A DNA stretch of 64,000 bases from assembly GCA_044070495.1 (NCBI GenBank), contig JBIPSI010000006.1, positions 96,001 to 160,000 of the forward strand. Direction: 5' to 3'. The notes beneath the pieces are model-generated. The model was not told where the DNA came from. It searched no databases and saw only the letters and a program-made list of their open reading frames with translations. How positions within the stretch are numbered: position 1 is the first letter of the stretch; every line of letters begins with the position of its first letter. Shown in pieces: positions 1 through 64,000 of this stretch. The stretch is from Spirulina sp. (GTDB lineage: Bacteria > Cyanobacteriota > Cyanobacteriia > Phormidesmidales > Phormidesmidaceae). Both the position numbers and the translations under genes were made by a program.

Positions 1-13
1 GAAAGCTTGATCT

Positions 14-56
14 GCTCCCCTCGCCCTCTGGAAGAGGGGTTTAGGATGAGGACTAC
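14..56. repeat. Cyanobacterial palindromic dispersed repeat (CCCCTCGCCCTCTGGAAGAGGGG-type), probably partial at the window edge
   Basis: CCTCT-GGA-AGAGG hairpin followed by GGTTTAGGATGAGG; similar elements at ~11405-11493 and ~23804-23992. Confidence 0.5.
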
Positions 57-274
57 ACAAATGGAATGTACCCTCACAGCCTATCTGGTTAGAACCCATT
101 CTATAAAAATTGTCTAAAACTTAGAAGAGCCGTGATTTACTGCAAAGCGATTATTTAGCGACTGCACAAAATGTTTATCTATCCTAAAGTTTGCTCTGTT
201 CTCAAGGTTTCTCTGTTCTCAGAACAGTCGCTGTATGACTATACCTCTAAGGTATCTCTCGGAGTAATCTAGCC

Positions 275-1327
275 ATGAGATTTGGTAGCTTTCAGGATCA
301 TTCCTCAACCTATAAATCGGATATATTGATCTCAGTTGTCTCCCCAATTTGTGATGCTGAGGACTGGATTGAGAGTTACCTTTCGGGCCTCTCTGAACTA
401 CTATCATCAGAGTTTAAAGACTACGAAATCGTGCTAATTGATAATGGCTCTAGGGACGACACCCTAACTATTGTGAGACAAGCACAGCAAACACTTCGCA
501 ACATTCAGCTATACGTTTTAGCACGGCCTGTTCCCTATGAAAGTGCCTTTATCGTGGGGCTCGAACAAGCCATTGGTGATGTGGTAATCACGATGGACGC
601 GGCCTACGACCCAATCGACTGCCTCATGCCAATGATTCAGATGAGTCAGCGAGGGTTCGATATGGTTTACGGATTACGCAGCGATAGAATGCAGCATAGA
701 CACGGCCTTTATAATTGGCTTAGCATTGCTTTCTTCAAACTCTATCAATCTATCACCCAAGAGAGTTTACCTATTGCAGCGTCAACCCTAAGGCTATACT
801 CTCGTTATGCGATCAACTCATTCATTGATAACACGGATCGCTATAGCCTTTTTCCAGTTATTGGAGCCTTCTCAGGACTAAAGTATGCGACTTTAGATTA
901 TCATCGCATCAACCGAACGAACCACGCTGTCAGACAAAGTTATATTGGTGCCCTTGAGAGAGCTTTTTGCTTAATCCTCCTTTCTTCTCACTATCCTCTC
1001 AGGCTTTTATCCTTGCTATCGCTAACTGGGGCTTTCCTAAATATTCTATATAGTCTTTATGTCGTGCTAATCAATTTCTTTAAAGGGCATGTCGCAGAAG
1101 GATGGACAACGTTATCGCTCCAGAATTCATTAATGTTTTTTATTCTATTTATCATTTTGTCAGTACTTTCTGAGTATATCGCTCGCCTCTTTATGAAAAA
1201 CCAAAATCGCCCATTTTATCTCATTAGCAACGAGAGCAAGAGCTTGATATTGCAACGAAAAAACGATATTAATGTCACTGGCATTGCAGCAAAAGACCTA
1301 TCTCGATCTAAGTCCTCAGCATCCTAA
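275..1327 (+). CDS. Glycosyltransferase family 2, GtrB/ArnC-like polyprenyl-phosphate glycosyltransferase
   Basis: ISVVSP, IDNGSRDDT, variant DxD region (MDAAYDP), two C-terminal TM helices, GWTTL and NRPFY tail typical of GtrB-like proteins. Confidence 0.85.
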   Translation: MRFGSFQDHSSTYKSDILISVVSPICDAEDWIESYLSGLSELLSSEFKDYEIVLIDNGSRDDTLTIVRQAQQTLRNIQLYVLARPVPYESAFIVGLEQAIGDVVITMDAAYDPIDCLMPMIQMSQRGFDMVYGLRSDRMQHRHGLYNWLSIAFFKLYQSITQESLPIAASTLRLYSRYAINSFIDNTDRYSLFPVIGAFSGLKYATLDYHRINRTNHAVRQSYIGALERAFCLILLSSHYPLRLLSLLSLTGAFLNILYSLYVVLINFFKGHVAEGWTTLSLQNSLMFFILFIILSVLSEYIARLFMKNQNRPFYLISNESKSLILQRKNDINVTGIAAKDLSRSKSSAS

Positions 1328-1377
1328 AAAAACGTTCAGTTTATTATTTTTCATAGCCCGAATAAGGTTGATAAAAT

Positions 1378-3465
1378 ATGGTAGAGAAAAAAAATGATAA
1401 TACTAAGCCGCACACTTTTTTGATTGCGATTGCGATTGCTACCGCATTTCTTTTGATATTTAGAAGCTTAGGTCTATACCCAGGCGTCATGGGTGACGAA
1501 TACCTCCATAGCATTTCTTCTAGATTACTGCCTTTCAATGCTATGATTTATCCGGAATATTTATATTACTCCATATATCGTACAACCCGCATGTGCGGCG
1601 ATGGCTTTCTTGAATGTGCTCGTGTATTAAATGCTGTTTTTTTTGTATCTAGCGCTCCCTTTATATACCTGATTAGCAGAAAAGTCACGGACAAAAGAAC
1701 ATCTCTGTTGATTGCAGCTCTATCTATATTGGGGCCAATTAATTCCTACACGGCATACTTTATGCCTGAATCATTATTTTTCCTGTTTTTCTGGGTTTTT
1801 ACCTGGCTTGTGCTTAGCATGAGTCCTAAACACGGGATTTGGAATTGGTTGAGTTTAGGATTATTTTTTGGCCTAACCTCTTTAGTTAAGCCCCATGCTT
1901 TATTCTTGTTGCCTTCACTTGTTGTTTTTTTCGCTTTCCAAAAACATGATCATCAGCATAATAGTGAAGTTTCTTTCAGAAAGAAGCTTAGACTCTATTC
2001 TGCCTTTTTCGCCTCTGCAATTGCAACCAAGTTTTTGATCGGCTTTATTCTGGCTGGCGAAGCTGGACTAACGCTTTTTGGCACATATGAATCTCAAGCT
2101 CCCGCAGGTCAAAGCTTAGATGATTACGTTAATATCTTTAAACTGTTCCTCGAAAATATTCGAGGACATTTTTTGGGTTTGTCTCTCCTATTCTCTGTAC
2201 CTATTGCCCAAATTCTATCATCGTCCATATTTTCTTTGAAGCAACAGTCAGATCGAGGCTCTTCAATTAATGTGGTTAACATTATACTGTATGCGCTATC
2301 AATTTTTGTATTTATCATACCTATTGCCGCACTTTACACTGGATCAATAGCCTATGCTTATCCAGATTACCAGTCAAATCTTAGGCTTCACATGCGATAT
2401 TATAATTTCGCATTCCCACTTTTTATTATAGTTGGAGCATCACGAATTTTTTGGAAAGATATTAGCAGTTCCTTTAAAAGTAGAGCGATTACTGCTGTCC
2501 TAATTGGCATTGCGATCTTATATGCTGTAATCACGGGTTTGATTCCCTATGAGCCAAGTACTGTCGATAATCCAGAGTTACGTGGAATAATAGCTAACTA
2601 CACTGTATTTTACATCCTCAGTGGGTTCTCTTTGGGGTCCTTAATTTTGTGGGTTTATTCAGCACAAAAGGGTGCCAAGTTATTCGTCTATGTCTTTATG
2701 CCACTGGTGGTCACTTTTTCAGGTTTTCATATTAATCAAGACCTCAGGCAGAACAACCTGATGCCAAGGGAATTCCTTGCTTATGACGTGGGTATCATGA
2801 CGAAACAGTACCTGTACAGTGAGGATCTTACAAAACTTCAAGTGGTTGGGTCAGAGTTATTGCGATTGTACGGCGCTTCATTCTATCTTGACCATGCATC
2901 TTTTGAGGTTATTCCTAAAGATAGCAAATATGATTTATCAACGCTTCCAGTTGGCAAGGAATGGGTTTTAGTACTTGGCGATCATTCTCTCTCAACAAAT
3001 GATGATTTATTTCAGATTCCAATGAATAACGCTACCCTTGTGCATGTGCCTAATCCAGGCAGTGCAGAAATAGACTTTAATAGAACTTCATGGCCAGGCA
3101 TCATTTTCAAAACGCAAGGTTTAGGGTATCCAGCGGGGTGGGGTCGATGGTCTTCAGGTAATGTCGTGACCCTGGAGTTTGTTCAGCCTCTACCCGAGAA
3201 ATTTACCGTTCATCTTTTAGCCCACAGCCATGGGCCAAATGTTCAAAAGGATGGAGATTATGCCATTCATATAGAGGATAGCACCGTGAAATTTAAATTG
3301 GGTGAATCGACTGAGGAAAAAGTGTTTAAATTTAGCAACCCAACACAGTATAAGACTATAAGAATTGACATTCCATTAACGACACTGCCCCAGAATTCGG
3401 GGGAGGTTGGTGAGGATAAAAGGATAGGGATGGCATTGATAAAAATGCGTATAACGGCTTTATGA
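1378..3465 (+). CDS. Polytopic membrane GT-C-type glycosyltransferase (ArnT/PMT-like) with C-terminal soluble beta domain
   Basis: GDE motif after first TM, YFMPESLF, LVKPHA, many hydrophobic helices, extracytoplasmic tail with WGRWS. Confidence 0.7.
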   Translation: MVEKKNDNTKPHTFLIAIAIATAFLLIFRSLGLYPGVMGDEYLHSISSRLLPFNAMIYPEYLYYSIYRTTRMCGDGFLECARVLNAVFFVSSAPFIYLISRKVTDKRTSLLIAALSILGPINSYTAYFMPESLFFLFFWVFTWLVLSMSPKHGIWNWLSLGLFFGLTSLVKPHALFLLPSLVVFFAFQKHDHQHNSEVSFRKKLRLYSAFFASAIATKFLIGFILAGEAGLTLFGTYESQAPAGQSLDDYVNIFKLFLENIRGHFLGLSLLFSVPIAQILSSSIFSLKQQSDRGSSINVVNIILYALSIFVFIIPIAALYTGSIAYAYPDYQSNLRLHMRYYNFAFPLFIIVGASRIFWKDISSSFKSRAITAVLIGIAILYAVITGLIPYEPSTVDNPELRGIIANYTVFYILSGFSLGSLILWVYSAQKGAKLFVYVFMPLVVTFSGFHINQDLRQNNLMPREFLAYDVGIMTKQYLYSEDLTKLQVVGSELLRLYGASFYLDHASFEVIPKDSKYDLSTLPVGKEWVLVLGDHSLSTNDDLFQIPMNNATLVHVPNPGSAEIDFNRTSWPGIIFKTQGLGYPAGWGRWSSGNVVTLEFVQPLPEKFTVHLLAHSHGPNVQKDGDYAIHIEDSTVKFKLGESTEEKVFKFSNPTQYKTIRIDIPLTTLPQNSGEVGEDKRIGMALIKMRITAL

Positions 3466-3715
3466 CGCTAACCTACTTACCATGAATTGCTGATTCAATT
3501 GTGGGTTTATATTGCCTTACAAAAAACTAAAATAATGCTCTGAGTTCACTCTTTTTTATAAAATAAAACAATTTACTAAAGTGTGGAATAGGATTGGCGC
3601 TAGTTAAGTCTTGAAAGTAAGCCAAAAAACTATGCTTAGTTAGACTATTTTTTCTTTAGCTATGCCGAGGTTTTAATCATGATAACAATTGCTGTAGAGG
3701 GAGGCGAAAAATTTT

Positions 3716-4510
3716 ATGGTGACCAATGGCTTGATCGGTTACACAGGATTTGTAGGGCAAAACCTTTGCCTCTCGACTAAGAGCTTTGATCAACTCTATA
3801 ACACCCAAAATATTCGCTCAATTCGAGGTAAGCAGTTTAATCTGCTTGTGTGTGCGGCCCCACAGGCTAAAAAATGGTGGGCTAATCAGAACCCAGAGGC
3901 AGATTGGTCGATGATTCAAACGCTCATTCAAACCCTAGAGGAAGTCCAAGCTGACCGTTTTATTCTCCTCTCAACAATTGATGTCTTTCCTACCATTATC
4001 AATGCTGATGAATCCTTCGATTGTGCTAGCCGTGAGAATCACGCCTATGGGCGACATCGACTACAGCTTGAGCAGGCTGTGACTAGCCACTTTTCTAAGA
4101 GTCATATCGTTCGCCTGCCGGGTCTTTTTGGCCCTGGGCTGAAGAAAAACGTAATCTTCGACCTACTACACCACAACCAAGTGGATAAAATTAACCCCGA
4201 CAGTCAGTTTCAGTGGTACGACCTTAAAGACCTGTGGCCCGATTTAAATCGCATTATGCAGGCAGAGCTTTCTCTCATTGTCTTGGCAACAGAGCCAATT
4301 TCTACTCGGGAAATCCATCATCGTTTTTTTCCTGAATTAGTTATTGGAACTGAGGCTAGTCCAACCGTTACCTACGATATTCATACTCGTTATGCGGAGG
4401 TATTTAGCAGCCAAAGCGATTACATCCGCTCCAAGGCGCAAATTTTAGAACGTCTCAATCAGTTTATTGCTACTGAAAAAAACGCACCCCATGAAACTTT
4501 CAATTTCTAA
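3716..4510 (+). CDS. NAD(P)-dependent epimerase/dehydratase-like (SDR-fold) protein
   Basis: GYTGFVG Rossmann motif, LSTIDVF, YGRHR (YxxxK variant), RLPGLFGPG. Confidence 0.8.
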   Translation: MVTNGLIGYTGFVGQNLCLSTKSFDQLYNTQNIRSIRGKQFNLLVCAAPQAKKWWANQNPEADWSMIQTLIQTLEEVQADRFILLSTIDVFPTIINADESFDCASRENHAYGRHRLQLEQAVTSHFSKSHIVRLPGLFGPGLKKNVIFDLLHHNQVDKINPDSQFQWYDLKDLWPDLNRIMQAELSLIVLATEPISTREIHHRFFPELVIGTEASPTVTYDIHTRYAEVFSSQSDYIRSKAQILERLNQFIATEKNAPHETFNF

Positions 4511-5300
4511 TATTGCCTGGCCTAAAGAAGCAGACAATGCTGTTTATGACCTCCTAATTATCCACGGGGTTAACGCTATTGAAATTGCCCCTACACGCAT
4601 CTGGCCAGATTGGCAATATTCGCCAGCACAGGTTGACGCTGTGAACGCAGATCTAGCTATCCGGGGCCTCCAATGTTCATCTTTGCAAGCCATCGTTTAT
4701 GGACGGCCCCAGTTAAAGGTATTTGGCACCCCTAAAGAAAAGCAAGACCTGGTGCTTCATCTGAAGCAGGTTGCTAATCTGGCAGCACAATTGGGAGTAG
4801 GGCCGCTGGTCTTTGGTGCCCCTAAAAATCGAGATCGTGGTGATAGAAGCGAGGCCAACGCTTTTGCCGAAGCCGTAGATTTGTTTGCGGAGGTAGGAGA
4901 CTATTGTAACCAAGTTGGGGTTTGCCTATGCATTGAACCCAATCCCATAGATTACGGCTGTACTTTTATTACCGATAGTCAAAGTGGTGCTGCCTTTGTT
5001 CGCACGGTGAATTCTCCTGGCCTGCGGTTACACTTAGATGTTGCAGGCATGCATTTAGCAGGAGAATCTATTCCTCAGGCCTTGGAATCTACAGCAGATG
5101 TTTTATATCATATCCACATTAGTGAGCCTTATCTAGGCTCCTTTACCTCTCCTCAAATTGACCATAGGGAGGTAGCCCAGGGCTTAGCTACAATAGGCTG
5201 GTCTAGATGGATATCGGTGGAGATGCGCGCTACCCATCAGCCGATAGCCGATGTGGAACAGGCCATTCAATATGTTCAAGAAACCTATCAAACAATATGA
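4491..5300 (+). CDS. Sugar phosphate isomerase/epimerase, xylose-isomerase-like TIM barrel
   Basis: MKLSISNIAW start, IEPNP, LHLDVAG, HIHISEP, SVEM metal-binding residues; overlaps upstream stop. Confidence 0.85.
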   Translation: MKLSISNIAWPKEADNAVYDLLIIHGVNAIEIAPTRIWPDWQYSPAQVDAVNADLAIRGLQCSSLQAIVYGRPQLKVFGTPKEKQDLVLHLKQVANLAAQLGVGPLVFGAPKNRDRGDRSEANAFAEAVDLFAEVGDYCNQVGVCLCIEPNPIDYGCTFITDSQSGAAFVRTVNSPGLRLHLDVAGMHLAGESIPQALESTADVLYHIHISEPYLGSFTSPQIDHREVAQGLATIGWSRWISVEMRATHQPIADVEQAIQYVQETYQTI

Positions 5301-6151
5301 ATCCCGATTCAGACTTTTCGTTCTCTGCTGAGCAGGTAGAGTTCTTTAAATCTCAAAGAGTGTTAATGCCCTCAGACTGGCAGGTGCCGACCTATACTGT
5401 GACCGAGTTCAGGCCTCGGTATGCGCGCTACTGCATCGGGATTCCTGTGATTAACGAAGGGGATCGAATCCAAACCCAGCTTCAAACAATGTATAACTTA
5501 GGGTTGTATGGGCTGGCCGATATCGTCATAGCAGATGGCGGCAGCACAGATGGCTCAATGGCCGATGAACGTCTACGCCCAGTGGCAGTTAGAACGTTGC
5601 TGACCAAAACCGGTAGTGGCAAACTCAGCGCCCAACTGCGTATGTTTTTTGCCTACGCTCTTGGCGAGGGATACGAAGGTATTGTCATTATCGACGGCAA
5701 TAACAAAGACGGTGTGGAGGCCATTCCCTCATTTTTGGAGGCACTTGATCAGGGGTGGGACTACATCCAAGGTTCGCGTTATATTCCCGGTGGCGTTGAA
5801 AAGAATACCCCCTGGATTCGTAAGTGGGCTGTGTTGCTCCTTCATGCCCCGATTATTAGTTTGGGGGCTGGATTTCGATATACCGACACCACTAACGGTT
5901 TCCGGGCCATGAGCCGTCAGTTTTTACTAGACGAGAGACTCGATCCATTTCGCCAAGTTTTCGATACCTATAACTTGCATTACTACCTATCAGTGATGGC
6001 ACCCCGCTTGGGATACCGGGTTAAAGAACTGCCTGTGAACAGGGTTTACCCTGATGCTGGCCCAACACCCAGCAAAATTAAAGGGGTAAAAACCCACTGG
6101 CGAATGTTAGGCCAACTCTTCAAGGCCGCGTTTGGTTTCTATCGTCCCTAA
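5297..6151 (+). CDS. Glycosyltransferase family 2, dolichol-phosphate-mannose-synthase-like
   Basis: IPVINEG, ADGGSTDGS, IDGNNKD, QGSRY, DTTNGFRA; ATGA coupling with upstream gene. Confidence 0.85.
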   Translation: MNPDSDFSFSAEQVEFFKSQRVLMPSDWQVPTYTVTEFRPRYARYCIGIPVINEGDRIQTQLQTMYNLGLYGLADIVIADGGSTDGSMADERLRPVAVRTLLTKTGSGKLSAQLRMFFAYALGEGYEGIVIIDGNNKDGVEAIPSFLEALDQGWDYIQGSRYIPGGVEKNTPWIRKWAVLLLHAPIISLGAGFRYTDTTNGFRAMSRQFLLDERLDPFRQVFDTYNLHYYLSVMAPRLGYRVKELPVNRVYPDAGPTPSKIKGVKTHWRMLGQLFKAAFGFYRP

Positions 6152-6160
6152 CGCAAAGAT

Positions 6161-7285
6161 ATGGCAATTACCCAGCAAACTCACCCCTTTGTTGTGATTG
6201 GTGGCGGATTTTACGGCTGTAGTATCGCTGAGTTTTTGGCAAATCACGGTGTTCAGGTGATCTTGCTAGAGCAAGCATCAGAACTTTTAACGCGAGCCTC
6301 TTACAATAACCAGGCTCGTCTGCACGGAGGTTACCATTACCCACGCAGCTTTAACACCGCTTACCGAAGTCGTCTCAACTTTGCTCAGTTTCTTCAGGAT
6401 TATCGACCTGCAATCGCAACAAATTTTCTCAAGTTATATGCGATTGCCCGAACCAGTTCAAAGGTAAGCCCCCAGCAGTTTGAGTTTTTTTGCCGCAACA
6501 TCGAAGCTCCTTTGAAGCCAGCCCCAGACCACCTATCAAGGTTATTTTCACCTCGACTGATTGCCGCCGTCTATGAAACAGAAGAGTACGCTTTCGACGC
6601 TGCGGTGCTACGACAATTGTTGACCGAACGCCTAGAGAGGGCCAGTGTACAGGTTAACCTCGATTACAAAGTGGCTGCTATTAAGTCCAGTTCCTCTCCA
6701 GATCAGCCCATAGAGTTGCTCAACGTAGCTGGTCAGGCCATACTGGCGGACTATGTCTTCAATTGCACCTACTCTGGCTTAAATACGATCCAAGGGCTAT
6801 CTAGTACCGATCACCAACTCAAACATGAAATCACGGAACTTGCCCTAGTTGAGCTGCCCGAATTACTCCAAGATGTTTCTGTGACTGTTATGGATGGGCC
6901 TTTCTTTTCCTTTATGCCCTTTCCAGATCGAGAATTATCGACCTTCACCCACGTACGCTATACCCCCCATGGCGCTTGGATAGAATCCTCTCAGCATTGC
7001 CCTAATCCTTATCTCGTTATGGACACCGTCGATCAGCAATCCAATTTTGGGTTTATGATTCGAGACGCCCAACGCTATCTGCCTTGTCTAGAAGATACCC
7101 GTTACCGCGACTCGTTGTTTGAAGTCAAAACGGTTTTAACTCAAAATGAAGGCGACGATGGTCGTCCGATTCTGTTTGAGGCCAATACACAGCAGCCCCA
7201 AGTTATCTCTGTATTAGGTTCTAAGATTGACAATATTTATGATGTGTTGCTGGCTATAAGCGAATACTTTGGCTGGTTTAAGTGA
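6161..7285 (+). CDS. FAD-dependent oxidoreductase (DAO family)
   Basis: VIGGGFYG FAD-binding motif, ASYNNQARLHGGYHYPRS, VMDGPF. Confidence 0.85.
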   Translation: MAITQQTHPFVVIGGGFYGCSIAEFLANHGVQVILLEQASELLTRASYNNQARLHGGYHYPRSFNTAYRSRLNFAQFLQDYRPAIATNFLKLYAIARTSSKVSPQQFEFFCRNIEAPLKPAPDHLSRLFSPRLIAAVYETEEYAFDAAVLRQLLTERLERASVQVNLDYKVAAIKSSSSPDQPIELLNVAGQAILADYVFNCTYSGLNTIQGLSSTDHQLKHEITELALVELPELLQDVSVTVMDGPFFSFMPFPDRELSTFTHVRYTPHGAWIESSQHCPNPYLVMDTVDQQSNFGFMIRDAQRYLPCLEDTRYRDSLFEVKTVLTQNEGDDGRPILFEANTQQPQVISVLGSKIDNIYDVLLAISEYFGWFK

Positions 7286-7299
7286 AGTTATCCAGACCC

Positions 7300-7590
7300 A
7301 TCGGCATTGAGACTAGCTATCGCATCAAAAATCAGGCCCGCATCCGCTCGACCACCAAGAATCCCGTGCTACGGCTGCTCTACGTCGCTCTAGCCTTTAT
7401 CTTGGTGAATCTCTGGGTGTACCTGCTGTGGCAGACCGTCAGCGTGACCCGACGAGGGGGGCGACGAGTCTTTCAAGAACGTTTCCCGCTCAAAACCATG
7501 CTCTCCTTCATCCGCCAGGGTGTTGAGCGACATTTTCCCCTTGTCCGGGCTGTATATCTACCTATGACAGCATAAGTTTGTGATCTACTG
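7300..7590 (+). mobile_element. Truncated IS remnant: C-terminus of a probable ISH3-family (IS4-like DDE) transposase plus right end
   Basis: GIETSYR..NQARIRSTTKNPVLRLLY..NLW resembles the catalytic-Glu region of ISH3-type transposases; candidate terminal TGTGATCTACTG at 7579-7590; N-terminal part absent. Confidence 0.7.
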
Positions 7591-7740
7591 ATCCTTGCTG
7601 TATGAGGCGATCCGCATCGGCCTGCGACCCTGAGGGACTTGTGGGGTATGGAAATCGACGGACGCGCCTAGGACGGGGGCCATGTCTGCCGCAAAGATGA
7701 ACAACGGCAGGGATAGAAAAAACGTTGTACGGAGATGCAT
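7585..7740 (-). pseudogene. N-terminal stub of a secreted protein cut by the IS end
   Basis: MHLRTTFFLSLPLFIFAADMAPVLGA reads as a signal peptide; last codon and stop (CAG TAG) lie in the putative IS terminus. Confidence 0.4.
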
Positions 7741-8096
7741 AGGAAAAATTACTGAGGGAAAACCTGGACAACCGCTCAGCCTGCCCATTGCGCAAGGGAT
7801 ATCGTCCGAAAACGCAAGCGAACGTTTCAGGAAAAGTTCACCATCCTGGCGTTGCCAATTTCCTGAGGCCGCCATCAGATCCGCAGAAGCGCCCCGTGGA
7901 AGGGGAGAGTCGGAAACTGGAATCAAAGGCTCTTTCCCACAGATCGGGATGAAGGGTGAAGACTTCGAGACCTTTGTGAGTTGCGGAGTACGGTTCACCA
8001 GACCTACTTTCTGATACGTTTTGTTCAATGGGTTTGGTCACAAAATAACTCGATTTTAAAATCTGAGCATTCAGTTAACCCTAGCGAGACAGTAGT

Positions 8097-9251
8097 ATGT
8101 GGCGATGTACTTTGCTGATGGCGGCTACCCTATGGAGCATGGGTTTGGCCGGGGCGGCGGCGGCCTTTACCGACACCATGGGACATTGGGCTAGCCCCTG
8201 CATTGATCAACTCCAGGCCAGGGGCAAAATTGCCGGTTACCCCGACGGCACCTTTCGACCCAATGGGCCAGTGAATCGGGCGGAGTATGCCGCTGTGCTG
8301 CTCAAAGCCTTTCCAAGGGTCGATCATTGGCTTTCGGCCCCAACCGCCCCGGAGGTACTGCGAAATCCTGGCTTTTCCTACTGGTACGAAGACCCCCAGC
8401 GCCCGGAGGATGAACGGCGATCCCCCTACTCCTGGGACCCGCAGCCGGTGAATTTTGTCGATATTCAGCCCGATTTCTGGGGCTATACAGCCGTGCGGCA
8501 GGCGGCAGGGCGGCGCATGTTTGCGGGCTATCCCGATGGCACCTTTCGGCCCAATCAGTTGATCCCTAGGGTGCAGGCCATCGCCGTGCTGGCCAAGGAA
8601 ATGCGCTATGCCGATGCCCCCGATCCAGAGGCCGTGCTGACCCGCTACTTCGATGATGCGGCAGCTATTCCCGGCTATGCCAGAAACGCCATTGCCACGG
8701 CAACGGTGGGACGGCTGGCGGTGAATGGCCCCAATGTGCGCCAGTTTCGGCCCAACCAAAGCACCACCCGTGGAGAGGTCGCGGCGTTGCTCTGTCAGGC
8801 GATGGGCTTAGCCCGGACGGTACCCCTCGACTACATTGCCGCCGGGGATCAGTTCACCATTCCCCCAGAGGCCGGGGGACGTCGCCCCTTTTCCGAAGGG
8901 TTGGCGGTGGCTGAGGTAAATGGCCAATTTGGCTATATCGACACCGAAGGTAATCTGGCCATTCGGCCCCGTTATGAGCAGGCGGGGGACTTTAAAGATG
9001 GCTTTGCCCAAGTGGTGCAGAGTGGACAACCGGGCTTTATCAACCGGGCTGGGGCCTTGGTTACGCCCCCCGTCGGCTATATGCCTGCATCGGAAGATTT
9101 TAACCTGGTAGAACCCTCGGATGGCCTGTGGTTCCGGGCCCACAACGCCCGCATCATTGAGTACATAGTCGGCTTTGGCGGCGAGCAAGCACCCGATTAT
9201 TCCACGCGGGCTGTGGGGGGCATTTGGGGCTATTTCTCCTCGCCCGACTAA
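8097..9251 (+). CDS. S-layer homology (SLH) domain protein with WG repeats
   Basis: Signal peptide; three SLH-like repeats (GYPDGTFRPN x2, QFRPNQSTTRGE); FSEGLAV..FGYID and FKDGFAQV..GFIN WG repeats. Confidence 0.88.
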   Translation: MWRCTLLMAATLWSMGLAGAAAAFTDTMGHWASPCIDQLQARGKIAGYPDGTFRPNGPVNRAEYAAVLLKAFPRVDHWLSAPTAPEVLRNPGFSYWYEDPQRPEDERRSPYSWDPQPVNFVDIQPDFWGYTAVRQAAGRRMFAGYPDGTFRPNQLIPRVQAIAVLAKEMRYADAPDPEAVLTRYFDDAAAIPGYARNAIATATVGRLAVNGPNVRQFRPNQSTTRGEVAALLCQAMGLARTVPLDYIAAGDQFTIPPEAGGRRPFSEGLAVAEVNGQFGYIDTEGNLAIRPRYEQAGDFKDGFAQVVQSGQPGFINRAGALVTPPVGYMPASEDFNLVEPSDGLWFRAHNARIIEYIVGFGGEQAPDYSTRAVGGIWGYFSSPD

Positions 9252-9326
9252 CCCAACCAGCCAGCATTGGTCGTGTAAGCCACCGATATTTCATCGGTCG
9301 TTTAGTCCAGCAAAAAAACAGTCCAG

Positions 9327-9370
9327 CAAAAAAACAGACCGGATTCCTAGGGCAGGAATCCCGGTCTGTT
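9327..9370 (-). terminator. Intrinsic terminator for typA, possibly bidirectional
   Basis: AACAGACCGG-ATTCCT / AGGAAT-C-CCGGTCTGTT inverted repeat with A-tract on the left (U-tract on minus), between convergent genes. Confidence 0.75.
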
Positions 9371-9410
9371 CTGGGAAGGATCTAATTAGGGCTTGTATAG
9401 CTGGTTATGC

Positions 9411-11201
9411 CTAACGCTTCACCAGTTTCTTCGACACCTTCCGCAGGCGGATGGATTCGGGGGTGATTTCCACCAGTTCCTCAGGGCCGATGTATTCTAG
9501 CGCCCGCTCCAGGCTCATGTCGATGGGGCTTTGGAGCTGCACCAGTTCGTCACCGCTAGCGGCCCGATGGTTGGTGAGCTGTTTGGTTTTGCAGATATTC
9601 AGCTCAAGATCCTGGTTGCGGTTGTGCTCACCCACAATCATGCCCTTATACACCTTAGTGCCGGGGGTAATGAAGAACACGCCGCGATCCTCAGCGTTCT
9701 TGAGGGCGTAGAAGGTGGCCACGCCTTCCTCAAAAGCAATCAACACCCCGTTGCGGCGAGCCTCGATATCGCCACAGAGGGGCCGATAGTCAAGGAAGCT
9801 GTGGTTCATAATGCCTTCCCCACGGGTCAGGCGCATAAACTCACCGCGAAAGCCAACCAGTCCCCGTGCCGGAATCACAAACTCTAGGGTGGCGCGGCCA
9901 TCGCCCATCACCCGCATGTCTTGCATTTCGGCCCGCCGCTGGCCCAGGCGTTCCATACAGCCGCCCACGCCCTCTTCCGGTACGTCCAGAATCAGCAGTT
10001 CGTAGGGTTCGCAGGGTTGGCCGTTCACTTCCCGGTAGATCACCTGGGGCTGAGACACCTGGAACTCGTAGCCTTCCCGGCGCATGGTTTCAATCAAAAT
10101 GCCCAGGTGCAGTTCCCCCCGACCGGAGACCGCAAAGCGATCCGGAGAGTCGGTGGGTTCTACCCGCAGGGCCACGTTGGTTTCCAGTTCGCGCATCAGG
10201 CGATCCCGCAGTTGTCGGGAGGTGACAAAGCTGCCCTCCTGCCCCGCAAAGGGGGAATCGTTGACCACAAAGGTCATTTGCAGGGTGGGCTCGTCTACCT
10301 TAATTAGCGGCAGGGCTTGGGGATTGTTGGGGCAGGTGATGGTTTCGCCAATGTTGGCATCGGCAAAGCCCGCCAACGCAACGATTTGGCCAGCGGAAGC
10401 CTGTTCGATTTCAATCCGGCGCAGTCCTTCAAAGCCCAGCAGTTTGGAGATTTTGGACTTCACCATGCTGCCGTCTTCCTTAATCAGCGCGGCCTGCTGT
10501 CCGGCGGTGATGGTGCCGTTGTGGATTTTCCCGATCACAATGCGGCCCAGGTATTCGGAATAGTCGAGGGTCGTCACCTGGATCTGGAGGGGCTTGTCCA
10601 CATCGCCCACCGGGGGCGGCACATGGTCGAGGATGGACTCGAACAGGGGCTGCATATCGACGCTCTCGTCTTCCAGTTGCAGCTTGGCAAAACCCGCCAT
10701 CCCAGAGGCGAACAGGTAGGGAAACTCGCACTGGTCGTCGTCGGCCCCCAGTTCCAGGAACAGATCCAGCACCTTATCCACCGCGCCGTGGGGTTCGGCC
10801 TGGGGACGGTCAATTTTGTTGATGACGACGATGGGACGCAGACCCTTTTCCAGGGCTTTTTTCAGCACAAAGCGGGTCTGGGGCATGGGGCCTTCGTTGG
10901 CATCCACAATTAGGATACAGCCGTCTACCATGCCTAGCACGCGCTCCACCTCGCCACCAAAGTCGGCGTGACCAGGGGTGTCTACGATGTTGATCAAGGT
11001 GTCTTTATATTGGACGGCGGTGTTCTTGGACAGGATGGTGATGCCCCGCTCCCGTTCCAGATCGTTGGAGTCCATGACGCAGTCTGGAACCTCTTCCCCC
11101 TCGCGGAAAATACCAGATTGCTTGAGTAGCGCATCAACCAGGGTGGTTTTACCGTGGTCAACGTGGGCAATGATCGCGACGTTGCGGATAGGAAGAGTCA
11201 T
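9411..11201 (-). CDS. typA: Translational GTPase TypA/BipA
   Basis: [48 protein letters not shown]. Confidence 0.98.
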
Positions 11202-11404
11202 AAAGGAAAGGTAAGGGGTAAAGCGTCGGCAGTAACAAACGGGCTACGAAACTCAGCCCGAGCGCCCGCTAACCAGAAGCTCAAGATAAGTTCCGAATAT
11301 GCAAAAAGTCTTAACAATTGTAGCGTAATGCACAGAGACCCGTCACGATCTCTATCAACAAACGCGAATAATTAGGTTGGGGGGGATTGTTCAATTCCCT
11401 TGGC

Positions 11405-11493
11405 TCTCACCCTAAATCCCTCTCCCAAGTTGGGAGGGACCTTGAAGCACTTCCGACTCCCTCCTAGGAGAGGAGTTGGGGGTGGGGGTTGAG
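11405..11493. repeat. Cyanobacterial palindromic dispersed repeat
   Basis: CTCACCCTAAATCCCTCTCCCAAGTTGGGAGGGAC...CTCCTAGGAGAGGAGTTGGGGGTGGGGG nested hairpins in the typA-petA spacer. Confidence 0.6.
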
Positions 11494-11590
11494 TTAGTCC
11501 AATAAAAGTCCAACCATAAAAAGCCCCATAAAAAAGGGGTGCCGGAGCACCCCAGTGATTCATGGTGGCTTGGCCAACGGTGGCTAAGCC

Positions 11591-12589
11591 TTAGAAGCTA
11601 AGTTCGGCGGCTTGGACGCGCTCCACCTGCTTCTTCTTCAGCACCAGCATGATTTGGGTCAGCATGACCGCCGCCACGAAGGCGATCAGACCCTTAATCC
11701 GGTTGGGGCTTTGCAGCACGATTTCGGTATCCATTTGGCCGAAACCGCCCACGTTGGGGTTGGTGGTCAGGGGCTTGCCTGCTTCCACGGCATCGCCTTC
11801 GGAGACGAGGAGTTCGGGGCCAGCGGGGATGGTATCCACGACGGCTTCGCCGTCATCGGTGGTCAGGGTCACGGCATAGCCACCATCGGCTTGAGCAGCA
11901 ATGGCCGTCACGGTGCCAGAGGCAGAGGCGTTGACGACGTAGTTATTGCTGTTCAGACCCGTGGGATACACCTGGCCACGACCCCGGTTGCCGCCGACGT
12001 GGATTTGGTACTTACCAAAGGAAACAGCCTTGTTGTTGGCCGGGTCGGGGGAGAGAATTGGGAAGACGATCTCCTGATACTGTTCGCCCGGTAGGGGGCC
12101 GACAAGGAGGATGTTCTCCTGGGTGTCGCTATAGGGCATAAAGTAGGTGCCGCCCACTTCTTCGGCCAGATCCTCAGGGATCCGATCCGCTGGGGCCAGC
12201 TTAAAGCCCTCAGGCAGCACCACCACGGCACCGACGTTGAGGCCACCCTTGCTGCCATCGCCCAGCACTTGCTGGGTATTCAGGTCGTAGGGGATTTCCA
12301 CCTTCAGGGGGAAAACAGTGTCGGGTAGAACGGCTTGGGGGACTTCTACCTTGGTGGGCTTGGCCGCTAAGTGGCAGTTGGCGCAAACAATTCGGCCCGT
12401 GGCTTCGCGGGGAACTTCGTAGTTTTCCTGTGCCCAGAAGGGATAGGCGGCGGCGGATTGGGGCTGAACCAGCACCCCGCCCAGAACGAGAAGAACGGTG
12501 GCAAAGGCAACGGCAACTGGCCGCCAACGACGCACCGATGAGATGAATGCAGTCATGGGTGTATATGTCATAGCTATGGAGTGTGTCAT
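11591..12589 (-). CDS. petA: Apocytochrome f
   Basis: YPFWAQ mature N-terminus, CANCH heme motif, [12 protein letters not shown]-terminal TM + LKKKQVE; exact start uncertain. Confidence 0.98.
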
Positions 12590-12614
12590 GGAGACCGGCT
12601 AGGGGCGGTTGACC

Positions 12615-13157
12615 CTAGGCCCACCAGGGGCCTTCGCCAGTGCGGAAGTCGGTTTCCGTCCAGTTGGTGAGGGAAACCTTGTCGTCTTCGGTGACATCGG
12701 CATGGGCCAGGGCCAGAGACAGGGGCGCAGGGCCGCGCACCACCTTACCCGTAGCATCGTACTGGGAGCCGTGACAGGGGCACATAAATTTGTTTTCGCT
12801 GGCGTTCCAGGGCACCACGCAGCCCAGGTGGGTGCAGATGGAGTTGATGCCGTAGCTTTCTAGGCTGCCGTTGTCTTTGACCACCAGGTAGGTGGGGTCG
12901 CCCTTCAGCCCTTGCACCAGGACGCGGTCGCCGGGGTTGTGAGCCGCCAAGAATGAACTGGCGATCACGTCGTTGCCCAGTTCGTTTTTGGCGGTTACAC
13001 CACCGCCGCCGCCGCCGCTAGAGGGCGGGACAAAATATTTGACCACCGGGTAGAGCATGCCCAGGACAGTTCCCGTAGCCGCCCCGAAGGTCAGCAGGTT
13101 CATAAATTGGCGACGCCCCAAATCGGGGACATCGGAGGTTCCAGAAACTTGAGTCAT
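12615..13157 (-). CDS. petC: Cytochrome b6-f Rieske iron-sulfur subunit
   Basis: Tat motif GRRQFMN, CTHLGC and CPCHGS. Confidence 0.98.
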
Positions 13158-13601
13158 AATTTAAGACTGGTGTACCCGTTCAAATGTATTATCAGCAACT
13201 ATTCACGCTCCCCAGGCTGTGCCACCGCCGACCGAAACTGCGCCGTTACAGCGCCATCGCCTGGGCCGACAGAGCGCAAAACCACTCCCACGGAAGCCTA
13301 GAACTTAACCAATCGTATTATTGCACCATGATGTTCTCAGATTCGTGGCGTTCAACGATGGTCAGCCGAGGGGGAGGAATTGCCTGCCACCTTGACGGAA
13401 GAAAATTGGATTATGCCATGTATCAGGGCTTAAAATGCGTATCTAGTCGGGACTTAGGGCGACGACATCGTGATTTAACTAGCAAATCCTCATTTTTGAC
13501 TGATTACGCTTATTTTTTGCTCCTGAAGATCAAGACTGATTCCGACACCGTATCGTAAAGAAATGTATCAAGCAGGACGGGCGGCAACCCCAGGAGGCGC
13601 G

Positions 13602-13919
13602 ATGACCGGACAGGATCTACACACCCTATTGGTGGACAAGTGGGGCTATTCCTACGACCTTCAACTGCGCCGTACCCAGGGCAAAATTTTTCTTCAGGTG
13701 ATGTGGCGTTACCTAGAGCAGGCTTCTTTTCCCCTCAGCGAGGAGGACTACCTAGCCCATCTCAACCAGGTGGCCCTGTACCTGAATGAGTGGGGCCAAA
13801 GCGCCTACGTCCAAACCTGGATTGCCGAAACCCGCGAAAAGCCCCGCCTGGGCAAGGCCGTGAGTATCCTCCTACCGCTGGGAGATCGGGCGTTGGAATG
13901 GCTGGCGGACGAATTTTAG
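13602..13919 (+). CDS. DUF3067 family protein
   Basis: KWGYSYDLQLRR..LQVMWRYLEQASFPL..PRLGKAVS; AGGAGG RBS before ATG 13602; divergent from petC. Confidence 0.85.
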   Translation: MTGQDLHTLLVDKWGYSYDLQLRRTQGKIFLQVMWRYLEQASFPLSEEDYLAHLNQVALYLNEWGQSAYVQTWIAETREKPRLGKAVSILLPLGDRALEWLADEF

Positions 13920-14354
13920 GGGGGATATCAGGGCTGAGCCTAGGGGTTGGCGTAGGGCCAGGAAGTCAAAAAGCCTTGGGTAAGGCGGGACAATCATCCC
14001 GACTTTGGTTAATATTTTCTTAATTAATAAATTTTTTAGCTTCGGCGTTTTCAGCACTCTCGACGGCATGGCTTCCATGGCGATTCCGGTGGGCGAGGGT
14101 GAGGCGAAGTGGGGCAAATCTGTCAGCGGGCGATAACACGCCCAGCCGATAGACCGCCACCTTCAACCACGTTTTGGCAGCATTGAAACGGGGCCGCGTA
14201 GGCCGACCTGGTAGAGGTGAGACTCAGCACCAGCGGCAACAATTCGCGTTGTTTCCTAGTGAGATTGATTGCTCCGAATAAGGATAAATGCTCAAAAGGT
14301 TTTGATTTAGGAATGTTAGGATTTCCTAGGTGAACATGCTCAGAGGGGCCTGCT

Positions 14355-15350
14355 GTGATTCGTTCTGCCACCCTACCGGTACAGATGCCGTCGCTTCCCG
14401 CCTTTAGCGACAACAATCGTCTAAAGCTCTTTTCCGGTTCCGCCAACGTCGAACTTGCCCGTGAAGTGGCCCGCTATCTGGGCACCGATCTAGGGCCGAT
14501 GGTGCGTAAGCGGTTTGCCGACGGTGAACTCTACATTCAAATTCAAGAATCTATTCGGGGCTGCGATGTCTATCTCATCCAGCCCACCTGCCATCCGGTG
14601 AACGATCACCTGATGGAATTGCTGATTATGGTGGATGCCTGTCGGCGGGCTTCTGCACGGCAAATTACAGCGGTGGTGCCCTACTACGGCTATGCCCGTG
14701 CCGACCGCAAAACCGCTGGTCGAGAATCTATTACCGCCAAACTGGTGGCCAACCTAGTAGCGAAGGCGGGGGCCAGTCGGGTACTTGCTATCGACCTCCA
14801 CTCGGCCCAAATTCAGGGCTATTTTGATATTCCCTGCGACCATGTCTACGGTACCCCGGTGCTGATTGACTATATCTCTAGCAAAAAGCTGGAGGATTTG
14901 GTGGTGGTATCGCCGGACGTAGGCGGCGTGGCCCGTGCCCGTGCCTTTGCTAAAAAGCTCAACGATGCGCCCCTCGCCATCATCGACAAACGCCGCCAAG
15001 CCCACAACGTGGCGGAAGTCATGAACGTGATTGGCGATGTGCATGGCAAAACGGCGGTGCTGGTAGACGACATGATCGACACCGCTGGCACCATTTGCGA
15101 AGGGGCCAGGCTCTTGAAGAAAGAAGGGGCACGCCAGGTCTATGCCTGCGCTACCCACCCCGTTTTCTCGCCCCCGGCGGTGGAACGCTTGTCCAGCGGC
15201 CTCTTTGAAGAGGTGATTGTCACCAACACTATCCCCATGACCACCGCCCGCCAGTTTGAGCAGCTCACGGTGCTTTCCATGGCCAACCTCCTCGGTGAAG
15301 CGATCTGGCGCATCCACGAAGAAAGCTCCGTTAGCAGCATGTTCCGATAG
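14355..15350 (+). CDS. prs: Ribose-phosphate pyrophosphokinase
   Basis: FADGE, PYYGYARADRK, VSPDVGGVARA, VDDMIDTAGT. Confidence 0.98.
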   Translation: MIRSATLPVQMPSLPAFSDNNRLKLFSGSANVELAREVARYLGTDLGPMVRKRFADGELYIQIQESIRGCDVYLIQPTCHPVNDHLMELLIMVDACRRASARQITAVVPYYGYARADRKTAGRESITAKLVANLVAKAGASRVLAIDLHSAQIQGYFDIPCDHVYGTPVLIDYISSKKLEDLVVVSPDVGGVARARAFAKKLNDAPLAIIDKRRQAHNVAEVMNVIGDVHGKTAVLVDDMIDTAGTICEGARLLKKEGARQVYACATHPVFSPPAVERLSSGLFEEVIVTNTIPMTTARQFEQLTVLSMANLLGEAIWRIHEESSVSSMFR

Positions 15351-15370
15351 ATGGATCGCCGCTCAATGTA

Positions 15371-15398
15371 CCGTAGGGGCGAGATTCCCTCGCCCTAC
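15371..15398 (+). repeat. GTAG-type REP-like palindrome
   Basis: CCGTAGGGGCGAG-ATTCC-CTCGCCCTAC; related copies on minus strand at 53714-53740 and 62681-62705. Confidence 0.7.
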
Positions 15399-15476
15399 CA
15401 AACTAGAAGTAATCAACCAGGATTTAGGGTTCGCTCACCAAAACCAGAAATCCAGCGTCAGAAGACCCGTAGCGCT

Positions 15477-16076
15477 ATGGTTGCCGCTTTCAACTACGTT
15501 TCCCCAGAAGACTACCTCGCTGCCGAAGCCGACCGCCCCATCAAGCACGAGTACCGCGATGGGGACGTTTACGCCATGGCCGGGGGCACCGATGCCCATA
15601 ACCAGATTGCGGGAAACCTGTATACGTTCCTGAGAAATCATCTGCGCGGGAGCGGTTGCCGTACCTATTTTGCGGATGTTAAAGCCCGCATTGAAGCCCT
15701 CAATCGTTTTTACTATCCTGATGTGATGGTGACCTGCGACGAACGGGATACAGCCCTCAGTACTTACAAACAGCATCCTTGCCTAATTGTAGAAGTTTTA
15801 TCTGAGAGTACCGAAGCCTTTGACCGGGGCAACAAATTTGCCGATTATCGCCACCTAGACAGCCTGGAAGAGTACGTGCTGATTTCCCAGACGCGACAGC
15901 AGGTGGAAGTCTTTCGCCGCAATGAGGAGGGGCTGTGGGTACTGCATCCCTATAGCGAAGGGGATCGGGTCGTCCTTGCCAGCGTGAATTGGGATGGGGC
16001 GATGGCTGACCTCTACGAGGACGTGGTTTTTTCTCAGCCTGATGCCTCTGAGTCTGGGGAGTCACTAAATCGCTAA
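15477..16076 (+). CDS. Uma2 (DUF820) family endonuclease-like protein
   Basis: HEYRDG..MAGGT..H, YYPDVMVTC, VEVLSEST..DRGNKF..Y. Confidence 0.92.
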   Translation: MVAAFNYVSPEDYLAAEADRPIKHEYRDGDVYAMAGGTDAHNQIAGNLYTFLRNHLRGSGCRTYFADVKARIEALNRFYYPDVMVTCDERDTALSTYKQHPCLIVEVLSESTEAFDRGNKFADYRHLDSLEEYVLISQTRQQVEVFRRNEEGLWVLHPYSEGDRVVLASVNWDGAMADLYEDVVFSQPDASESGESLNR

Positions 16077-16080
16077 ATAC

Positions 16081-16114
16081 AGAAGCCCGGTGTCTGCGGG
16101 GAAACCGGGCTTCT
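16081..16114. terminator. Hairpin between convergent Uma2 and amt genes (terminator or repeat-derived)
   Basis: AGAAGCCCGGT...ACCGGGCTTCT 11-bp inverted repeat. Confidence 0.6.
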
Positions 16115-16121
16115 AGATTGG

Positions 16122-17600
16122 TTAGTGGGTGATTTCAAATTCGGGGTAGGCTTCCATGGCATGTTCGCCCAGGTCGAGGCCGTTGTGTTCTTCGGTGGCG
16201 GAGACCCGGATACCGATGGAGGCTTTGATGATCAGCCAGCTCACCAGGCTAAACAGCACGGTAAACGCGGCAACGGCCACAACCCCCAGCAGTTGAATCA
16301 GGATTTGGACTAGCCCACCGCCCATGAACAGGCCAGCCAGGGGACCGCCATCGGTGCCGTACCAGGGGTAAATGCCGGGGCCAACGCTGAACAGACCCAC
16401 CGCCAGGGTGCCCCATACGCCGCAGACCAGGTGAACGGAAATGGCTCCCACGGGGTCGTCAATTTTGAGGCGATCCACAAAGGTGACCGAGAACACAACC
16501 AGGATTCCCGCCAGCAGGCCAATCAGCGCGGCGCTGCCCAGATTGACGTAGGCACAGGGGGCGGTGATGGCCACCAGGCCAGCCAGCACGCCGTTGATAA
16601 TCATGGAGAGGTCGGGTTTGCCGAGGTAAAGCCAGGAGGTGACGGTGGCGGCGAGGGCACCCATGGCGGCGGCCAGGTTGGTGGTGACAACAATGTGGCT
16701 GATGGCAAAGGGGTCGGCGGCCATGGTGGAACCGGGGTTAAAACCAAACCAGCCCAGCCAAAGAATCAAACAGCCTAGGGCGGAAAGGCTGAGGTTGTGT
16801 CCCGGCATGGCCACCGGACGCTGTTGGTAGCGCCCTAGACGGGGCCCAAGCAGAATCGCCCCAATCAACGCCGCCCAACCGCCGACGGAATGCACCACGG
16901 TGGAACCCGCGAAGTCATAGAAGCCCACCGTGGCCAAAAAACCGCCGCCCCAAACCCAGTGGCCCGTAATCGGGTAGGAAATGCCCACCAGCAGCAGGCT
17001 GAAGATGAAGAAGGCCAGAAACTTGATCCGCTCGGCTACGGCCCCAGAAACGATGGTGGCAGCGGTTCCAGCAAAGGCCAACTGAAAGAAAAATTTGGCC
17101 TTGAGAGGTATCCCGGCCCAACTGAGGGATTCGTAGGCTCCCTGGTAATCGGCACCGGTGGCGGGGCTGTTATCGGCACCGCTGAGGAAAAAGCCAGAGT
17201 AGCCGAAGACCCCGTTGCCATCGCCAAACATCAGCCCAAAGCCCAGCACCCAAAAGGCCAGGGTAGAGAGGCCAAAGACAATCAGGTTTTTGGCCAGCAG
17301 GTTTACGGCATTTTTGCTGCGACAGAATCCGGTTTCTAACATGCAGAATCCGGCATTCATGAAAAACACCAGAAACCCTGCGACCAGTACCCACAGGGTA
17401 TCCACCGCAACCTGAAGGGATTCGGGCGTGAGGGCGGAGGTCGTCACCATAACCGGGGCTTCTGGCTGGGCAAACACCGAGGGACTGAAGGCCAATGCGC
17501 CGCCGATCCCTAACCCCAGGGCCCAGGTGAGGGCCGTTATCCATCGCTTTCGCCCCCTCACCAGGAAGGGAAGATGCACACTGATACGATGCTGTCCCAT
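16122..17600 (-). CDS. amt: Ammonium transporter (Amt family)
   Basis: [43 protein letters not shown]. Confidence 0.97.
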
Positions 17601-17635
17601 GCGATTTTTTGATCTCCAACGCCAAATCCTTAAGG

Positions 17636-17676
17636 ACTATACCAACTGCGGGAAATTCTGAAGTAGCGGTATATCC
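17636..17676 (-). promoter_or_regulatory. Possible NtcA-activated promoter of amt (imperfect site)
   Basis: Minus strand GGA-N8-TAC, 21 nt, then TATAGT; one mismatch to GTA-N8-TAC; cyanobacterial amt genes are commonly NtcA-controlled. Confidence 0.4.
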
Positions 17677-17778
17677 CATTACCCACAGGATTTCCCGTAG
17701 TCCACAGAACGGTACATCCGTGCAAACTTGGGGAACCCTTGTATTCTGGTAATAGCGGATTGATGGCAGGTAGCCCCC

Positions 17779-18231
17779 ATGAGTGAATGGCTTGACCACA
17801 GCGTAATTGTGGATGTGGATGTTCCGGTAGAAACTTCCTGGGATCTCTGGTGCGATCTAGAACAGATGCCGAAGTGGATGAAGTGGATTGACTCCGTACG
17901 CATTCCCCCGGAGACCCCGGAACTATCGGAATGGAAACTGGCTTCGCGAGGGCTGGAGTTTACCTGGCGTTCCAAAATTACCAATCTAGTAGAACACCAA
18001 ATTATTCAGTGGGAAGCTATTGATGGTCTGCCCAACAAAGGGGCGATTCGGTTCTATGACCGCAAAGAAGGCCAATCCAGCGTCAAGCTAACGGTGTCCT
18101 ACGCTATTCCTTCGATTATTAAATGGATGGATGGGCTGTTTTTGGGTCGTTTGGTAGAAGGTACGCTTCAGTCTGACCTCAACCGCTTTCGCGACTATGC
18201 CCAAACCCACCACCAGCCCCCCGCCGCCTAG
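17779..18231 (+). CDS. SRPBCC (START-like/polyketide cyclase) family protein
   Basis: WLDHSV..W.DLEQMPKWMKWI..QWEAIDGLPNKGAIRFYDR. Confidence 0.88.
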   Translation: MSEWLDHSVIVDVDVPVETSWDLWCDLEQMPKWMKWIDSVRIPPETPELSEWKLASRGLEFTWRSKITNLVEHQIIQWEAIDGLPNKGAIRFYDRKEGQSSVKLTVSYAIPSIIKWMDGLFLGRLVEGTLQSDLNRFRDYAQTHHQPPAA

Positions 18232-18241
18232 GGCCAAGGGG

Positions 18242-20791
18242 ATGGATGGGATTCAGAAAAGCCTCGACAATCTAATCCTGGAAACCCTCTTCTTGCAGGA
18301 CTTGGGCTGGGAACCTGTGCCTGAGGCTTGGCCCGATGACGCTTCCCCGATGGCGCTGAGGTTGGCCCAACGGGGGACAGCGACCGTCATTTTGGCGATG
18401 GCGAATGGGCCAGAGGATAGGCTAGATGAGGGGCCAGAGGGTCGAGCGGGGCTAGAATCTCGATTACAACAGATTGCCGCCACGGTGGCGGATCCCCTAG
18501 TGATTATCGTGGCTGACGATGGCCACCGCAGTCTGTGGGCTTGGCGCACCCATCCAGATCGAGATGCCCCCTGGCGCTTGCAGATGGTCATTCGAGGCCA
18601 AGGGGATAGGATTTGGGCCAATCGATTGCGACGGCTGCACGGGGCGCATCAGGATAGGTTTCCTTCCCTTGGATCGGCCCTCAATAGCGACGATCTACCG
18701 GCCACCGCCGACCGCTATCGGGGTTTTCAACAGGGCTGGCACAGCCTCACCCAAGCCTTGACCGACCTGGGAACGGTGGCCGAACGGCGCAGATTTGCCC
18801 TCGTCCTCATGCTGCGGTTGATCGCAGTGGCGGCCCTCCAGCAGCGGGGGTATTTGGGTGGCGATGAGTGGTATCTGCACAACCAGTTTGGCCAAAGTCA
18901 GCAGCGGGGCGCGGATCGGTTCTTTGGGGATATCCTTCAGCCCCTGGCCACCCAGGGCCTAGCATTGCCCATCGAGGAATGGCCCCGACCCCTGCGGGAT
19001 CGCCTTGGCCCCCTACCCTTTCTGCCTCGCCACCCCTTTGGCACCACAGAACTCGACCAGCGCTGGGGCACCCGTCCCCTCCCGGACGACGCCTTTGCCC
19101 CCGCCCTAGAGTGGTTGGGGGATCTGCTGATGGCCCCCGCAACAGTCCTAGGCGACTGGCTGCCCGAACTTCTAGAGCAGTATGTCAATGACCGGGGAGG
19201 TACCGCCCTCGTCACGCCAGAACCCATCCAGACAGGTTTGATCCATCACACCGTCCACGCCCTGCTGATCGATCAGGCTACTCAGGTGACAGGGCAACGC
19301 TATGCCTCGGTAGAGCACCTGCTGCTGACCCTACCCGCCGCCGCCGCCCGTGTCCTCCTGGATCGGTTTGGGCACCTCAGCCTCCTCGATCCGGCCTGTG
19401 GATCGGGGCGATATTTGCGGGTGGCCCTGCACACCTGGCTCTACCTGGCCCAAGCCCTCGCGGCGGTGGCGGGTTTAGATCGAGCCGTTACCCTACCCGA
19501 CTGGATGGGAACCAGGGAGATCCGGTCGCCGGAACGTTGGGGGCTGTACTTTTACCGTCGGTTCGCCAGCCACGGGCTATACGGTGTAGATAGCAGCGCA
19601 GAGGCCATTGATCTCGCCCGTCTGCAAATTTTGCTGGTGGGCATCCAGTACACCCAAAGCGCCCAGGAATTAGCCAGTTTGCCCGATCTCAGCCTCACCC
19701 TAGGCGTGGGCAATGGGCTGATGGGGTTGGTAACAGTGGATGCGGAGCGGTTTGATCAATCCGCCATGAAGGGCCGCCGGGGAACGGGGGGAGAAGCCAC
19801 GGAAGCCATCGCGCCCCCCTTACAGGGCAACCTGTTGCAGCCCTTGATGGCCAACACCTACCAAGCCATTTTGGCCGAACGCCAGGTGCGGGTGGAGCAT
19901 TACCGCAGCCAGATGGAGCTTTTGGGGGAAAGCGGCAGCGTGCCCATCTACGCCCAGGCCGACTTTTTGCGCGACCGTCTAGAGGAACTTAACCAAACCA
20001 CCCAGGCCAAACTAACGGAATTGTTTTGGCAAGAGGCCAGCCAGCAAATGGGGATTCGCGTGCTTCAGTACGATGTCGAGGGACAGCGCCGCATCCGTCC
20101 CCTAGATTTGGCAGACGTGGCGGCGATCCATCCCTTCCACTGGGGCTTTTCCTTTGATCGGCTGATGCAAGAGCGGGGCGGTTTCGACCTGATTATTAGC
20201 CACTTTCCGGGCGGGGTGGTGCAGCCCACCGAGGCCAACTTTTTAGAGGCCCAAGCCGACCTATTTGAAGCCAAGGGCGTGACGCCATCCACCTTTTTGA
20301 ACAACCACAAACAGGTGCTGACCATCGACCCCGACCTCACCCAAGCCTGGGCCAACTATCGCGGCCAGTTTGCCCTGCCCAACCAGTATTTTCGACGATC
20401 CGGCCACTATCCCCACAGCACCCAACCCGCACCGGGCCAAACCCAGTCTCGGCTGTACTGGTCGCGCCTGTTTTTGGAGCGTAGTCTGCAATTGCTGCGC
20501 CCCGGTGGACGGTGTGCAGTGGTGATGGATCCCTTTTGGGCCATGGGCAATAGCGCCCCCCTGCGCCACTGGCTAGAGGCCGAAACCAACCTCGGTGGTG
20601 TAGTGGATATCTCGAACCACAATCATCTTTGGCCGGAATTACCCCCTCGCACCGCCATCAGTCTGCTGTGGCTGACAAAACAAGGCCGCACCCAAGGATC
20701 TCCCTACAGCGCCTACACCCGCACCGACAGGGCACCCACCCCAGAAGGGTTAGCGCCTCTGATGCAACGCCTGATCCACCTGACGGAATAG
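18242..20791 (+). CDS. Eco57I/Type IIG-like adenine methyltransferase homolog with degenerate catalytic motif
   Basis: LLDPACGSG motif I, LYGVD, GNGL, PFHW, LFLERSLQLLRPGG; motif IV reads GGFDLIISHFPG instead of GNPPY. Confidence 0.7.
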   Translation: MDGIQKSLDNLILETLFLQDLGWEPVPEAWPDDASPMALRLAQRGTATVILAMANGPEDRLDEGPEGRAGLESRLQQIAATVADPLVIIVADDGHRSLWAWRTHPDRDAPWRLQMVIRGQGDRIWANRLRRLHGAHQDRFPSLGSALNSDDLPATADRYRGFQQGWHSLTQALTDLGTVAERRRFALVLMLRLIAVAALQQRGYLGGDEWYLHNQFGQSQQRGADRFFGDILQPLATQGLALPIEEWPRPLRDRLGPLPFLPRHPFGTTELDQRWGTRPLPDDAFAPALEWLGDLLMAPATVLGDWLPELLEQYVNDRGGTALVTPEPIQTGLIHHTVHALLIDQATQVTGQRYASVEHLLLTLPAAAARVLLDRFGHLSLLDPACGSGRYLRVALHTWLYLAQALAAVAGLDRAVTLPDWMGTREIRSPERWGLYFYRRFASHGLYGVDSSAEAIDLARLQILLVGIQYTQSAQELASLPDLSLTLGVGNGLMGLVTVDAERFDQSAMKGRRGTGGEATEAIAPPLQGNLLQPLMANTYQAILAERQVRVEHYRSQMELLGESGSVPIYAQADFLRDRLEELNQTTQAKLTELFWQEASQQMGIRVLQYDVEGQRRIRPLDLADVAAIHPFHWGFSFDRLMQERGGFDLIISHFPGGVVQPTEANFLEAQADLFEAKGVTPSTFLNNHKQVLTIDPDLTQAWANYRGQFALPNQYFRRSGHYPHSTQPAPGQTQSRLYWSRLFLERSLQLLRPGGRCAVVMDPFWAMGNSAPLRHWLEAETNLGGVVDISNHNHLWPELPPRTAISLLWLTKQGRTQGSPYSAYTRTDRAPTPEGLAPLMQRLIHLTE

Positions 20792-21343
20792 GGTTTCCAC
20801 GTCGCCGGAATTATCCAGTGCCACATCGGCACGGGCAATTTTTTCGGCCAAGGGCATCTGGCTAGCGATGCGGGCCTCGGCCTGCTCCACGGTCAGACCA
20901 TTGCGGGTCATTAACCGCTGGTGTTGTTGCTCTGGAGTACAAGCCACCACCCACGTTTCCGTTACTTGATCCGTCAGCCCTGCCTCAAACAGTAGGGGGA
21001 TCGCCTGCATGACGATGGGCGCATCGGCCAAGTCTGCCATAGCCTGCCTGAAGCATTGGCGCACCACGGGATGAATCTGCTGCTCTAGCCAGCCTTTTTC
21101 CTGGGCATCGTTAAACACAATTTCCCCCAGTCTGCCGCGATTGAGGGAGCCATCGGGATTGAGCATCTCCTCACCGTAGCGGGCCACAATCGCCCCCAGC
21201 ACCGGAGAACCCACCTCCACCGCCTGTCGTGCATAGACATCGGCATCCAGCACCGGGATCTGGTGTTTTTCCTCAAGATACCGGGACACCGTGGATTTGC
21301 CCGTGGCGATGCCCCCGGTTAGTCCGATAATCCGCTGGCCCAT
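20750..21343 (-). CDS. coaE: Dephospho-CoA kinase
   Basis: GLTGGIATGKST, DAD, IHP.VR, IPLLFE, RIASQMP. Confidence 0.96.
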   Translation of the reverse strand: MGQRIIGLTGGIATGKSTVSRYLEEKHQIPVLDADVYARQAVEVGSPVLGAIVARYGEEMLNPDGSLNRGRLGEIVFNDAQEKGWLEQQIHPVVRQCFRQAMADLADAPIVMQAIPLLFEAGLTDQVTETWVVACTPEQQHQRLMTRNGLTVEQAEARIASQMPLAEKIARADVALDNSGDVETLFRQVDQALHQRR

Positions 21344-22872
21344 ACCACAATTGCCTCCGTCAGGGCGTCTAGGGTGTATTCGGCGGGTTCAATGTCTACG
21401 CGGCCCAGGTATTCTCGGCAAGTATCCGAGGTTTTGGGGCCAATGGAGGCCACCGCCACACCCTCCAAAGATTGCCGCCAATCTGGGCCAAGCCCCTGCT
21501 CCAAAAGCTGGGCCGTATGCACCACGGTCTTGGAACTGGCGAAGGTGATCACGTCAATCTGGCGCTGGCGAATCGCCTGAATCGCCATGGCATCCGGTAC
21601 TAGGGGACAACCCGATTCGTAGGCCGCGACTTCTACGACCTCGGCCCCAGCGGCGGAAAATTCCTTCACCAGGATCTCTCGCCCGCCGCTCTCCACCCGT
21701 GGGAAGAGAATCCGCCGTCCGGCCACATTTTCAGGAAAATGATTGACCAGAGAATCCGCCACAAAATCTGGCGGCACAAAGTCTGGCAACAGCCCCCGCT
21801 GTTTGAGGATAGTAGCGGTTTTAGTACCCACCACGGCAATTTTGAGTGCGTTCAGCGCCCGCAGATCTCGCCCTAGTTCCAGCAGCCGATCCAAGAAAAA
21901 GTTCACCGCATTGGCTGAAGTCAGAATCAGCCAGTCAAAGGAACCGATCTCGGCAATGGACTGATCCACGGCATCCCAACTCGCCGGAGGCCGAATTTCC
22001 AGGGCAGGAAGCTCGATTACCTGGGCACCTTGGGCGGTGAGGAGGTCGGCAAACGGGCTGTTTTGGCCAGCGGCGCGGGTGATGAGAATGGTCTTTTGGT
22101 GAAGGGGGGAGGGGGTGAAGGGTGAAGGGTGAAGGGGTGAAGGGGGGAGGGGGGAGGTAAGGTAGGGGCGGAGTTTGACCACTTCGCCGAAGACCATCAC
22201 GCAGGGGGAGAGAGTTTGGCCTTTCACTACCTGGCGAATGCTGAGCAGGGTGCCTTCCCAGACTTGCTGTTGGTCGTGGCCGCCCCAGCGAATGATGGCC
22301 ACGGGCATATCGCCGCGACAGCCGTTGTTTTGCAGGCGATGGATGATTTCATCCAGGTGTTGACTGCCCATCAACACCACCAGGGTATGCAGGGCGGCGA
22401 GGGCAGGCCAGTCCAGCAGGTCGGGATCGTGGGCGGTGACGACGCCAAAACCGTGGCTCCACACGGGATCAGTCAAGGGAATCCCCGCCAACAGCGGAGC
22501 CGCCAAGGCCGAGGAAATACCGGGAACCACCTCAAAGGGACAGCCCGCCTCCCGCAGCGCCTGGATTTCCGAGGTCGTGCGCCCAAAAATAAAGGGATCA
22601 CCGCTCTTCAGCCGCACCACCTGATGCCCTGCCTGACAGAGCCGCACCAACAGCGCGTCAATCTCCGCCTGGGGGGTGCTGGGTTGGCCGCCCCGCTTAC
22701 CCACCTCAAACACCTGGCAATGGGGAGGAATCAGGGACAGTAAATCGCTATCCACCAAAGCGTCATACACCAGGCAATCGGCCCGCTGCAACAGATCGCG
22801 CCCCCGCAGGGTGAGGTAATCCATGCGGCCTGGGCCAGCGCCCACAAGGTAAACGGTTCCCGGCTGGGTCAT
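21319..22872 (-). CDS. cobA: Uroporphyrinogen-III C-methyltransferase / uroporphyrinogen-III synthase fusion
   Basis: VYLVGAGPG, RLKSGDPFIFGR, VPGISS, then HemD domain (ILITR, LTSANAV, FASSKTV, SIGPKT). Confidence 0.95.
   Translation of the reverse strand: MTQPGTVYLVGAGPGRMDYLTLRGRDLLQRADCLVYDALVDSDLLSLIPPHCQVFEVGKRGGQPSTPQAEIDALLVRLCQAGHQVVRLKSGDPFIFGRTTSEIQALREAGCPFEVVPGISSALAAPLLAGIPLTDPVWSHGFGVVTAHDPDLLDWPALAALHTLVVLMGSQHLDEIIHRLQNNGCRGDMPVAIIRWGGHDQQQVWEGTLLSIRQVVKGQTLSPCVMVFGEVVKLRPYLTSPLPPSPLHPSPFTPSPLHQKTILITRAAGQNSPFADLLTAQGAQVIELPALEIRPPASWDAVDQSIAEIGSFDWLILTSANAVNFFLDRLLELGRDLRALNALKIAVVGTKTATILKQRGLLPDFVPPDFVADSLVNHFPENVAGRRILFPRVESGGREILVKEFSAAGAEVVEVAAYESGCPLVPDAMAIQAIRQRQIDVITFASSKTVVHTAQLLEQGLGPDWRQSLEGVAVASIGPKTSDTCREYLGRVDIEPAEYTLDALTEAIVVWASGLSD
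22098..22157 (-). repeat. Short tandem 7-8-mer repeats in the cobA-hemD linker
   Basis: GGTGAAG(G)/GGGGGGAG units encoding SPLPPSPLHPSPFTPSPLH. Confidence 0.7.
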
Positions 22873-22908
22873 CGGTCAAACATTCGTCGTAGGATGGGCT
22901 AGAACATC

Positions 22909-23064
22909 AGATCCCAGGGTTCTTTTGCTTGCGGCTAAGACCTTGGGTGAACACCAGAACAGAACCCTGGGATCTTTCCCGATGTTCTAGGTGTGCCAGA
23001 TCCCAGGGTTCTTAATCATGCAGCTAAGGCTTTGGGTAACAGGCCAGACAGAACCCTGGGATCT
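22909..23064. repeat. Tandem pair of 67-bp palindromic units AGATCCCAGGGTTCT-N37-AGAACCCTGGGATCT
   Basis: Units 22909-22975 and 22998-23064; same arms at 57631-57798. Confidence 0.85.
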
Positions 23065-23116
23065 CCTGGCATAAGCCCCTCTATCCTACCCCCGTCCTCA
23101 TTGCGAATTTCTAACC

Positions 23117-23773
23117 ATGCTGACCTTTTACCACACGCCGCTGTCTGTAAACTCTCGCCGGGTTTGGGTCGCTCTGCTCGAAAAGGGCTTGACCTTTGAT
23201 GCGGTGGAGATGAACCTGGGCGGCGATCAATTCAAGCCCGAATTCCTGGCGATGAACCCCTTTCACCACATCCCCGTGCTGGTGGATGACGGCTTTTCGG
23301 TGATTGAATCCTTCGCCATTTTGGACTACCTGGAAGCTAAGTATCCCACCCCCGCCCTGCTGCCCAGCGATCCCATCGCCCTAGCCAGCACCCGCATGGT
23401 GGAAATGGTGACCCTGAACGAACTCAACCCCGCCATGACGCCCCTCTTCAAAGAAATGATGGGCTTTGGGGCCGAATCCCCCGAAGCGGTGGCCCAGGCC
23501 AAGCAAAAAATTGAAGGTGTCCTGAGGTTCTATGCCGACAAACTGGGCGATGGCGACTTCTTCGGCGGCGACCAACTCACCCTAGCCGACATCGTAGCGG
23601 GCACCTTCTCCCCCTGGTTTGAAAAACTGGGCCTGCCCATGGCCAGCTATCCCACCCTGCAAGCCTGGACAGATCGCCTAGTGGCCCGCCCCGCCTGGCA
23701 AACCACCCAACCCACCGAGGAGATGATCACCGCCTTCCGGGATCGCATGAAAGCCCGTATGGCCAAGGGGTAA
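23117..23773 (+). CDS. Glutathione S-transferase family protein
   Basis: SVNSRRV, NPFHHIPVLVD, ESFAILDYL, LTLADI. Confidence 0.93.
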   Translation: MLTFYHTPLSVNSRRVWVALLEKGLTFDAVEMNLGGDQFKPEFLAMNPFHHIPVLVDDGFSVIESFAILDYLEAKYPTPALLPSDPIALASTRMVEMVTLNELNPAMTPLFKEMMGFGAESPEAVAQAKQKIEGVLRFYADKLGDGDFFGGDQLTLADIVAGTFSPWFEKLGLPMASYPTLQAWTDRLVARPAWQTTQPTEEMITAFRDRMKARMAKG

Positions 23774-23778
23774 GGGAT

Positions 23779-23992
23779 GCCCACCCTGCGGGAAGCAAGC
23801 TACACCCCCAGCCTCTCTCCCAGGGAGGCTACTGCTCATACACACGTCTCTATTCTCTGCTTAGTTCCTAGGGGTGATCCCCCCTATCCCCCCTTATGAA
23901 GGGGGGAACTGGATTCAAAGTCCCCCTTTATATGGGGGATTTAGGGGGATCGACCAGGGATGACGGCAGGAGAGGGACTTAGGGTGAGGGTG
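23779..23992. repeat. Composite of nested palindromic repeats / MITE-like elements
   Basis: GATCCCCCCTATCCCCCTT...GGGGGATTTAGGGGGATC inner inverted repeat (~23876-23951) inside CACCCCCAGCCTCTCTCCC...GGAGAGGGACTTAGGGTGAGGG. Confidence 0.6.
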
Positions 23993-24085
23993 CAGGCTGC
24001 TTGGAGCCAAGTACGGCCTTCCCTAACTTGGCAAAGGCACGGTCACACGGGACAATGGGATCATTGTATTTTTTGACATTCGGCT

Positions 24086-24829
24086 GTGAATAACGCACCT
24101 GTACGCACGGTTTCTGACGCCAAGCGGGAGTTCTACGCTCACCACACCCGCCCCATCAACTCCATTTACCGGCGCGTAGTGGACGAGCTTTTGGTAGAAA
24201 TGCTCCTGCTTTCGGTCAACGCCGATTTTGCCTACGATCCCCTCTATGCCTTGGGTATCGTCACCACCTTTGACCGCTTCATGGAAGGCTACGAACCCGA
24301 AAGCGACAAAGCCTCCATTTTCAATGCCCTCTGCCGTTCGGTTCAAAGCTCCCCCGAACAGTACCGGGGCGATGCCGAAGCCATGAAAGCCGCTGTGGCG
24401 GGGCAATCCCTCGACGATCTCAAAGCCCAGTTTGACAACCTCAACGAAGCAGCCCACAGCGGTGGCTTGCGCGGCACCCTAGGCACCGTGGCCACCAAGG
24501 AAAAATTCAAGTACAGCCGTCCCTTCGGCATTGGCCTTTACACCCTGATCGAAGCCGTCGCTGGGGAAGACACCCTTAAAAGCAAAGACACCTTTGAAAC
24601 CCTGCTGAAGGAACTAACGGGTAAGCTCAACTTCTCGGCGGATAAGCTCTCCAAGGATTTGGAACTCTACCGCAGCAACATCGAAAAGTTTGCCCAGGCC
24701 CAGGAAGTGATGAAGGACATGCTGGCCGCCGAACGTAAAAAGCGCGAAGACCGCCAAAAAGCCGCCGAAGCCGAAGCCGTCGAGGTGGTCGAGACCGTCC
24801 CCGCCGAGGGCAGCGACAACGCGGGTTAG
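24086..24829 (+). CDS. psb29: Photosystem II biogenesis protein Psb29/Thf1
   Basis: RTVSDAKREFY..RPINSIYRRVVDELLVE, FKYSR.FGIGL, KDLELYRSN. Confidence 0.95.
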   Translation: MNNAPVRTVSDAKREFYAHHTRPINSIYRRVVDELLVEMLLLSVNADFAYDPLYALGIVTTFDRFMEGYEPESDKASIFNALCRSVQSSPEQYRGDAEAMKAAVAGQSLDDLKAQFDNLNEAAHSGGLRGTLGTVATKEKFKYSRPFGIGLYTLIEAVAGEDTLKSKDTFETLLKELTGKLNFSADKLSKDLELYRSNIEKFAQAQEVMKDMLAAERKKREDRQKAAEAEAVEVVETVPAEGSDNAG

Positions 24830-24831
24830 TA

Positions 24832-26415
24832 TTAGACGTAAATCGGATCCAGAGCGTAGTCCTTCCAGTCTTGGTGGAAGCGCTCGGATACATGGGGGGT
24901 GAGGACGAATTTGGGTTCCTGGCCCCCTTTTACATCGACCCGCAAAAAGGAGTAGGGGCGGCGATAGTTGGGCTTTTTGCCCGTGCGGCCTAGAAAAAGC
25001 TGGGATTCAGCCACAGGGCGAAACTCAGCGGGGGATTCCGGGGTGAGGCCAGGAAAGGTTTCGCAGAGCGTATTTCCCCCAGAACGTTGGCGACGCAGAC
25101 TGAGGCCGCTGCCGCCGCAGACAATCCAATCCAAATGACCATCGGCGTGGCCCGTATTCAGGGTTTTCAGGTGTTCAAAACAGTGGGCATGGCCGTTGAG
25201 GACAAGGTTCACCGGGGGCGTATCGGGGGGAATCGCAGGCACCGCCGCCACCACCTGATCCAGCACCCAGCGCAGATGGTGACGCACCGCTAGGGTTTGG
25301 CCCTGATTCCACTTGGTCGATTCAGTCACGTAGGGGGGATGGTGGAAGAACACGATTCGCCCCCGCACCGCTGGATCTTGCCAGGAGGCGATCAGCTTAT
25401 CCCGCAGCCACAGCAGTTGTTCGGTGTCAATTTGGGCGGTGGGGTTGGCGTTGAGCTGCTTATCGATGTCGAGCAGCATTTCGTCGTACTGCTCCACCTT
25501 AGCCTGCCAGTCGTCTAGGTCTTCCTGGGCGTGGGCATCCTTGGGGTTGCGATGCCGAGCGGCTTCCTCCACCGCCCGCCGATCCTCCATCACCCGCCGC
25601 CGCTGATCCTGAAGCCACTGGCGATGATCCAGCCCGCCCTGGTGGGCCAACAACGAGGGATCGTTAAAGGTACTGGAATCTAGGGCAAAGAAATCAATCC
25701 CGCCATAGCGAAAGGTGTAGTAGCGGTTGGGCAGGCGGGTATACACGCCGGGACGGTAGCGCAAGCCCTGGGTGCGGCTGTCCCAGGGGCCATAGTGTTC
25801 CCGCAGGTGAGCCGCTAGCCGTTGGTCGGGCATTCCCTGCAAATAGTCCAAAAAGGCACGGGCATAGGCATCCCCCACCCCCGACCCATGCCAGCCCACA
25901 TTCGGGTTGAGGTCGATGCCCAATAGCTTGCGTAGGGGCTTGCTGATCTGCACCAGCAGACTATACAACCGGGGCAGGTTGTAATAATCGTGGTTTCCGG
26001 GCACCGCCAAAAACGGAAACCGAAATAGCATTTGGTCGTAGACAATCTGGTCGGGCTGATCTCCCCCCACCAGCCACTCCCGGTAGGGCTTGATGAAATT
26101 GTCGGGATACTGCTCGCGGGAACCCACCTGATACACCACATCCCCGGTGTGCAGCAAAAAACGGCAGTCCTGCAAGTGGGGCACCATCTGCTCCGCCAAC
26201 CGCCGCTGGGGGTGATGGTCGGGGTGGGGGCCAGATCCACTATCGCCAATCACCAAAAAGGAAAAGTCCTCCGCCTCGGCGTGACCATCCTCCAACATCA
26301 GCCGAGTTTGGTCAATGTGACGGGCCACCAGGGCCGGATGTTGCCAACACACCCGCGCCTTCATCTTGGCGACCTTGGCAGGAATCGGCGGATCGAGGAT
26401 AGAAGCCATAGACAA
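24832..26415 (-). CDS. Calcineurin-like metallophosphoesterase
   Basis: GDSG, HTGDVVY, PGNHDY, FHHPPY, NGHAH. Confidence 0.9.
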   Translation of the reverse strand: MSMASILDPPIPAKVAKMKARVCWQHPALVARHIDQTRLMLEDGHAEAEDFSFLVIGDSGSGPHPDHHPQRRLAEQMVPHLQDCRFLLHTGDVVYQVGSREQYPDNFIKPYREWLVGGDQPDQIVYDQMLFRFPFLAVPGNHDYYNLPRLYSLLVQISKPLRKLLGIDLNPNVGWHGSGVGDAYARAFLDYLQGMPDQRLAAHLREHYGPWDSRTQGLRYRPGVYTRLPNRYYTFRYGGIDFFALDSSTFNDPSLLAHQGGLDHRQWLQDQRRRVMEDRRAVEEAARHRNPKDAHAQEDLDDWQAKVEQYDEMLLDIDKQLNANPTAQIDTEQLLWLRDKLIASWQDPAVRGRIVFFHHPPYVTESTKWNQGQTLAVRHHLRWVLDQVVAAVPAIPPDTPPVNLVLNGHAHCFEHLKTLNTGHADGHLDWIVCGGSGLSLRRQRSGGNTLCETFPGLTPESPAEFRPVAESQLFLGRTGKKPNYRRPYSFLRVDVKGGQEPKFVLTPHVSERFHQDWKDYALDPIYV

Positions 26416-26771
26416 TACAAACCTAGGCCGCGCCCCACGGCAAACACATTATCTCTCTTTCAGGGTAATCCGATTCGCCCACTCGCGCACCCCAGAACCC
26501 AAGGCTCCTACAGGTAGAACATCCTGAAAAACCCCCGGTATCCACAGCCCAAAAACCACAGAAGGTTATAAACGTGATGTCTAGTTTGTATGTGGGGCAA
26601 ATATCTTAATCCGATAGGATTCTGAGGCGCAAGAGAGTCTATTTGATTAAAAAATACAACATATTTTCAAGACTTTAGCCGAAAGAAGTTCCCTCCCGAA
26701 AAATTTAGGATAGGATTGCGAACGAGTATTTCATAACCTCCCATTTTGTCAAGAAGTGGGAAGATTTAATC

Positions 26772-29153
26772 ATGCATCTACTGGCCCTGCTAAAAAGTCA
26801 CTCTTTTTCTTTATCTTTTCTAGCGCTACTTTTAAATAGCGTTACCAGCCCGATTTTCTTTCCTAGTATTGAAACCTTGGCTGCGGAGCAAAGCGACTAC
26901 TCAGTAGCGCAAAATATCTCAAAAAAGTTTACCTATTTTAACAATAAAGAAGCACTCTCATCGCTTCCAGATTCCCCTCCTAGCTTATCCACTAACTCCT
27001 TTCTTGGAACTAACTTTTTTACCCCTTACCAAGTCGAGATTAGGGAAAATTTGCCAGACAATACCTTCTTTCGCCTACCCACCCACCTACAGCTACTCAA
27101 CGCACCTGAAGGTTATATCCCTGAAGATGCTGCCTTGCAGATTGTTCCTAATCTGAGGGGGGATGGCTTGATGGTCAGCCTCAGACTATGTTCTACCACT
27201 ACGCCCGCAGAAAACTGCGTCATAGGTCACTTTTCTACCCAGCCCCTATCCTCTAGCTCCGCTCAGGCGGATTTAGCCGCCCATCAGTCCATCGGTTATC
27301 CCATCACCCTAGCCCCCGGCATCCAGGCTCATTTCCGAGAATATCGCGATGGCCCCATTGCCTATGCGTCCTTGATGTGGGAACAGGATGGGCAATTTTA
27401 TCGTATCCAATTTCCTGCTGCCGAGCGACAAAATATGCTCTACATGGCATTGGAAATGATCAATAACGAACCCCTCTATCCCTCTGGTTCTGATTCCAGT
27501 TCCATAGCACTAAGGAATGGAGAAGTCAGGCCAGAACCAACCATTGAAATTATCTCCTCAGCGTCTAGTTTGCCCACTGAGACTGTGACGGACTCATCCA
27601 CTGAATCCATCAACCGAGACAGCCTTTATATCTCGGAGTCTAGCATATTTAGTGACGAAGAAATGCGCGGCTGGTTGGCGCAAATTCAGACGTTAAATCA
27701 GAACGCTCCAATTACTGAACTTCGGGATCGCATTACCCAGGAATATATTAATCGTGGCTACATTACCTCAACAGTAAATATTATAGATCAAGACTATCTT
27801 CCCCCCGAATTTGACAATGGAATAGGAATCGTCGAGGGCTTTGTCTCTGATATTTGCGTTATGGAAAGCCAAGACGATGAATGCTCTAGCGACTTCGCTG
27901 CCTACATTCGTTCTCGATTAGATCTAGTCGGTGGGCCGCCACTCAACCTAGATCGCCTCGAAGAAAAGCTACGTCTACTACGGCTAGATCCCCTATTTAG
28001 CAATATAGAAGCCACCCTCAGACCAACAACCGATGAACTCGTTCGCGAGCAGGGTGGAATTGACCTAGTAGTTCGAGTTACGCCAGCCCAACCATTTATT
28101 TATAACGCAAGTATCAATAACGATTCTGCCCCCAGTATTGGCGCAGAGCAATTTGAACTGGGCTTCACCTACCTCAATCCTGGGGGATTTGGGGATTCTT
28201 TCTCAGCCAACTATGCCCATTCCTTTGCGGGTGGACTAGATTACTTTGAAACCGTTTATCAAGTACCTCTTAGCCCAACGGACACAACGTTGCGGTTATC
28301 TGGAGCTTGGATTGGTACTAACGTCGTTGAAGAACCCTTTAACCAACTAGGCGTTTCTGGTAATACGAATCGCTACGCTGTCTGGTTACGACAACCCTTA
28401 ATTAGAACGCCCCAGGAAGAATTGGGTCTTTCCCTTGGGTTTACTCGCACTGCTGGACAAACATTTTTGTTTGATCGTCTGCCTACACCCTTTGGTTTTG
28501 GCCCGGATGCCAATGGTTTTAGCAGTACCAGCGTTATCAGCTTTGCCCAGGACTATGTTTTTCGAGAACCCGATGGTGCTTGGGCCTTTACCTCACAATT
28601 TAACCTAGGTACCAGGCTCTTTAATGCTACGGAAAACCCTGCTCCTATCCCCGATGGGCAGTTTTTTAGTTGGCAGGGGCTGGCCCAACGGGTACAACGT
28701 ATTGGCTTAGATCACTTACTGATCGCAACTTTTAATGTGCAACTTACGCCCCAATCACTTCTACCCTCCGAAAGCTTTACCATCGGCGGCGTTAACTCTG
28801 TGCGTGGCTATCGCCAAGGGGCACGATCCGGTGACAATGGCCTACGGTTTTCTCTGGAAGATCGCATCACAGTTCAGCGAGATGGAGCGGGACGACCTGT
28901 TTTTATTCTCACGCCTTTTCTTGATCTCGGTTCTGTTTGGAATCATCCTACTAATCCCAACGTGATTACAGGGCAGTCTTTTTTAATGGGCAGTGGCCTA
29001 GGGATGATTTTGCAAAATATTGAAGGGCTAGAAGGTGTTAGCTTTCGATTAAACTACGGCATTCCCATTATTAATATGAGTGATCGGGGCAACAATCTCC
29101 AAGATTCTGGCTTCTATTTCGGTGTTGACTACAATTCCGCTCCTAATCAGTGA
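26772..29153 (+). CDS. ShlB/FhaC/HecB-family TpsB outer-membrane transporter with long N-terminal extension
   Basis: POTRA-like ITQEYINRGYITS, LEEKLRLLRLDPLF, IGGVNSVRGY loop-6 motif, NNLQDSGFYF C-terminus. Confidence 0.9.
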   Translation: MHLLALLKSHSFSLSFLALLLNSVTSPIFFPSIETLAAEQSDYSVAQNISKKFTYFNNKEALSSLPDSPPSLSTNSFLGTNFFTPYQVEIRENLPDNTFFRLPTHLQLLNAPEGYIPEDAALQIVPNLRGDGLMVSLRLCSTTTPAENCVIGHFSTQPLSSSSAQADLAAHQSIGYPITLAPGIQAHFREYRDGPIAYASLMWEQDGQFYRIQFPAAERQNMLYMALEMINNEPLYPSGSDSSSIALRNGEVRPEPTIEIISSASSLPTETVTDSSTESINRDSLYISESSIFSDEEMRGWLAQIQTLNQNAPITELRDRITQEYINRGYITSTVNIIDQDYLPPEFDNGIGIVEGFVSDICVMESQDDECSSDFAAYIRSRLDLVGGPPLNLDRLEEKLRLLRLDPLFSNIEATLRPTTDELVREQGGIDLVVRVTPAQPFIYNASINNDSAPSIGAEQFELGFTYLNPGGFGDSFSANYAHSFAGGLDYFETVYQVPLSPTDTTLRLSGAWIGTNVVEEPFNQLGVSGNTNRYAVWLRQPLIRTPQEELGLSLGFTRTAGQTFLFDRLPTPFGFGPDANGFSSTSVISFAQDYVFREPDGAWAFTSQFNLGTRLFNATENPAPIPDGQFFSWQGLAQRVQRIGLDHLLIATFNVQLTPQSLLPSESFTIGGVNSVRGYRQGARSGDNGLRFSLEDRITVQRDGAGRPVFILTPFLDLGSVWNHPTNPNVITGQSFLMGSGLGMILQNIEGLEGVSFRLNYGIPIINMSDRGNNLQDSGFYFGVDYNSAPNQ

Positions 29154-32100
29154 GGGCAACTATGTCAGGTGCTTTTTCTGCCACCAAAATTTCGCCATCA
29201 GTTTTCCTAAGCACAGCCCTAGGACTGGCCATAGCATGGATAACCTTACCCACAAAGTCTGTACAGGCGCAACCTATTGTCCCCACACCAAACGGAACAG
29301 GAACCGAAGTAATTCTTAATAACAATCAATGGGATATTTACGGTGGATCGCTCTCTTCGGACCAGATCAATCTCTTCCATCAGTTTCAACAGTTCGGCCT
29401 TACGGAAGGACAAATTGCTAACTTTTTAGCTAACCCCAATCTTCGCAACATTATCTCTACAGTAGATGGCGGCAATCCCTCCCTTATCAATGGTTTGTTG
29501 CAGGTGACAGGGGGCAATCCAAACCTATTTTTGATGAACCCCTCTGGCATTATTTTTGGCCCCAATGCCCAACTGAATGTGCCCGCTAGTTTTAGCGCCA
29601 TCACCGCTGACGGTATTCAGTTTGGCGACCGCTGGCTTAATGCCGTTGGCCCCAACGATTACTCGGCCCTCACGGGCGACCCCACCGCCTTTCGCTTCAG
29701 CAGCGATTTTACCGGGGCAATTGTGAACGCCGGAAACCTGCAAGTCAACCCTGGCGCAGCTCTCGCGCTGATGGGCGGCACTGTCATCAACACCGGACAA
29801 CTGACGGCCCCCCAAGGCCAAATTTTGATCACCGCTGTCCCCGGCGAAAGCCTAGTGCGACTGGCCCTCCCCGGCTACATCCTCAACCTAGAGGTGGAAG
29901 TGCCCCTCACCGAGGGCGACACGCCCCAAACCTGGCAACTGCCCATCACCGCCCTACCCACCCTGCTCACCCAAGGGCTAACCCCAGAACTGCTGGGCTT
30001 GGCGATCAATTCGGCGGGTGAGGTGCAGTTGGCCGATGGCACTCCCATCCCCAACGCGCCCGGTACGGCGATGGTTTCCGGCGGGGTGGATGTCTCTGGC
30101 AACCAGGGCGGCACGGCGGCGGTGCTTGGGGATCGCATTGGCCTGGGGGGTGCCCAAATCGATGCCAGCGGTACCCAAGGCGACGGTGGCCAAATCCTTG
30201 TGGGCGGAGAGTTTCAGGGTAATGGCCCCCTGCCCAATGCCGAACGCACCTATGTGGATGCCAACACCACCCTCAACGCCGACGCTGGTTCCATCGGAAA
30301 TGGCGGCAGAATCATCGTCTGGGCCGACGAAGCCACGGGGGTTTATGGCGATATTACGGCCCGTGGGGGACAACTCTCTGGCGATGGTGGCTTTGCTGAG
30401 GTTTCAGGTAGGGATTACTTGCAGTTTGATGGCACGGCTGATTTATCAAGTGTGAATGGTGAGATAGGAACCCTACTGCTTGATCCAACTACTATCACTA
30501 TAAGCAATGCTGTCGGTACAACACCGGGAGTTCCTTCTACTTTTCCCAACATTCTTTTAAGTAATTTTTCCGGGCAAGATATCACTATTAATCAGACAGT
30601 TCTAGAAAATGCTGCATCAACTAGTCGAATAATCTTGCAAGCAGAGCAAGGAATTATAATAGGTGATCTGAATGCAGTACTTAGGAATCCCAACGATCCC
30701 AGCAGTAGTATTCCGACACTAACCTTGAGTAATGGAGCAACACTTCTAGTCGCAAATGGCCTAATTGAGATTTTAAATCAAAATGCTCGAATTCTTGTTC
30801 ATAACGGTGATTTGGATATTCAATCACCAATTATTGCCAGTGGAAATATAGATATTCAATCACCGATTATTACTAATGGAGGCGATCTAAATATCACAGC
30901 AGGAAGTATTGCCACTGGAGAGATAGTTACCAATAATCCATTTGGTGATGCTGGCGAAGTTAATCTAACGGCTACTCAAGGAGACATAACCACTAACATT
31001 AGAGCAATAGTTAGAAATACCAATCCAACTATTGAGGGCGACGGTGGAAACATAACTCTAATAGCACTTAACGGTGATATTACAGTCAACAATAACCTTG
31101 TCTCATTTTCGGCAAATGGAGATGGTGGAGATATATATGTTGAAGCAGGTGGAAACATCACAATCGTTTGTGGTCAATCAGCGGATTACTGTGTTGAGAG
31201 TTTTGGAGGAGGAATCCCTAACGTGCCTCCAAGAGGAGATAGTGGAGATATACGTTTTATTAGTCGAGAAGGTTCTATCTTAATTGAAAACCCTCCTGCA
31301 GCTATTCCAGGAAATACCGCTATCAATGCAGGAAACAGCATATTTAATGCTGGATCTATTACTGTCGAAGCTGCTGGAGATATAAGGATTGGAGGAGGGA
31401 TCTTTGCTCATGATGTTCAATTGAATTCTAGCGTTCTAGGATTGACAAGTGAATTTAAAATAAATAGTGATTTGGGTTCTCAGTCTGTGCCAGGGAATGT
31501 CAATATTAGTGGCAGAGTAAATGGATCTGAGATGATAGATCAGCAGGGACGTATTACTGTTGCTAATCCAGGCTTGACCATTGATTCTGATCGAGGCACT
31601 ATTAACCTTGGCGATTCAATAGGTTCAACAATTCCTATTGGAAATCTCACTATTTCTGGCCAGCAAGCGACTGTCTCAGGAAATATTCGGACAGCTAACA
31701 GTCCTATTATTTTCAATTCGCCCGTAACTTTAAGCAGTAATTCTCTCCTGACCTTCGATTCGGGAACAGCGACGATCACACTCAATGGCTTAAATGCTGG
31801 AAGCACGCCTTTAACCTTAATTGCCGATGACTTTAACTTCTCTGGAACCCTTCAGGGAAGTAGCACTCTTACCATTCAACCCTCGACGTTGAGCCGTGGA
31901 ATTATCCTGGGCAGTACAGTCACATCAAATTTAAGCCCAGCCGAAATAGCCACATTGCAAGGATTTAGCAATGTCACCATTGGTGGCGGCAGTGGCGACA
32001 TTACTGTGAACGCCCCCGTCACGTTGAATACCCCAACCCAACTGATTACCACGGGCAATATCACCGACACCGGGGGCATTACTAGCAATAGTGGCAACAT

Positions 32101-34993
32101 TGCTCTCAACGGCAACACCATCAACACCAATACCATTAACACCGCCAACGGCGGCATCAACGTTACCGCTACGGGCGCAGTCATCGCCAACACCATCACC
32201 ACCAACGGCGGCGGCATCGCCATCAGCGGCAACACCGTAATTGCCAACACCCTAACCACTACAGGCGGTCTCAGCGTCAGCACAGATGGCGACATTGCCG
32301 TTACCAACGCCACCGCAACGGGCGGCGGGGTAGACCTCCGTGGCCGTAGCGGCAGCATCCAAGCCAATACCCTCTCGGCTACTGGGGGATCTGTCGTTGT
32401 TAATGGGGCGGGTAGTATCACCACCACCACTGCCAGCGCCATCGGTGGCAACGTCGCCCTTACCAGCAGCACAGGCACCGTCCAAGCTAATGACCTCTCG
32501 GCCACCGGGGGCGGCATTGATGTCACAGCTCCAGGGGGCATCGTTGTACCCAACGCCACCGCCGATGGCATTGTCGCCCTTCGCAGCGGGGGTGGCACCG
32601 TTCAAACCAGCAACGTTGTCACCAACGGCGGCGCAGTTACCCTCAGTGCCCAAACCAACCTAGGCGTGGATAACGTCACCACCAACGGCGGCAGTATCAA
32701 CCTCAGAAGCACTACCGACACCATCACCGTCAACAACATCTATTCTGCCTCCGGTACCGCCGCTGGAGGAGCCATCACCATCACCAACCCCAACACCATC
32801 AACGCCTCTGCCATCAATGCCTCTGGGGCTACCACTGGGGGTGCTATCACCCTCCGTGGCGGAAGCACCCCCACCGAAAGCACCCCCACCGGAACCGTCA
32901 CGACCGGAAACCTCACCAGCACAGGCACCGCCAGCGGCGGCAACATCACTGCCCTTGCCCGCGACACCATCACCACTGGCGCAATCGATACCTCCGGGGC
33001 CACCGCTAGCGGCAACATCACCCTAAGCGGCGGCAACACGGCCACCGGAACTGTCACGACCGGGAATCTCACCAGCACAGGCACCACCAGCGGTGGCGAC
33101 ATCACCGTCCTCGCCCGCGACACCATCACCACTGGCGAAATCAATACTAGCGCCACCGTCGGCAATGGCGGCAACGTCCTCCTCGACCCCCTGGGGGATG
33201 TGCAAGTCACCTTTATTAATGCCCAAGGCGGCACCAATGGCGCAGGTGGTAACGTCGAGATTAGATCCATCGACCGCTTCTTCCGGGCCACCGGAGCCTT
33301 CCCCGACCGAAACGGCATTTTAGCCAGCATCTCTGCCGCAGGCGGTGGCGGCGAAGGCACCATTACCATCACCCACAATGGCGGTGCAGCCAATGTATTA
33401 GTGCCCTTTATTATCTCCACCGCATCCGATAACGGCACCGTTGGCGCACTCACCACTGGGGCTAATAATATTATTTTCCCCGGCTCATTTCTGGGTCCCT
33501 ACACCCAGGGCAACATTGATATTATTACTAGTCCCCAAGCCACCCAATTGGCTGATGCTAGCTTGCCCGATACCCGCCCTGAAGAAATTCAACCCGCAGA
33601 AACCGATAATCAACCCTTTTGGTTGGATGAGTATTTTACTCGCCGCACAGAAGACTACCTAGGCATTAATGGCGAAACTAGGGTGAAAAGCCTGGAGGAA
33701 ATTCAGGGTGACTTACGCAGAGTAGAAGAGTCCACAAATATTCGGCCTGCACTGATCTATGTTCTCTTTGAGCCAAGGGAATCTCTGATTACTATCCCTG
33801 AGACTGGCCTTTTTAATCCCGATAAACTAATCAACCGAGGAGCACTATCTCGTTTTGAGCCTCTGCCAAGTGATAGATTACAGATGATTCTGGTTACGGC
33901 CTATGGAGAACCTATTCTTTATCGTCCACCAGAAAATACTGATGAGATAGACGCTAACGACATAACCAGAGAAAACGCTCCCAGAGAAGTCTTTGATTTT
34001 GAAAGTGCGGTACTAGAAGATCTAAGAAATTACGAAGAAAGGCGCGTTACAGATGAGTCTCTCTACTTACATCATGCTCAGGTACTATACCAGTGGTTAG
34101 TCGCTCCTTTAGAGCAAGACTTAGAAAGTCAGGGAATTCAGAATCTTGTGTTTATTATGGATGATGGACTCCGCACAACCCCTCTAGCCGTTCTTTCTGC
34201 TATGCACAATGGTCGTCAGTTCATTATTGAGAACTACAGTGTTGGATTAATGCCAAGCTTTAGCCTAACAAGTTCTCGCCACATCAATCTGCGGAGTTCA
34301 AGAATTCTGGCTATGGGAATGAGTGACTTTAGTCAATATGAGGAATTAGATAATTTAGAAGCTGTTGATGAGGAAGTTAGACTAATTAATCAATCTCTAT
34401 GGGGAGGATCTGACTCTAATATTGATCGTTTTTTGGGTAGCAACTTTACACCAGAAAATCTGATCTTACAACGAAGAGATCAGTCTTCTAATATTGTACA
34501 TCTAGCTACCCATGCCAAAGTGGAAATAGGAGCACCTGAAAATTCATTTCTTGTTTTCTATGATGGAAAACTTTTCTTCGACCAACTTGACAGACTCAGG
34601 TTAGACAGCCCACCAATAGAATTGCTTGTTCTTAGCGCGTGTCAAGCGGCACTAAGTCCAGATGATGAAAGCGCTGAACTTGGATTTGCAGGTTTATCGG
34701 TACAAGCAGGAGTTAATACGGTTTTGGCCAGCTTTTGGGAAGTACCTGACTTCCCAACGCTAGGGCTAATGACGGAATTCTATAATCAGTTACAAACTTC
34801 TCCTATTAGATCTGAAGCACTGAGGCAAGCTCAGTTAGCAATGATAAATCGGGAGGTCTTTTTCCAGAATGATCGCCTGTTTTGGTCATCTAACTCTGAA
34901 GCTATTCCTGCACTGAGAGGAGTAACAGATACATTATGGCTGTCTCATCCTGGTTACTGGTCAAGCTTTACAATGATTGGCAACCCATGGTAA
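29150..34993 (+). CDS. Filamentous-hemagglutinin (TpsA) protein with C-terminal CHAT protease domain
   Basis: NLFHQFQQFGL, LMNPSGIIFG TPS motif, GGFAEVSG, long G/T/N/I beta-helix repeats, CHAT motifs VHLATHA, LLVLSACQ, ASFWEV, HPGYWSSFTMIGNPW; start GTG 29150 or ATG 29162. Confidence 0.92.
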   Translation: MRATMSGAFSATKISPSVFLSTALGLAIAWITLPTKSVQAQPIVPTPNGTGTEVILNNNQWDIYGGSLSSDQINLFHQFQQFGLTEGQIANFLANPNLRNIISTVDGGNPSLINGLLQVTGGNPNLFLMNPSGIIFGPNAQLNVPASFSAITADGIQFGDRWLNAVGPNDYSALTGDPTAFRFSSDFTGAIVNAGNLQVNPGAALALMGGTVINTGQLTAPQGQILITAVPGESLVRLALPGYILNLEVEVPLTEGDTPQTWQLPITALPTLLTQGLTPELLGLAINSAGEVQLADGTPIPNAPGTAMVSGGVDVSGNQGGTAAVLGDRIGLGGAQIDASGTQGDGGQILVGGEFQGNGPLPNAERTYVDANTTLNADAGSIGNGGRIIVWADEATGVYGDITARGGQLSGDGGFAEVSGRDYLQFDGTADLSSVNGEIGTLLLDPTTITISNAVGTTPGVPSTFPNILLSNFSGQDITINQTVLENAASTSRIILQAEQGIIIGDLNAVLRNPNDPSSSIPTLTLSNGATLLVANGLIEILNQNARILVHNGDLDIQSPIIASGNIDIQSPIITNGGDLNITAGSIATGEIVTNNPFGDAGEVNLTATQGDITTNIRAIVRNTNPTIEGDGGNITLIALNGDITVNNNLVSFSANGDGGDIYVEAGGNITIVCGQSADYCVESFGGGIPNVPPRGDSGDIRFISREGSILIENPPAAIPGNTAINAGNSIFNAGSITVEAAGDIRIGGGIFAHDVQLNSSVLGLTSEFKINSDLGSQSVPGNVNISGRVNGSEMIDQQGRITVANPGLTIDSDRGTINLGDSIGSTIPIGNLTISGQQATVSGNIRTANSPIIFNSPVTLSSNSLLTFDSGTATITLNGLNAGSTPLTLIADDFNFSGTLQGSSTLTIQPSTLSRGIILGSTVTSNLSPAEIATLQGFSNVTIGGGSGDITVNAPVTLNTPTQLITTGNITDTGGITSNSGNIALNGNTINTNTINTANGGINVTATGAVIANTITTNGGGIAISGNTVIANTLTTTGGLSVSTDGDIAVTNATATGGGVDLRGRSGSIQANTLSATGGSVVVNGAGSITTTTASAIGGNVALTSSTGTVQANDLSATGGGIDVTAPGGIVVPNATADGIVALRSGGGTVQTSNVVTNGGAVTLSAQTNLGVDNVTTNGGSINLRSTTDTITVNNIYSASGTAAGGAITITNPNTINASAINASGATTGGAITLRGGSTPTESTPTGTVTTGNLTSTGTASGGNITALARDTITTGAIDTSGATASGNITLSGGNTATGTVTTGNLTSTGTTSGGDITVLARDTITTGEINTSATVGNGGNVLLDPLGDVQVTFINAQGGTNGAGGNVEIRSIDRFFRATGAFPDRNGILASISAAGGGGEGTITITHNGGAANVLVPFIISTASDNGTVGALTTGANNIIFPGSFLGPYTQGNIDIITSPQATQLADASLPDTRPEEIQPAETDNQPFWLDEYFTRRTEDYLGINGETRVKSLEEIQGDLRRVEESTNIRPALIYVLFEPRESLITIPETGLFNPDKLINRGALSRFEPLPSDRLQMILVTAYGEPILYRPPENTDEIDANDITRENAPREVFDFESAVLEDLRNYEERRVTDESLYLHHAQVLYQWLVAPLEQDLESQGIQNLVFIMDDGLRTTPLAVLSAMHNGRQFIIENYSVGLMPSFSLTSSRHINLRSSRILAMGMSDFSQYEELDNLEAVDEEVRLINQSLWGGSDSNIDRFLGSNFTPENLILQRRDQSSNIVHLATHAKVEIGAPENSFLVFYDGKLFFDQLDRLRLDSPPIELLVLSACQAALSPDDESAELGFAGLSVQAGVNTVLASFWEVPDFPTLGLMTEFYNQLQTSPIRSEALRQAQLAMINREVFFQNDRLFWSSNSEAIPALRGVTDTLWLSHPGYWSSFTMIGNPW

Positions 34994-35009
34994 ATAAATC
35001 ACGAATTTT

Positions 35010-35726
35010 TTAATCAGAATTATTGGAAAGTGTTTCTGGAATTGCTCCAAGACCTTCTTCTCTAAGTAGGTTAACCCACATATCAAAATCATTGTTAGAG
35101 GCATAGACTAGCGCGTCATACCACGCTCTTTGCTCATTCATTGGCACAGTTCTAGTTACTGTAGATCTGGCAACAATAGTATTTGTAGAAGGTCTTTCAG
35201 TTGAACCACCGCAATATATTCTGAAGATGACGTTATGTTTTTGTCCAGGGCTTAATGAACGAGCTGTTTGTTCTGTCAAGGTAACAGAAATGACTGAGTT
35301 TCCTGGAACGTTGTCGAATTTCTGGGTAAAAATCTCTTCACGTCTTTCTGTCAGATCTCTAGGAACTGTTTCCAGGGTAAAGACGGCCTGAGATTGCGGT
35401 GTAATATCTACAGGCGTGTAAATCAAAAAAGTTGGGAAGGCTTCGTGAGTGATGGCTCTGGAGTCATCGCTAGGTCTAAGAATCATTAGCGCTGGCAAGT
35501 TTGCGTATGTGTCCTGCCGATCACACTGCCCTCCTCTTCGACCTAATGGTATGAGCGTTGGTCGTCCTGAGGAAGTGGCACTGGATGACGAGCTATTTCC
35601 TCCACCTCCATTTTTCAAGCTAAATTCTACGGTACTAGCAGCGTAACTGCGTAAAACTGGAACAATTAAAAAGGCTGATATCATAGATGTCAGCATCATA
35701 GTACTCAAAGTCATTTTCCTAAACAT
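35010..35726 (-). CDS. DUF928-family secreted protein (divergent)
   Basis: N-terminal hydrophobic signal, RRGGQC, PTFLIYTP, second Cys (IYC), WYDAL, W..LL...GL. Confidence 0.75.
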   Translation of the reverse strand: MFRKMTLSTMMLTSMISAFLIVPVLRSYAASTVEFSLKNGGGGNSSSSSATSSGRPTLIPLGRRGGQCDRQDTYANLPALMILRPSDDSRAITHEAFPTFLIYTPVDITPQSQAVFTLETVPRDLTERREEIFTQKFDNVPGNSVISVTLTEQTARSLSPGQKHNVIFRIYCGGSTERPSTNTIVARSTVTRTVPMNEQRAWYDALVYASNNDFDMWVNLLREEGLGAIPETLSNNSD

Positions 35727-37851
35727 GAGTAAGTCTCCATCTTGACAAAACTTTTTTTGACCAAAGCATTGAAAAGCTCGAAATTCCAAGACTGATAATT
35801 ACAAGAGGTAGAAAAGTAAAACACCAATCTAAGATTACAGCAGCTAAAACAATAATATAAAGTGCTATCAATCCTGAACAAGAAATGATAAAACCGTTTT
35901 TTGGGGTTGACCTTATACATAACAATAAGCCATATATGACTCCCCAGCTACTTACTAACGCCATATCTTGTTTAGGTTCTAAATATCTAATAGTTCTGTT
36001 TTTGCCTAGAGTCAAATCCAGCAGTTGACTGATCTTGTGGGCATGGATAATAACTCCTGACTTGGTTCCATAGGGTGTTCTAGCAATATCATCATTTCTT
36101 GCCTTGCTGCCAATCAAGACTATTTTATTGCTGAAAATCTCCATTAGTTGAGCAGGGTCTTCTTCTAATATAGACTGAAGTGAATAAACCGTAGCTGCAT
36201 CTTCATAAGGTCTATAGTTGATCATAACTTGAACAGTTTCATTTGTGAAATCTGCTTGCAATTGCTCTTGTCTAAAATTTTGATATAGAAAATGATGCGG
36301 CTTTAACTTGAAACTCTGAATTGAACCTGCAACAAGCTCTTCATGATTATCTTGAAGTCGAGGCTCATGAAAATGAATGTATTTGCTTAAAACTTTGTAG
36401 GCAAATGACCATTGAGTAAGGCACTCATCATTTCTCTCAGGCCAGAAAACTAGATGGCGACGTATAGATCTATTCTCATTGTCAGCTATAGCCTCCGCAA
36501 AGCCCAAGTTATCTGTATATATACCACTGCTAGAGTATCCTTGATAACCATCATTCTGAGAGTTGTCTTTATAGCAAATGCCAATTATGTTATTTTTATC
36601 GCGAATATCAAGAATATTTCTATGGGTAATATCAATGCCAATAACAGCAGGATTGGCTTTAAGAATTAGATCTAGCAGATCTCTTAAGGACTCGTCTGAT
36701 AAGCTGTCTCCCTCCTTTAAGTCTTCATATCTTTTGCTTAAAAAAATAACATCATCATTGTTGATCTCAATAATTGAAATCCTGGAATCTGGACTATACC
36801 AATTTATACGAGATCTTATTGATCCATGTTGAGAAGTTATCCTCGCTAAGTTGCTACGCATCCATAGCGTATGATCGAAAAACTGTAGTTCTAACGGCTG
36901 TAAAACACCCAGAAAACGTAGGCCAATAACAACCGACGTTACGCCTACGCTGATAGGAAGGCTTCTCTTGACATACTCACCCCAGCCATAAAGCCGTGGT
37001 TTTCGGTAATACTGGTTAGCAATATCATCTAAGGCTTGCTGGATTACCTCTGCACTGGCTGGTCGGCCTTCGGCCTTCTCACTCTGCATTTTATCCAAAA
37101 GATCTCTCAATCTAGGATTTAATCGAATTGTTTTAGTTGAAGGCTTATCCAAAAAACTCTTGAGAGTTTTGCCGAGCATACAGAAATCGGAATGTGGGAG
37201 CAGTTTACCATCAAATTGCTCGGCAGAACTGTACTCAGGCGTGATGGATATGTCATCAACACCATCATCATCGAAGATATCTGAAGTGCTAATTTTTAAT
37301 AGATAAGCAGGATCAATTCTCTGGGCGCTACCAAAATCGATAAGCTTCAGCTCTCCTTTTTGGTTGATCATGATATTTTTAGGTTTGATATCTCCATGCA
37401 AAATACTTCTGCTGTGGATATGACCTAAAATATCAGCAAGTTGAGTTAGCCAGTCTAAAATTCGGGCTTCAGAGTCAATACCATTCTCGTCTACCCATTG
37501 ATCTAGGGTTTTCCCAGGAATTTTTTCTACCACTAGATGGGGAATATCAGACAGGGTAAAGTCATCCAAGTAGCGAACAATGCCGGGATGATTAAGTTCT
37601 TTCAGGCATTGAATCTCGATTTCTAGAGATTTTTTTAGCAGATCGCGATTTGGGCTATCTGGATTGATGGTCTTTAGGATTCGCTTTGGCCCTAGGGTTG
37701 GCCAGCGTCGCAGCCATCGTGAGATCCTTGTGTCTTCTACAAAATATAGGCGGCTATCCGGCTGTCCTTGCAGCACCTGACTAGGATCGTCTGATGCCAC
37801 ACCAATCAAGCGATAGCCATTAATGATTGATGCTTGCTTCGTATTTTTCAT
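35719..37851 (-). CDS. Ser/Thr protein kinase fused to CHASE2 sensor domain
   Basis: ILK, HPGIVRY, HGDIKPKN, LIDFG; TM; GVLQPLEL.FFD, PAVIGIDI, KIVLIG, GVIIHAHKISQLL; three C-terminal TMs. Confidence 0.88.
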   Translation of the reverse strand: MKNTKQASIINGYRLIGVASDDPSQVLQGQPDSRLYFVEDTRISRWLRRWPTLGPKRILKTINPDSPNRDLLKKSLEIEIQCLKELNHPGIVRYLDDFTLSDIPHLVVEKIPGKTLDQWVDENGIDSEARILDWLTQLADILGHIHSRSILHGDIKPKNIMINQKGELKLIDFGSAQRIDPAYLLKISTSDIFDDDGVDDISITPEYSSAEQFDGKLLPHSDFCMLGKTLKSFLDKPSTKTIRLNPRLRDLLDKMQSEKAEGRPASAEVIQQALDDIANQYYRKPRLYGWGEYVKRSLPISVGVTSVVIGLRFLGVLQPLELQFFDHTLWMRSNLARITSQHGSIRSRINWYSPDSRISIIEINNDDVIFLSKRYEDLKEGDSLSDESLRDLLDLILKANPAVIGIDITHRNILDIRDKNNIIGICYKDNSQNDGYQGYSSSGIYTDNLGFAEAIADNENRSIRRHLVFWPERNDECLTQWSFAYKVLSKYIHFHEPRLQDNHEELVAGSIQSFKLKPHHFLYQNFRQEQLQADFTNETVQVMINYRPYEDAATVYSLQSILEEDPAQLMEIFSNKIVLIGSKARNDDIARTPYGTKSGVIIHAHKISQLLDLTLGKNRTIRYLEPKQDMALVSSWGVIYGLLLCIRSTPKNGFIISCSGLIALYIIVLAAVILDWCFTFLPLVIISLGISSFSMLWSKKVLSRWRLTHV

Positions 37852-37887
37852 GTTAGAACTTTGGCTAGGTAGGCTATTGAACTAAAG

Positions 37888-39318
37888 TTAGTTGTCTAAA
37901 TATCTGGTAATAAATCTTTGAATTAGAGGGGTTAACTCATATTGAATTGATTTGCCATCATTGCGATGAATGACTTTTATGAATTTGGCTTCCTCTAGAT
38001 CGGGAAGAATTCCCATGAGTTCTCCGCGAGAGACAACGGCTTGCATCAATCGCTCTAGATCGTCTAAGGGTAAGGGCTTGGCTCTCTCTGCCATTTGGAG
38101 GCAAATCTGTTGTTCAGAATTGTCTAGCCCCTGCCACTGTTCTCTTACCAAGTCCATCATTTCTGACGTGCGGAAAATAGTATGGCCACGCTCTTGATTA
38201 AATATTGCTAGATCACCCTTATAGTTTTTCTGAATAGCACCGATTGCAAACTGAATGAAGCTGGGATTGCCAAAGTAGGCTTCATGAATATATTTGTAAT
38301 CTAATGGGTTAGAAGAGACAATATTTTGACTGTTAAGTAATTCTTGAACGGCCTCTAGGGCAAGCCCTTTAAGAGACAGTCCAGCAATGCCATAGGAACG
38401 GTGAACTCCGTTTCTCATGAAGCGAAGATTCTCTATCTGTTTACTGCCTACCATTAATAGACAGCCTTGATGTATCTCCGTTTGCATAGGATCAAACAGT
38501 TGTGAGTATTCATCGTAGATAGCCCATGATGTTTCTGGATTACGCTGGGGTGAAACGCCATCGAGCACCATTAGCCACGGCGATTGCCCTAGATGCTGAA
38601 GCAGTTGTCTAAAGGCTGCTGGGGGAGTGAGGTTAGACTGATCTATATGGGGTGCCCAGCGCTGAACGATTTGGTTCAGGAAGGATTCTAGGGTAGGGGC
38701 ATTCTCCATCTGAAACCAAAAGATTCGATATCCTGCTTCTGCTTCTAGGGTTTGGGCTAGCTGGCAGGCTAGGGTGGTGGTACCCACCGAGGGTTGAAGC
38801 CCCCGAATCACAAGAATTTGCCGTTGTTCCTCGATAATCCGGTGCTTGAGTTTGGCGATTTCTTCGTGGCGGCCAAAGCAAGGGGCATCCTTCTCAACAT
38901 ATCCCCAGTAGGACAGTGGCACTGATGCTAGCTTGCTAGATCCTCCTACATCCTCTGGGCGATAGCCCATCTCTTTAATGAGGTTACGAACACAGCGATC
39001 ACGAAAACGGGGAGCATTCTCAGCCAAGCTCCACGTAGGATCTTGGCTGTAACGCTGATAGATCCACTCTATATAGAGATAGACATACTCATTCAGGCAG
39101 CCCGTCACGGCCTTTGACGTTACATCAGAGGCCTCCGCGATTTCCTGCAAGGTGCAACCGACGAGCACACCTCTCAAATACCGCCATTCCTTGGTGGCTA
39201 GGACACATGGCTTACCGTTGATCTCAGACTTAGCGTCTGTCAGATCCTTGTAAAGGCAACTGTCCTCGCCCCAAGCCGCAATCTTTCTGTCAAACTCGGT
39301 GTCTCCTAATTCGACCAT
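37888..39318 (-). CDS. NB-ARC/STAND-like ATPase with N-terminal HTH-like domain and no C-terminal repeats
   Basis: LRGVLVGCTLQEIAE HTH-like segment, FGRHEEI, RGLQPSVGTTTLA (degenerate Walker A), LMVLDGV, LKGL, GNP, winged-helix-like tail. Confidence 0.75.
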   Translation of the reverse strand: MVELGDTEFDRKIAAWGEDSCLYKDLTDAKSEINGKPCVLATKEWRYLRGVLVGCTLQEIAEASDVTSKAVTGCLNEYVYLYIEWIYQRYSQDPTWSLAENAPRFRDRCVRNLIKEMGYRPEDVGGSSKLASVPLSYWGYVEKDAPCFGRHEEIAKLKHRIIEEQRQILVIRGLQPSVGTTTLACQLAQTLEAEAGYRIFWFQMENAPTLESFLNQIVQRWAPHIDQSNLTPPAAFRQLLQHLGQSPWLMVLDGVSPQRNPETSWAIYDEYSQLFDPMQTEIHQGCLLMVGSKQIENLRFMRNGVHRSYGIAGLSLKGLALEAVQELLNSQNIVSSNPLDYKYIHEAYFGNPSFIQFAIGAIQKNYKGDLAIFNQERGHTIFRTSEMMDLVREQWQGLDNSEQQICLQMAERAKPLPLDDLERLMQAVVSRGELMGILPDLEEAKFIKVIHRNDGKSIQYELTPLIQRFITRYLDN

Positions 39319-39416
39319 CTCGCCCTGATTGTAAGCTTTATTACGCTTGGCTTAAGAGTATACACTGACTCTCTATCTAGCGCTACCCCGAATCGTCCTG
39401 TTTTGACATCAACCTA

Positions 39417-39471
39417 GCCTGCAGGATGGAAAAGGATGGAAAGTGTTGAAAAATCATCCTGTCCTGTAGGC
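39417..39471. promoter_or_regulatory. Operator-like direct and inverted repeat array in divergent promoter
   Basis: AGGATGGAAA x2 (39423-39442), CAGGATG/CATCCTG, GCCTGCAGGA/TCCTGTAGGC. Confidence 0.45.
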
Positions 39472-39501
39472 ATTAACGTCTGATAAGCCATCTCTTGCAG
39501 A

Positions 39502-39744
39502 ATGCCAATGTCAGCAATCAGCGAGGTGCAGGCGATGGACTTTCCCTTTGTAACCCATTGGTTTTCTTCCCCAGTTATGGCAACGGTAGTTGCAGAACTT
39601 AAGCCGAAGTACCAAGTGAAATGCTGGGCTACCTATTGGCGTGCTGAACTGATTTATCCCTTTCAGGACAGTGTTTTGTCCATCGATAGCACGGTGGTTG
39701 TGATTGGCCGACGGGGGCTAACCCTTTTAGTGTGTCCATCCTAG
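39502..39744 (+). CDS. NfeD-like small OB-fold protein (start uncertain)
   Basis: QVKCWATYWRAE..V.VIGRRGLTLLV resembles cyanobacterial stand-alone NfeD C-terminal domains. Confidence 0.65.
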   Translation: MPMSAISEVQAMDFPFVTHWFSSPVMATVVAELKPKYQVKCWATYWRAELIYPFQDSVLSIDSTVVVIGRRGLTLLVCPS

Positions 39745-39867
39745 GCAAGTCGTTAGCTATCGAGAGTTAACCCATGCATTTATAGCGAGCCCAATGGGTG
39801 GGGCTACTCCGAAGCAAATAAGCTTTTGATATCGAAGTAAGATTTTATTCTTGAGGTCGATAATCTC

Positions 39868-40206
39868 ATGCGGTACCAGCGCAATTTTAAGCGAATTGAA
39901 TTTTCCATTTTTGTCGGTATTCCCTTGGGATTTTTTCTGATTGGAAGTTCAGTCTATGCAGGCGGTATTGGGGATGACTTCTCTTCTAATTCTGCTTCGC
40001 TTTCAACCAATGATGAGGTTTTCTCTCATAGTGAGTTGGCATATCCAGAAGAGGGCAACCAAAATTCTGAAAGGTCTTCCACTCGGCTAACACCAGATTG
40101 GCAAAACTGGAGTGAACCCTATGTTGATGGCGACTCTATTTGCCGCGAGAGCAATGGTGACTTAGCCTGTCTCACGCCTACTTCTGCTGAGTATCTGCGC
40201 TGGTAG
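39868..40206 (+). CDS. Hypothetical small secreted protein
   Basis: GAGG RBS, signal-peptide-like N-terminus ending VYA, C-terminal Cys pair (CRESNGDLAC). Confidence 0.6.
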   Translation: MRYQRNFKRIEFSIFVGIPLGFFLIGSSVYAGGIGDDFSSNSASLSTNDEVFSHSELAYPEEGNQNSERSSTRLTPDWQNWSEPYVDGDSICRESNGDLACLTPTSAEYLRW

Positions 40207-40457
40207 TGACGTTAGTAGATGCGTGATACTCGATTTCGAGATTCCCTATTTTTTGCTAGGAAGCATTCTCTAAAATGACCTGTCGCTACGGCGTCTAAGA
40301 GGTGCTTTTCCTCAAGTAAGGCTTTCTTTTATCACGAGGTATTCATTATGCCCTAGAAAAGGCCATGAATCTTTCATGGCGAAATTCAATATGCTCCCAA
40401 TCTTCAGGTTCGTTTGCAAGTTTGTTTTTCAATCGTCGAGTCTACTAAGGAACTACT

Positions 40458-41414
40458 ATGAGCACATCATCTACCAAGCTTCGACTATTGCCAAAAATGG
40501 GTTTAATTGGGCTGTCCCTTTTTACTGGGTTTAGCCTATCTGTAGACTACCTAAAATTGGCGATTCAGCCCACGCCGCCAGCCTATGCTCAATCAGCTAC
40601 TTGCAGTAGTGTACGAGCTGTTACCTTCTCTGGTCGTACCAGTGGCTCAATGACGGGTAAGCCAAACATCCGTACCAACCTGCGGGCAAACCCCACAACC
40701 AGCGCTGGGGTTTTGGCCACCATTCCACCCAACACCATGCTGACCTTCTCTGGCTGGACTTATGGCGCTAGTGTGACGGATATTTGGACGGGCCGCGCCG
40801 ATCAACGCTGGTTTCGTGTTACCTACCAAGGGCGAACAGGTTGGGTTGCTAGTGGCGTTATTTATGGCAACCCTCCCAACTCAACACCGACCTGTTTAGC
40901 TACAGGAGGGGGTCAACCGGGGCAGATGCACCGCAACCCAGAAGTATTTTATCGGTGGGCTAAGAGCCAAGTTGGTATTTCTCGCTTGGATAGGTCCGAT
41001 CTTCGAGGGCAATGCGTAACCTTGATTGCACGCTACATTCAGGAGGTTTATCTGACTGGAAGCCAGCGCACGGCAGCAATTGCTTTTGGACATGGAAAGG
41101 ATACGGCACGAGTTGTTGCAAGTAGGTGGCCTAATTTCTTCACTCCAGTTACCAATCAAGGCTTACCTCGGCGTGGAGCCATCATTTCTTTCCCTGATAT
41201 TGGAATCGTGGGTGGTGTGCGCTATGGCCATGTCGCTATTGTGATGGAAGCTCGTCAACTTTCCAACGGACAACGACAGGTTCGCATCTTGGACTCAAAT
41301 GGCGATAGCCGAGGCCCAAATAGTAATGTCAGAGAATATACTTATTGGGTTAATATTCCTGATGGCACTGCACAGAGGTATGGTCGAGGAATTTACTGGA
41401 CTAATCCCAGATAG
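40458..41414 (+). CDS. SH3b + CHAP domain peptidoglycan hydrolase
   Basis: Signal peptide, NLRANPTTSA..WFRV..GWVASG SH3b; GQCVTL (Cys), YGHVAIV (His), ILDSN. Confidence 0.85.
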   Translation: MSTSSTKLRLLPKMGLIGLSLFTGFSLSVDYLKLAIQPTPPAYAQSATCSSVRAVTFSGRTSGSMTGKPNIRTNLRANPTTSAGVLATIPPNTMLTFSGWTYGASVTDIWTGRADQRWFRVTYQGRTGWVASGVIYGNPPNSTPTCLATGGGQPGQMHRNPEVFYRWAKSQVGISRLDRSDLRGQCVTLIARYIQEVYLTGSQRTAAIAFGHGKDTARVVASRWPNFFTPVTNQGLPRRGAIISFPDIGIVGGVRYGHVAIVMEARQLSNGQRQVRILDSNGDSRGPNSNVREYTYWVNIPDGTAQRYGRGIYWTNPR

Positions 41415-41442
41415 TTTTCCTTAAAGAATCAGACTGTCAAAT

Positions 41443-41478
41443 TGAGGCACCTGAGCAACTATTGTTCACGGTGCTTCA
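41443..41478. terminator. Hairpin after the CHAP gene at the right edge of the AT-rich block
   Basis: TGAGGCACC-TGAGCAA...TTGTTCA-CGGTGCTTCA imperfect stem. Confidence 0.45.
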
Positions 41479-41502
41479 GTCTTAGAATTAAGGTACTCTC
41501 TT

Positions 41503-43179
41503 ATGAACATTTCGCTTCAAAAGCAGCTTCAACAACGCCAGATCAACCTTGAGAGTGCGCTGCAACTGATCTCGAATGGCTTGAAGGATTTCTGTGTTGA
41601 CTGGATTGATCTCAACTTGTGTGAGCGCTTTTTTCGGCAGTGTAAGAACGCCAAGGGATTGCCGCCTGTGATTCCGCTGCTGCTGTGGCAGAGTTGTTAC
41701 TACCTGGGTTCGCCCAGTGAGTGGAGTCAGGAGCTTATTGACACCTTGGGGCAAAACCTGGATACGGAGATTCGGGTGTTTCCGATTTCTGAGGAAAGCT
41801 ATCGCACCTGGTTTAAGCATTACAACTCCGAGCAGCATCGCACCAGCGCGGAGATTCAGCGGGATCCGTTGACGGGGGAAATTCTGCCGGAGAATATCCA
41901 GGAAACGGCGCAACTGCATTTGTCCCAGGTGGATGACCAGATCGAGCGGATTAAGACGCTGATTTTGAGTGCGTTGCGCAACCGGGCCAGTGATATTCAC
42001 CTAGAGCCGTTGGTGGATGGGCTGCGGGTGCGGTATCGCATTGACGGCATTTTGCGCCAGGTGACGACGTTTCCACCGGATGTGGGGCGGCGGCTGGTGG
42101 TGGCCTTGAAGGTGATGTCGCAGATGGACATTGCCGATAGTCGGCGGCCCCAGGATGGGCGGATTGGCGAGAAGTATCAGCTTGGGCAGCAGGATTATGG
42201 TCTGGATTTGCGGGTGAACACGCTGCCCTGTGTGAGCACGGTGAAGGGACGGGCCAGCGAAAAGGCGGTGCTGCGGCTGCTGAAGCAGACCAATTCCTTT
42301 GCGGCCATTGAGGAAGTGGGGTTTACGGCGGCGACCTATCCGATTTACCGAGATTGGCTGGCCCAGCCCCAGGGAATGATTATTTTGACCGGGCCAACGG
42401 GGTCGGGCAAAACCAGTACGCTCTACGCCAGTTTGAAGGAAATTGCGACGGAATCGGTGAACGTGGTGACGGTGGAAGACCCGGTGGAGTACGTGCTTCC
42501 CGGCATTACCCAAACCCAGGTGAACGAGGCGGCGGGGATGACCTTTGCGGCGGGGCTGCGATCCATTTTGCGGCAGGATCCCGACATTATTATGATTGGC
42601 GAAATCCGCGATAGCGAAACCGCTGAAACGGCGGTGCGGGCGGCATTGACCGGGCACCTGGTGTTTACCACCCTGCACACCAACGATGCGGTGGGGGCGA
42701 TTCCTCGCCTCAAGGATATTGGGCCAGATCCGGGTTTGATTAGCGATGCGCTGCTGGGGGTGGTGGCACAGCGGCTGGTGCGGCGAATTTGCCCCCACTG
42801 TGCCGAACCCCATCCCCTAAGTGCCGACGAGTTGGCGGTGCTGGGGCTAACGCGGGAGGATGTCGTGTCCCGCAAGACCAAAAAGGGGCGCGGCTGTAGC
42901 CAGTGCTTTGAGTCGGGCTATGCGGGGCGGGAGGCGATTATTGAGCTTTTAAATGTGGATAGCCGCGTCCGGCAGATTATCTACGAAGGGTCGATGACGC
43001 AGCTCAACCACTATTTGCAGAGCATCCACTATCAATCCTTTCGGCAGGCGGCGATTGACAAGGTATTGACGGGGGTGACCACTGTGGAGGAGGTGAAGCG
43101 GGTGCTGCCTTCGAGTGCGCTGATGGTGCGGCCTCTGCCCTCCAGCCATCGTGAGGAGGTGAATTTAAAGGCGATCTAG
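41503..43179 (+). CDS. GspE/PulE/PilB-family secretion ATPase
   Basis: ASDIHLEP, RYRIDG, PQDGRI, GPTGSGKTSTL, LRQDPDIIMIGEIRD, TLHTND, CPHC..CSQC. Confidence 0.95.
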   Translation: MNISLQKQLQQRQINLESALQLISNGLKDFCVDWIDLNLCERFFRQCKNAKGLPPVIPLLLWQSCYYLGSPSEWSQELIDTLGQNLDTEIRVFPISEESYRTWFKHYNSEQHRTSAEIQRDPLTGEILPENIQETAQLHLSQVDDQIERIKTLILSALRNRASDIHLEPLVDGLRVRYRIDGILRQVTTFPPDVGRRLVVALKVMSQMDIADSRRPQDGRIGEKYQLGQQDYGLDLRVNTLPCVSTVKGRASEKAVLRLLKQTNSFAAIEEVGFTAATYPIYRDWLAQPQGMIILTGPTGSGKTSTLYASLKEIATESVNVVTVEDPVEYVLPGITQTQVNEAAGMTFAAGLRSILRQDPDIIMIGEIRDSETAETAVRAALTGHLVFTTLHTNDAVGAIPRLKDIGPDPGLISDALLGVVAQRLVRRICPHCAEPHPLSADELAVLGLTREDVVSRKTKKGRGCSQCFESGYAGREAIIELLNVDSRVRQIIYEGSMTQLNHYLQSIHYQSFRQAAIDKVLTGVTTVEEVKRVLPSSALMVRPLPSSHREEVNLKAI

Positions 43180-43230
43180 CCAAGGGTTCCTACCAATCAT
43201 CGGCTAGAAAACCGTGCCTATCCTACGGGC

Positions 43231-44292
43231 CTATCGCAACCGAGCGCCTCGGTAGCGCATTTCTCGTTTGAGGACGTTTTGCTGGACGAAGTTGGGCATA
43301 TCGCCTTGGTGGCCCATCAAAATGACGGAATCGCCCAGGGCGAGGTAGGCATTGCGAGGGGGGTGGATGATTACTTCCCCATCGGCGCGGCGTAGGGCCA
43401 CGATAATGAAGGTGCCTCGGCCTTTCACTTCGATGTCGCCGACGGTGCCGCCAATCAGGGAGGAGTTGGCTTCAATCACGATTTCGTTGAGTTGGATATC
43501 CAGTTCGGCCAGAAATTCGTTTAGCCCTTGGTGGCCGTTGGTTTGGGCCAAAAAGTCTACGGCTGAGGGATGGGTGATTAGGTGGGCCATACGCAGGGCG
43601 CTGATGCTAGCAGGTAGGACGACGTGGTTGGCTCCGGCGAGGCGCAGTTTTTTCTCGGTGGTGGGCATTTCCCCCCGCGCCAAGATCATTAGGTTGGGGT
43701 TCATTTCGCGGGCGGTGAGGGTGATGAAGACGTTGGCGGCGTCGTTGGGCAGCACCGTGGCGAGGGATTTGGCGCGATGGATACCGACGGCCTCTAGGGC
43801 GGTTTCGTCGGTGGCGTTGCCCTGGTACATGAGATAGCCCTGTTCTTGGGCGAGGGCGACTCTAGCGGGGTCGTTGTCTAACACAATGAAGGATTGGTGG
43901 TCGGCTTTGAGTTTGCGGGCCACCAGTTGGCCAATGCGGCCAAATCCGCAGATGATGACGTGCTGGTCGAGGCTTTCGATTTCTTTGGTCATACGTTTGA
44001 GGTTAAGGGCGCGACGAATTTCCCCTTCGGTGATCAGCTGCACAAAGCCGGAGACCGTGTAGGCCACCGACAGCGCTCCGGCCACAATCACAAAGATGGT
44101 AAACAGCTTCAGGATGGGCGAAACCAGGGGCCGAACTTCGCCATAGCCCACCCCAAAAATGGTGATCACCACCATGTAAACGGCATCGATGAAGCCCCAG
44201 CCCGCCATCATGTAGCCTGCCACCGCAAAGGAGATGGTCAGGCCAAAAAAGATAATCCCAATCACAATGCGCTTAAAGGAGCTATTCCGCAT
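43231..44292 (-). CDS. Potassium channel protein with TrkA-N/TrkA-C (RCK) domains
   Basis: 2 TMs with ITIFGVGYGE pore loop, HVIICGFGRIG, GNATDE. Confidence 0.92.
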   Translation of the reverse strand: MRNSSFKRIVIGIIFFGLTISFAVAGYMMAGWGFIDAVYMVVITIFGVGYGEVRPLVSPILKLFTIFVIVAGALSVAYTVSGFVQLITEGEIRRALNLKRMTKEIESLDQHVIICGFGRIGQLVARKLKADHQSFIVLDNDPARVALAQEQGYLMYQGNATDETALEAVGIHRAKSLATVLPNDAANVFITLTAREMNPNLMILARGEMPTTEKKLRLAGANHVVLPASISALRMAHLITHPSAVDFLAQTNGHQGLNEFLAELDIQLNEIVIEANSSLIGGTVGDIEVKGRGTFIIVALRRADGEVIIHPPRNAYLALGDSVILMGHQGDMPNFVQQNVLKREMRYRGARLR

Positions 44293-44473
44293 CTAGGCCT
44301 CAGGCATCAAGGAAGGATCACCCATCCCTAGAGTAGGCGTTGTGGGGCTCTGCTAGGGTGTCACCTAAGCTACACAATGGGAGCTGTTTTGCCGATTTTC
44401 CTAGATCGTTGGTTACGGATGATCGGGTGTTTGGCAGTGAAGCTCTGCGCTGGGGCCGTCGTGTTGTGTTCTC

Positions 44474-44947
44474 CTAGGCCTGATTTTGCACCACTAAAAC
44501 CGAGCAGTGGGCATGGTGCAAGACATAGTTGCTGACGCTCCCTAGCAACGCGGCCTGAAGGCGTCCCCGTCCTCGCCGCCCAATGACGATGAGGTCGGCG
44601 TTGTAGTGGCTGGCAATGTCGCAAATTTGTGGCCCCACATCGCCGCCGCGCCAGTCCCAGGAGACCTCCACTCCAGCTTTCTGGGCCTGGGATTCTAGGC
44701 TAGCGAGCCACTGGCGGGTGTGTTCTAGGTTGGCATCGAGCTCTTCCTGGGCGATGGATAGAAACTCCTTAACGCTGGCGCGGTAGCGGTCACCGAAGTC
44801 GAGATTGGTCGGCAGGGGCAGGGTGAAGCAGTGGGCTAAATGGAGACGCGCCCCCTGGGACTGGGCGAGGCCGAGGGCGGTGGAAAACACCTGCTCCGAC
44901 AGAGCCGACTGATCAATGGCCGCTACGATGCGCTGATACTGAGCCAT
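44474..44947 (-). CDS. Universal stress protein
   Basis: YQRIVAAID, ADLIVIGRRG, LGSVSNYVLHHAHCSVLVV. Confidence 0.93.
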   Translation of the reverse strand: MAQYQRIVAAIDQSALSEQVFSTALGLAQSQGARLHLAHCFTLPLPTNLDFGDRYRASVKEFLSIAQEELDANLEHTRQWLASLESQAQKAGVEVSWDWRGGDVGPQICDIASHYNADLIVIGRRGRGRLQAALLGSVSNYVLHHAHCSVLVVQNQA

Positions 44948-45166
44948 GGCAAGGAACCTGGAGAGACAACACAGCTTCTCACCTGGAAAGCTAGACCCAG
45001 GCTGAAAGGCTACCGAAAGCATCTTAAACCCTGACCAGGGCTAGACCAATGAACAGATTCTCCTTGATCGGGATCCCGTGGCGTTTGGCGGGGCGTTTCC
45101 TTCAAATAGGGGTCTCCTAACCTTGGGTGACTCCCCCACGTGCCGTGGCCTTAAGGCTTTGTGCCC

Positions 45167-46177
45167 CTAAGATGATGGTATTGCGCCTAGATCTGAAGCG
45201 GGAACCGTCGCAGCGGGGGACTGACGGGGCAGTCGGCCTTTGCGGCCAGCGGTGGTGATCAGGGTATAAAAGACATAGGCCAACCCCCACAGGTAAAAAA
45301 TCCCACGGAACAGGACTTTTAGGGGGTTAGGGTCTTTGTTGCAGGGGGCGTGGCCCAGTACATGGCAGTCGAACAGGCGACCGAAAAGGCGCAGGTTTTG
45401 CCCTGGGGTAAGGTTTTTGAGACCCAGCAAAAAGTGGTTGTGGTAAAAGACCAATTGATAGCGCAGGGAACGGGTGCTGATGTCGTGGCAGCCGCCGGTT
45501 TCTTCGCCCAGGTGCACCAGGTGGGCCTCTGGGTTGTACCAAATGATGTAGCCCGTTTGGCGAAGGTGCAGGCAAAAGTCCGATTCTTCCCGCACGGCAC
45601 TGCCGTAGAAGCGTTCGTCAAACCGCAGGCCAAATTGGTCAAACAACGCCCGCCGAAAGGACATATTGCACCCCCTAGCGGTGAGCACCTGCTGGGGCTG
45701 GGTGGTGTGAACGAGATCCAGGTGATACCAGGCGATGCCGGGGTCCATCGCCTCCGGGGGCAGGTAGTCGATCTCTAAATCCTTCTGTTCCGCCAGTTTC
45801 ATGCGGTCGAACACGCGGCCCGCCACCGCCCCCACGTCGGGCCGTTCCACAAAGGTACGGGCGTGGGCCTGGAGGTAGCCGGGGGGCAACACCACATCAT
45901 CGTCAATAAACAGCACAATGTCGCCGGAGGATCGCTCGATGCCAAGGTTGCGGGCGGCGGGCAGGCTGGCCCAGGAAACGGTGTACAGCCTGATCCGTCC
46001 GGTCTGGGCCAACTCTGTGAGGCGTTGCTCGGTGGCGGGCTGGTGGGTCTGAGTTTGATCCACCACCACCACCTCGTAGTGGGGATAGTCCTGGGCTAGG
46101 ACGCTATCTAGGGTGTCGCAGAGCACGGTTTCCCGCTGGTAAGTGGGAATGATGATGGAGAAGGTGGGCCAGTCCAT
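45167..46177 (-). CDS. Glycosyltransferase family 2, possibly HpsN-like (hormogonium polysaccharide)
   Basis: IIIPTY, VVDQ, ARNLG, FIDDD, RGCNMSFRR, REESDFC; HpsN link is from recall only. Confidence 0.85.
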   Translation of the reverse strand: MDWPTFSIIIPTYQRETVLCDTLDSVLAQDYPHYEVVVVDQTQTHQPATEQRLTELAQTGRIRLYTVSWASLPAARNLGIERSSGDIVLFIDDDVVLPPGYLQAHARTFVERPDVGAVAGRVFDRMKLAEQKDLEIDYLPPEAMDPGIAWYHLDLVHTTQPQQVLTARGCNMSFRRALFDQFGLRFDERFYGSAVREESDFCLHLRQTGYIIWYNPEAHLVHLGEETGGCHDISTRSLRYQLVFYHNHFLLGLKNLTPGQNLRLFGRLFDCHVLGHAPCNKDPNPLKVLFRGIFYLWGLAYVFYTLITTAGRKGRLPRQSPAATVPASDLGAIPSS

Positions 46178-46319
46178 AGGGATTCCGTACGGTGGAAGGG
46201 CTGTCTGTAGGGTGCCCTATTTTGAACCTAGATTAGCGTAACAGCCTACAGTCAGGGACGGGGGGCAACGGGTTGCCCCTAGGCTGAGGTGTGCAGGGTA
46301 GGTTAAGCCCTGGCCTGCG

Positions 46320-46877
46320 CTAAATCCCTGCGCTAAACAACCGTCGCACCTGGATTGCCATGTCAGGAAAGGCGACCAGGGACAGATTCCCCTCTGTGAG
46401 GGTTAGTTCGGTTTGGTATTGCCCCTGGGCCAGATCTCGAAACACCTTAAGCTGCCTATGTTTTAGGTCTACGACCCAATATTCTTGCAGGCCCGCCTCG
46501 GCGTAGGCCTCTTTTTTTTCGCCCAGATCCTTGGCTAGGGTGGTGTTGGAATATTCGATCACCCAAAAGATGTCTTCTGGGTAGGGATGGTGCTCTAAAT
46601 AGCGCTCCAAGGGAGGTTGTACGATGGCGACATCCGGTACTGGTTCTGAGTCATTGGGTAGGGTGATGGGTTTCGTTTCGCGCACGGCCCCTTGGTGCCC
46701 CAAGCGTTGCCGTAGGTAATTTGCCCCCACACTGCTGTAGCAGGCATGGGGTTCTCGTTCTGGAGCCATAACCACCAGATCTCCCCGCAGTAACTCAATG
46801 GCCTGATCCTCAAACAGCCCTGCATCAATGGCCGCATGGTAGCGGTCGAGTGTCCATTTGTAGAGCGTTACGGCCAT
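46320..46877 (-). CDS. Uma2 (DUF820) family endonuclease-like protein
   Basis: IELLRG, SEPVPDVAI, IEYSNTTL.KD..K...YAEAGLQEYWVVD. Confidence 0.92.
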   Translation of the reverse strand: MAVTLYKWTLDRYHAAIDAGLFEDQAIELLRGDLVVMAPEREPHACYSSVGANYLRQRLGHQGAVRETKPITLPNDSEPVPDVAIVQPPLERYLEHHPYPEDIFWVIEYSNTTLAKDLGEKKEAYAEAGLQEYWVVDLKHRQLKVFRDLAQGQYQTELTLTEGNLSLVAFPDMAIQVRRLFSAGI

Positions 46878-46898
46878 GACTCACCTCAGAATCGGGGA

Positions 46899-47651
46899 TC
46901 AGGGGGTGACGGTGGGAGGCGGCAGTGGATTCACAATAATCACCGTGATGTTGTCCCGTCCTCCACGCTGTTTGGCGGAGTTGACTAGGGCGGCGGCGGC
47001 GGCTTCGCAGGCCCGAATGGATTTGAGGTGGGAAGCGATCAGGTGGTCGGAAAGCTCCTCGGTGAGGCCATCGCTGCACATCAATAGACGATCACCGGGG
47101 TGAACCTCAATGGGCTGCACGTCAATTTGGGTGAGGTCTTCTCGGCCTAGGCACTGAGACAGCACATGTCGCCAGGGATGGCTACGCGACTGGGCGGGGG
47201 TCAGTTCTCCTTCGCGGATGGCGCGGGCAATCCAGGTGTGGTCTTCGGTGATTTGATCGAGTTGATGGCCGCGCAGGCGATAGAGGCGAGAATCTCCCAC
47301 ATGGGCACACCAGGGCTGATCATCCTGGGCCCGAAAGGTGAGCACCACCACCGTAGTGCCCATGTCCGAGCGTTCGGGGTGCTGAAATTGGTCTTGAAGG
47401 ATGGCGTTGTTGGCTTGGGCCAGGGCTTGCCGCAGTAGGTCAGAGGTGGGTTGGGAATCCTGCCAGTGCTGATTGAGAAACGTCTTGATGGTGGATGTCG
47501 CCAAGCGGCTAGCCTCCTGGCCCCCCGCATGGCCCCCCATGCCATCCGCCACAATAAAGAAGCGACCTTCCGGATCGATGTAGTAGTCGTCCTGGTTGCT
47601 ACTTCTCAGTAACCCCGGATCCGTCAACCCCGAAAACTGGTGTTCCACCAT
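46899..47651 (-). CDS. PP2C-type Ser/Thr phosphatase (PphA/Stp1-like)
   Basis: [43 protein letters not shown]. Confidence 0.95.
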
Positions 47652-47671
47652 AACCAACCCGTTGCTACTTC

Positions 47672-49576
47672 CTAGGGAAACCGATCTGCTCGGTTGACCT
47701 TGATGACGACTCGCAGAAAGGCTACCCCCGCCCCCAGAGCTAACACCCCAGGCGCAATGGCAATCAGCGGCCAAGGGGTCATCAAGAGCCCCGTAGCAGA
47801 CAGGGTGAATGCGCCCACCAAGATAGCATAGTTGTTGGCCATGCTCACGGAGCCAATCCGACGGAGGGCTCTATCGGTTTCAACGGATCGCACCCGCACC
47901 CGAATATCACCCCGTTCCAGCTTGTCAAGGGTATCTTCAATGCGCCGAGGTAGCCCAAAGGCTGTGGTGCTCACCTGGGCGGCCTGACGGCTCAGTTCGC
48001 TGAGTAGGCTGTTGGCTCCATCGCCAGAATTCCCGCTGGTCATAAGTTGTGCCGCAAACGGCTTTGCCGCTTCCATAAAGTTAAAGTCTGGATCCAGACC
48101 CTTGCCCACGCCCTCTAGGGTGGAAAAAGCCCGCATTACAAAGGTAAAGGTGGCCGGAAACCGAAAAGGCTGATCGTAGGCTACCGCATAGAGGTCGTCG
48201 CTGATGGCTTCGATGGACTGCTCCTCGAAGGGCTTGTCCATGAAGTTATCCAAAATATACTGGATCGCCCGCCGCACTGGGCTCATATCCTCCACTTCAG
48301 CCAGCGCCCCCAATTCCACCAGGGAGTTCATCACCTGGTTGGCATCCCGCTGGGCTACCCCCATGAAGGTGCCCATCAGACGCTGGCGGGTGATGGGCTG
48401 CACCTGGCCCATCATGCCAAAGTCGTAGAAAATCAGCGACCCGCTGAGGCTGACGGCAATGTTGCCGGGGTGAGGGTCAGCATGGAAAAAGCCGTCGTCT
48501 AGCAGTTGGTGTAGGTAGGCTTGGGCACCCAATTGGGCCAGCCGCTTGCGGTCTAGCCCAGCGGCCTCCAGTGCCTCGTAGTGGCTGATTTTTATCCCCG
48601 GCATATATTCCAGGGTGAGGATGCGCGGGGAGGTATAGCGCCAGAAGACCCGGGGCACCTGTACCCAGTCCATGGATCGGAAGTTGCGGCGAAAGGTATC
48701 GGCGTTGCGGCCTTCGTTGAGGTAGTCAATTTCCTGCCAGAGGATGCGGCAGCACTCTTCGTAGATGCCGATCCAGTCTCGCCCCCGTCCCCAGGTGGGA
48801 TGGTTTTGGAAATAATGGGCAATGCCCTTGAGGATCGACAGGTCGATGGTGAACAGTGACTGAAGTCCCGGACGCTGCACCTTGACCACCACTTCTTCGC
48901 CGCTGTGCAGTTGGGCACGGTGCACCTGTCCCAAACTGGCCGCCGCCAGCGGAATCGGATCGAAGGTGCGGTAGAGAACGTGAATAGGCTTGCCTAGGTC
49001 TTCCTCAATAATGGCGCGGGTCTGCTCGTAGCTAAAGGCGGGCACCCGATCCTGGAGCTTAGACAGTTCTTCAACAAACTCAATGGGGAAGATATCGGCG
49101 CGGGTGGAGAAGAGTTGACCCACCTTAATAAACGTCGGGCCAAGATCGAGTAGGGTTTCGCGAATCCAGGTGGCCAACTTCCGCCGCCGCTCGGCCTGTT
49201 TTTCGGGGGTAATGGTGCCGCCGTAGCTCCAGGGCTTGCCGTAGAGCCAGCGAGCCCCCAACAGCCGCAGCACAAAGCCCCAAATATCCACAAATCGGCG
49301 CTTGCGAGAATAGCGGCCCCGGTTCCAGCGGTAGTCCTTTTGCTGAAATCGGTAGGATTTCCCTGGCTCTGTCTCTAGCGGGGAGTCGGTCTGCGCCGCC
49401 ATCACCGCAACAGGCGTCAAATCTCCCATGGATAAGGGATCTGCGCCATGGCCCTCACCCACCCCAGACTCAATGGTCAGCGGCGGCGAAGCTGAGGATG
49501 ATCCATCATCGCCTTGGCCAGGAAGGGGCAAGGACGACGAGGTGGATTGGGCCGATGAATCAAAAACTGCGGACAC
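47672..49576 (-). CDS. ABC1/AarF/UbiB-family atypical kinase
   Basis: [39 protein letters not shown]; start uncertain. Confidence 0.94.
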
Positions 49577-49656
49577 TCAGACTCCTAACGGGCTAGACCA
49601 ACGCAGGGATAACAGCAGTAGACCAAAACGATTGCTTGGAACCAGGGCATCTGAAC

Positions 49657-49989
49657 CTAGGCGGCGGTGCGATATTGCTGGAGGGCCACACGCACCTGAG
49701 CAATTTCCGCCCGCAGCGTATCGATGGTGGCCTGGAGATCCTCAGGTTCTCCAGCGGCTGTTCCACCAGAAAAGGGGCTAGCGGGATCCGTTCCAGCACT
49801 GGCGGCGGCTTCCGCCTGTTGGGCGCGGGCCATCACTTCTTCGGTAAACTGCCGCAGGGCTTCCCGTTGTTCAGCGTCAAACTGCCCTAACCAACTCAAC
49901 GAGTCGGTGAGCAAACGCTCGGTGCGGTCGTTAATAACCTCGGCTAGGGCGCGACCCACAAAAAAAGCATGAAGCACCGGGTTGCTCAT
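49657..49989 (-). CDS. Conserved cyanobacterial protein (DUF6825-like)
   Basis: AFFVGRALAE..FDAEQRE.LRQF.EEV..DLQATID.LRAEIA; directly upstream of the ABC1 kinase. Confidence 0.75.
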   Translation of the reverse strand: MSNPVLHAFFVGRALAEVINDRTERLLTDSLSWLGQFDAEQREALRQFTEEVMARAQQAEAAASAGTDPASPFSGGTAAGEPEDLQATIDTLRAEIAQVRVALQQYRTAA

Positions 49990-50062
49990 AACTAAAACCT
50001 CGTACCAATCCCAACTGTTTAGAATTATAACGCCCTTATTCCCCTGCGCAGGCAACACCCAC

Positions 50063-51628
50063 CTAGCTGGAGGTCAGCGGGGCGGGTGGGGCAGGGGCGG
50101 GGGCTAAGGGGGGCGGTGGTGCTACGGCATCTGGGGCCGGTGGAGCCACGGGGGCAGGGGCGGAAGGGGGCGCGGGGGCGGGATCGGGGCTGCTCTGAAT
50201 GGGGGCGGGAGTTGAATCCTGATCGGCCTCTCGAGGAACAACGGGCAGGTCTGAATCGACCGTTGGCGCTGGCTTTGCTGGCACGTCGGGGATGTCATTA
50301 TTTCGGAATTCATCCCTCTCCTCACCCATCGCCGGGGAAACGGGGTCGGGGGCCAGGAGGGGATCCTGGGGACGAACGACGGGATCTGGCGTAGGGGCGG
50401 TGGGAGCTACCCTATCGAGGGTCTGCGAAGGTCGAAGCTGGGGGCTGGCTGGGGACTCTGGGGATGGGTTAAGGCGGTCGCCAAGGCGAGAGCGCCGCCC
50501 TTCGACGGTGGGATTGTCGAACCCTGGGCTGGTGCTATTCCAGTTGGGCAGCGGCGGAAAGGCTTGGTTAGGGTTAAAGCGGGTTTGGGCGGCGGGGCTG
50601 GCGGGGTGGAGACGAGCCTGGAGACCAAAGGCGATTCCCCCTACCCCAAACACTAAGCCTGTGGCCAAAAGAGCCCAGGTGATTCTAGGCCCTCGTTGCC
50701 TGGCCTGGGGCTGACTTGGCCCAGGGATGACCGGGTTGGAAGACTGGAGAGGTCGATCCACCGTAGCCACTGCAACCCTAGTCGCCACAGCCATAGTACT
50801 CTCCGCCTGTACAGGATGGTTTGGGGCTGTGGTGTTAGAGAAGGGGCGCGGGGATGGGCGCGTTGACTCTGAAACCCGATGAGCGACCCCATCCGCCACC
50901 GGGAGACTGGCGGGCTGGGGCAACAGCGCTAACCACTGGTCGAGCTTGGGGGGGTGGGCTGGGGAGGTTCGCTCCCACTGAAACAGCGCATCGAGGCTGG
51001 TGGGTAGTTCTGGCCGCCGATAGCGGAGGTCAACGGCGAGGGGGGCTTGGGCGGCCCGCTGCCCCGTTAACAGGAAATATAGAAGCTCGGTCAGCCCCCG
51101 CACGATCTCCGCCTCATCCCCCGCAGCCTCTAGCCGGGATGAGGGAAAGTCAAATCCGGTCAGGGTCAGCGATCCCCCTGGGCCTTGCCACACCTGATCC
51201 GGAGTAATTCGTAGGCCAGCCCAGCCCAAGGGCCGCAGGGTTTGGAGCGCCTGGGCCAGCGTTTGGATAATCGTCAGACTAGGGGCTAGGGGGCGAGGAC
51301 TTTGCGGTGTAATGCTTTGGCTAAGGGGTGAACCTTGAGGCAGGGAAAAGGTTTGGTAGCAAACCCGATCTTCCTCAAAGCCTCGCAGGTTTTTGGGAAT
51401 AAACGCCTGATCAATCTGGTTGAGGGTATCTAGGGATTGGTAAAAGGCATCGCGCTGGGCCGAGTCCGGCAGTGCCTCCGGGTGGCGACTGCCCAACACC
51501 CGCACCAAGACCCACTGACCACTGGGCACATGGGTGGCCAGGTATAGCGGCCCAATGCTGTCTTCCCCGTGGAGGGCATCAATCACGTAGGTGCCGTTCT
51601 GGAGCGCTGTACCAAGGGCTAGGGTCAT
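50063..51628 (-). CDS. Ser/Thr kinase-like membrane protein (probable pseudokinase) with Pro-rich tail
   Basis: GTALQNGTYVID..YLATH N-lobe and LYFLLTG, but catalytic motifs replaced; one TM; Pro-rich C-terminus. Confidence 0.7.
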   Translation of the reverse strand: MTLALGTALQNGTYVIDALHGEDSIGPLYLATHVPSGQWVLVRVLGSRHPEALPDSAQRDAFYQSLDTLNQIDQAFIPKNLRGFEEDRVCYQTFSLPQGSPLSQSITPQSPRPLAPSLTIIQTLAQALQTLRPLGWAGLRITPDQVWQGPGGSLTLTGFDFPSSRLEAAGDEAEIVRGLTELLYFLLTGQRAAQAPLAVDLRYRRPELPTSLDALFQWERTSPAHPPKLDQWLALLPQPASLPVADGVAHRVSESTRPSPRPFSNTTAPNHPVQAESTMAVATRVAVATVDRPLQSSNPVIPGPSQPQARQRGPRITWALLATGLVFGVGGIAFGLQARLHPASPAAQTRFNPNQAFPPLPNWNSTSPGFDNPTVEGRRSRLGDRLNPSPESPASPQLRPSQTLDRVAPTAPTPDPVVRPQDPLLAPDPVSPAMGEERDEFRNNDIPDVPAKPAPTVDSDLPVVPREADQDSTPAPIQSSPDPAPAPPSAPAPVAPPAPDAVAPPPPLAPAPAPPAPLTSS

Positions 51629-51663
51629 AGGGTTCGTTCGGGGACATATCCCCAGGTGCTGAG

Positions 51664-54600
51664 CTAGGGTAAATTCTTTGCTACTTTAACCTGTCCTACG
51701 TCCTTCTGGGGCGGGGGCGAGGACAGTGGATAGTGCTGGGCCAGAAATTGCTGGGCCTCCTCCAGGGTGAGGATTTTTCCGTCTAACTGGGCGGCTAGCA
51801 GGGCCGCCAGCATGGGGCTAAATTGGCGACCGGGTTTATAGCCCAACGCCTTTAAGGTATCGCCATTAACCAAAGGTTCCACCGTGCGATCTTGGGTGAG
51901 GTAGCGCCAAATCACCGGGCCAAGGGTGCGGGGATGGCGGGCACTCACTAATAGCAACGTAGCGAGATCCACCGAGGCAAAGGTGGTATACCGCTGGCTA
52001 GGGCGCAGGGGTGGGATTATCGTCGCCAGCCATTTCGTTTCCAGATCGTCCAGGTGGGCCAGTCGCTGAATGCTGGTCTCTGTTAGTTGTAGGGCGGCGG
52101 CAATGTCATGACGCTGACCGGGGGACAGGGTGGCCAGCAGCACCTCCAGCCTGAGCTGCCATGGGCTACAGCGTTCCGTCCAATCAAACCGATCCAGCCA
52201 GCGACTCACCCGCCGCAACTGGTGCCACAGGGTCGGCGTCATCGCCAAATCGCTGTGGATGCAGCGCAAAGCCCGCAATCGATCCAGCAATTCCAGCGCC
52301 CCCGGCCAGTAGTGGGCCTCTAGGATGTACTTCAACTCATTTTTAAGGCGCACTTGCAGAGCAGGCACCCGTTTCACCTGGCGCTGCATCTGGGCATAGA
52401 CGCCGCTGTCAATCGCGTGGTGAATGTAGCCCTCGGTCTGGCTATCCAGGCTGAATCCTAGGCGCACCGCAAATCGCACCGCTCGGTAAATGCGGGTGGG
52501 GTCTTCGATAAAACTATTGGGATGCAGCACCCGCACCTGGCGATTGCGCAGGTCAATCAGCCCACCGAAATAATCCAGCAGTTGCCCTTGGCCAGGATTC
52601 GTCAGCCGCAGGGCCATGGCGTTAATAGTGAAATCCCGACGGTAGAGATCCTGCTGAATGGAGCTGGCCTCCACTTCAGGGTTAGCAGCCGGATAGGGGT
52701 AGAACTCGGTGCGGGCGGTGGCAATGTCGATCATCAGCCCCGCCAGGGGATGCTCCAACTCCCTCCGCCACACCAAGGATGCCGTTTGAAACCGACCATG
52801 CACCTGAATATCGACCTCCGGGAATTGGGCCTTGATCTGCTCCGCCAGCACCATGCCAGCCCCCACCTGGGCGGTTTTGTAAAACCCATCCACCACCAGA
52901 TCCAAATCGGGCAGGCTCACCCCTTCGGTCGCCGGAACCGTATCCCGCTGAATCAGCAAATCCCGCACCGCACCGCCCACTAGATAGAGATGCCAGCCCC
53001 GATCCTGGGCCGCTGTGGAAATCTGGGTGAGGATCTCCCACAGGCTTGGTTTCAGGCGTTGCGCCAAAACCTCTGTCAGTGGGGGCACTGGGGGCAGTTG
53101 CGGCTGGCCGGGGGTGGGCCGGGGCGATCCCGTCATCCGCTGCACCTGATGTAGGTGGCGCAACAGATCGGTACGGGTGACGATGCCCACCAGCGCCCTA
53201 TCCTGCAACACGGGCAAGCGGCCAATGTCGTAGGTCACCATCAATTCCTCAATTTCGCTGAGGGAGGTTTCTGGGGTGATGGTCTTGAGATTGGTGGCCA
53301 TGTAGCCCTTCACCGGGGCGTGGCTGAAGCCGTGGTGCAGGGCAATATCCAAATCTCGCCGCGAAATCACCCCCACCAGGGCATCCGCCGCATCCACCAC
53401 CGACAGCCCCGAATGGCCGTAGCGCAGCAAAATCCGCTGGGCCTCGCCAATGGTGGTTTCGGGCCGAATCGTCCGCACCGGAGAAGACATCAAATCGCGG
53501 GCGGTGGGCGGCTTCGGGAACTGCAAGCGGGCCTGATCCAACACCTTGGCCATCACCTGCTCCGGCGCATCCGTGGTGAGATTGGCCGAAGCCGCCGTGG
53601 GGTGTCCGCCACCGCCAATCGGTTTAAACAGTGATCCCCAGTCAATGCCCTGTCCCGGTTCCTGACCAAGCCCCTGATTCATCCTAGATTCGGCTGGTTT
53701 GCCCCCGCTATCAGTGGGCGAGGAGACCTCGCCCCTACGGTTGGTTGGGTTGGGAATCGGGGTTTTCCAATTCGGATTGGGTATCCGTGATTGATCAATG
53801 CCAAGCCCTTGGTCATGGCCCTGATCCGATTTAAGATCCTGTTTCAAAGCGTGCTTAAGGCTCACCTGTCCTTGGGCACGACCAATTAATAGAAGCTTAC
53901 GCAACGGCGTTTCGCCATCGGAGCCAAGTTCCTTGCCGGGATAGTGCGCCCCAAACAGCAGGGCATCCACATCGGCCAGGGAAATCAGCCGTTCCGCCAC
54001 CCCCGACAAGCCTGGAATATAGCGATCCACCGTCAGCAGCACCGAGGCTAGGGTACTGCCCTGGATGTCCACGACAACCATTCGCTCCATCGCCGCCGTC
54101 AGCAGGTCTTGCAAGTTCGGAGTTAGGCCCGGTTCCACAAACTCCGCAATCACGGGCACACTCGCCCCCTGGGCCATCAGCCAAGCTAGGGCTTCTGCAT
54201 CCCGCACCGTGGCCGTTTCAAACAGCAGCGACCCCGTATCCACATGGACGCCCAGGGCCATCACCGTCGCCTCCGCCACCGTGGGCACAATGCCCTGCCG
54301 CTGCATCGCCTCCACCACCAGGGTGCTGGCTGAACCGACGGTTTCAATCACTGTTTTGTCAGCAGGAACGGCCTTCTCCGTGGCGGGATGGTGGTCATAA
54401 ATCGTAATGGGAATGTGGCGAGACAGAGCCAGATCAATCCACTCCGCCGCAGGGCCAAACCGATGGGGCAACTGGGCATCCACCAGGGTCAGAGAACGAA
54501 TTTGATTTGGGTTTACCGCCCGTCGCTCAATCAGGGGATATTCATCCCGATGCAGGGCCACAAACCGCTGTACCGTGGGATGACAGCCCCCCGTCAGCAC

Positions 54601-54690
54601 CACCCGCGCCCCCGGTTGCAGCCGCGCCAACCCCACGGCGGCCCCCAGGGTGTCAAAATCGGCGGTGGTGTGGCATAGCACTAAGTCCAT
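51664..54690 (-). CDS. DHH-CBS-tRNA nucleotidyltransferase (probably the A-adding enzyme)
   Basis: CHTTADFD, YDHH, GGGH, two CBS domains, VGGAVRD, DLDLVV, DLYRRDFTINAMA, EDPTRIYR. Confidence 0.92.
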   Translation of the reverse strand: MDLVLCHTTADFDTLGAAVGLARLQPGARVVLTGGCHPTVQRFVALHRDEYPLIERRAVNPNQIRSLTLVDAQLPHRFGPAAEWIDLALSRHIPITIYDHHPATEKAVPADKTVIETVGSASTLVVEAMQRQGIVPTVAEATVMALGVHVDTGSLLFETATVRDAEALAWLMAQGASVPVIAEFVEPGLTPNLQDLLTAAMERMVVVDIQGSTLASVLLTVDRYIPGLSGVAERLISLADVDALLFGAHYPGKELGSDGETPLRKLLLIGRAQGQVSLKHALKQDLKSDQGHDQGLGIDQSRIPNPNWKTPIPNPTNRRGEVSSPTDSGGKPAESRMNQGLGQEPGQGIDWGSLFKPIGGGGHPTAASANLTTDAPEQVMAKVLDQARLQFPKPPTARDLMSSPVRTIRPETTIGEAQRILLRYGHSGLSVVDAADALVGVISRRDLDIALHHGFSHAPVKGYMATNLKTITPETSLSEIEELMVTYDIGRLPVLQDRALVGIVTRTDLLRHLHQVQRMTGSPRPTPGQPQLPPVPPLTEVLAQRLKPSLWEILTQISTAAQDRGWHLYLVGGAVRDLLIQRDTVPATEGVSLPDLDLVVDGFYKTAQVGAGMVLAEQIKAQFPEVDIQVHGRFQTASLVWRRELEHPLAGLMIDIATARTEFYPYPAANPEVEASSIQQDLYRRDFTINAMALRLTNPGQGQLLDYFGGLIDLRNRQVRVLHPNSFIEDPTRIYRAVRFAVRLGFSLDSQTEGYIHHAIDSGVYAQMQRQVKRVPALQVRLKNELKYILEAHYWPGALELLDRLRALRCIHSDLAMTPTLWHQLRRVSRWLDRFDWTERCSPWQLRLEVLLATLSPGQRHDIAAALQLTETSIQRLAHLDDLETKWLATIIPPLRPSQRYTTFASVDLATLLLVSARHPRTLGPVIWRYLTQDRTVEPLVNGDTLKALGYKPGRQFSPMLAALLAAQLDGKILTLEEAQQFLAQHYPLSSPPPQKDVGQVKVAKNLP

Positions 54691-54978
54691 ATCGGTTTCC
54701 CAAGGGACACGCTTTCTGATAGCTTACTAATTGAGATCACTGTGGCAACTTGCCTTGCCCTACTCAAGGTTAGAGGGTTTCAGCCCATTGCTTTGCTCCG
54801 GTTTTGCTGTCGCCGCCCAGCTTGGTCGAGGGCAGCGGTCTAAACTGGAACCTGTGGCGCTCAATCCTTCCCTAAAGGCGCTTCCCAGGGTAAACCAGCT
54901 TAGCTGGAAGAATTAGGGGCGCTGGCTTGAGGGCGTGGTGTCTTAAATCCCCTGCTGTGTTTAAGAGAGAGATTTTAG

Positions 54979-55167
54979 ATGGTCATCCTGTTTCAGCTTG
55001 CCCTATTCGCCCTGGTTCTGATGTCCTTCGTGCTGGTGGTGTACGTCCCTGTGGCCTACGCCTCTCCCCAAAACTGGGATCAGTCTAAAAAGCTCATTCT
55101 GTTCGGCTCGATCATCTGGGGCGTGCTGGTGGTTTTGGTCGGTGGCCTCAACTACTTCGTGGTCTAA
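54979..55167 (+). CDS. psbZ: Photosystem II reaction center protein Z
   Basis: 62 aa, two TMs, [16 protein letters not shown]; followed by ribH. Confidence 0.96.
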
Positions 55168-55194
55168 GCCCAATGGCCTGACACGCTTTTCACA

Positions 55195-55279
55195 TAGGTT
55201 GGGTGCAGCGAAGCGAAACCCAACACCCGCCGAGAACTTAGGGCTTGTTGGGTTCTGCTAACGCGCCACCCAACCTACG
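55195..55279. repeat. Inverted REP doublet (REPIN-like)
   Basis: TAGGTTGGGT-GCAGCGAAGCGAA-ACCCAAC, spacer, GTTGGGT-TCTGCTAACGCGCC-ACCCAACCTACG. Confidence 0.75.
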
Positions 55280-55357
55280 CAATACCAAGTTTTTTTCGGA
55301 GTAGTGTCAGTTAGTCAAGGTCTAAGCCCTTTCAAGAAACATAGTTCAAGGATTTTC

Positions 55358-55927
55358 ATGGCGGTATTTGAAGGCACCTTTGCAGCGGCAGACTCGTTTC
55401 GGTTCGCCATTGTGATTGGGCGATTTAACGATCTGGTGACGGGTAAGCTGCTGGCGGGGTGCCAAGACTGCCTCAAGCGCCATGGCGTAGACCCCAGTCC
55501 TGAGGGCAATCAGGTGGATTACGCCTGGGTTCCCGGCAGCTTCGAGATTCCCCTCGTTGCCCGTCAGCTCGCCTTGAGCGGACGCTACGACGCCATCATC
55601 TGTCTGGGGGCGGTCATTCGGGGCCAAACTCCCCATTTTGACTACGTTTCCGCAGAGGTGTCTAAGGGCATTGCGGCGGCGGGCTTCCAAACCGGGGTGC
55701 CCATCGTCTTTGGCGTCCTTACTACCGACACCCTCCAGCAGGCCCTAGAGCGGGCAGGCATCAAGGCCAACCACGGTTGGGACTATGCCATGAGCGCCCT
55801 CGAAATGGCCAGCCTGATGAAGCAAATTCGTCGGGTCTCTGGCACAGGGACTTCTGGAGCCATGCTCCCTGGCCATGGGGGCACCGTCGTCGAAGCCAGC
55901 TCGACCATGATCTCCGACGCCGTTTAG
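55358..55927 (+). CDS. ribH: 6,7-dimethyl-8-ribityllumazine synthase
   Basis: [39 protein letters not shown]. Confidence 0.97.
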
Positions 55928-56043
55928 GCGACTTCAAGAAAAAATCTCAAAAGGTATTGACATTTACGTTACTTTTTGAGATTCTAGGTAAGGTCAAAAC
56001 CGAAACACTTAAGAAATTCTTAACAACTGCTTCGGTTTTACAT

Positions 56044-56115
56044 GCGGGTATAGCTCAGCGGTAGAGCGTCACCTTGCCAAGGTGAATGTCGCGCGTTCGA
56101 ATCGCGTTACCCGCT
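56044..56115 (+). tRNA. trnG: tRNA-Gly(GCC), CCA not encoded
   Basis: GCGGGTA/TACCCGC acceptor stem, D-arm GCTC..GAGC, anticodon arm TCACC-TTGCCAA-GGTGA, T-loop GTTCGAATC. Confidence 0.97.
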
Positions 56116-56323
56116 TATTAAAACAATAAGGAAATCTCTGGAAAACGTCCTCCCTCTCATGGTGGCCAGTGCCCACCCCACGGTGGCTGTAGTCCCCGTT
56201 TAAAGCAGGGATCTTCTTTCCTAGAAATCTCCTAACCCATGTCGCTCACGCCGCTCCCCACCACGAAGATGTGGCCCTAGGGGCTTGGCTGGTTCCGTCA
56301 AAATCTTCTTAAAATTGGCTCAT

Positions 56324-57103
56324 TCACCGATATCCTGCCATTTTTAGGATTTCCTCTAGCCAGGACTGCATCTCAGGGGAGAGGGCGGGTACAGGATCGG
56401 CATGATAGTCGAGAATCACCGACAGGCCGGATCGATCCAGCACGGTTTGTAAGAGGTGATCTAGGTTGACGACGGGTTCGCCATGGCCCGGTTTGAGGGG
56501 CACAGCAAAGGGAGGAATGGGGTCTGTCAGGTTAAAGGGATACAGTTCGGCCTGGGGCCGCCGTTCCTGCCGACTGACCACCAGGCGATAGTCGCTGTTG
56601 CCTCCGGCCCCTGCCATGGGCATGGCGGCCCCGCTGCGGAGTAAATCAATTTCGACTAAATGAGTATGGCTACCTAGCACTAAATCACGCTTTTGCAGAT
56701 AAGATTCTCGGCCTCGCCCTGGCCGCTTGTTGGCGGGGGAAAGCACCTCAATCACCGTCACCACCGTTTGGGTGGCCACCTCGCGCACCTCTAGATAGCC
56801 TTCCTGCACCTCAATGGGCATGGGCAACATCACCGCTATGGGCTGCGCCACGGGGGCCAACCTTGCCGTAGAAAACGCCCTTGGCATCGCTCGTGCCGCC
56901 GTCACCGACACATCGGGAATGCCGATCAGCAGGGCATCATCGCCACTGAGCTGGTAGACCCGTTTTTCAATGGCGACTCGGTAGGTGGGGAGTAACTGGG
57001 GGTTGAGGGTTTCGGCCAGTAGACTAATCAGCAGATGGTGAACCTCTGGCCACAGGTCAGGGTTTTCTAGGTAGGGGTTCATCCCCGGAAATGGCAGCGG
57101 CAT
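56324..57103 (-). CDS. DUF4058 family protein (PD-(D/E)xK-like)
   Basis: MPLPFPGMNPYLE, IPDV, IEVLSPANK, HLVEIDLLR. Confidence 0.88.
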   Translation of the reverse strand: MPLPFPGMNPYLENPDLWPEVHHLLISLLAETLNPQLLPTYRVAIEKRVYQLSGDDALLIGIPDVSVTAARAMPRAFSTARLAPVAQPIAVMLPMPIEVQEGYLEVREVATQTVVTVIEVLSPANKRPGRGRESYLQKRDLVLGSHTHLVEIDLLRSGAAMPMAGAGGNSDYRLVVSRQERRPQAELYPFNLTDPIPPFAVPLKPGHGEPVVNLDHLLQTVLDRSGLSVILDYHADPVPALSPEMQSWLEEILKMAGYR

Positions 57104-57187
57104 GGAACCAAGATCCCTAGCAGTTGCTTTGATTGTAAGGCGAGGATCGGGGGCTAACCTAGCGGTGTTTCAGGACTAGGAATGTGC

Positions 57188-57403
57188 CTAGGCCGAGGCT
57201 AATCGATGGGAGGCATGGTAAGGGCGACATCCGCCTGGGTTTTCGGTGGGCAGGATAAACTCGATGCGTTCCCGTTGCAGGGCAAGGCTGTCTTGCACCC
57301 GGAAGATAAATTCGCCGTAGTCGGCCATGTCGTCCAAATTCAGCAGGGTGAGGACGACTTCGGCAAAGAGCCACATCAGGCCACGGCTGAGTAGATTGTT
57401 CAT
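57188..57403 (-). CDS. Small hypothetical membrane-associated protein
   Basis: GGAGG RBS before ATG; WLFAEVVLTLLNLDDMADYGEFIF looks like a conserved cyanobacterial small protein. Confidence 0.55.
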   Translation of the reverse strand: MNNLLSRGLMWLFAEVVLTLLNLDDMADYGEFIFRVQDSLALQRERIEFILPTENPGGCRPYHASHRLASA

Positions 57404-57630
57404 GACATCCTCCGATCCATCTGGGGTAAGGCGGGGGCAGACGGCCTGGGAATTTCGTATCCGTTCGCTCCGCTGGGTGACGATTGCGCTAGGGCAATGA
57501 TTGAGAACTCTGTAAATAATCTTCACTTATGTTAACGATAAGCAGCAGTCATATCCCATGGGCAAAGGTACGGATGTCTAGGGCGAGTGGATCGGCTTTT
57601 CGCCCCTTGTTACGGAAAATTACGGGACTC

Positions 57631-57798
57631 AGATCCCAGGGTTCTGGTTGGGGAATGCAGGGTTATCGTCGAAGTCTTAAAGAACCCTGGGATCTCTTGC
57701 TGCGCTATGCCTTCAGATCCCAGAGTTCTGGTTGGGGAATGCAGGGTTATCGTCCAAGTCCTAAAGAACCCTGGGATCTCATTTGAACCCTGGGATCT
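57631..57798. repeat. Tandem 65-bp palindromic units AGATCCCAG(G/A)GTTCT-N35-AGAACCCTGGGATCT plus one extra right arm
   Basis: Units 57631-57695 and 57715-57779 (84-bp period), half unit 57785-57798. Confidence 0.85.
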
Positions 57799-57867
57799 CT
57801 TAGGCTTTACGGCCACGTTGCCCCTTAAAATAGGGGCTTGTCCCTTGTTGAGAGTGCAGGTAACCCC

Positions 57868-59310
57868 ATGACTGTCCGTGTTCGCATTGCCCCCAGCCCC
57901 ACCGGGAATCTGCACATTGGTACGGCCCGCACCGCTGTGTTTAACTGGCTGTTTGCCCGCCACGAAGGGGGCCAGTTCATTCTGCGGGTGGAAGACACCG
58001 ACGAGGAACGCTCCAAGCCGGAATTTACCGAGAACATTCTGTCGGGGCTGCGCTGGCTGGGCATGGATTGGGACGAGGGGCCGTTTTTCCAATCCCAGCG
58101 GCTGGATCTCTATCGACAGGCGATTCAAACTCTACTGGATAAGGGCTTAGCCTATCGCGCCTACGACACCCCCGAAGAATTAGACGCCATGCGCGAGGCC
58201 CAGAAGGCCAAGGGACAAGCCCCCCGCTACGACAACCGCCACCGGGATTTGCCCCCAGAACAACAGGCGGCCTTTGAGGCGGAGGGGCGTCCGGCGGTGA
58301 TTCGTTTCAAAATTGACGACAGTCGCACGATTACCTGGAACGACCTGGTGCGCGGCCCCGTCACTTGGCAGGCCAGCGACCTGGGTGGCGATATGGTGGT
58401 GGCGCGGGCCTCTTCGGCGAACACCATCGGTCAGCCCTTGTATAACCTGGCGGTGGTGGTGGATGACATCGACATGGCTATCACCCACGTGATCCGAGGG
58501 GAAGACCACATTGCTAATACGGCGAAGCAGATTTTGCTGTACGAAGCCTTGGGGGCTACGGTGCCCATGTTTTCCCATACGCCGCTGATTTTGAACCAAA
58601 CCGGCCAAAAACTCTCCAAGCGGGATGGGGTCACGTCTATTTCTGATTTTCAGAAGATGGGCTTTGTTGCTCCTGCCCTGGCGAATTATATGACCCTGTT
58701 GGGCTGGTCGGCCCCCGACGCCAACGAGCGCTTCACCCTGGAAGAGGCCGCCAAGTTGTTCAGCTTTGATCGGGTCAACAAGGCCGGGGCCAAGTTCGAC
58801 TGGGACAAGCTGGACTGGCTGAACAGCCAATACCTGCACGACATGGAACCCGCTGCCCTGCTGGATCTGGTGCTGCCCTACTTCCAAGAAGCAGGATACA
58901 CCGTAGATGCCGACGCAGATCGGGACTGGCTGCTGTTGCTGATGGCGATGATTGGCCCTAGTCTGACTCGGTTGACCGATGCCGTGGAGCAAAGCCGCTT
59001 CTTCTTTACCGCCACCCTGCCCTTTGCCGACGATGCCAAGGCCCAGTTGCAGCTTGAAGGCGTGGCCCCGGTGATTCAAGGCATTTTGGACGGTCTGACG
59101 AGTCAAAACCCGGCCAGCCTGGACGACCTGAAAACCCTGGTGAACGAGGTAACCAAGGCCCAGGGGGTGAAAAAGGGTCTGGTGATGAAATCCATGCGGG
59201 CCGCGTTGATGGGTGCCCTGCAAGGCCCAGATTTGATGGAATCCTGGGCGATTTTGCGCCAGCGTGGGTTTGATGTAGATCGTCTCAAGGAAGCTCTGAC
59301 GCTAGTTTAG
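57868..59310 (+). CDS. gltX: Glutamate--tRNA ligase
   Basis: [31 protein letters not shown]. Confidence 0.98.
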
Positions 59311-59748
59311 CCATGGATAACATGGATAAACAGGGGTTTGGCGTTGCTGAAGAATCCTAGAAGAGCGCGGCAATTCTGAAGAGATTCAACCTGTACCGTG
59401 TTTAATTCACACGCTGATTGAGGAAAGTCAGGCATTTCAAACGCCAGTACCGTAGGGATTGTCTACGTGAATTCACATGGTAATGGCCGTTCTAGGGTGC
59501 TTGCGCCTATGGCAATTTGCGGATTCTAACGATAGCCATACCGAGAAAACACAGCCATGCTAGGGGCAGCCCTGGTTAGTTAACACAAGATTCTGCACCG
59601 GGGGCGGCAACCGCGCTCCTAAAGTACCTAGGGATCCTGTGGGGACAGGTCTTCTGGCCTTCGGATCGATCTAGGTTTTAGCAAGTTTTGTCAGTTAGCC
59701 AGGAAGAAGACTGAGCCTGTTTATCTTTAGAAATCCAAAAATCACACC

Positions 59749-64000: not shown

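Follow-up and report, generated by a model that had tools for sequence, protein, structure and literature searches.

What does a CHASE2 receptor sense, and do the genes that surround one such receptor in a Spirulina sp. genome form a circuit that would tell us? For most bacteria no ligand of a CHASE2 receptor is known to us, nor do we know of a tested function for DUF928 proteins, TPS-CHAT exoproteins or short HTH-STAND proteins. The island considered here, positions 26772..41414 of a 64,000-nucleotide stretch of DNA (the window), brings three conserved and unstudied gene sets together and thereby offers a testable lead: within 15 kb it places DUF928 as a candidate partner for CHASE2, an exported caspase-like protease carried by a secreted filament as a candidate input, and a step from a kinase to a STAND regulator as a candidate output. 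We found no published description of the combined CHASE2-DUF928-CHAT-TPS set.

The original prediction read the island as one self-contained signalling circuit. The comparisons described below support that reading in part. The island is three cassettes, each recurring elsewhere, that have been joined together: CHASE2 with DUF928; TpsB with TpsA-CHAT; and an HTH-STAND gene followed by a Ser/Thr kinase gene. Fusion of the kinase to CHASE2 links the first of these to the last. That the result is a composite envelope-signalling locus, in which CHASE2-DUF928 feeds the kinase-STAND pair, is a reading to which we give an even chance.

Gene content, composition and borders

Open reading frames and Pfam matches returned the gene content, gene order and low G+C that had been predicted for the island. 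The genes, with their flanks, are as follows.

24832-26415, (-): metallophosphoesterase, left flank (Pfam Metallophos)
26772..29153, (+): TpsB outer-membrane transporter, 793 aa (Pfam ShlB E 1e-26, Omp85 E 7.5e-9, POTRA_2 E 7e-6)
29150..34993, (+): TpsA exoprotein with C-terminal CHAT (caspase-like) protease domain (TPS E 1.6e-34, CHAT E 2.5e-59)
35010..35789, (-): DUF928 (PF06051) periplasmic protein (Pfam E 1.5e-12, 48.1 bits, cut-off 26)
35719..37851, (-): receptor Ser/Thr kinase, Pkinase-CHASE2, 710 aa (Pkinase E 3e-26, CHASE2 E 6e-33)
37888..39318, (-): short STAND (NB-ARC-type) protein without sensor repeats, 476 aa (sub-threshold nSTAND5/ATPase_2 matches only)
39502..39744, (+): NfeD-like OB-fold protein, 80 aa (PF01957 E 7e-5, 23.4 bits, cut-off 29.1)
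39868..40206, (+): predicted exported protein, 112 aa (hydrophobic segment, residues 12-30)
40458..41414, (+): SH3_3-CHAP protein, 318 aa (SH3_3 E 7e-9, CHAP E 2.4e-6)
41503-43179, (+): T2SSE/PilB, right flank (Pfam)

The TpsB and TpsA-CHAT genes converge, as predicted, on tightly spaced STAND, kinase-CHASE2 and DUF928 genes: the TpsA and DUF928 stop codons face each other 16 nt apart, the STAND and kinase genes are separated by 36 nt, and a start at 35726 would give DUF928 an 8-nt overlap with the kinase stop. The NfeD-like, small secreted and SH3-CHAP genes on the (+) strand are divergent from the (-)-strand STAND operon. A predicted GTGA overlap of TpsB and TpsA is present in the letters at 29150-29153, but ATG 29162, which would give 1943 aa, is a likelier TpsA start than GTG 29150 (1947 aa); because the ATG is preceded by GAGG 6 nt upstream and matches the 1943-aa database gene call, an 8-nt gap between the two genes is more likely than an overlap.

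The block is AT-richer than the metallophosphoesterase and PilB genes, its genes having G+C values of 0.39-0.505 and the flanking ones 0.57-0.60. In 1-kb windows the values are 0.38-0.52 against about 0.58, the one exception (32-33 kb, 0.61) being the Gly/Thr/Ala-rich repeat region of TpsA. This contrast favors the view that the island is a horizontally acquired mosaic without a circuit, in which just TpsB-TpsA, CHASE2-DUF928 and STAND-kinase work as pairs and the closeness of the genes, including those for the NfeD-like, 112-aa and CHAP proteins, reflects co-transfer in a strain-variable AT-rich region. The distribution of the DNA points the same way. A search of 12 same-genus genomes recovered no island DNA and matched flank segments alone, at 71-87% identity and on different contigs (the K-channel flank piece in 10 of the 12), and the right half of the island is present again in one close MAG contig, L072. 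The flanks there appear, by position, to be the same: a 564-aa and a 353-aa ORF stand where PilB and the K-channel gene would be expected. The island borders, on the other hand, carry no integrase, transposase or tRNA, and with the linkages described below weighed in as well we consider co-transfer a somewhat unlikely explanation.

The three divergent genes differ in how far they recur. The NfeD assignment survives as a resemblance: the match is below the Pfam cut-off and no SPFH/Band 7 match occurs among the 11 window proteins scanned, but NfeD-like genes of 142 aa (E 3e-5) and 80 aa stand in the same divergent position in G171 and L072, respectively. The 112-aa protein has no Pfam match, and the SH3-CHAP protein, single-copy in this genome, is by its domains a probable peptidoglycan amidase or endopeptidase. 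Both of these genes were seen elsewhere in one close relative only, L072, and in none of 33 DUF928 loci, which again fits a mosaic.

CHASE2, DUF928 and the exported protease

The kinase-CHASE2 protein has the order N-terminal cytoplasmic kinase, transmembrane segment, periplasmic CHASE2 and C-terminal transmembrane segments. As in a CHASE2 receptor, the CHASE2 domain (residues 305-640) lies between N-terminal and C-terminal membrane segments, placed by hydropathy at residues 298-316 and 655-673; additional C-terminal segments are discerned by eye only. Of the features of a Hanks-type Ser/Thr kinase, the kinase domain retains HGDIKPKN, DFG and SAE motifs and a probable beta3 Lys in RILK. Its Pfam match begins at profile position 29, however, and since no GxGxxG glycine-rich loop is recognizable the protein may have little kinase activity or be a pseudokinase.

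DUF928 combines the family match, which spans profile positions 5-120 of 184, with an export signal: from its likely start at 35726 it is a 238-aa protein with a hydrophobic N-terminal segment at residues 7-25. An alignment of 32 sequences places an invariant Arg (R64, within G-R-R-G-G-Q-C) and a near-invariant Cys (C68) in a disordered stretch, which is followed by an Ig/FN3-like beta-sandwich and a C-terminal helical bundle (model pLDDT 77-91 for residues 70-175). The fold matches are generic FN3/Ig ones only.

DUF928 is tightly linked to CHASE2, as had been predicted. All four DUF928 genes of this genome adjoin a CHASE2 gene, and in other genomes CHASE2 is adjacent in 24 of 33 best-per-genome DUF928 loci (the custom HMMs used agreed with Pfam on nine whole loci of one batch, L039-L047). 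The outputs carried by the 24 adjacent CHASE2 genes vary (14 cyclase, 4 caspase-like, 1 kinase, 5 other), so what stays constant beside DUF928 is the CHASE2 domain itself. Distance matrices of the two families are correlated across 29 pairs (Mantel r 0.866, reached in none of 5000 permutations), a test that is confounded by the shared ancestry of orthologous pairs, and the nearest neighbor is identical in both families for 16 of the 29. Complex modeling, which had been proposed as a check, lends weak support. The fold of the CHASE2 ectodomain with DUF928 scored 0.53 against 0.00 for the best of three controls, with at least 67% of contacts agreeing between runs and partner pLDDT of at least 73. 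Among 157 solved complexes 116 reach the mark used, as do 2 of 215 mismatched pairs, yet scores at or below 0.60 include only 18 of the 157 solved complexes and both passing mismatches.

The TpsB and TpsA-CHAT proteins have the attributes of a type Vb secretion pair. TpsB (gene G+C 0.468) consists of a signal-like N-terminus with a hydrophobic segment at residues 3-21, about 300 aa without domain assignment, a POTRA_2 domain and a ShlB/Omp85 barrel. TpsA has a signal-like N-terminus (hydrophobic segment, residues 14-32), a TPS domain (54-238) and a co-directional neighboring TpsB gene, and ends in the CHAT domain (1643-1945). HLATHA keeps its His residues and LSACQ its Cys, and in an alignment of 45 CHAT domains 43 have the His and 44 the Cys; given the fold, we take these residues to be the catalytic pair. 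Family match and residues together mark the domain as a putative clan CD cysteine peptidase. TpsB/TpsA-CHAT is a common fusion: 2254 proteins of 1070-3408 aa match the linker and CHAT region at E <= 1e-10, and most of the 120 homologues listed, which are 40-57% identical in this region when near-identical copies are set aside, carry both PF05860 and PF12770 in precomputed Pfam labels.

The linkage of CHAT/TPS genes to CHASE2-DUF928 is facultative but clear. A CHAT, TPS or ShlB gene lies within about 10 kb of DUF928 at 13 of 33 loci; the other 20 have none within that distance, and the protease arm is therefore optional. Of 20 genomes, 6 have CHASE2 or DUF928 next to their best TPS-CHAT match, and 5 have CHASE2 there. 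In this genome, four of four TPS genes are within 10 kb of CHASE2 and three of four within 10 kb of DUF928. Chance proximity, roughly estimated from 8-11 CHASE2 genes in 5.3 Mb (our own HMM finds 8), would be below 4% per 20-kb window. The order CHASE2 - DUF928 - TPS/CHAT, moreover, is repeated in unrelated loci (L108, L110, L116, L049, L055, L062). An association this far above gene density argues against mere co-transfer of the genes.

We considered whether the CHAT domain might be merely a cis-acting maturation or release peptidase of TpsA, with no part in signaling, so that CHASE2-DUF928 would sense some other cue from the envelope or from outside. The sections drawn on here of Zhang et al. 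(2012, PMC3482391) describe an autoprocessing role for clan CD peptidase domains that occur in large surface proteins and in polymorphic toxins, the CHAT domain is fused to TpsA both here and in most of the 120 homologues listed, and CHASE2-DUF928 pairs mostly lack a CHAT gene. A purely cis-acting role, however, leaves the recurrent adjacency of CHAT/TPS and CHASE2/DUF928 in need of explanation and is hard to reconcile with the many loci (L050, L061, L065, L002) in which a separate exported TPR-CHAT protein adjoins DUF928/CHASE2 with no TPS gene in the locus. We regard it as unlikely. An N-terminal hydrophobic segment is present in 9 of 11 neighboring CHAT proteins, so that the CHAT proteases of this neighborhood are predicted to be exported; a meeting of CHAT, DUF928 and the CHASE2 ectodomain outside the cytoplasm is therefore topologically possible.

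A further alternative would make TpsA-CHAT a contact-dependent, polymorphic-toxin-like effector, the caspase-like domain being the toxin and DUF928 a periplasmic immunity protein. In the same source, the material used here lists T5SS among the polymorphic-toxin export routes (Table 1), includes cyanobacteria in the phyletic pattern, and describes Tox-Caspase and processing caspase-like domains, which share with TpsA-CHAT a clan CD peptidase placed C-terminally on a type V-exported protein; the routes it names for caspase toxins, however, are T7SS, PVC, TcdB/TcaC and T2SS (PMC3482391). DUF928 is exported and comes directly after the CHAT end of TpsA. It is nevertheless convergent to tpsA and within the kinase operon, and in L108, L110 and L116 it lies upstream of TPS-CHAT and downstream of CHASE2. 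Across the 33 loci, DUF928 is beside CHASE2 in 24, and 20 lack CHAT, TPS and ShlB genes at distances up to about 10 kb. The island has no variable toxin cassette and no same-strand immunity gene, and the linker and CHAT region is conserved at the level given above rather than swapped between strains. We accordingly do not place the locus among the polymorphic toxin or CDI systems, and hold an effector-immunity relationship to be very improbable.

The STAND protein and its putative kinase partner

The label NB-ARC, under which the 476-aa protein had been predicted, holds through remote homology but not through direct matches, which are below threshold. The protein matches P0006 at E 7e-50, and P0006 passes the NB-ARC and NACHT cut-offs; this homology places it with the STAND NTPases (NTPase and helical domains), and relatives number 2250 at E <= 1e-3 and 980 at E <= 1e-10. 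The P-loop is degenerate, with GTTT in place of GKT, or GTT with a one-residue insertion. The Walker A Lys is absent in five of five subfamily members, which have GTT or GAT, against GK[TS] in 146 of 153 sequences. With the Walker A lysine gone, the ATP-driven switch originally envisaged is unlikely, and we do not class this protein as an active NTPase switch.

The N-terminal helical domain is probably an HTH, and the head is putatively LuxR/sigma-r4-like. The HTH of the window protein has no Pfam match, and the protein is poorly modeled (pLDDT 53); the STAND homologue at L127 has a recognizable GerE HTH. In both distant homologue loci examined, a Ser/Thr kinase gene follows the STAND gene. 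One, G171 (30% identity, different family), has an NfeD-like gene, divergent, then STAND followed by Pkinase-CHASE2, its contig stopping 207 nt past the latter; the other, G332 (27% identity), has GerE-HTH-NB-ARC followed by Pkinase-WD40. This repeated order fits a kinase that acts on the HTH-STAND protein.

Adjacent STAND and kinase genes were found in none of 53 DUF928- or TPS-CHAT-centered loci, so the full island combination is rare, and a STAND homologue at E <= 1e-30 occurs in only 2 of 300 other genomes of the class. This absence adds to the case for a mosaic. It also means that the self-contained circuit of the original prediction is not one unit, a conclusion reinforced by the CHASE2-DUF928 pairs, of which 14 of 24 have a cyclase as their output and the majority lack a nearby CHAT gene.

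A proposed composite model and its relation to known systems

Our model starts from what was observed, namely which genes are present, which of them are paired across genomes, that the parts are exported and that the P-loop is degenerate, and adds to this presumed binding, cleavage, phosphorylation and target genes. TpsB would export TpsA as a long beta-helical filament whose C-terminal CHAT domain retains His and Cys. The CHASE2 ectodomain and the periplasmic, Ig-like DUF928 would form a receptor and co-receptor (or ligand-presenting) pair, and the Ser/Thr kinase would work with the short HTH-STAND regulator; with kinase and CHASE2 fused here, the CHASE2-DUF928 cassette would drive the STAND-kinase cassette. 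DUF928/CHASE2 may read the state of TpsA-CHAT in the envelope (secretion, release or proteolytic products) and thereby alter kinase activity. The kinase would then phosphorylate the nucleotide-independent HTH-STAND protein, which could adjust how strongly the divergent NfeD-like arm, and perhaps the TPS genes as well, are transcribed. Loss of the Walker A lysine is fixed in this STAND family. Should the family prove functional, phosphorylation can take the place of nucleotide exchange in driving a STAND scaffold.

A more specific form of this idea, which we think quite improbable, makes CHASE2 a sensor of extracytoplasmic proteolysis. DUF928 would be a co-receptor or pro-ligand whose disordered N-terminal stretch, with R64, is cut or captured by CHAT; the ensuing change at the Asp-rich CHASE2 ectodomain would drive the Ser/Thr kinase and, through it, the STAND transcription factor. 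If true, bacteria would possess an analogue of the protease-activated receptors, here connected to a regulator of the apoptosome type.

Parts of the composite model have precedents, here taken from the relevant sections of the sources cited. In Sinorhizobium meliloti, the CHASE2 receptors CyaD1, CyaD2 and CyaK, which are adenylate/guanylate cyclases, respond with NsrA, an outer-membrane beta-barrel protein, to a protein signal (PMC13001267); the output is a cyclase rather than the kinase of the island, and those sections report no DUF928. In Pseudomonas aeruginosa, the TpsA adhesin CdrA, partner of CdrB, is released by the periplasmic cysteine protease LapG, which is held by the inner-membrane receptor LapD, so that the fate of a TpsA protein is set under receptor control (PMC6584795). 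In the island, CHAT would take the place of LapG, and CHASE2/DUF928 with the kinase that of the c-di-GMP receptor LapD. In Streptomyces, the Hanks-type Ser/Thr kinase AfsK phosphorylates the DNA-binding STAND (NOD) regulator AfsR, near which it is encoded and which comprises a SARP domain, an ATP/GTP-hydrolysing NOD and TPR repeats (PMC10936776). The island STAND protein, by contrast, has a different putative head, no repeats and no Walker A lysine, and its kinase is a membrane receptor with CHASE2.

Among cyanobacterial systems, the island resembles the conflict- or signaling-type neighborhoods of EACC2-caspase, ECF sigma factor and DUF1822 (Kaur, Iyer, Burroughs and Aravind, eLife 2021; PMC8195603), which share with it a CHASE2 ectodomain joined to a cytoplasmic effector, and a dedicated transcription factor; the parts of that paper used here make no mention of DUF928 or TPS partners. 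The island has a Ser/Thr kinase in place of the EACC2-caspase and an HTH-STAND protein in place of ECF sigma and DUF1822. The window, in which a kinase precedes CHASE2 and genes for Sigma70_r4 and DUF1822 are lacking, does not belong to that class. A paralogous locus of this genome, C16, does hold the EACC2-caspase/ECF sigma/DUF1822 set, and with it DUF928 and a TPS protein.

Layout and composition of the island

Three conserved cassettes best describe the locus between window positions 26,772 and 41,414: TpsB/TpsA-CHAT; CHASE2/DUF928; and HTH-STAND/kinase, which a kinase-CHASE2 fusion links to CHASE2/DUF928. The locus comprises eight genes, bounded by metallophosphoesterase and PilB-type ATPase genes. 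The window covers positions 96001-160000 of contig C6 in the cyanobacterial assembly G000, which is 5.3 Mb long and encodes an aldehyde decarbonylase.

Genes of the island and its flanks (window coordinates; strand; assignment from open reading frames and Pfam)
24832-26415, minus: metallophosphoesterase gene, left flank
26772-29153, plus: TpsB
29150-34993, plus: TpsA with a C-terminal CHAT domain
35010-35789 (probable start 35726), minus: DUF928
35719-37851, minus: Pkinase-CHASE2
37888-39318, minus: STAND-like gene
39502-39744, plus: NfeD-like gene
39868-40206, plus: 112-aa exported protein
40458-41414, plus: SH3_3-CHAP
41503-43179, plus: PilB-type ATPase gene, right flank

The STAND-like, Pkinase-CHASE2 and DUF928 genes form a minus-strand operon that is convergent to TpsB and TpsA-CHAT, and the NfeD-like, 112-aa and SH3_3-CHAP genes are divergent from it. 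The stop codons of TpsA and DUF928 are separated by 16 nt, and neither in this convergent gap nor within 300 nt around it was a terminator-like site found (0.3 expected). The GTGA overlap originally described between TpsB and TpsA is present in the sequence, but an 8-nt gap is the likelier arrangement, because an ATG at 29162 has GAGG upstream and the database gene call is 1943 aa long.

The island is AT-richer than its surroundings, as had been noticed, with a per-gene G+C of 0.39-0.505 versus 0.57-0.60 in the flanks, a difference also seen in a 1-kb profile. DNA matches in 12 same-genus genomes consist of flank segments only (71-87% identity, on different contigs), the K-channel flank piece being matched in 10 of them, and the island DNA found no counterpart there except for short, weak hits to TPS-type genes. 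The island region varies between strains and is compositionally foreign. A Pfam scan of 11 window proteins revealed neither an integrase nor a transposase, and the island borders lack a tRNA, the sole tRNA of the window being at 56 kb. A look-up of sequencing runs listed no RNA run containing the sequence, and one DNA run contains a 0.05 share of the sampled words. The right half of the island is repeated in L072, a MAG contig of a close relative (83% identity over the best segment), and its flanks look the same, with 564-aa and 353-aa ORFs in the PilB and K-channel places, as judged by position and size. In this contig (L072:8947-11102) the kinase-CHASE2 gene is split into two ORFs of 216 and 486 aa, through either a frameshift or a misassembly.

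Window positions 1-7300 form another AT-rich region, with a G+C of 0.37-0.49, which is probably a surface-glycan island. Besides two ORFs without a family match, it has genes for a family-2 glycosyltransferase, a PMT_2/DUF7024 membrane glycosyltransferase, a xylose-isomerase-like TIM-barrel protein and an FAD oxidoreductase.

Pairing of DUF928 with CHASE2

The predicted linkage of CHASE2 and DUF928 is borne out within this genome, where all four DUF928 genes adjoin a CHASE2 gene, out of totals of 4 DUF928, 11 CHASE2 and 23 CHAT matches. Besides the window locus on contig C6, these are a locus on C16 (sigma-r4 protein, DUF1822, caspase-like-CHASE2, DUF928, TPS protein), one on C1 (CHASE2, DUF928, POTRA-TPR-CHAT) and one on C18, where CHASE2-HATPase and DUF928 lie 7 kb from a TPS protein, a CHASE2-cyclase and a TPR-CHAT protein.

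Of 121 genomes searched across the phylum with PF06051, 39 have DUF928, this one counted, and all 39 belong to the same class. From 33 of the other 38 we took the best match with about 10 kb of DNA to either side; G043, G123, G129, G133 and G135, whose coordinates were not listed, were left out, and for G034 the fourth match by E-value was used, the best lying at a contig end. These loci were annotated with HMMs built from Pfam-delimited seeds, which agreed with Pfam on nine whole loci (L039-L047). CHASE2 directly adjoins DUF928 in 24 of the 33, and the outputs of these CHASE2 genes are a cyclase (14), a caspase-like domain (4), a kinase (1) or none recognised (5). CHAT is present in 9 loci, TPS in 8, ShlB, the TpsB-type barrel, in 4, and any of the three in 13. 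The models for the NfeD-like, 112-aa and SH3-CHAP proteins matched in 0 of 33. The CHAP/112-aa arm of the circuit proposed originally is not supported.

The distance matrices of the two families, compared over 29 pairs, correlate with r 0.866, a value inflated by shared ancestry and reached by 0 of 5000 permutations, and for 16 of the 29 pairs the nearest neighbour is identical in both families. DUF928 itself has a hydrophobic N-terminus and then a disordered stretch in which one Arg is invariant and one Cys nearly so. In its predicted model (pLDDT 77-91, residues 70-175) the core is a beta-sandwich, with helices after it. Foldseek matched the sandwich to generic FN3/Ig-like folds only (best E 4e-4, query TM-score at most 0.34).

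We suggest that the CHASE2 ectodomain would be bound by DUF928. Folded together, the two gave a score of 0.53 versus 0.00 for the best of three controls, with agreement between runs on at least 67% of contacts and a partner pLDDT of at least 73. In calibration, 116 of 157 solved complexes reached the mark, as did 2 of 215 mismatched pairs; scores of 0.60 or below, however, were given by only 18 of the 157 complexes and by both of these mismatches, so the computational support that this prediction lends to binding is weak.

In an alignment of 21 CHASE2 ectodomains (A4), Asp accounts for most of the invariant columns (D37, D118, D299), to which an Arg pair (R175, R176) is added. These columns suggest that the domain may hold a charged pocket or metal site. 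When the whole kinase-CHASE2 protein was searched against PDB sequences, the best 60 of 1986 matches covered kinase domains only, leaving CHASE2 uncovered. A second CHASE2 and Pkinase gene of this genome (826 aa; G000:C58:261-2741) stands at a contig start, with its neighbours, any DUF928 included, out of view.

The kinase and the STAND-like protein

The kinase retains the HGDIKPKN, DFG and SAE motifs, and no glycine-rich loop is recognisable. For the STAND-like protein (476 aa), 5.8 billion clusters yielded only 4 close homologues of near-equal length, and 2250 distant relatives match at E <= 1e-3. Its designation as NB-ARC holds only by remote homology, in that relatives such as P0006 score above the NB-ARC and NACHT cut-offs. 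Its Walker A motif is degenerate: GK[TS] is found in 146 of 153 aligned sequences, and all five members of the window subfamily carry GTT or GAT and a one-residue insertion. From these relatives and the subfamily motif, the protein is a repeat-less NB-ARC-type protein whose degenerate P-loop is fixed. Pfam matches nothing in its first 130 residues; since a homologue in genome G332 has a GerE/LuxR HTH there, we infer an HTH in the window protein as well. Its predicted model is of poor quality (pLDDT 53).

STAND matches at E <= 1e-30 occur in only 2 of 300 other genomes of the class, G171 and G332, and in both a Ser/Thr kinase gene lies downstream and the STAND protein retains GKT. In the G171 locus (30% identity) an NfeD-like gene (142 aa, E 3e-5) diverges from the STAND gene (462 aa), and the latter precedes Pkinase-CHASE2 (731 aa), 207 nt past which the contig stops. 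In the G332 locus (27% identity) GerE-NB-ARC (545 aa) precedes Pkinase-WD40 (724 aa). We considered whether the G171 kinase-CHASE2 contig continues into a DUF928 or TPS-CHAT contig and found no backing for this: the partial DUF928 on C256 adjoins a different CHASE2 gene, of 1079 aa, and the ORF after the G171 TPS-CHAT gene is without a match.

In our proposal, the P-loop-dead STAND regulator would be acted on by the kinase, putatively through phosphorylation, and might then control target genes. For such action of a kinase, the AfsK/AfsR system (PMC10936776) is a working precedent. An adjacent STAND and kinase pair was found in 0 of 53 DUF928- or TPS-CHAT-centred loci; five of these contain a kinase, and in one a WD40-STAND lies at a distance of 5.5 kb. 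The original prediction of a circuit running from the CHAT protease through the CHASE2 kinase and DUF928 to the STAND protein is thus partly supported: the pairings, the exported locations and the sequence features are shown, whereas cleavage, phosphorylation and target genes belong to its inferred part, and its self-containment is not supported.

TpsB, TpsA-CHAT and possible precedents

TpsA-CHAT retains the CHAT His and Cys, which are conserved in 43 and 44, respectively, of 45 CHAT domains sampled in this genome and in the fetched loci. Its linker and CHAT region has 2254 protein matches at E <= 1e-10, of 1070-3408 aa; PF05860 and PF12770 are both present in most of the best 120 of these, and the TPS-CHAT fusion is common. 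At E <= 1e-40 the region is matched in 47 of 61 genomes of the class. In 20 of the genomes we fetched the best match: TPS and CHAT share one ORF in 15 of these loci, ShlB is present in 3, and a CHASE2 gene is nearby in 5, DUF928 in 4 and either in 6. Within this genome each of the four TPS genes has a CHASE2 gene within 10 kb, and three of them have DUF928 within the same distance. An N-terminal hydrophobic segment is present in 9 of 11 CHAT proteins neighbouring DUF928.

The CHASE2/DUF928 pair would report the exported TpsA-CHAT protein or the products of its putative proteolysis. CdrA/LapG/LapD (PMC6584795) is a precedent for a TpsA whose control lies with a protease in the periplasm and a receptor in the inner membrane, and NsrA with the CHASE2 cyclases of S. 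meliloti (PMC13001267) is one for a protein signal that CHASE2 senses through an outer-membrane barrel. Zhang et al. 2012 (PMC3482391) assign caspase-like domains in polymorphic toxins either a processing or a toxin role; in this island, the order of the genes and the conserved C-terminus of TpsA-CHAT argue against a toxin-immunity reading. The EACC2-caspase/ECF sigma/DUF1822 systems outlined by Kaur et al. 2021 (PMC8195603) fit the paralogous C16 locus but not the window. Our literature searches found no paper on the CHASE2-DUF928-CHAT-TPS set; one source (PMC5587647) contains a one-sentence mention of one CHASE2, DUF928 and WD40 cluster.

TpsB is 793 aa long, versus 580-734 aa for other ShlB-type neighbours in the fetched loci, and carries before POTRA an extension of about 300 aa (residues 1-300, window 26772-27670) that is Ser/Pro-rich in places and has no Pfam match. 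Elsewhere in the genome, ten clustered CHAT matches form a CHAT-rich region at about 1500-44600 of G000:C35, within which CHAT-like and CHASE2 domains lie inside one 856-aa frame (C35:33312-34451).
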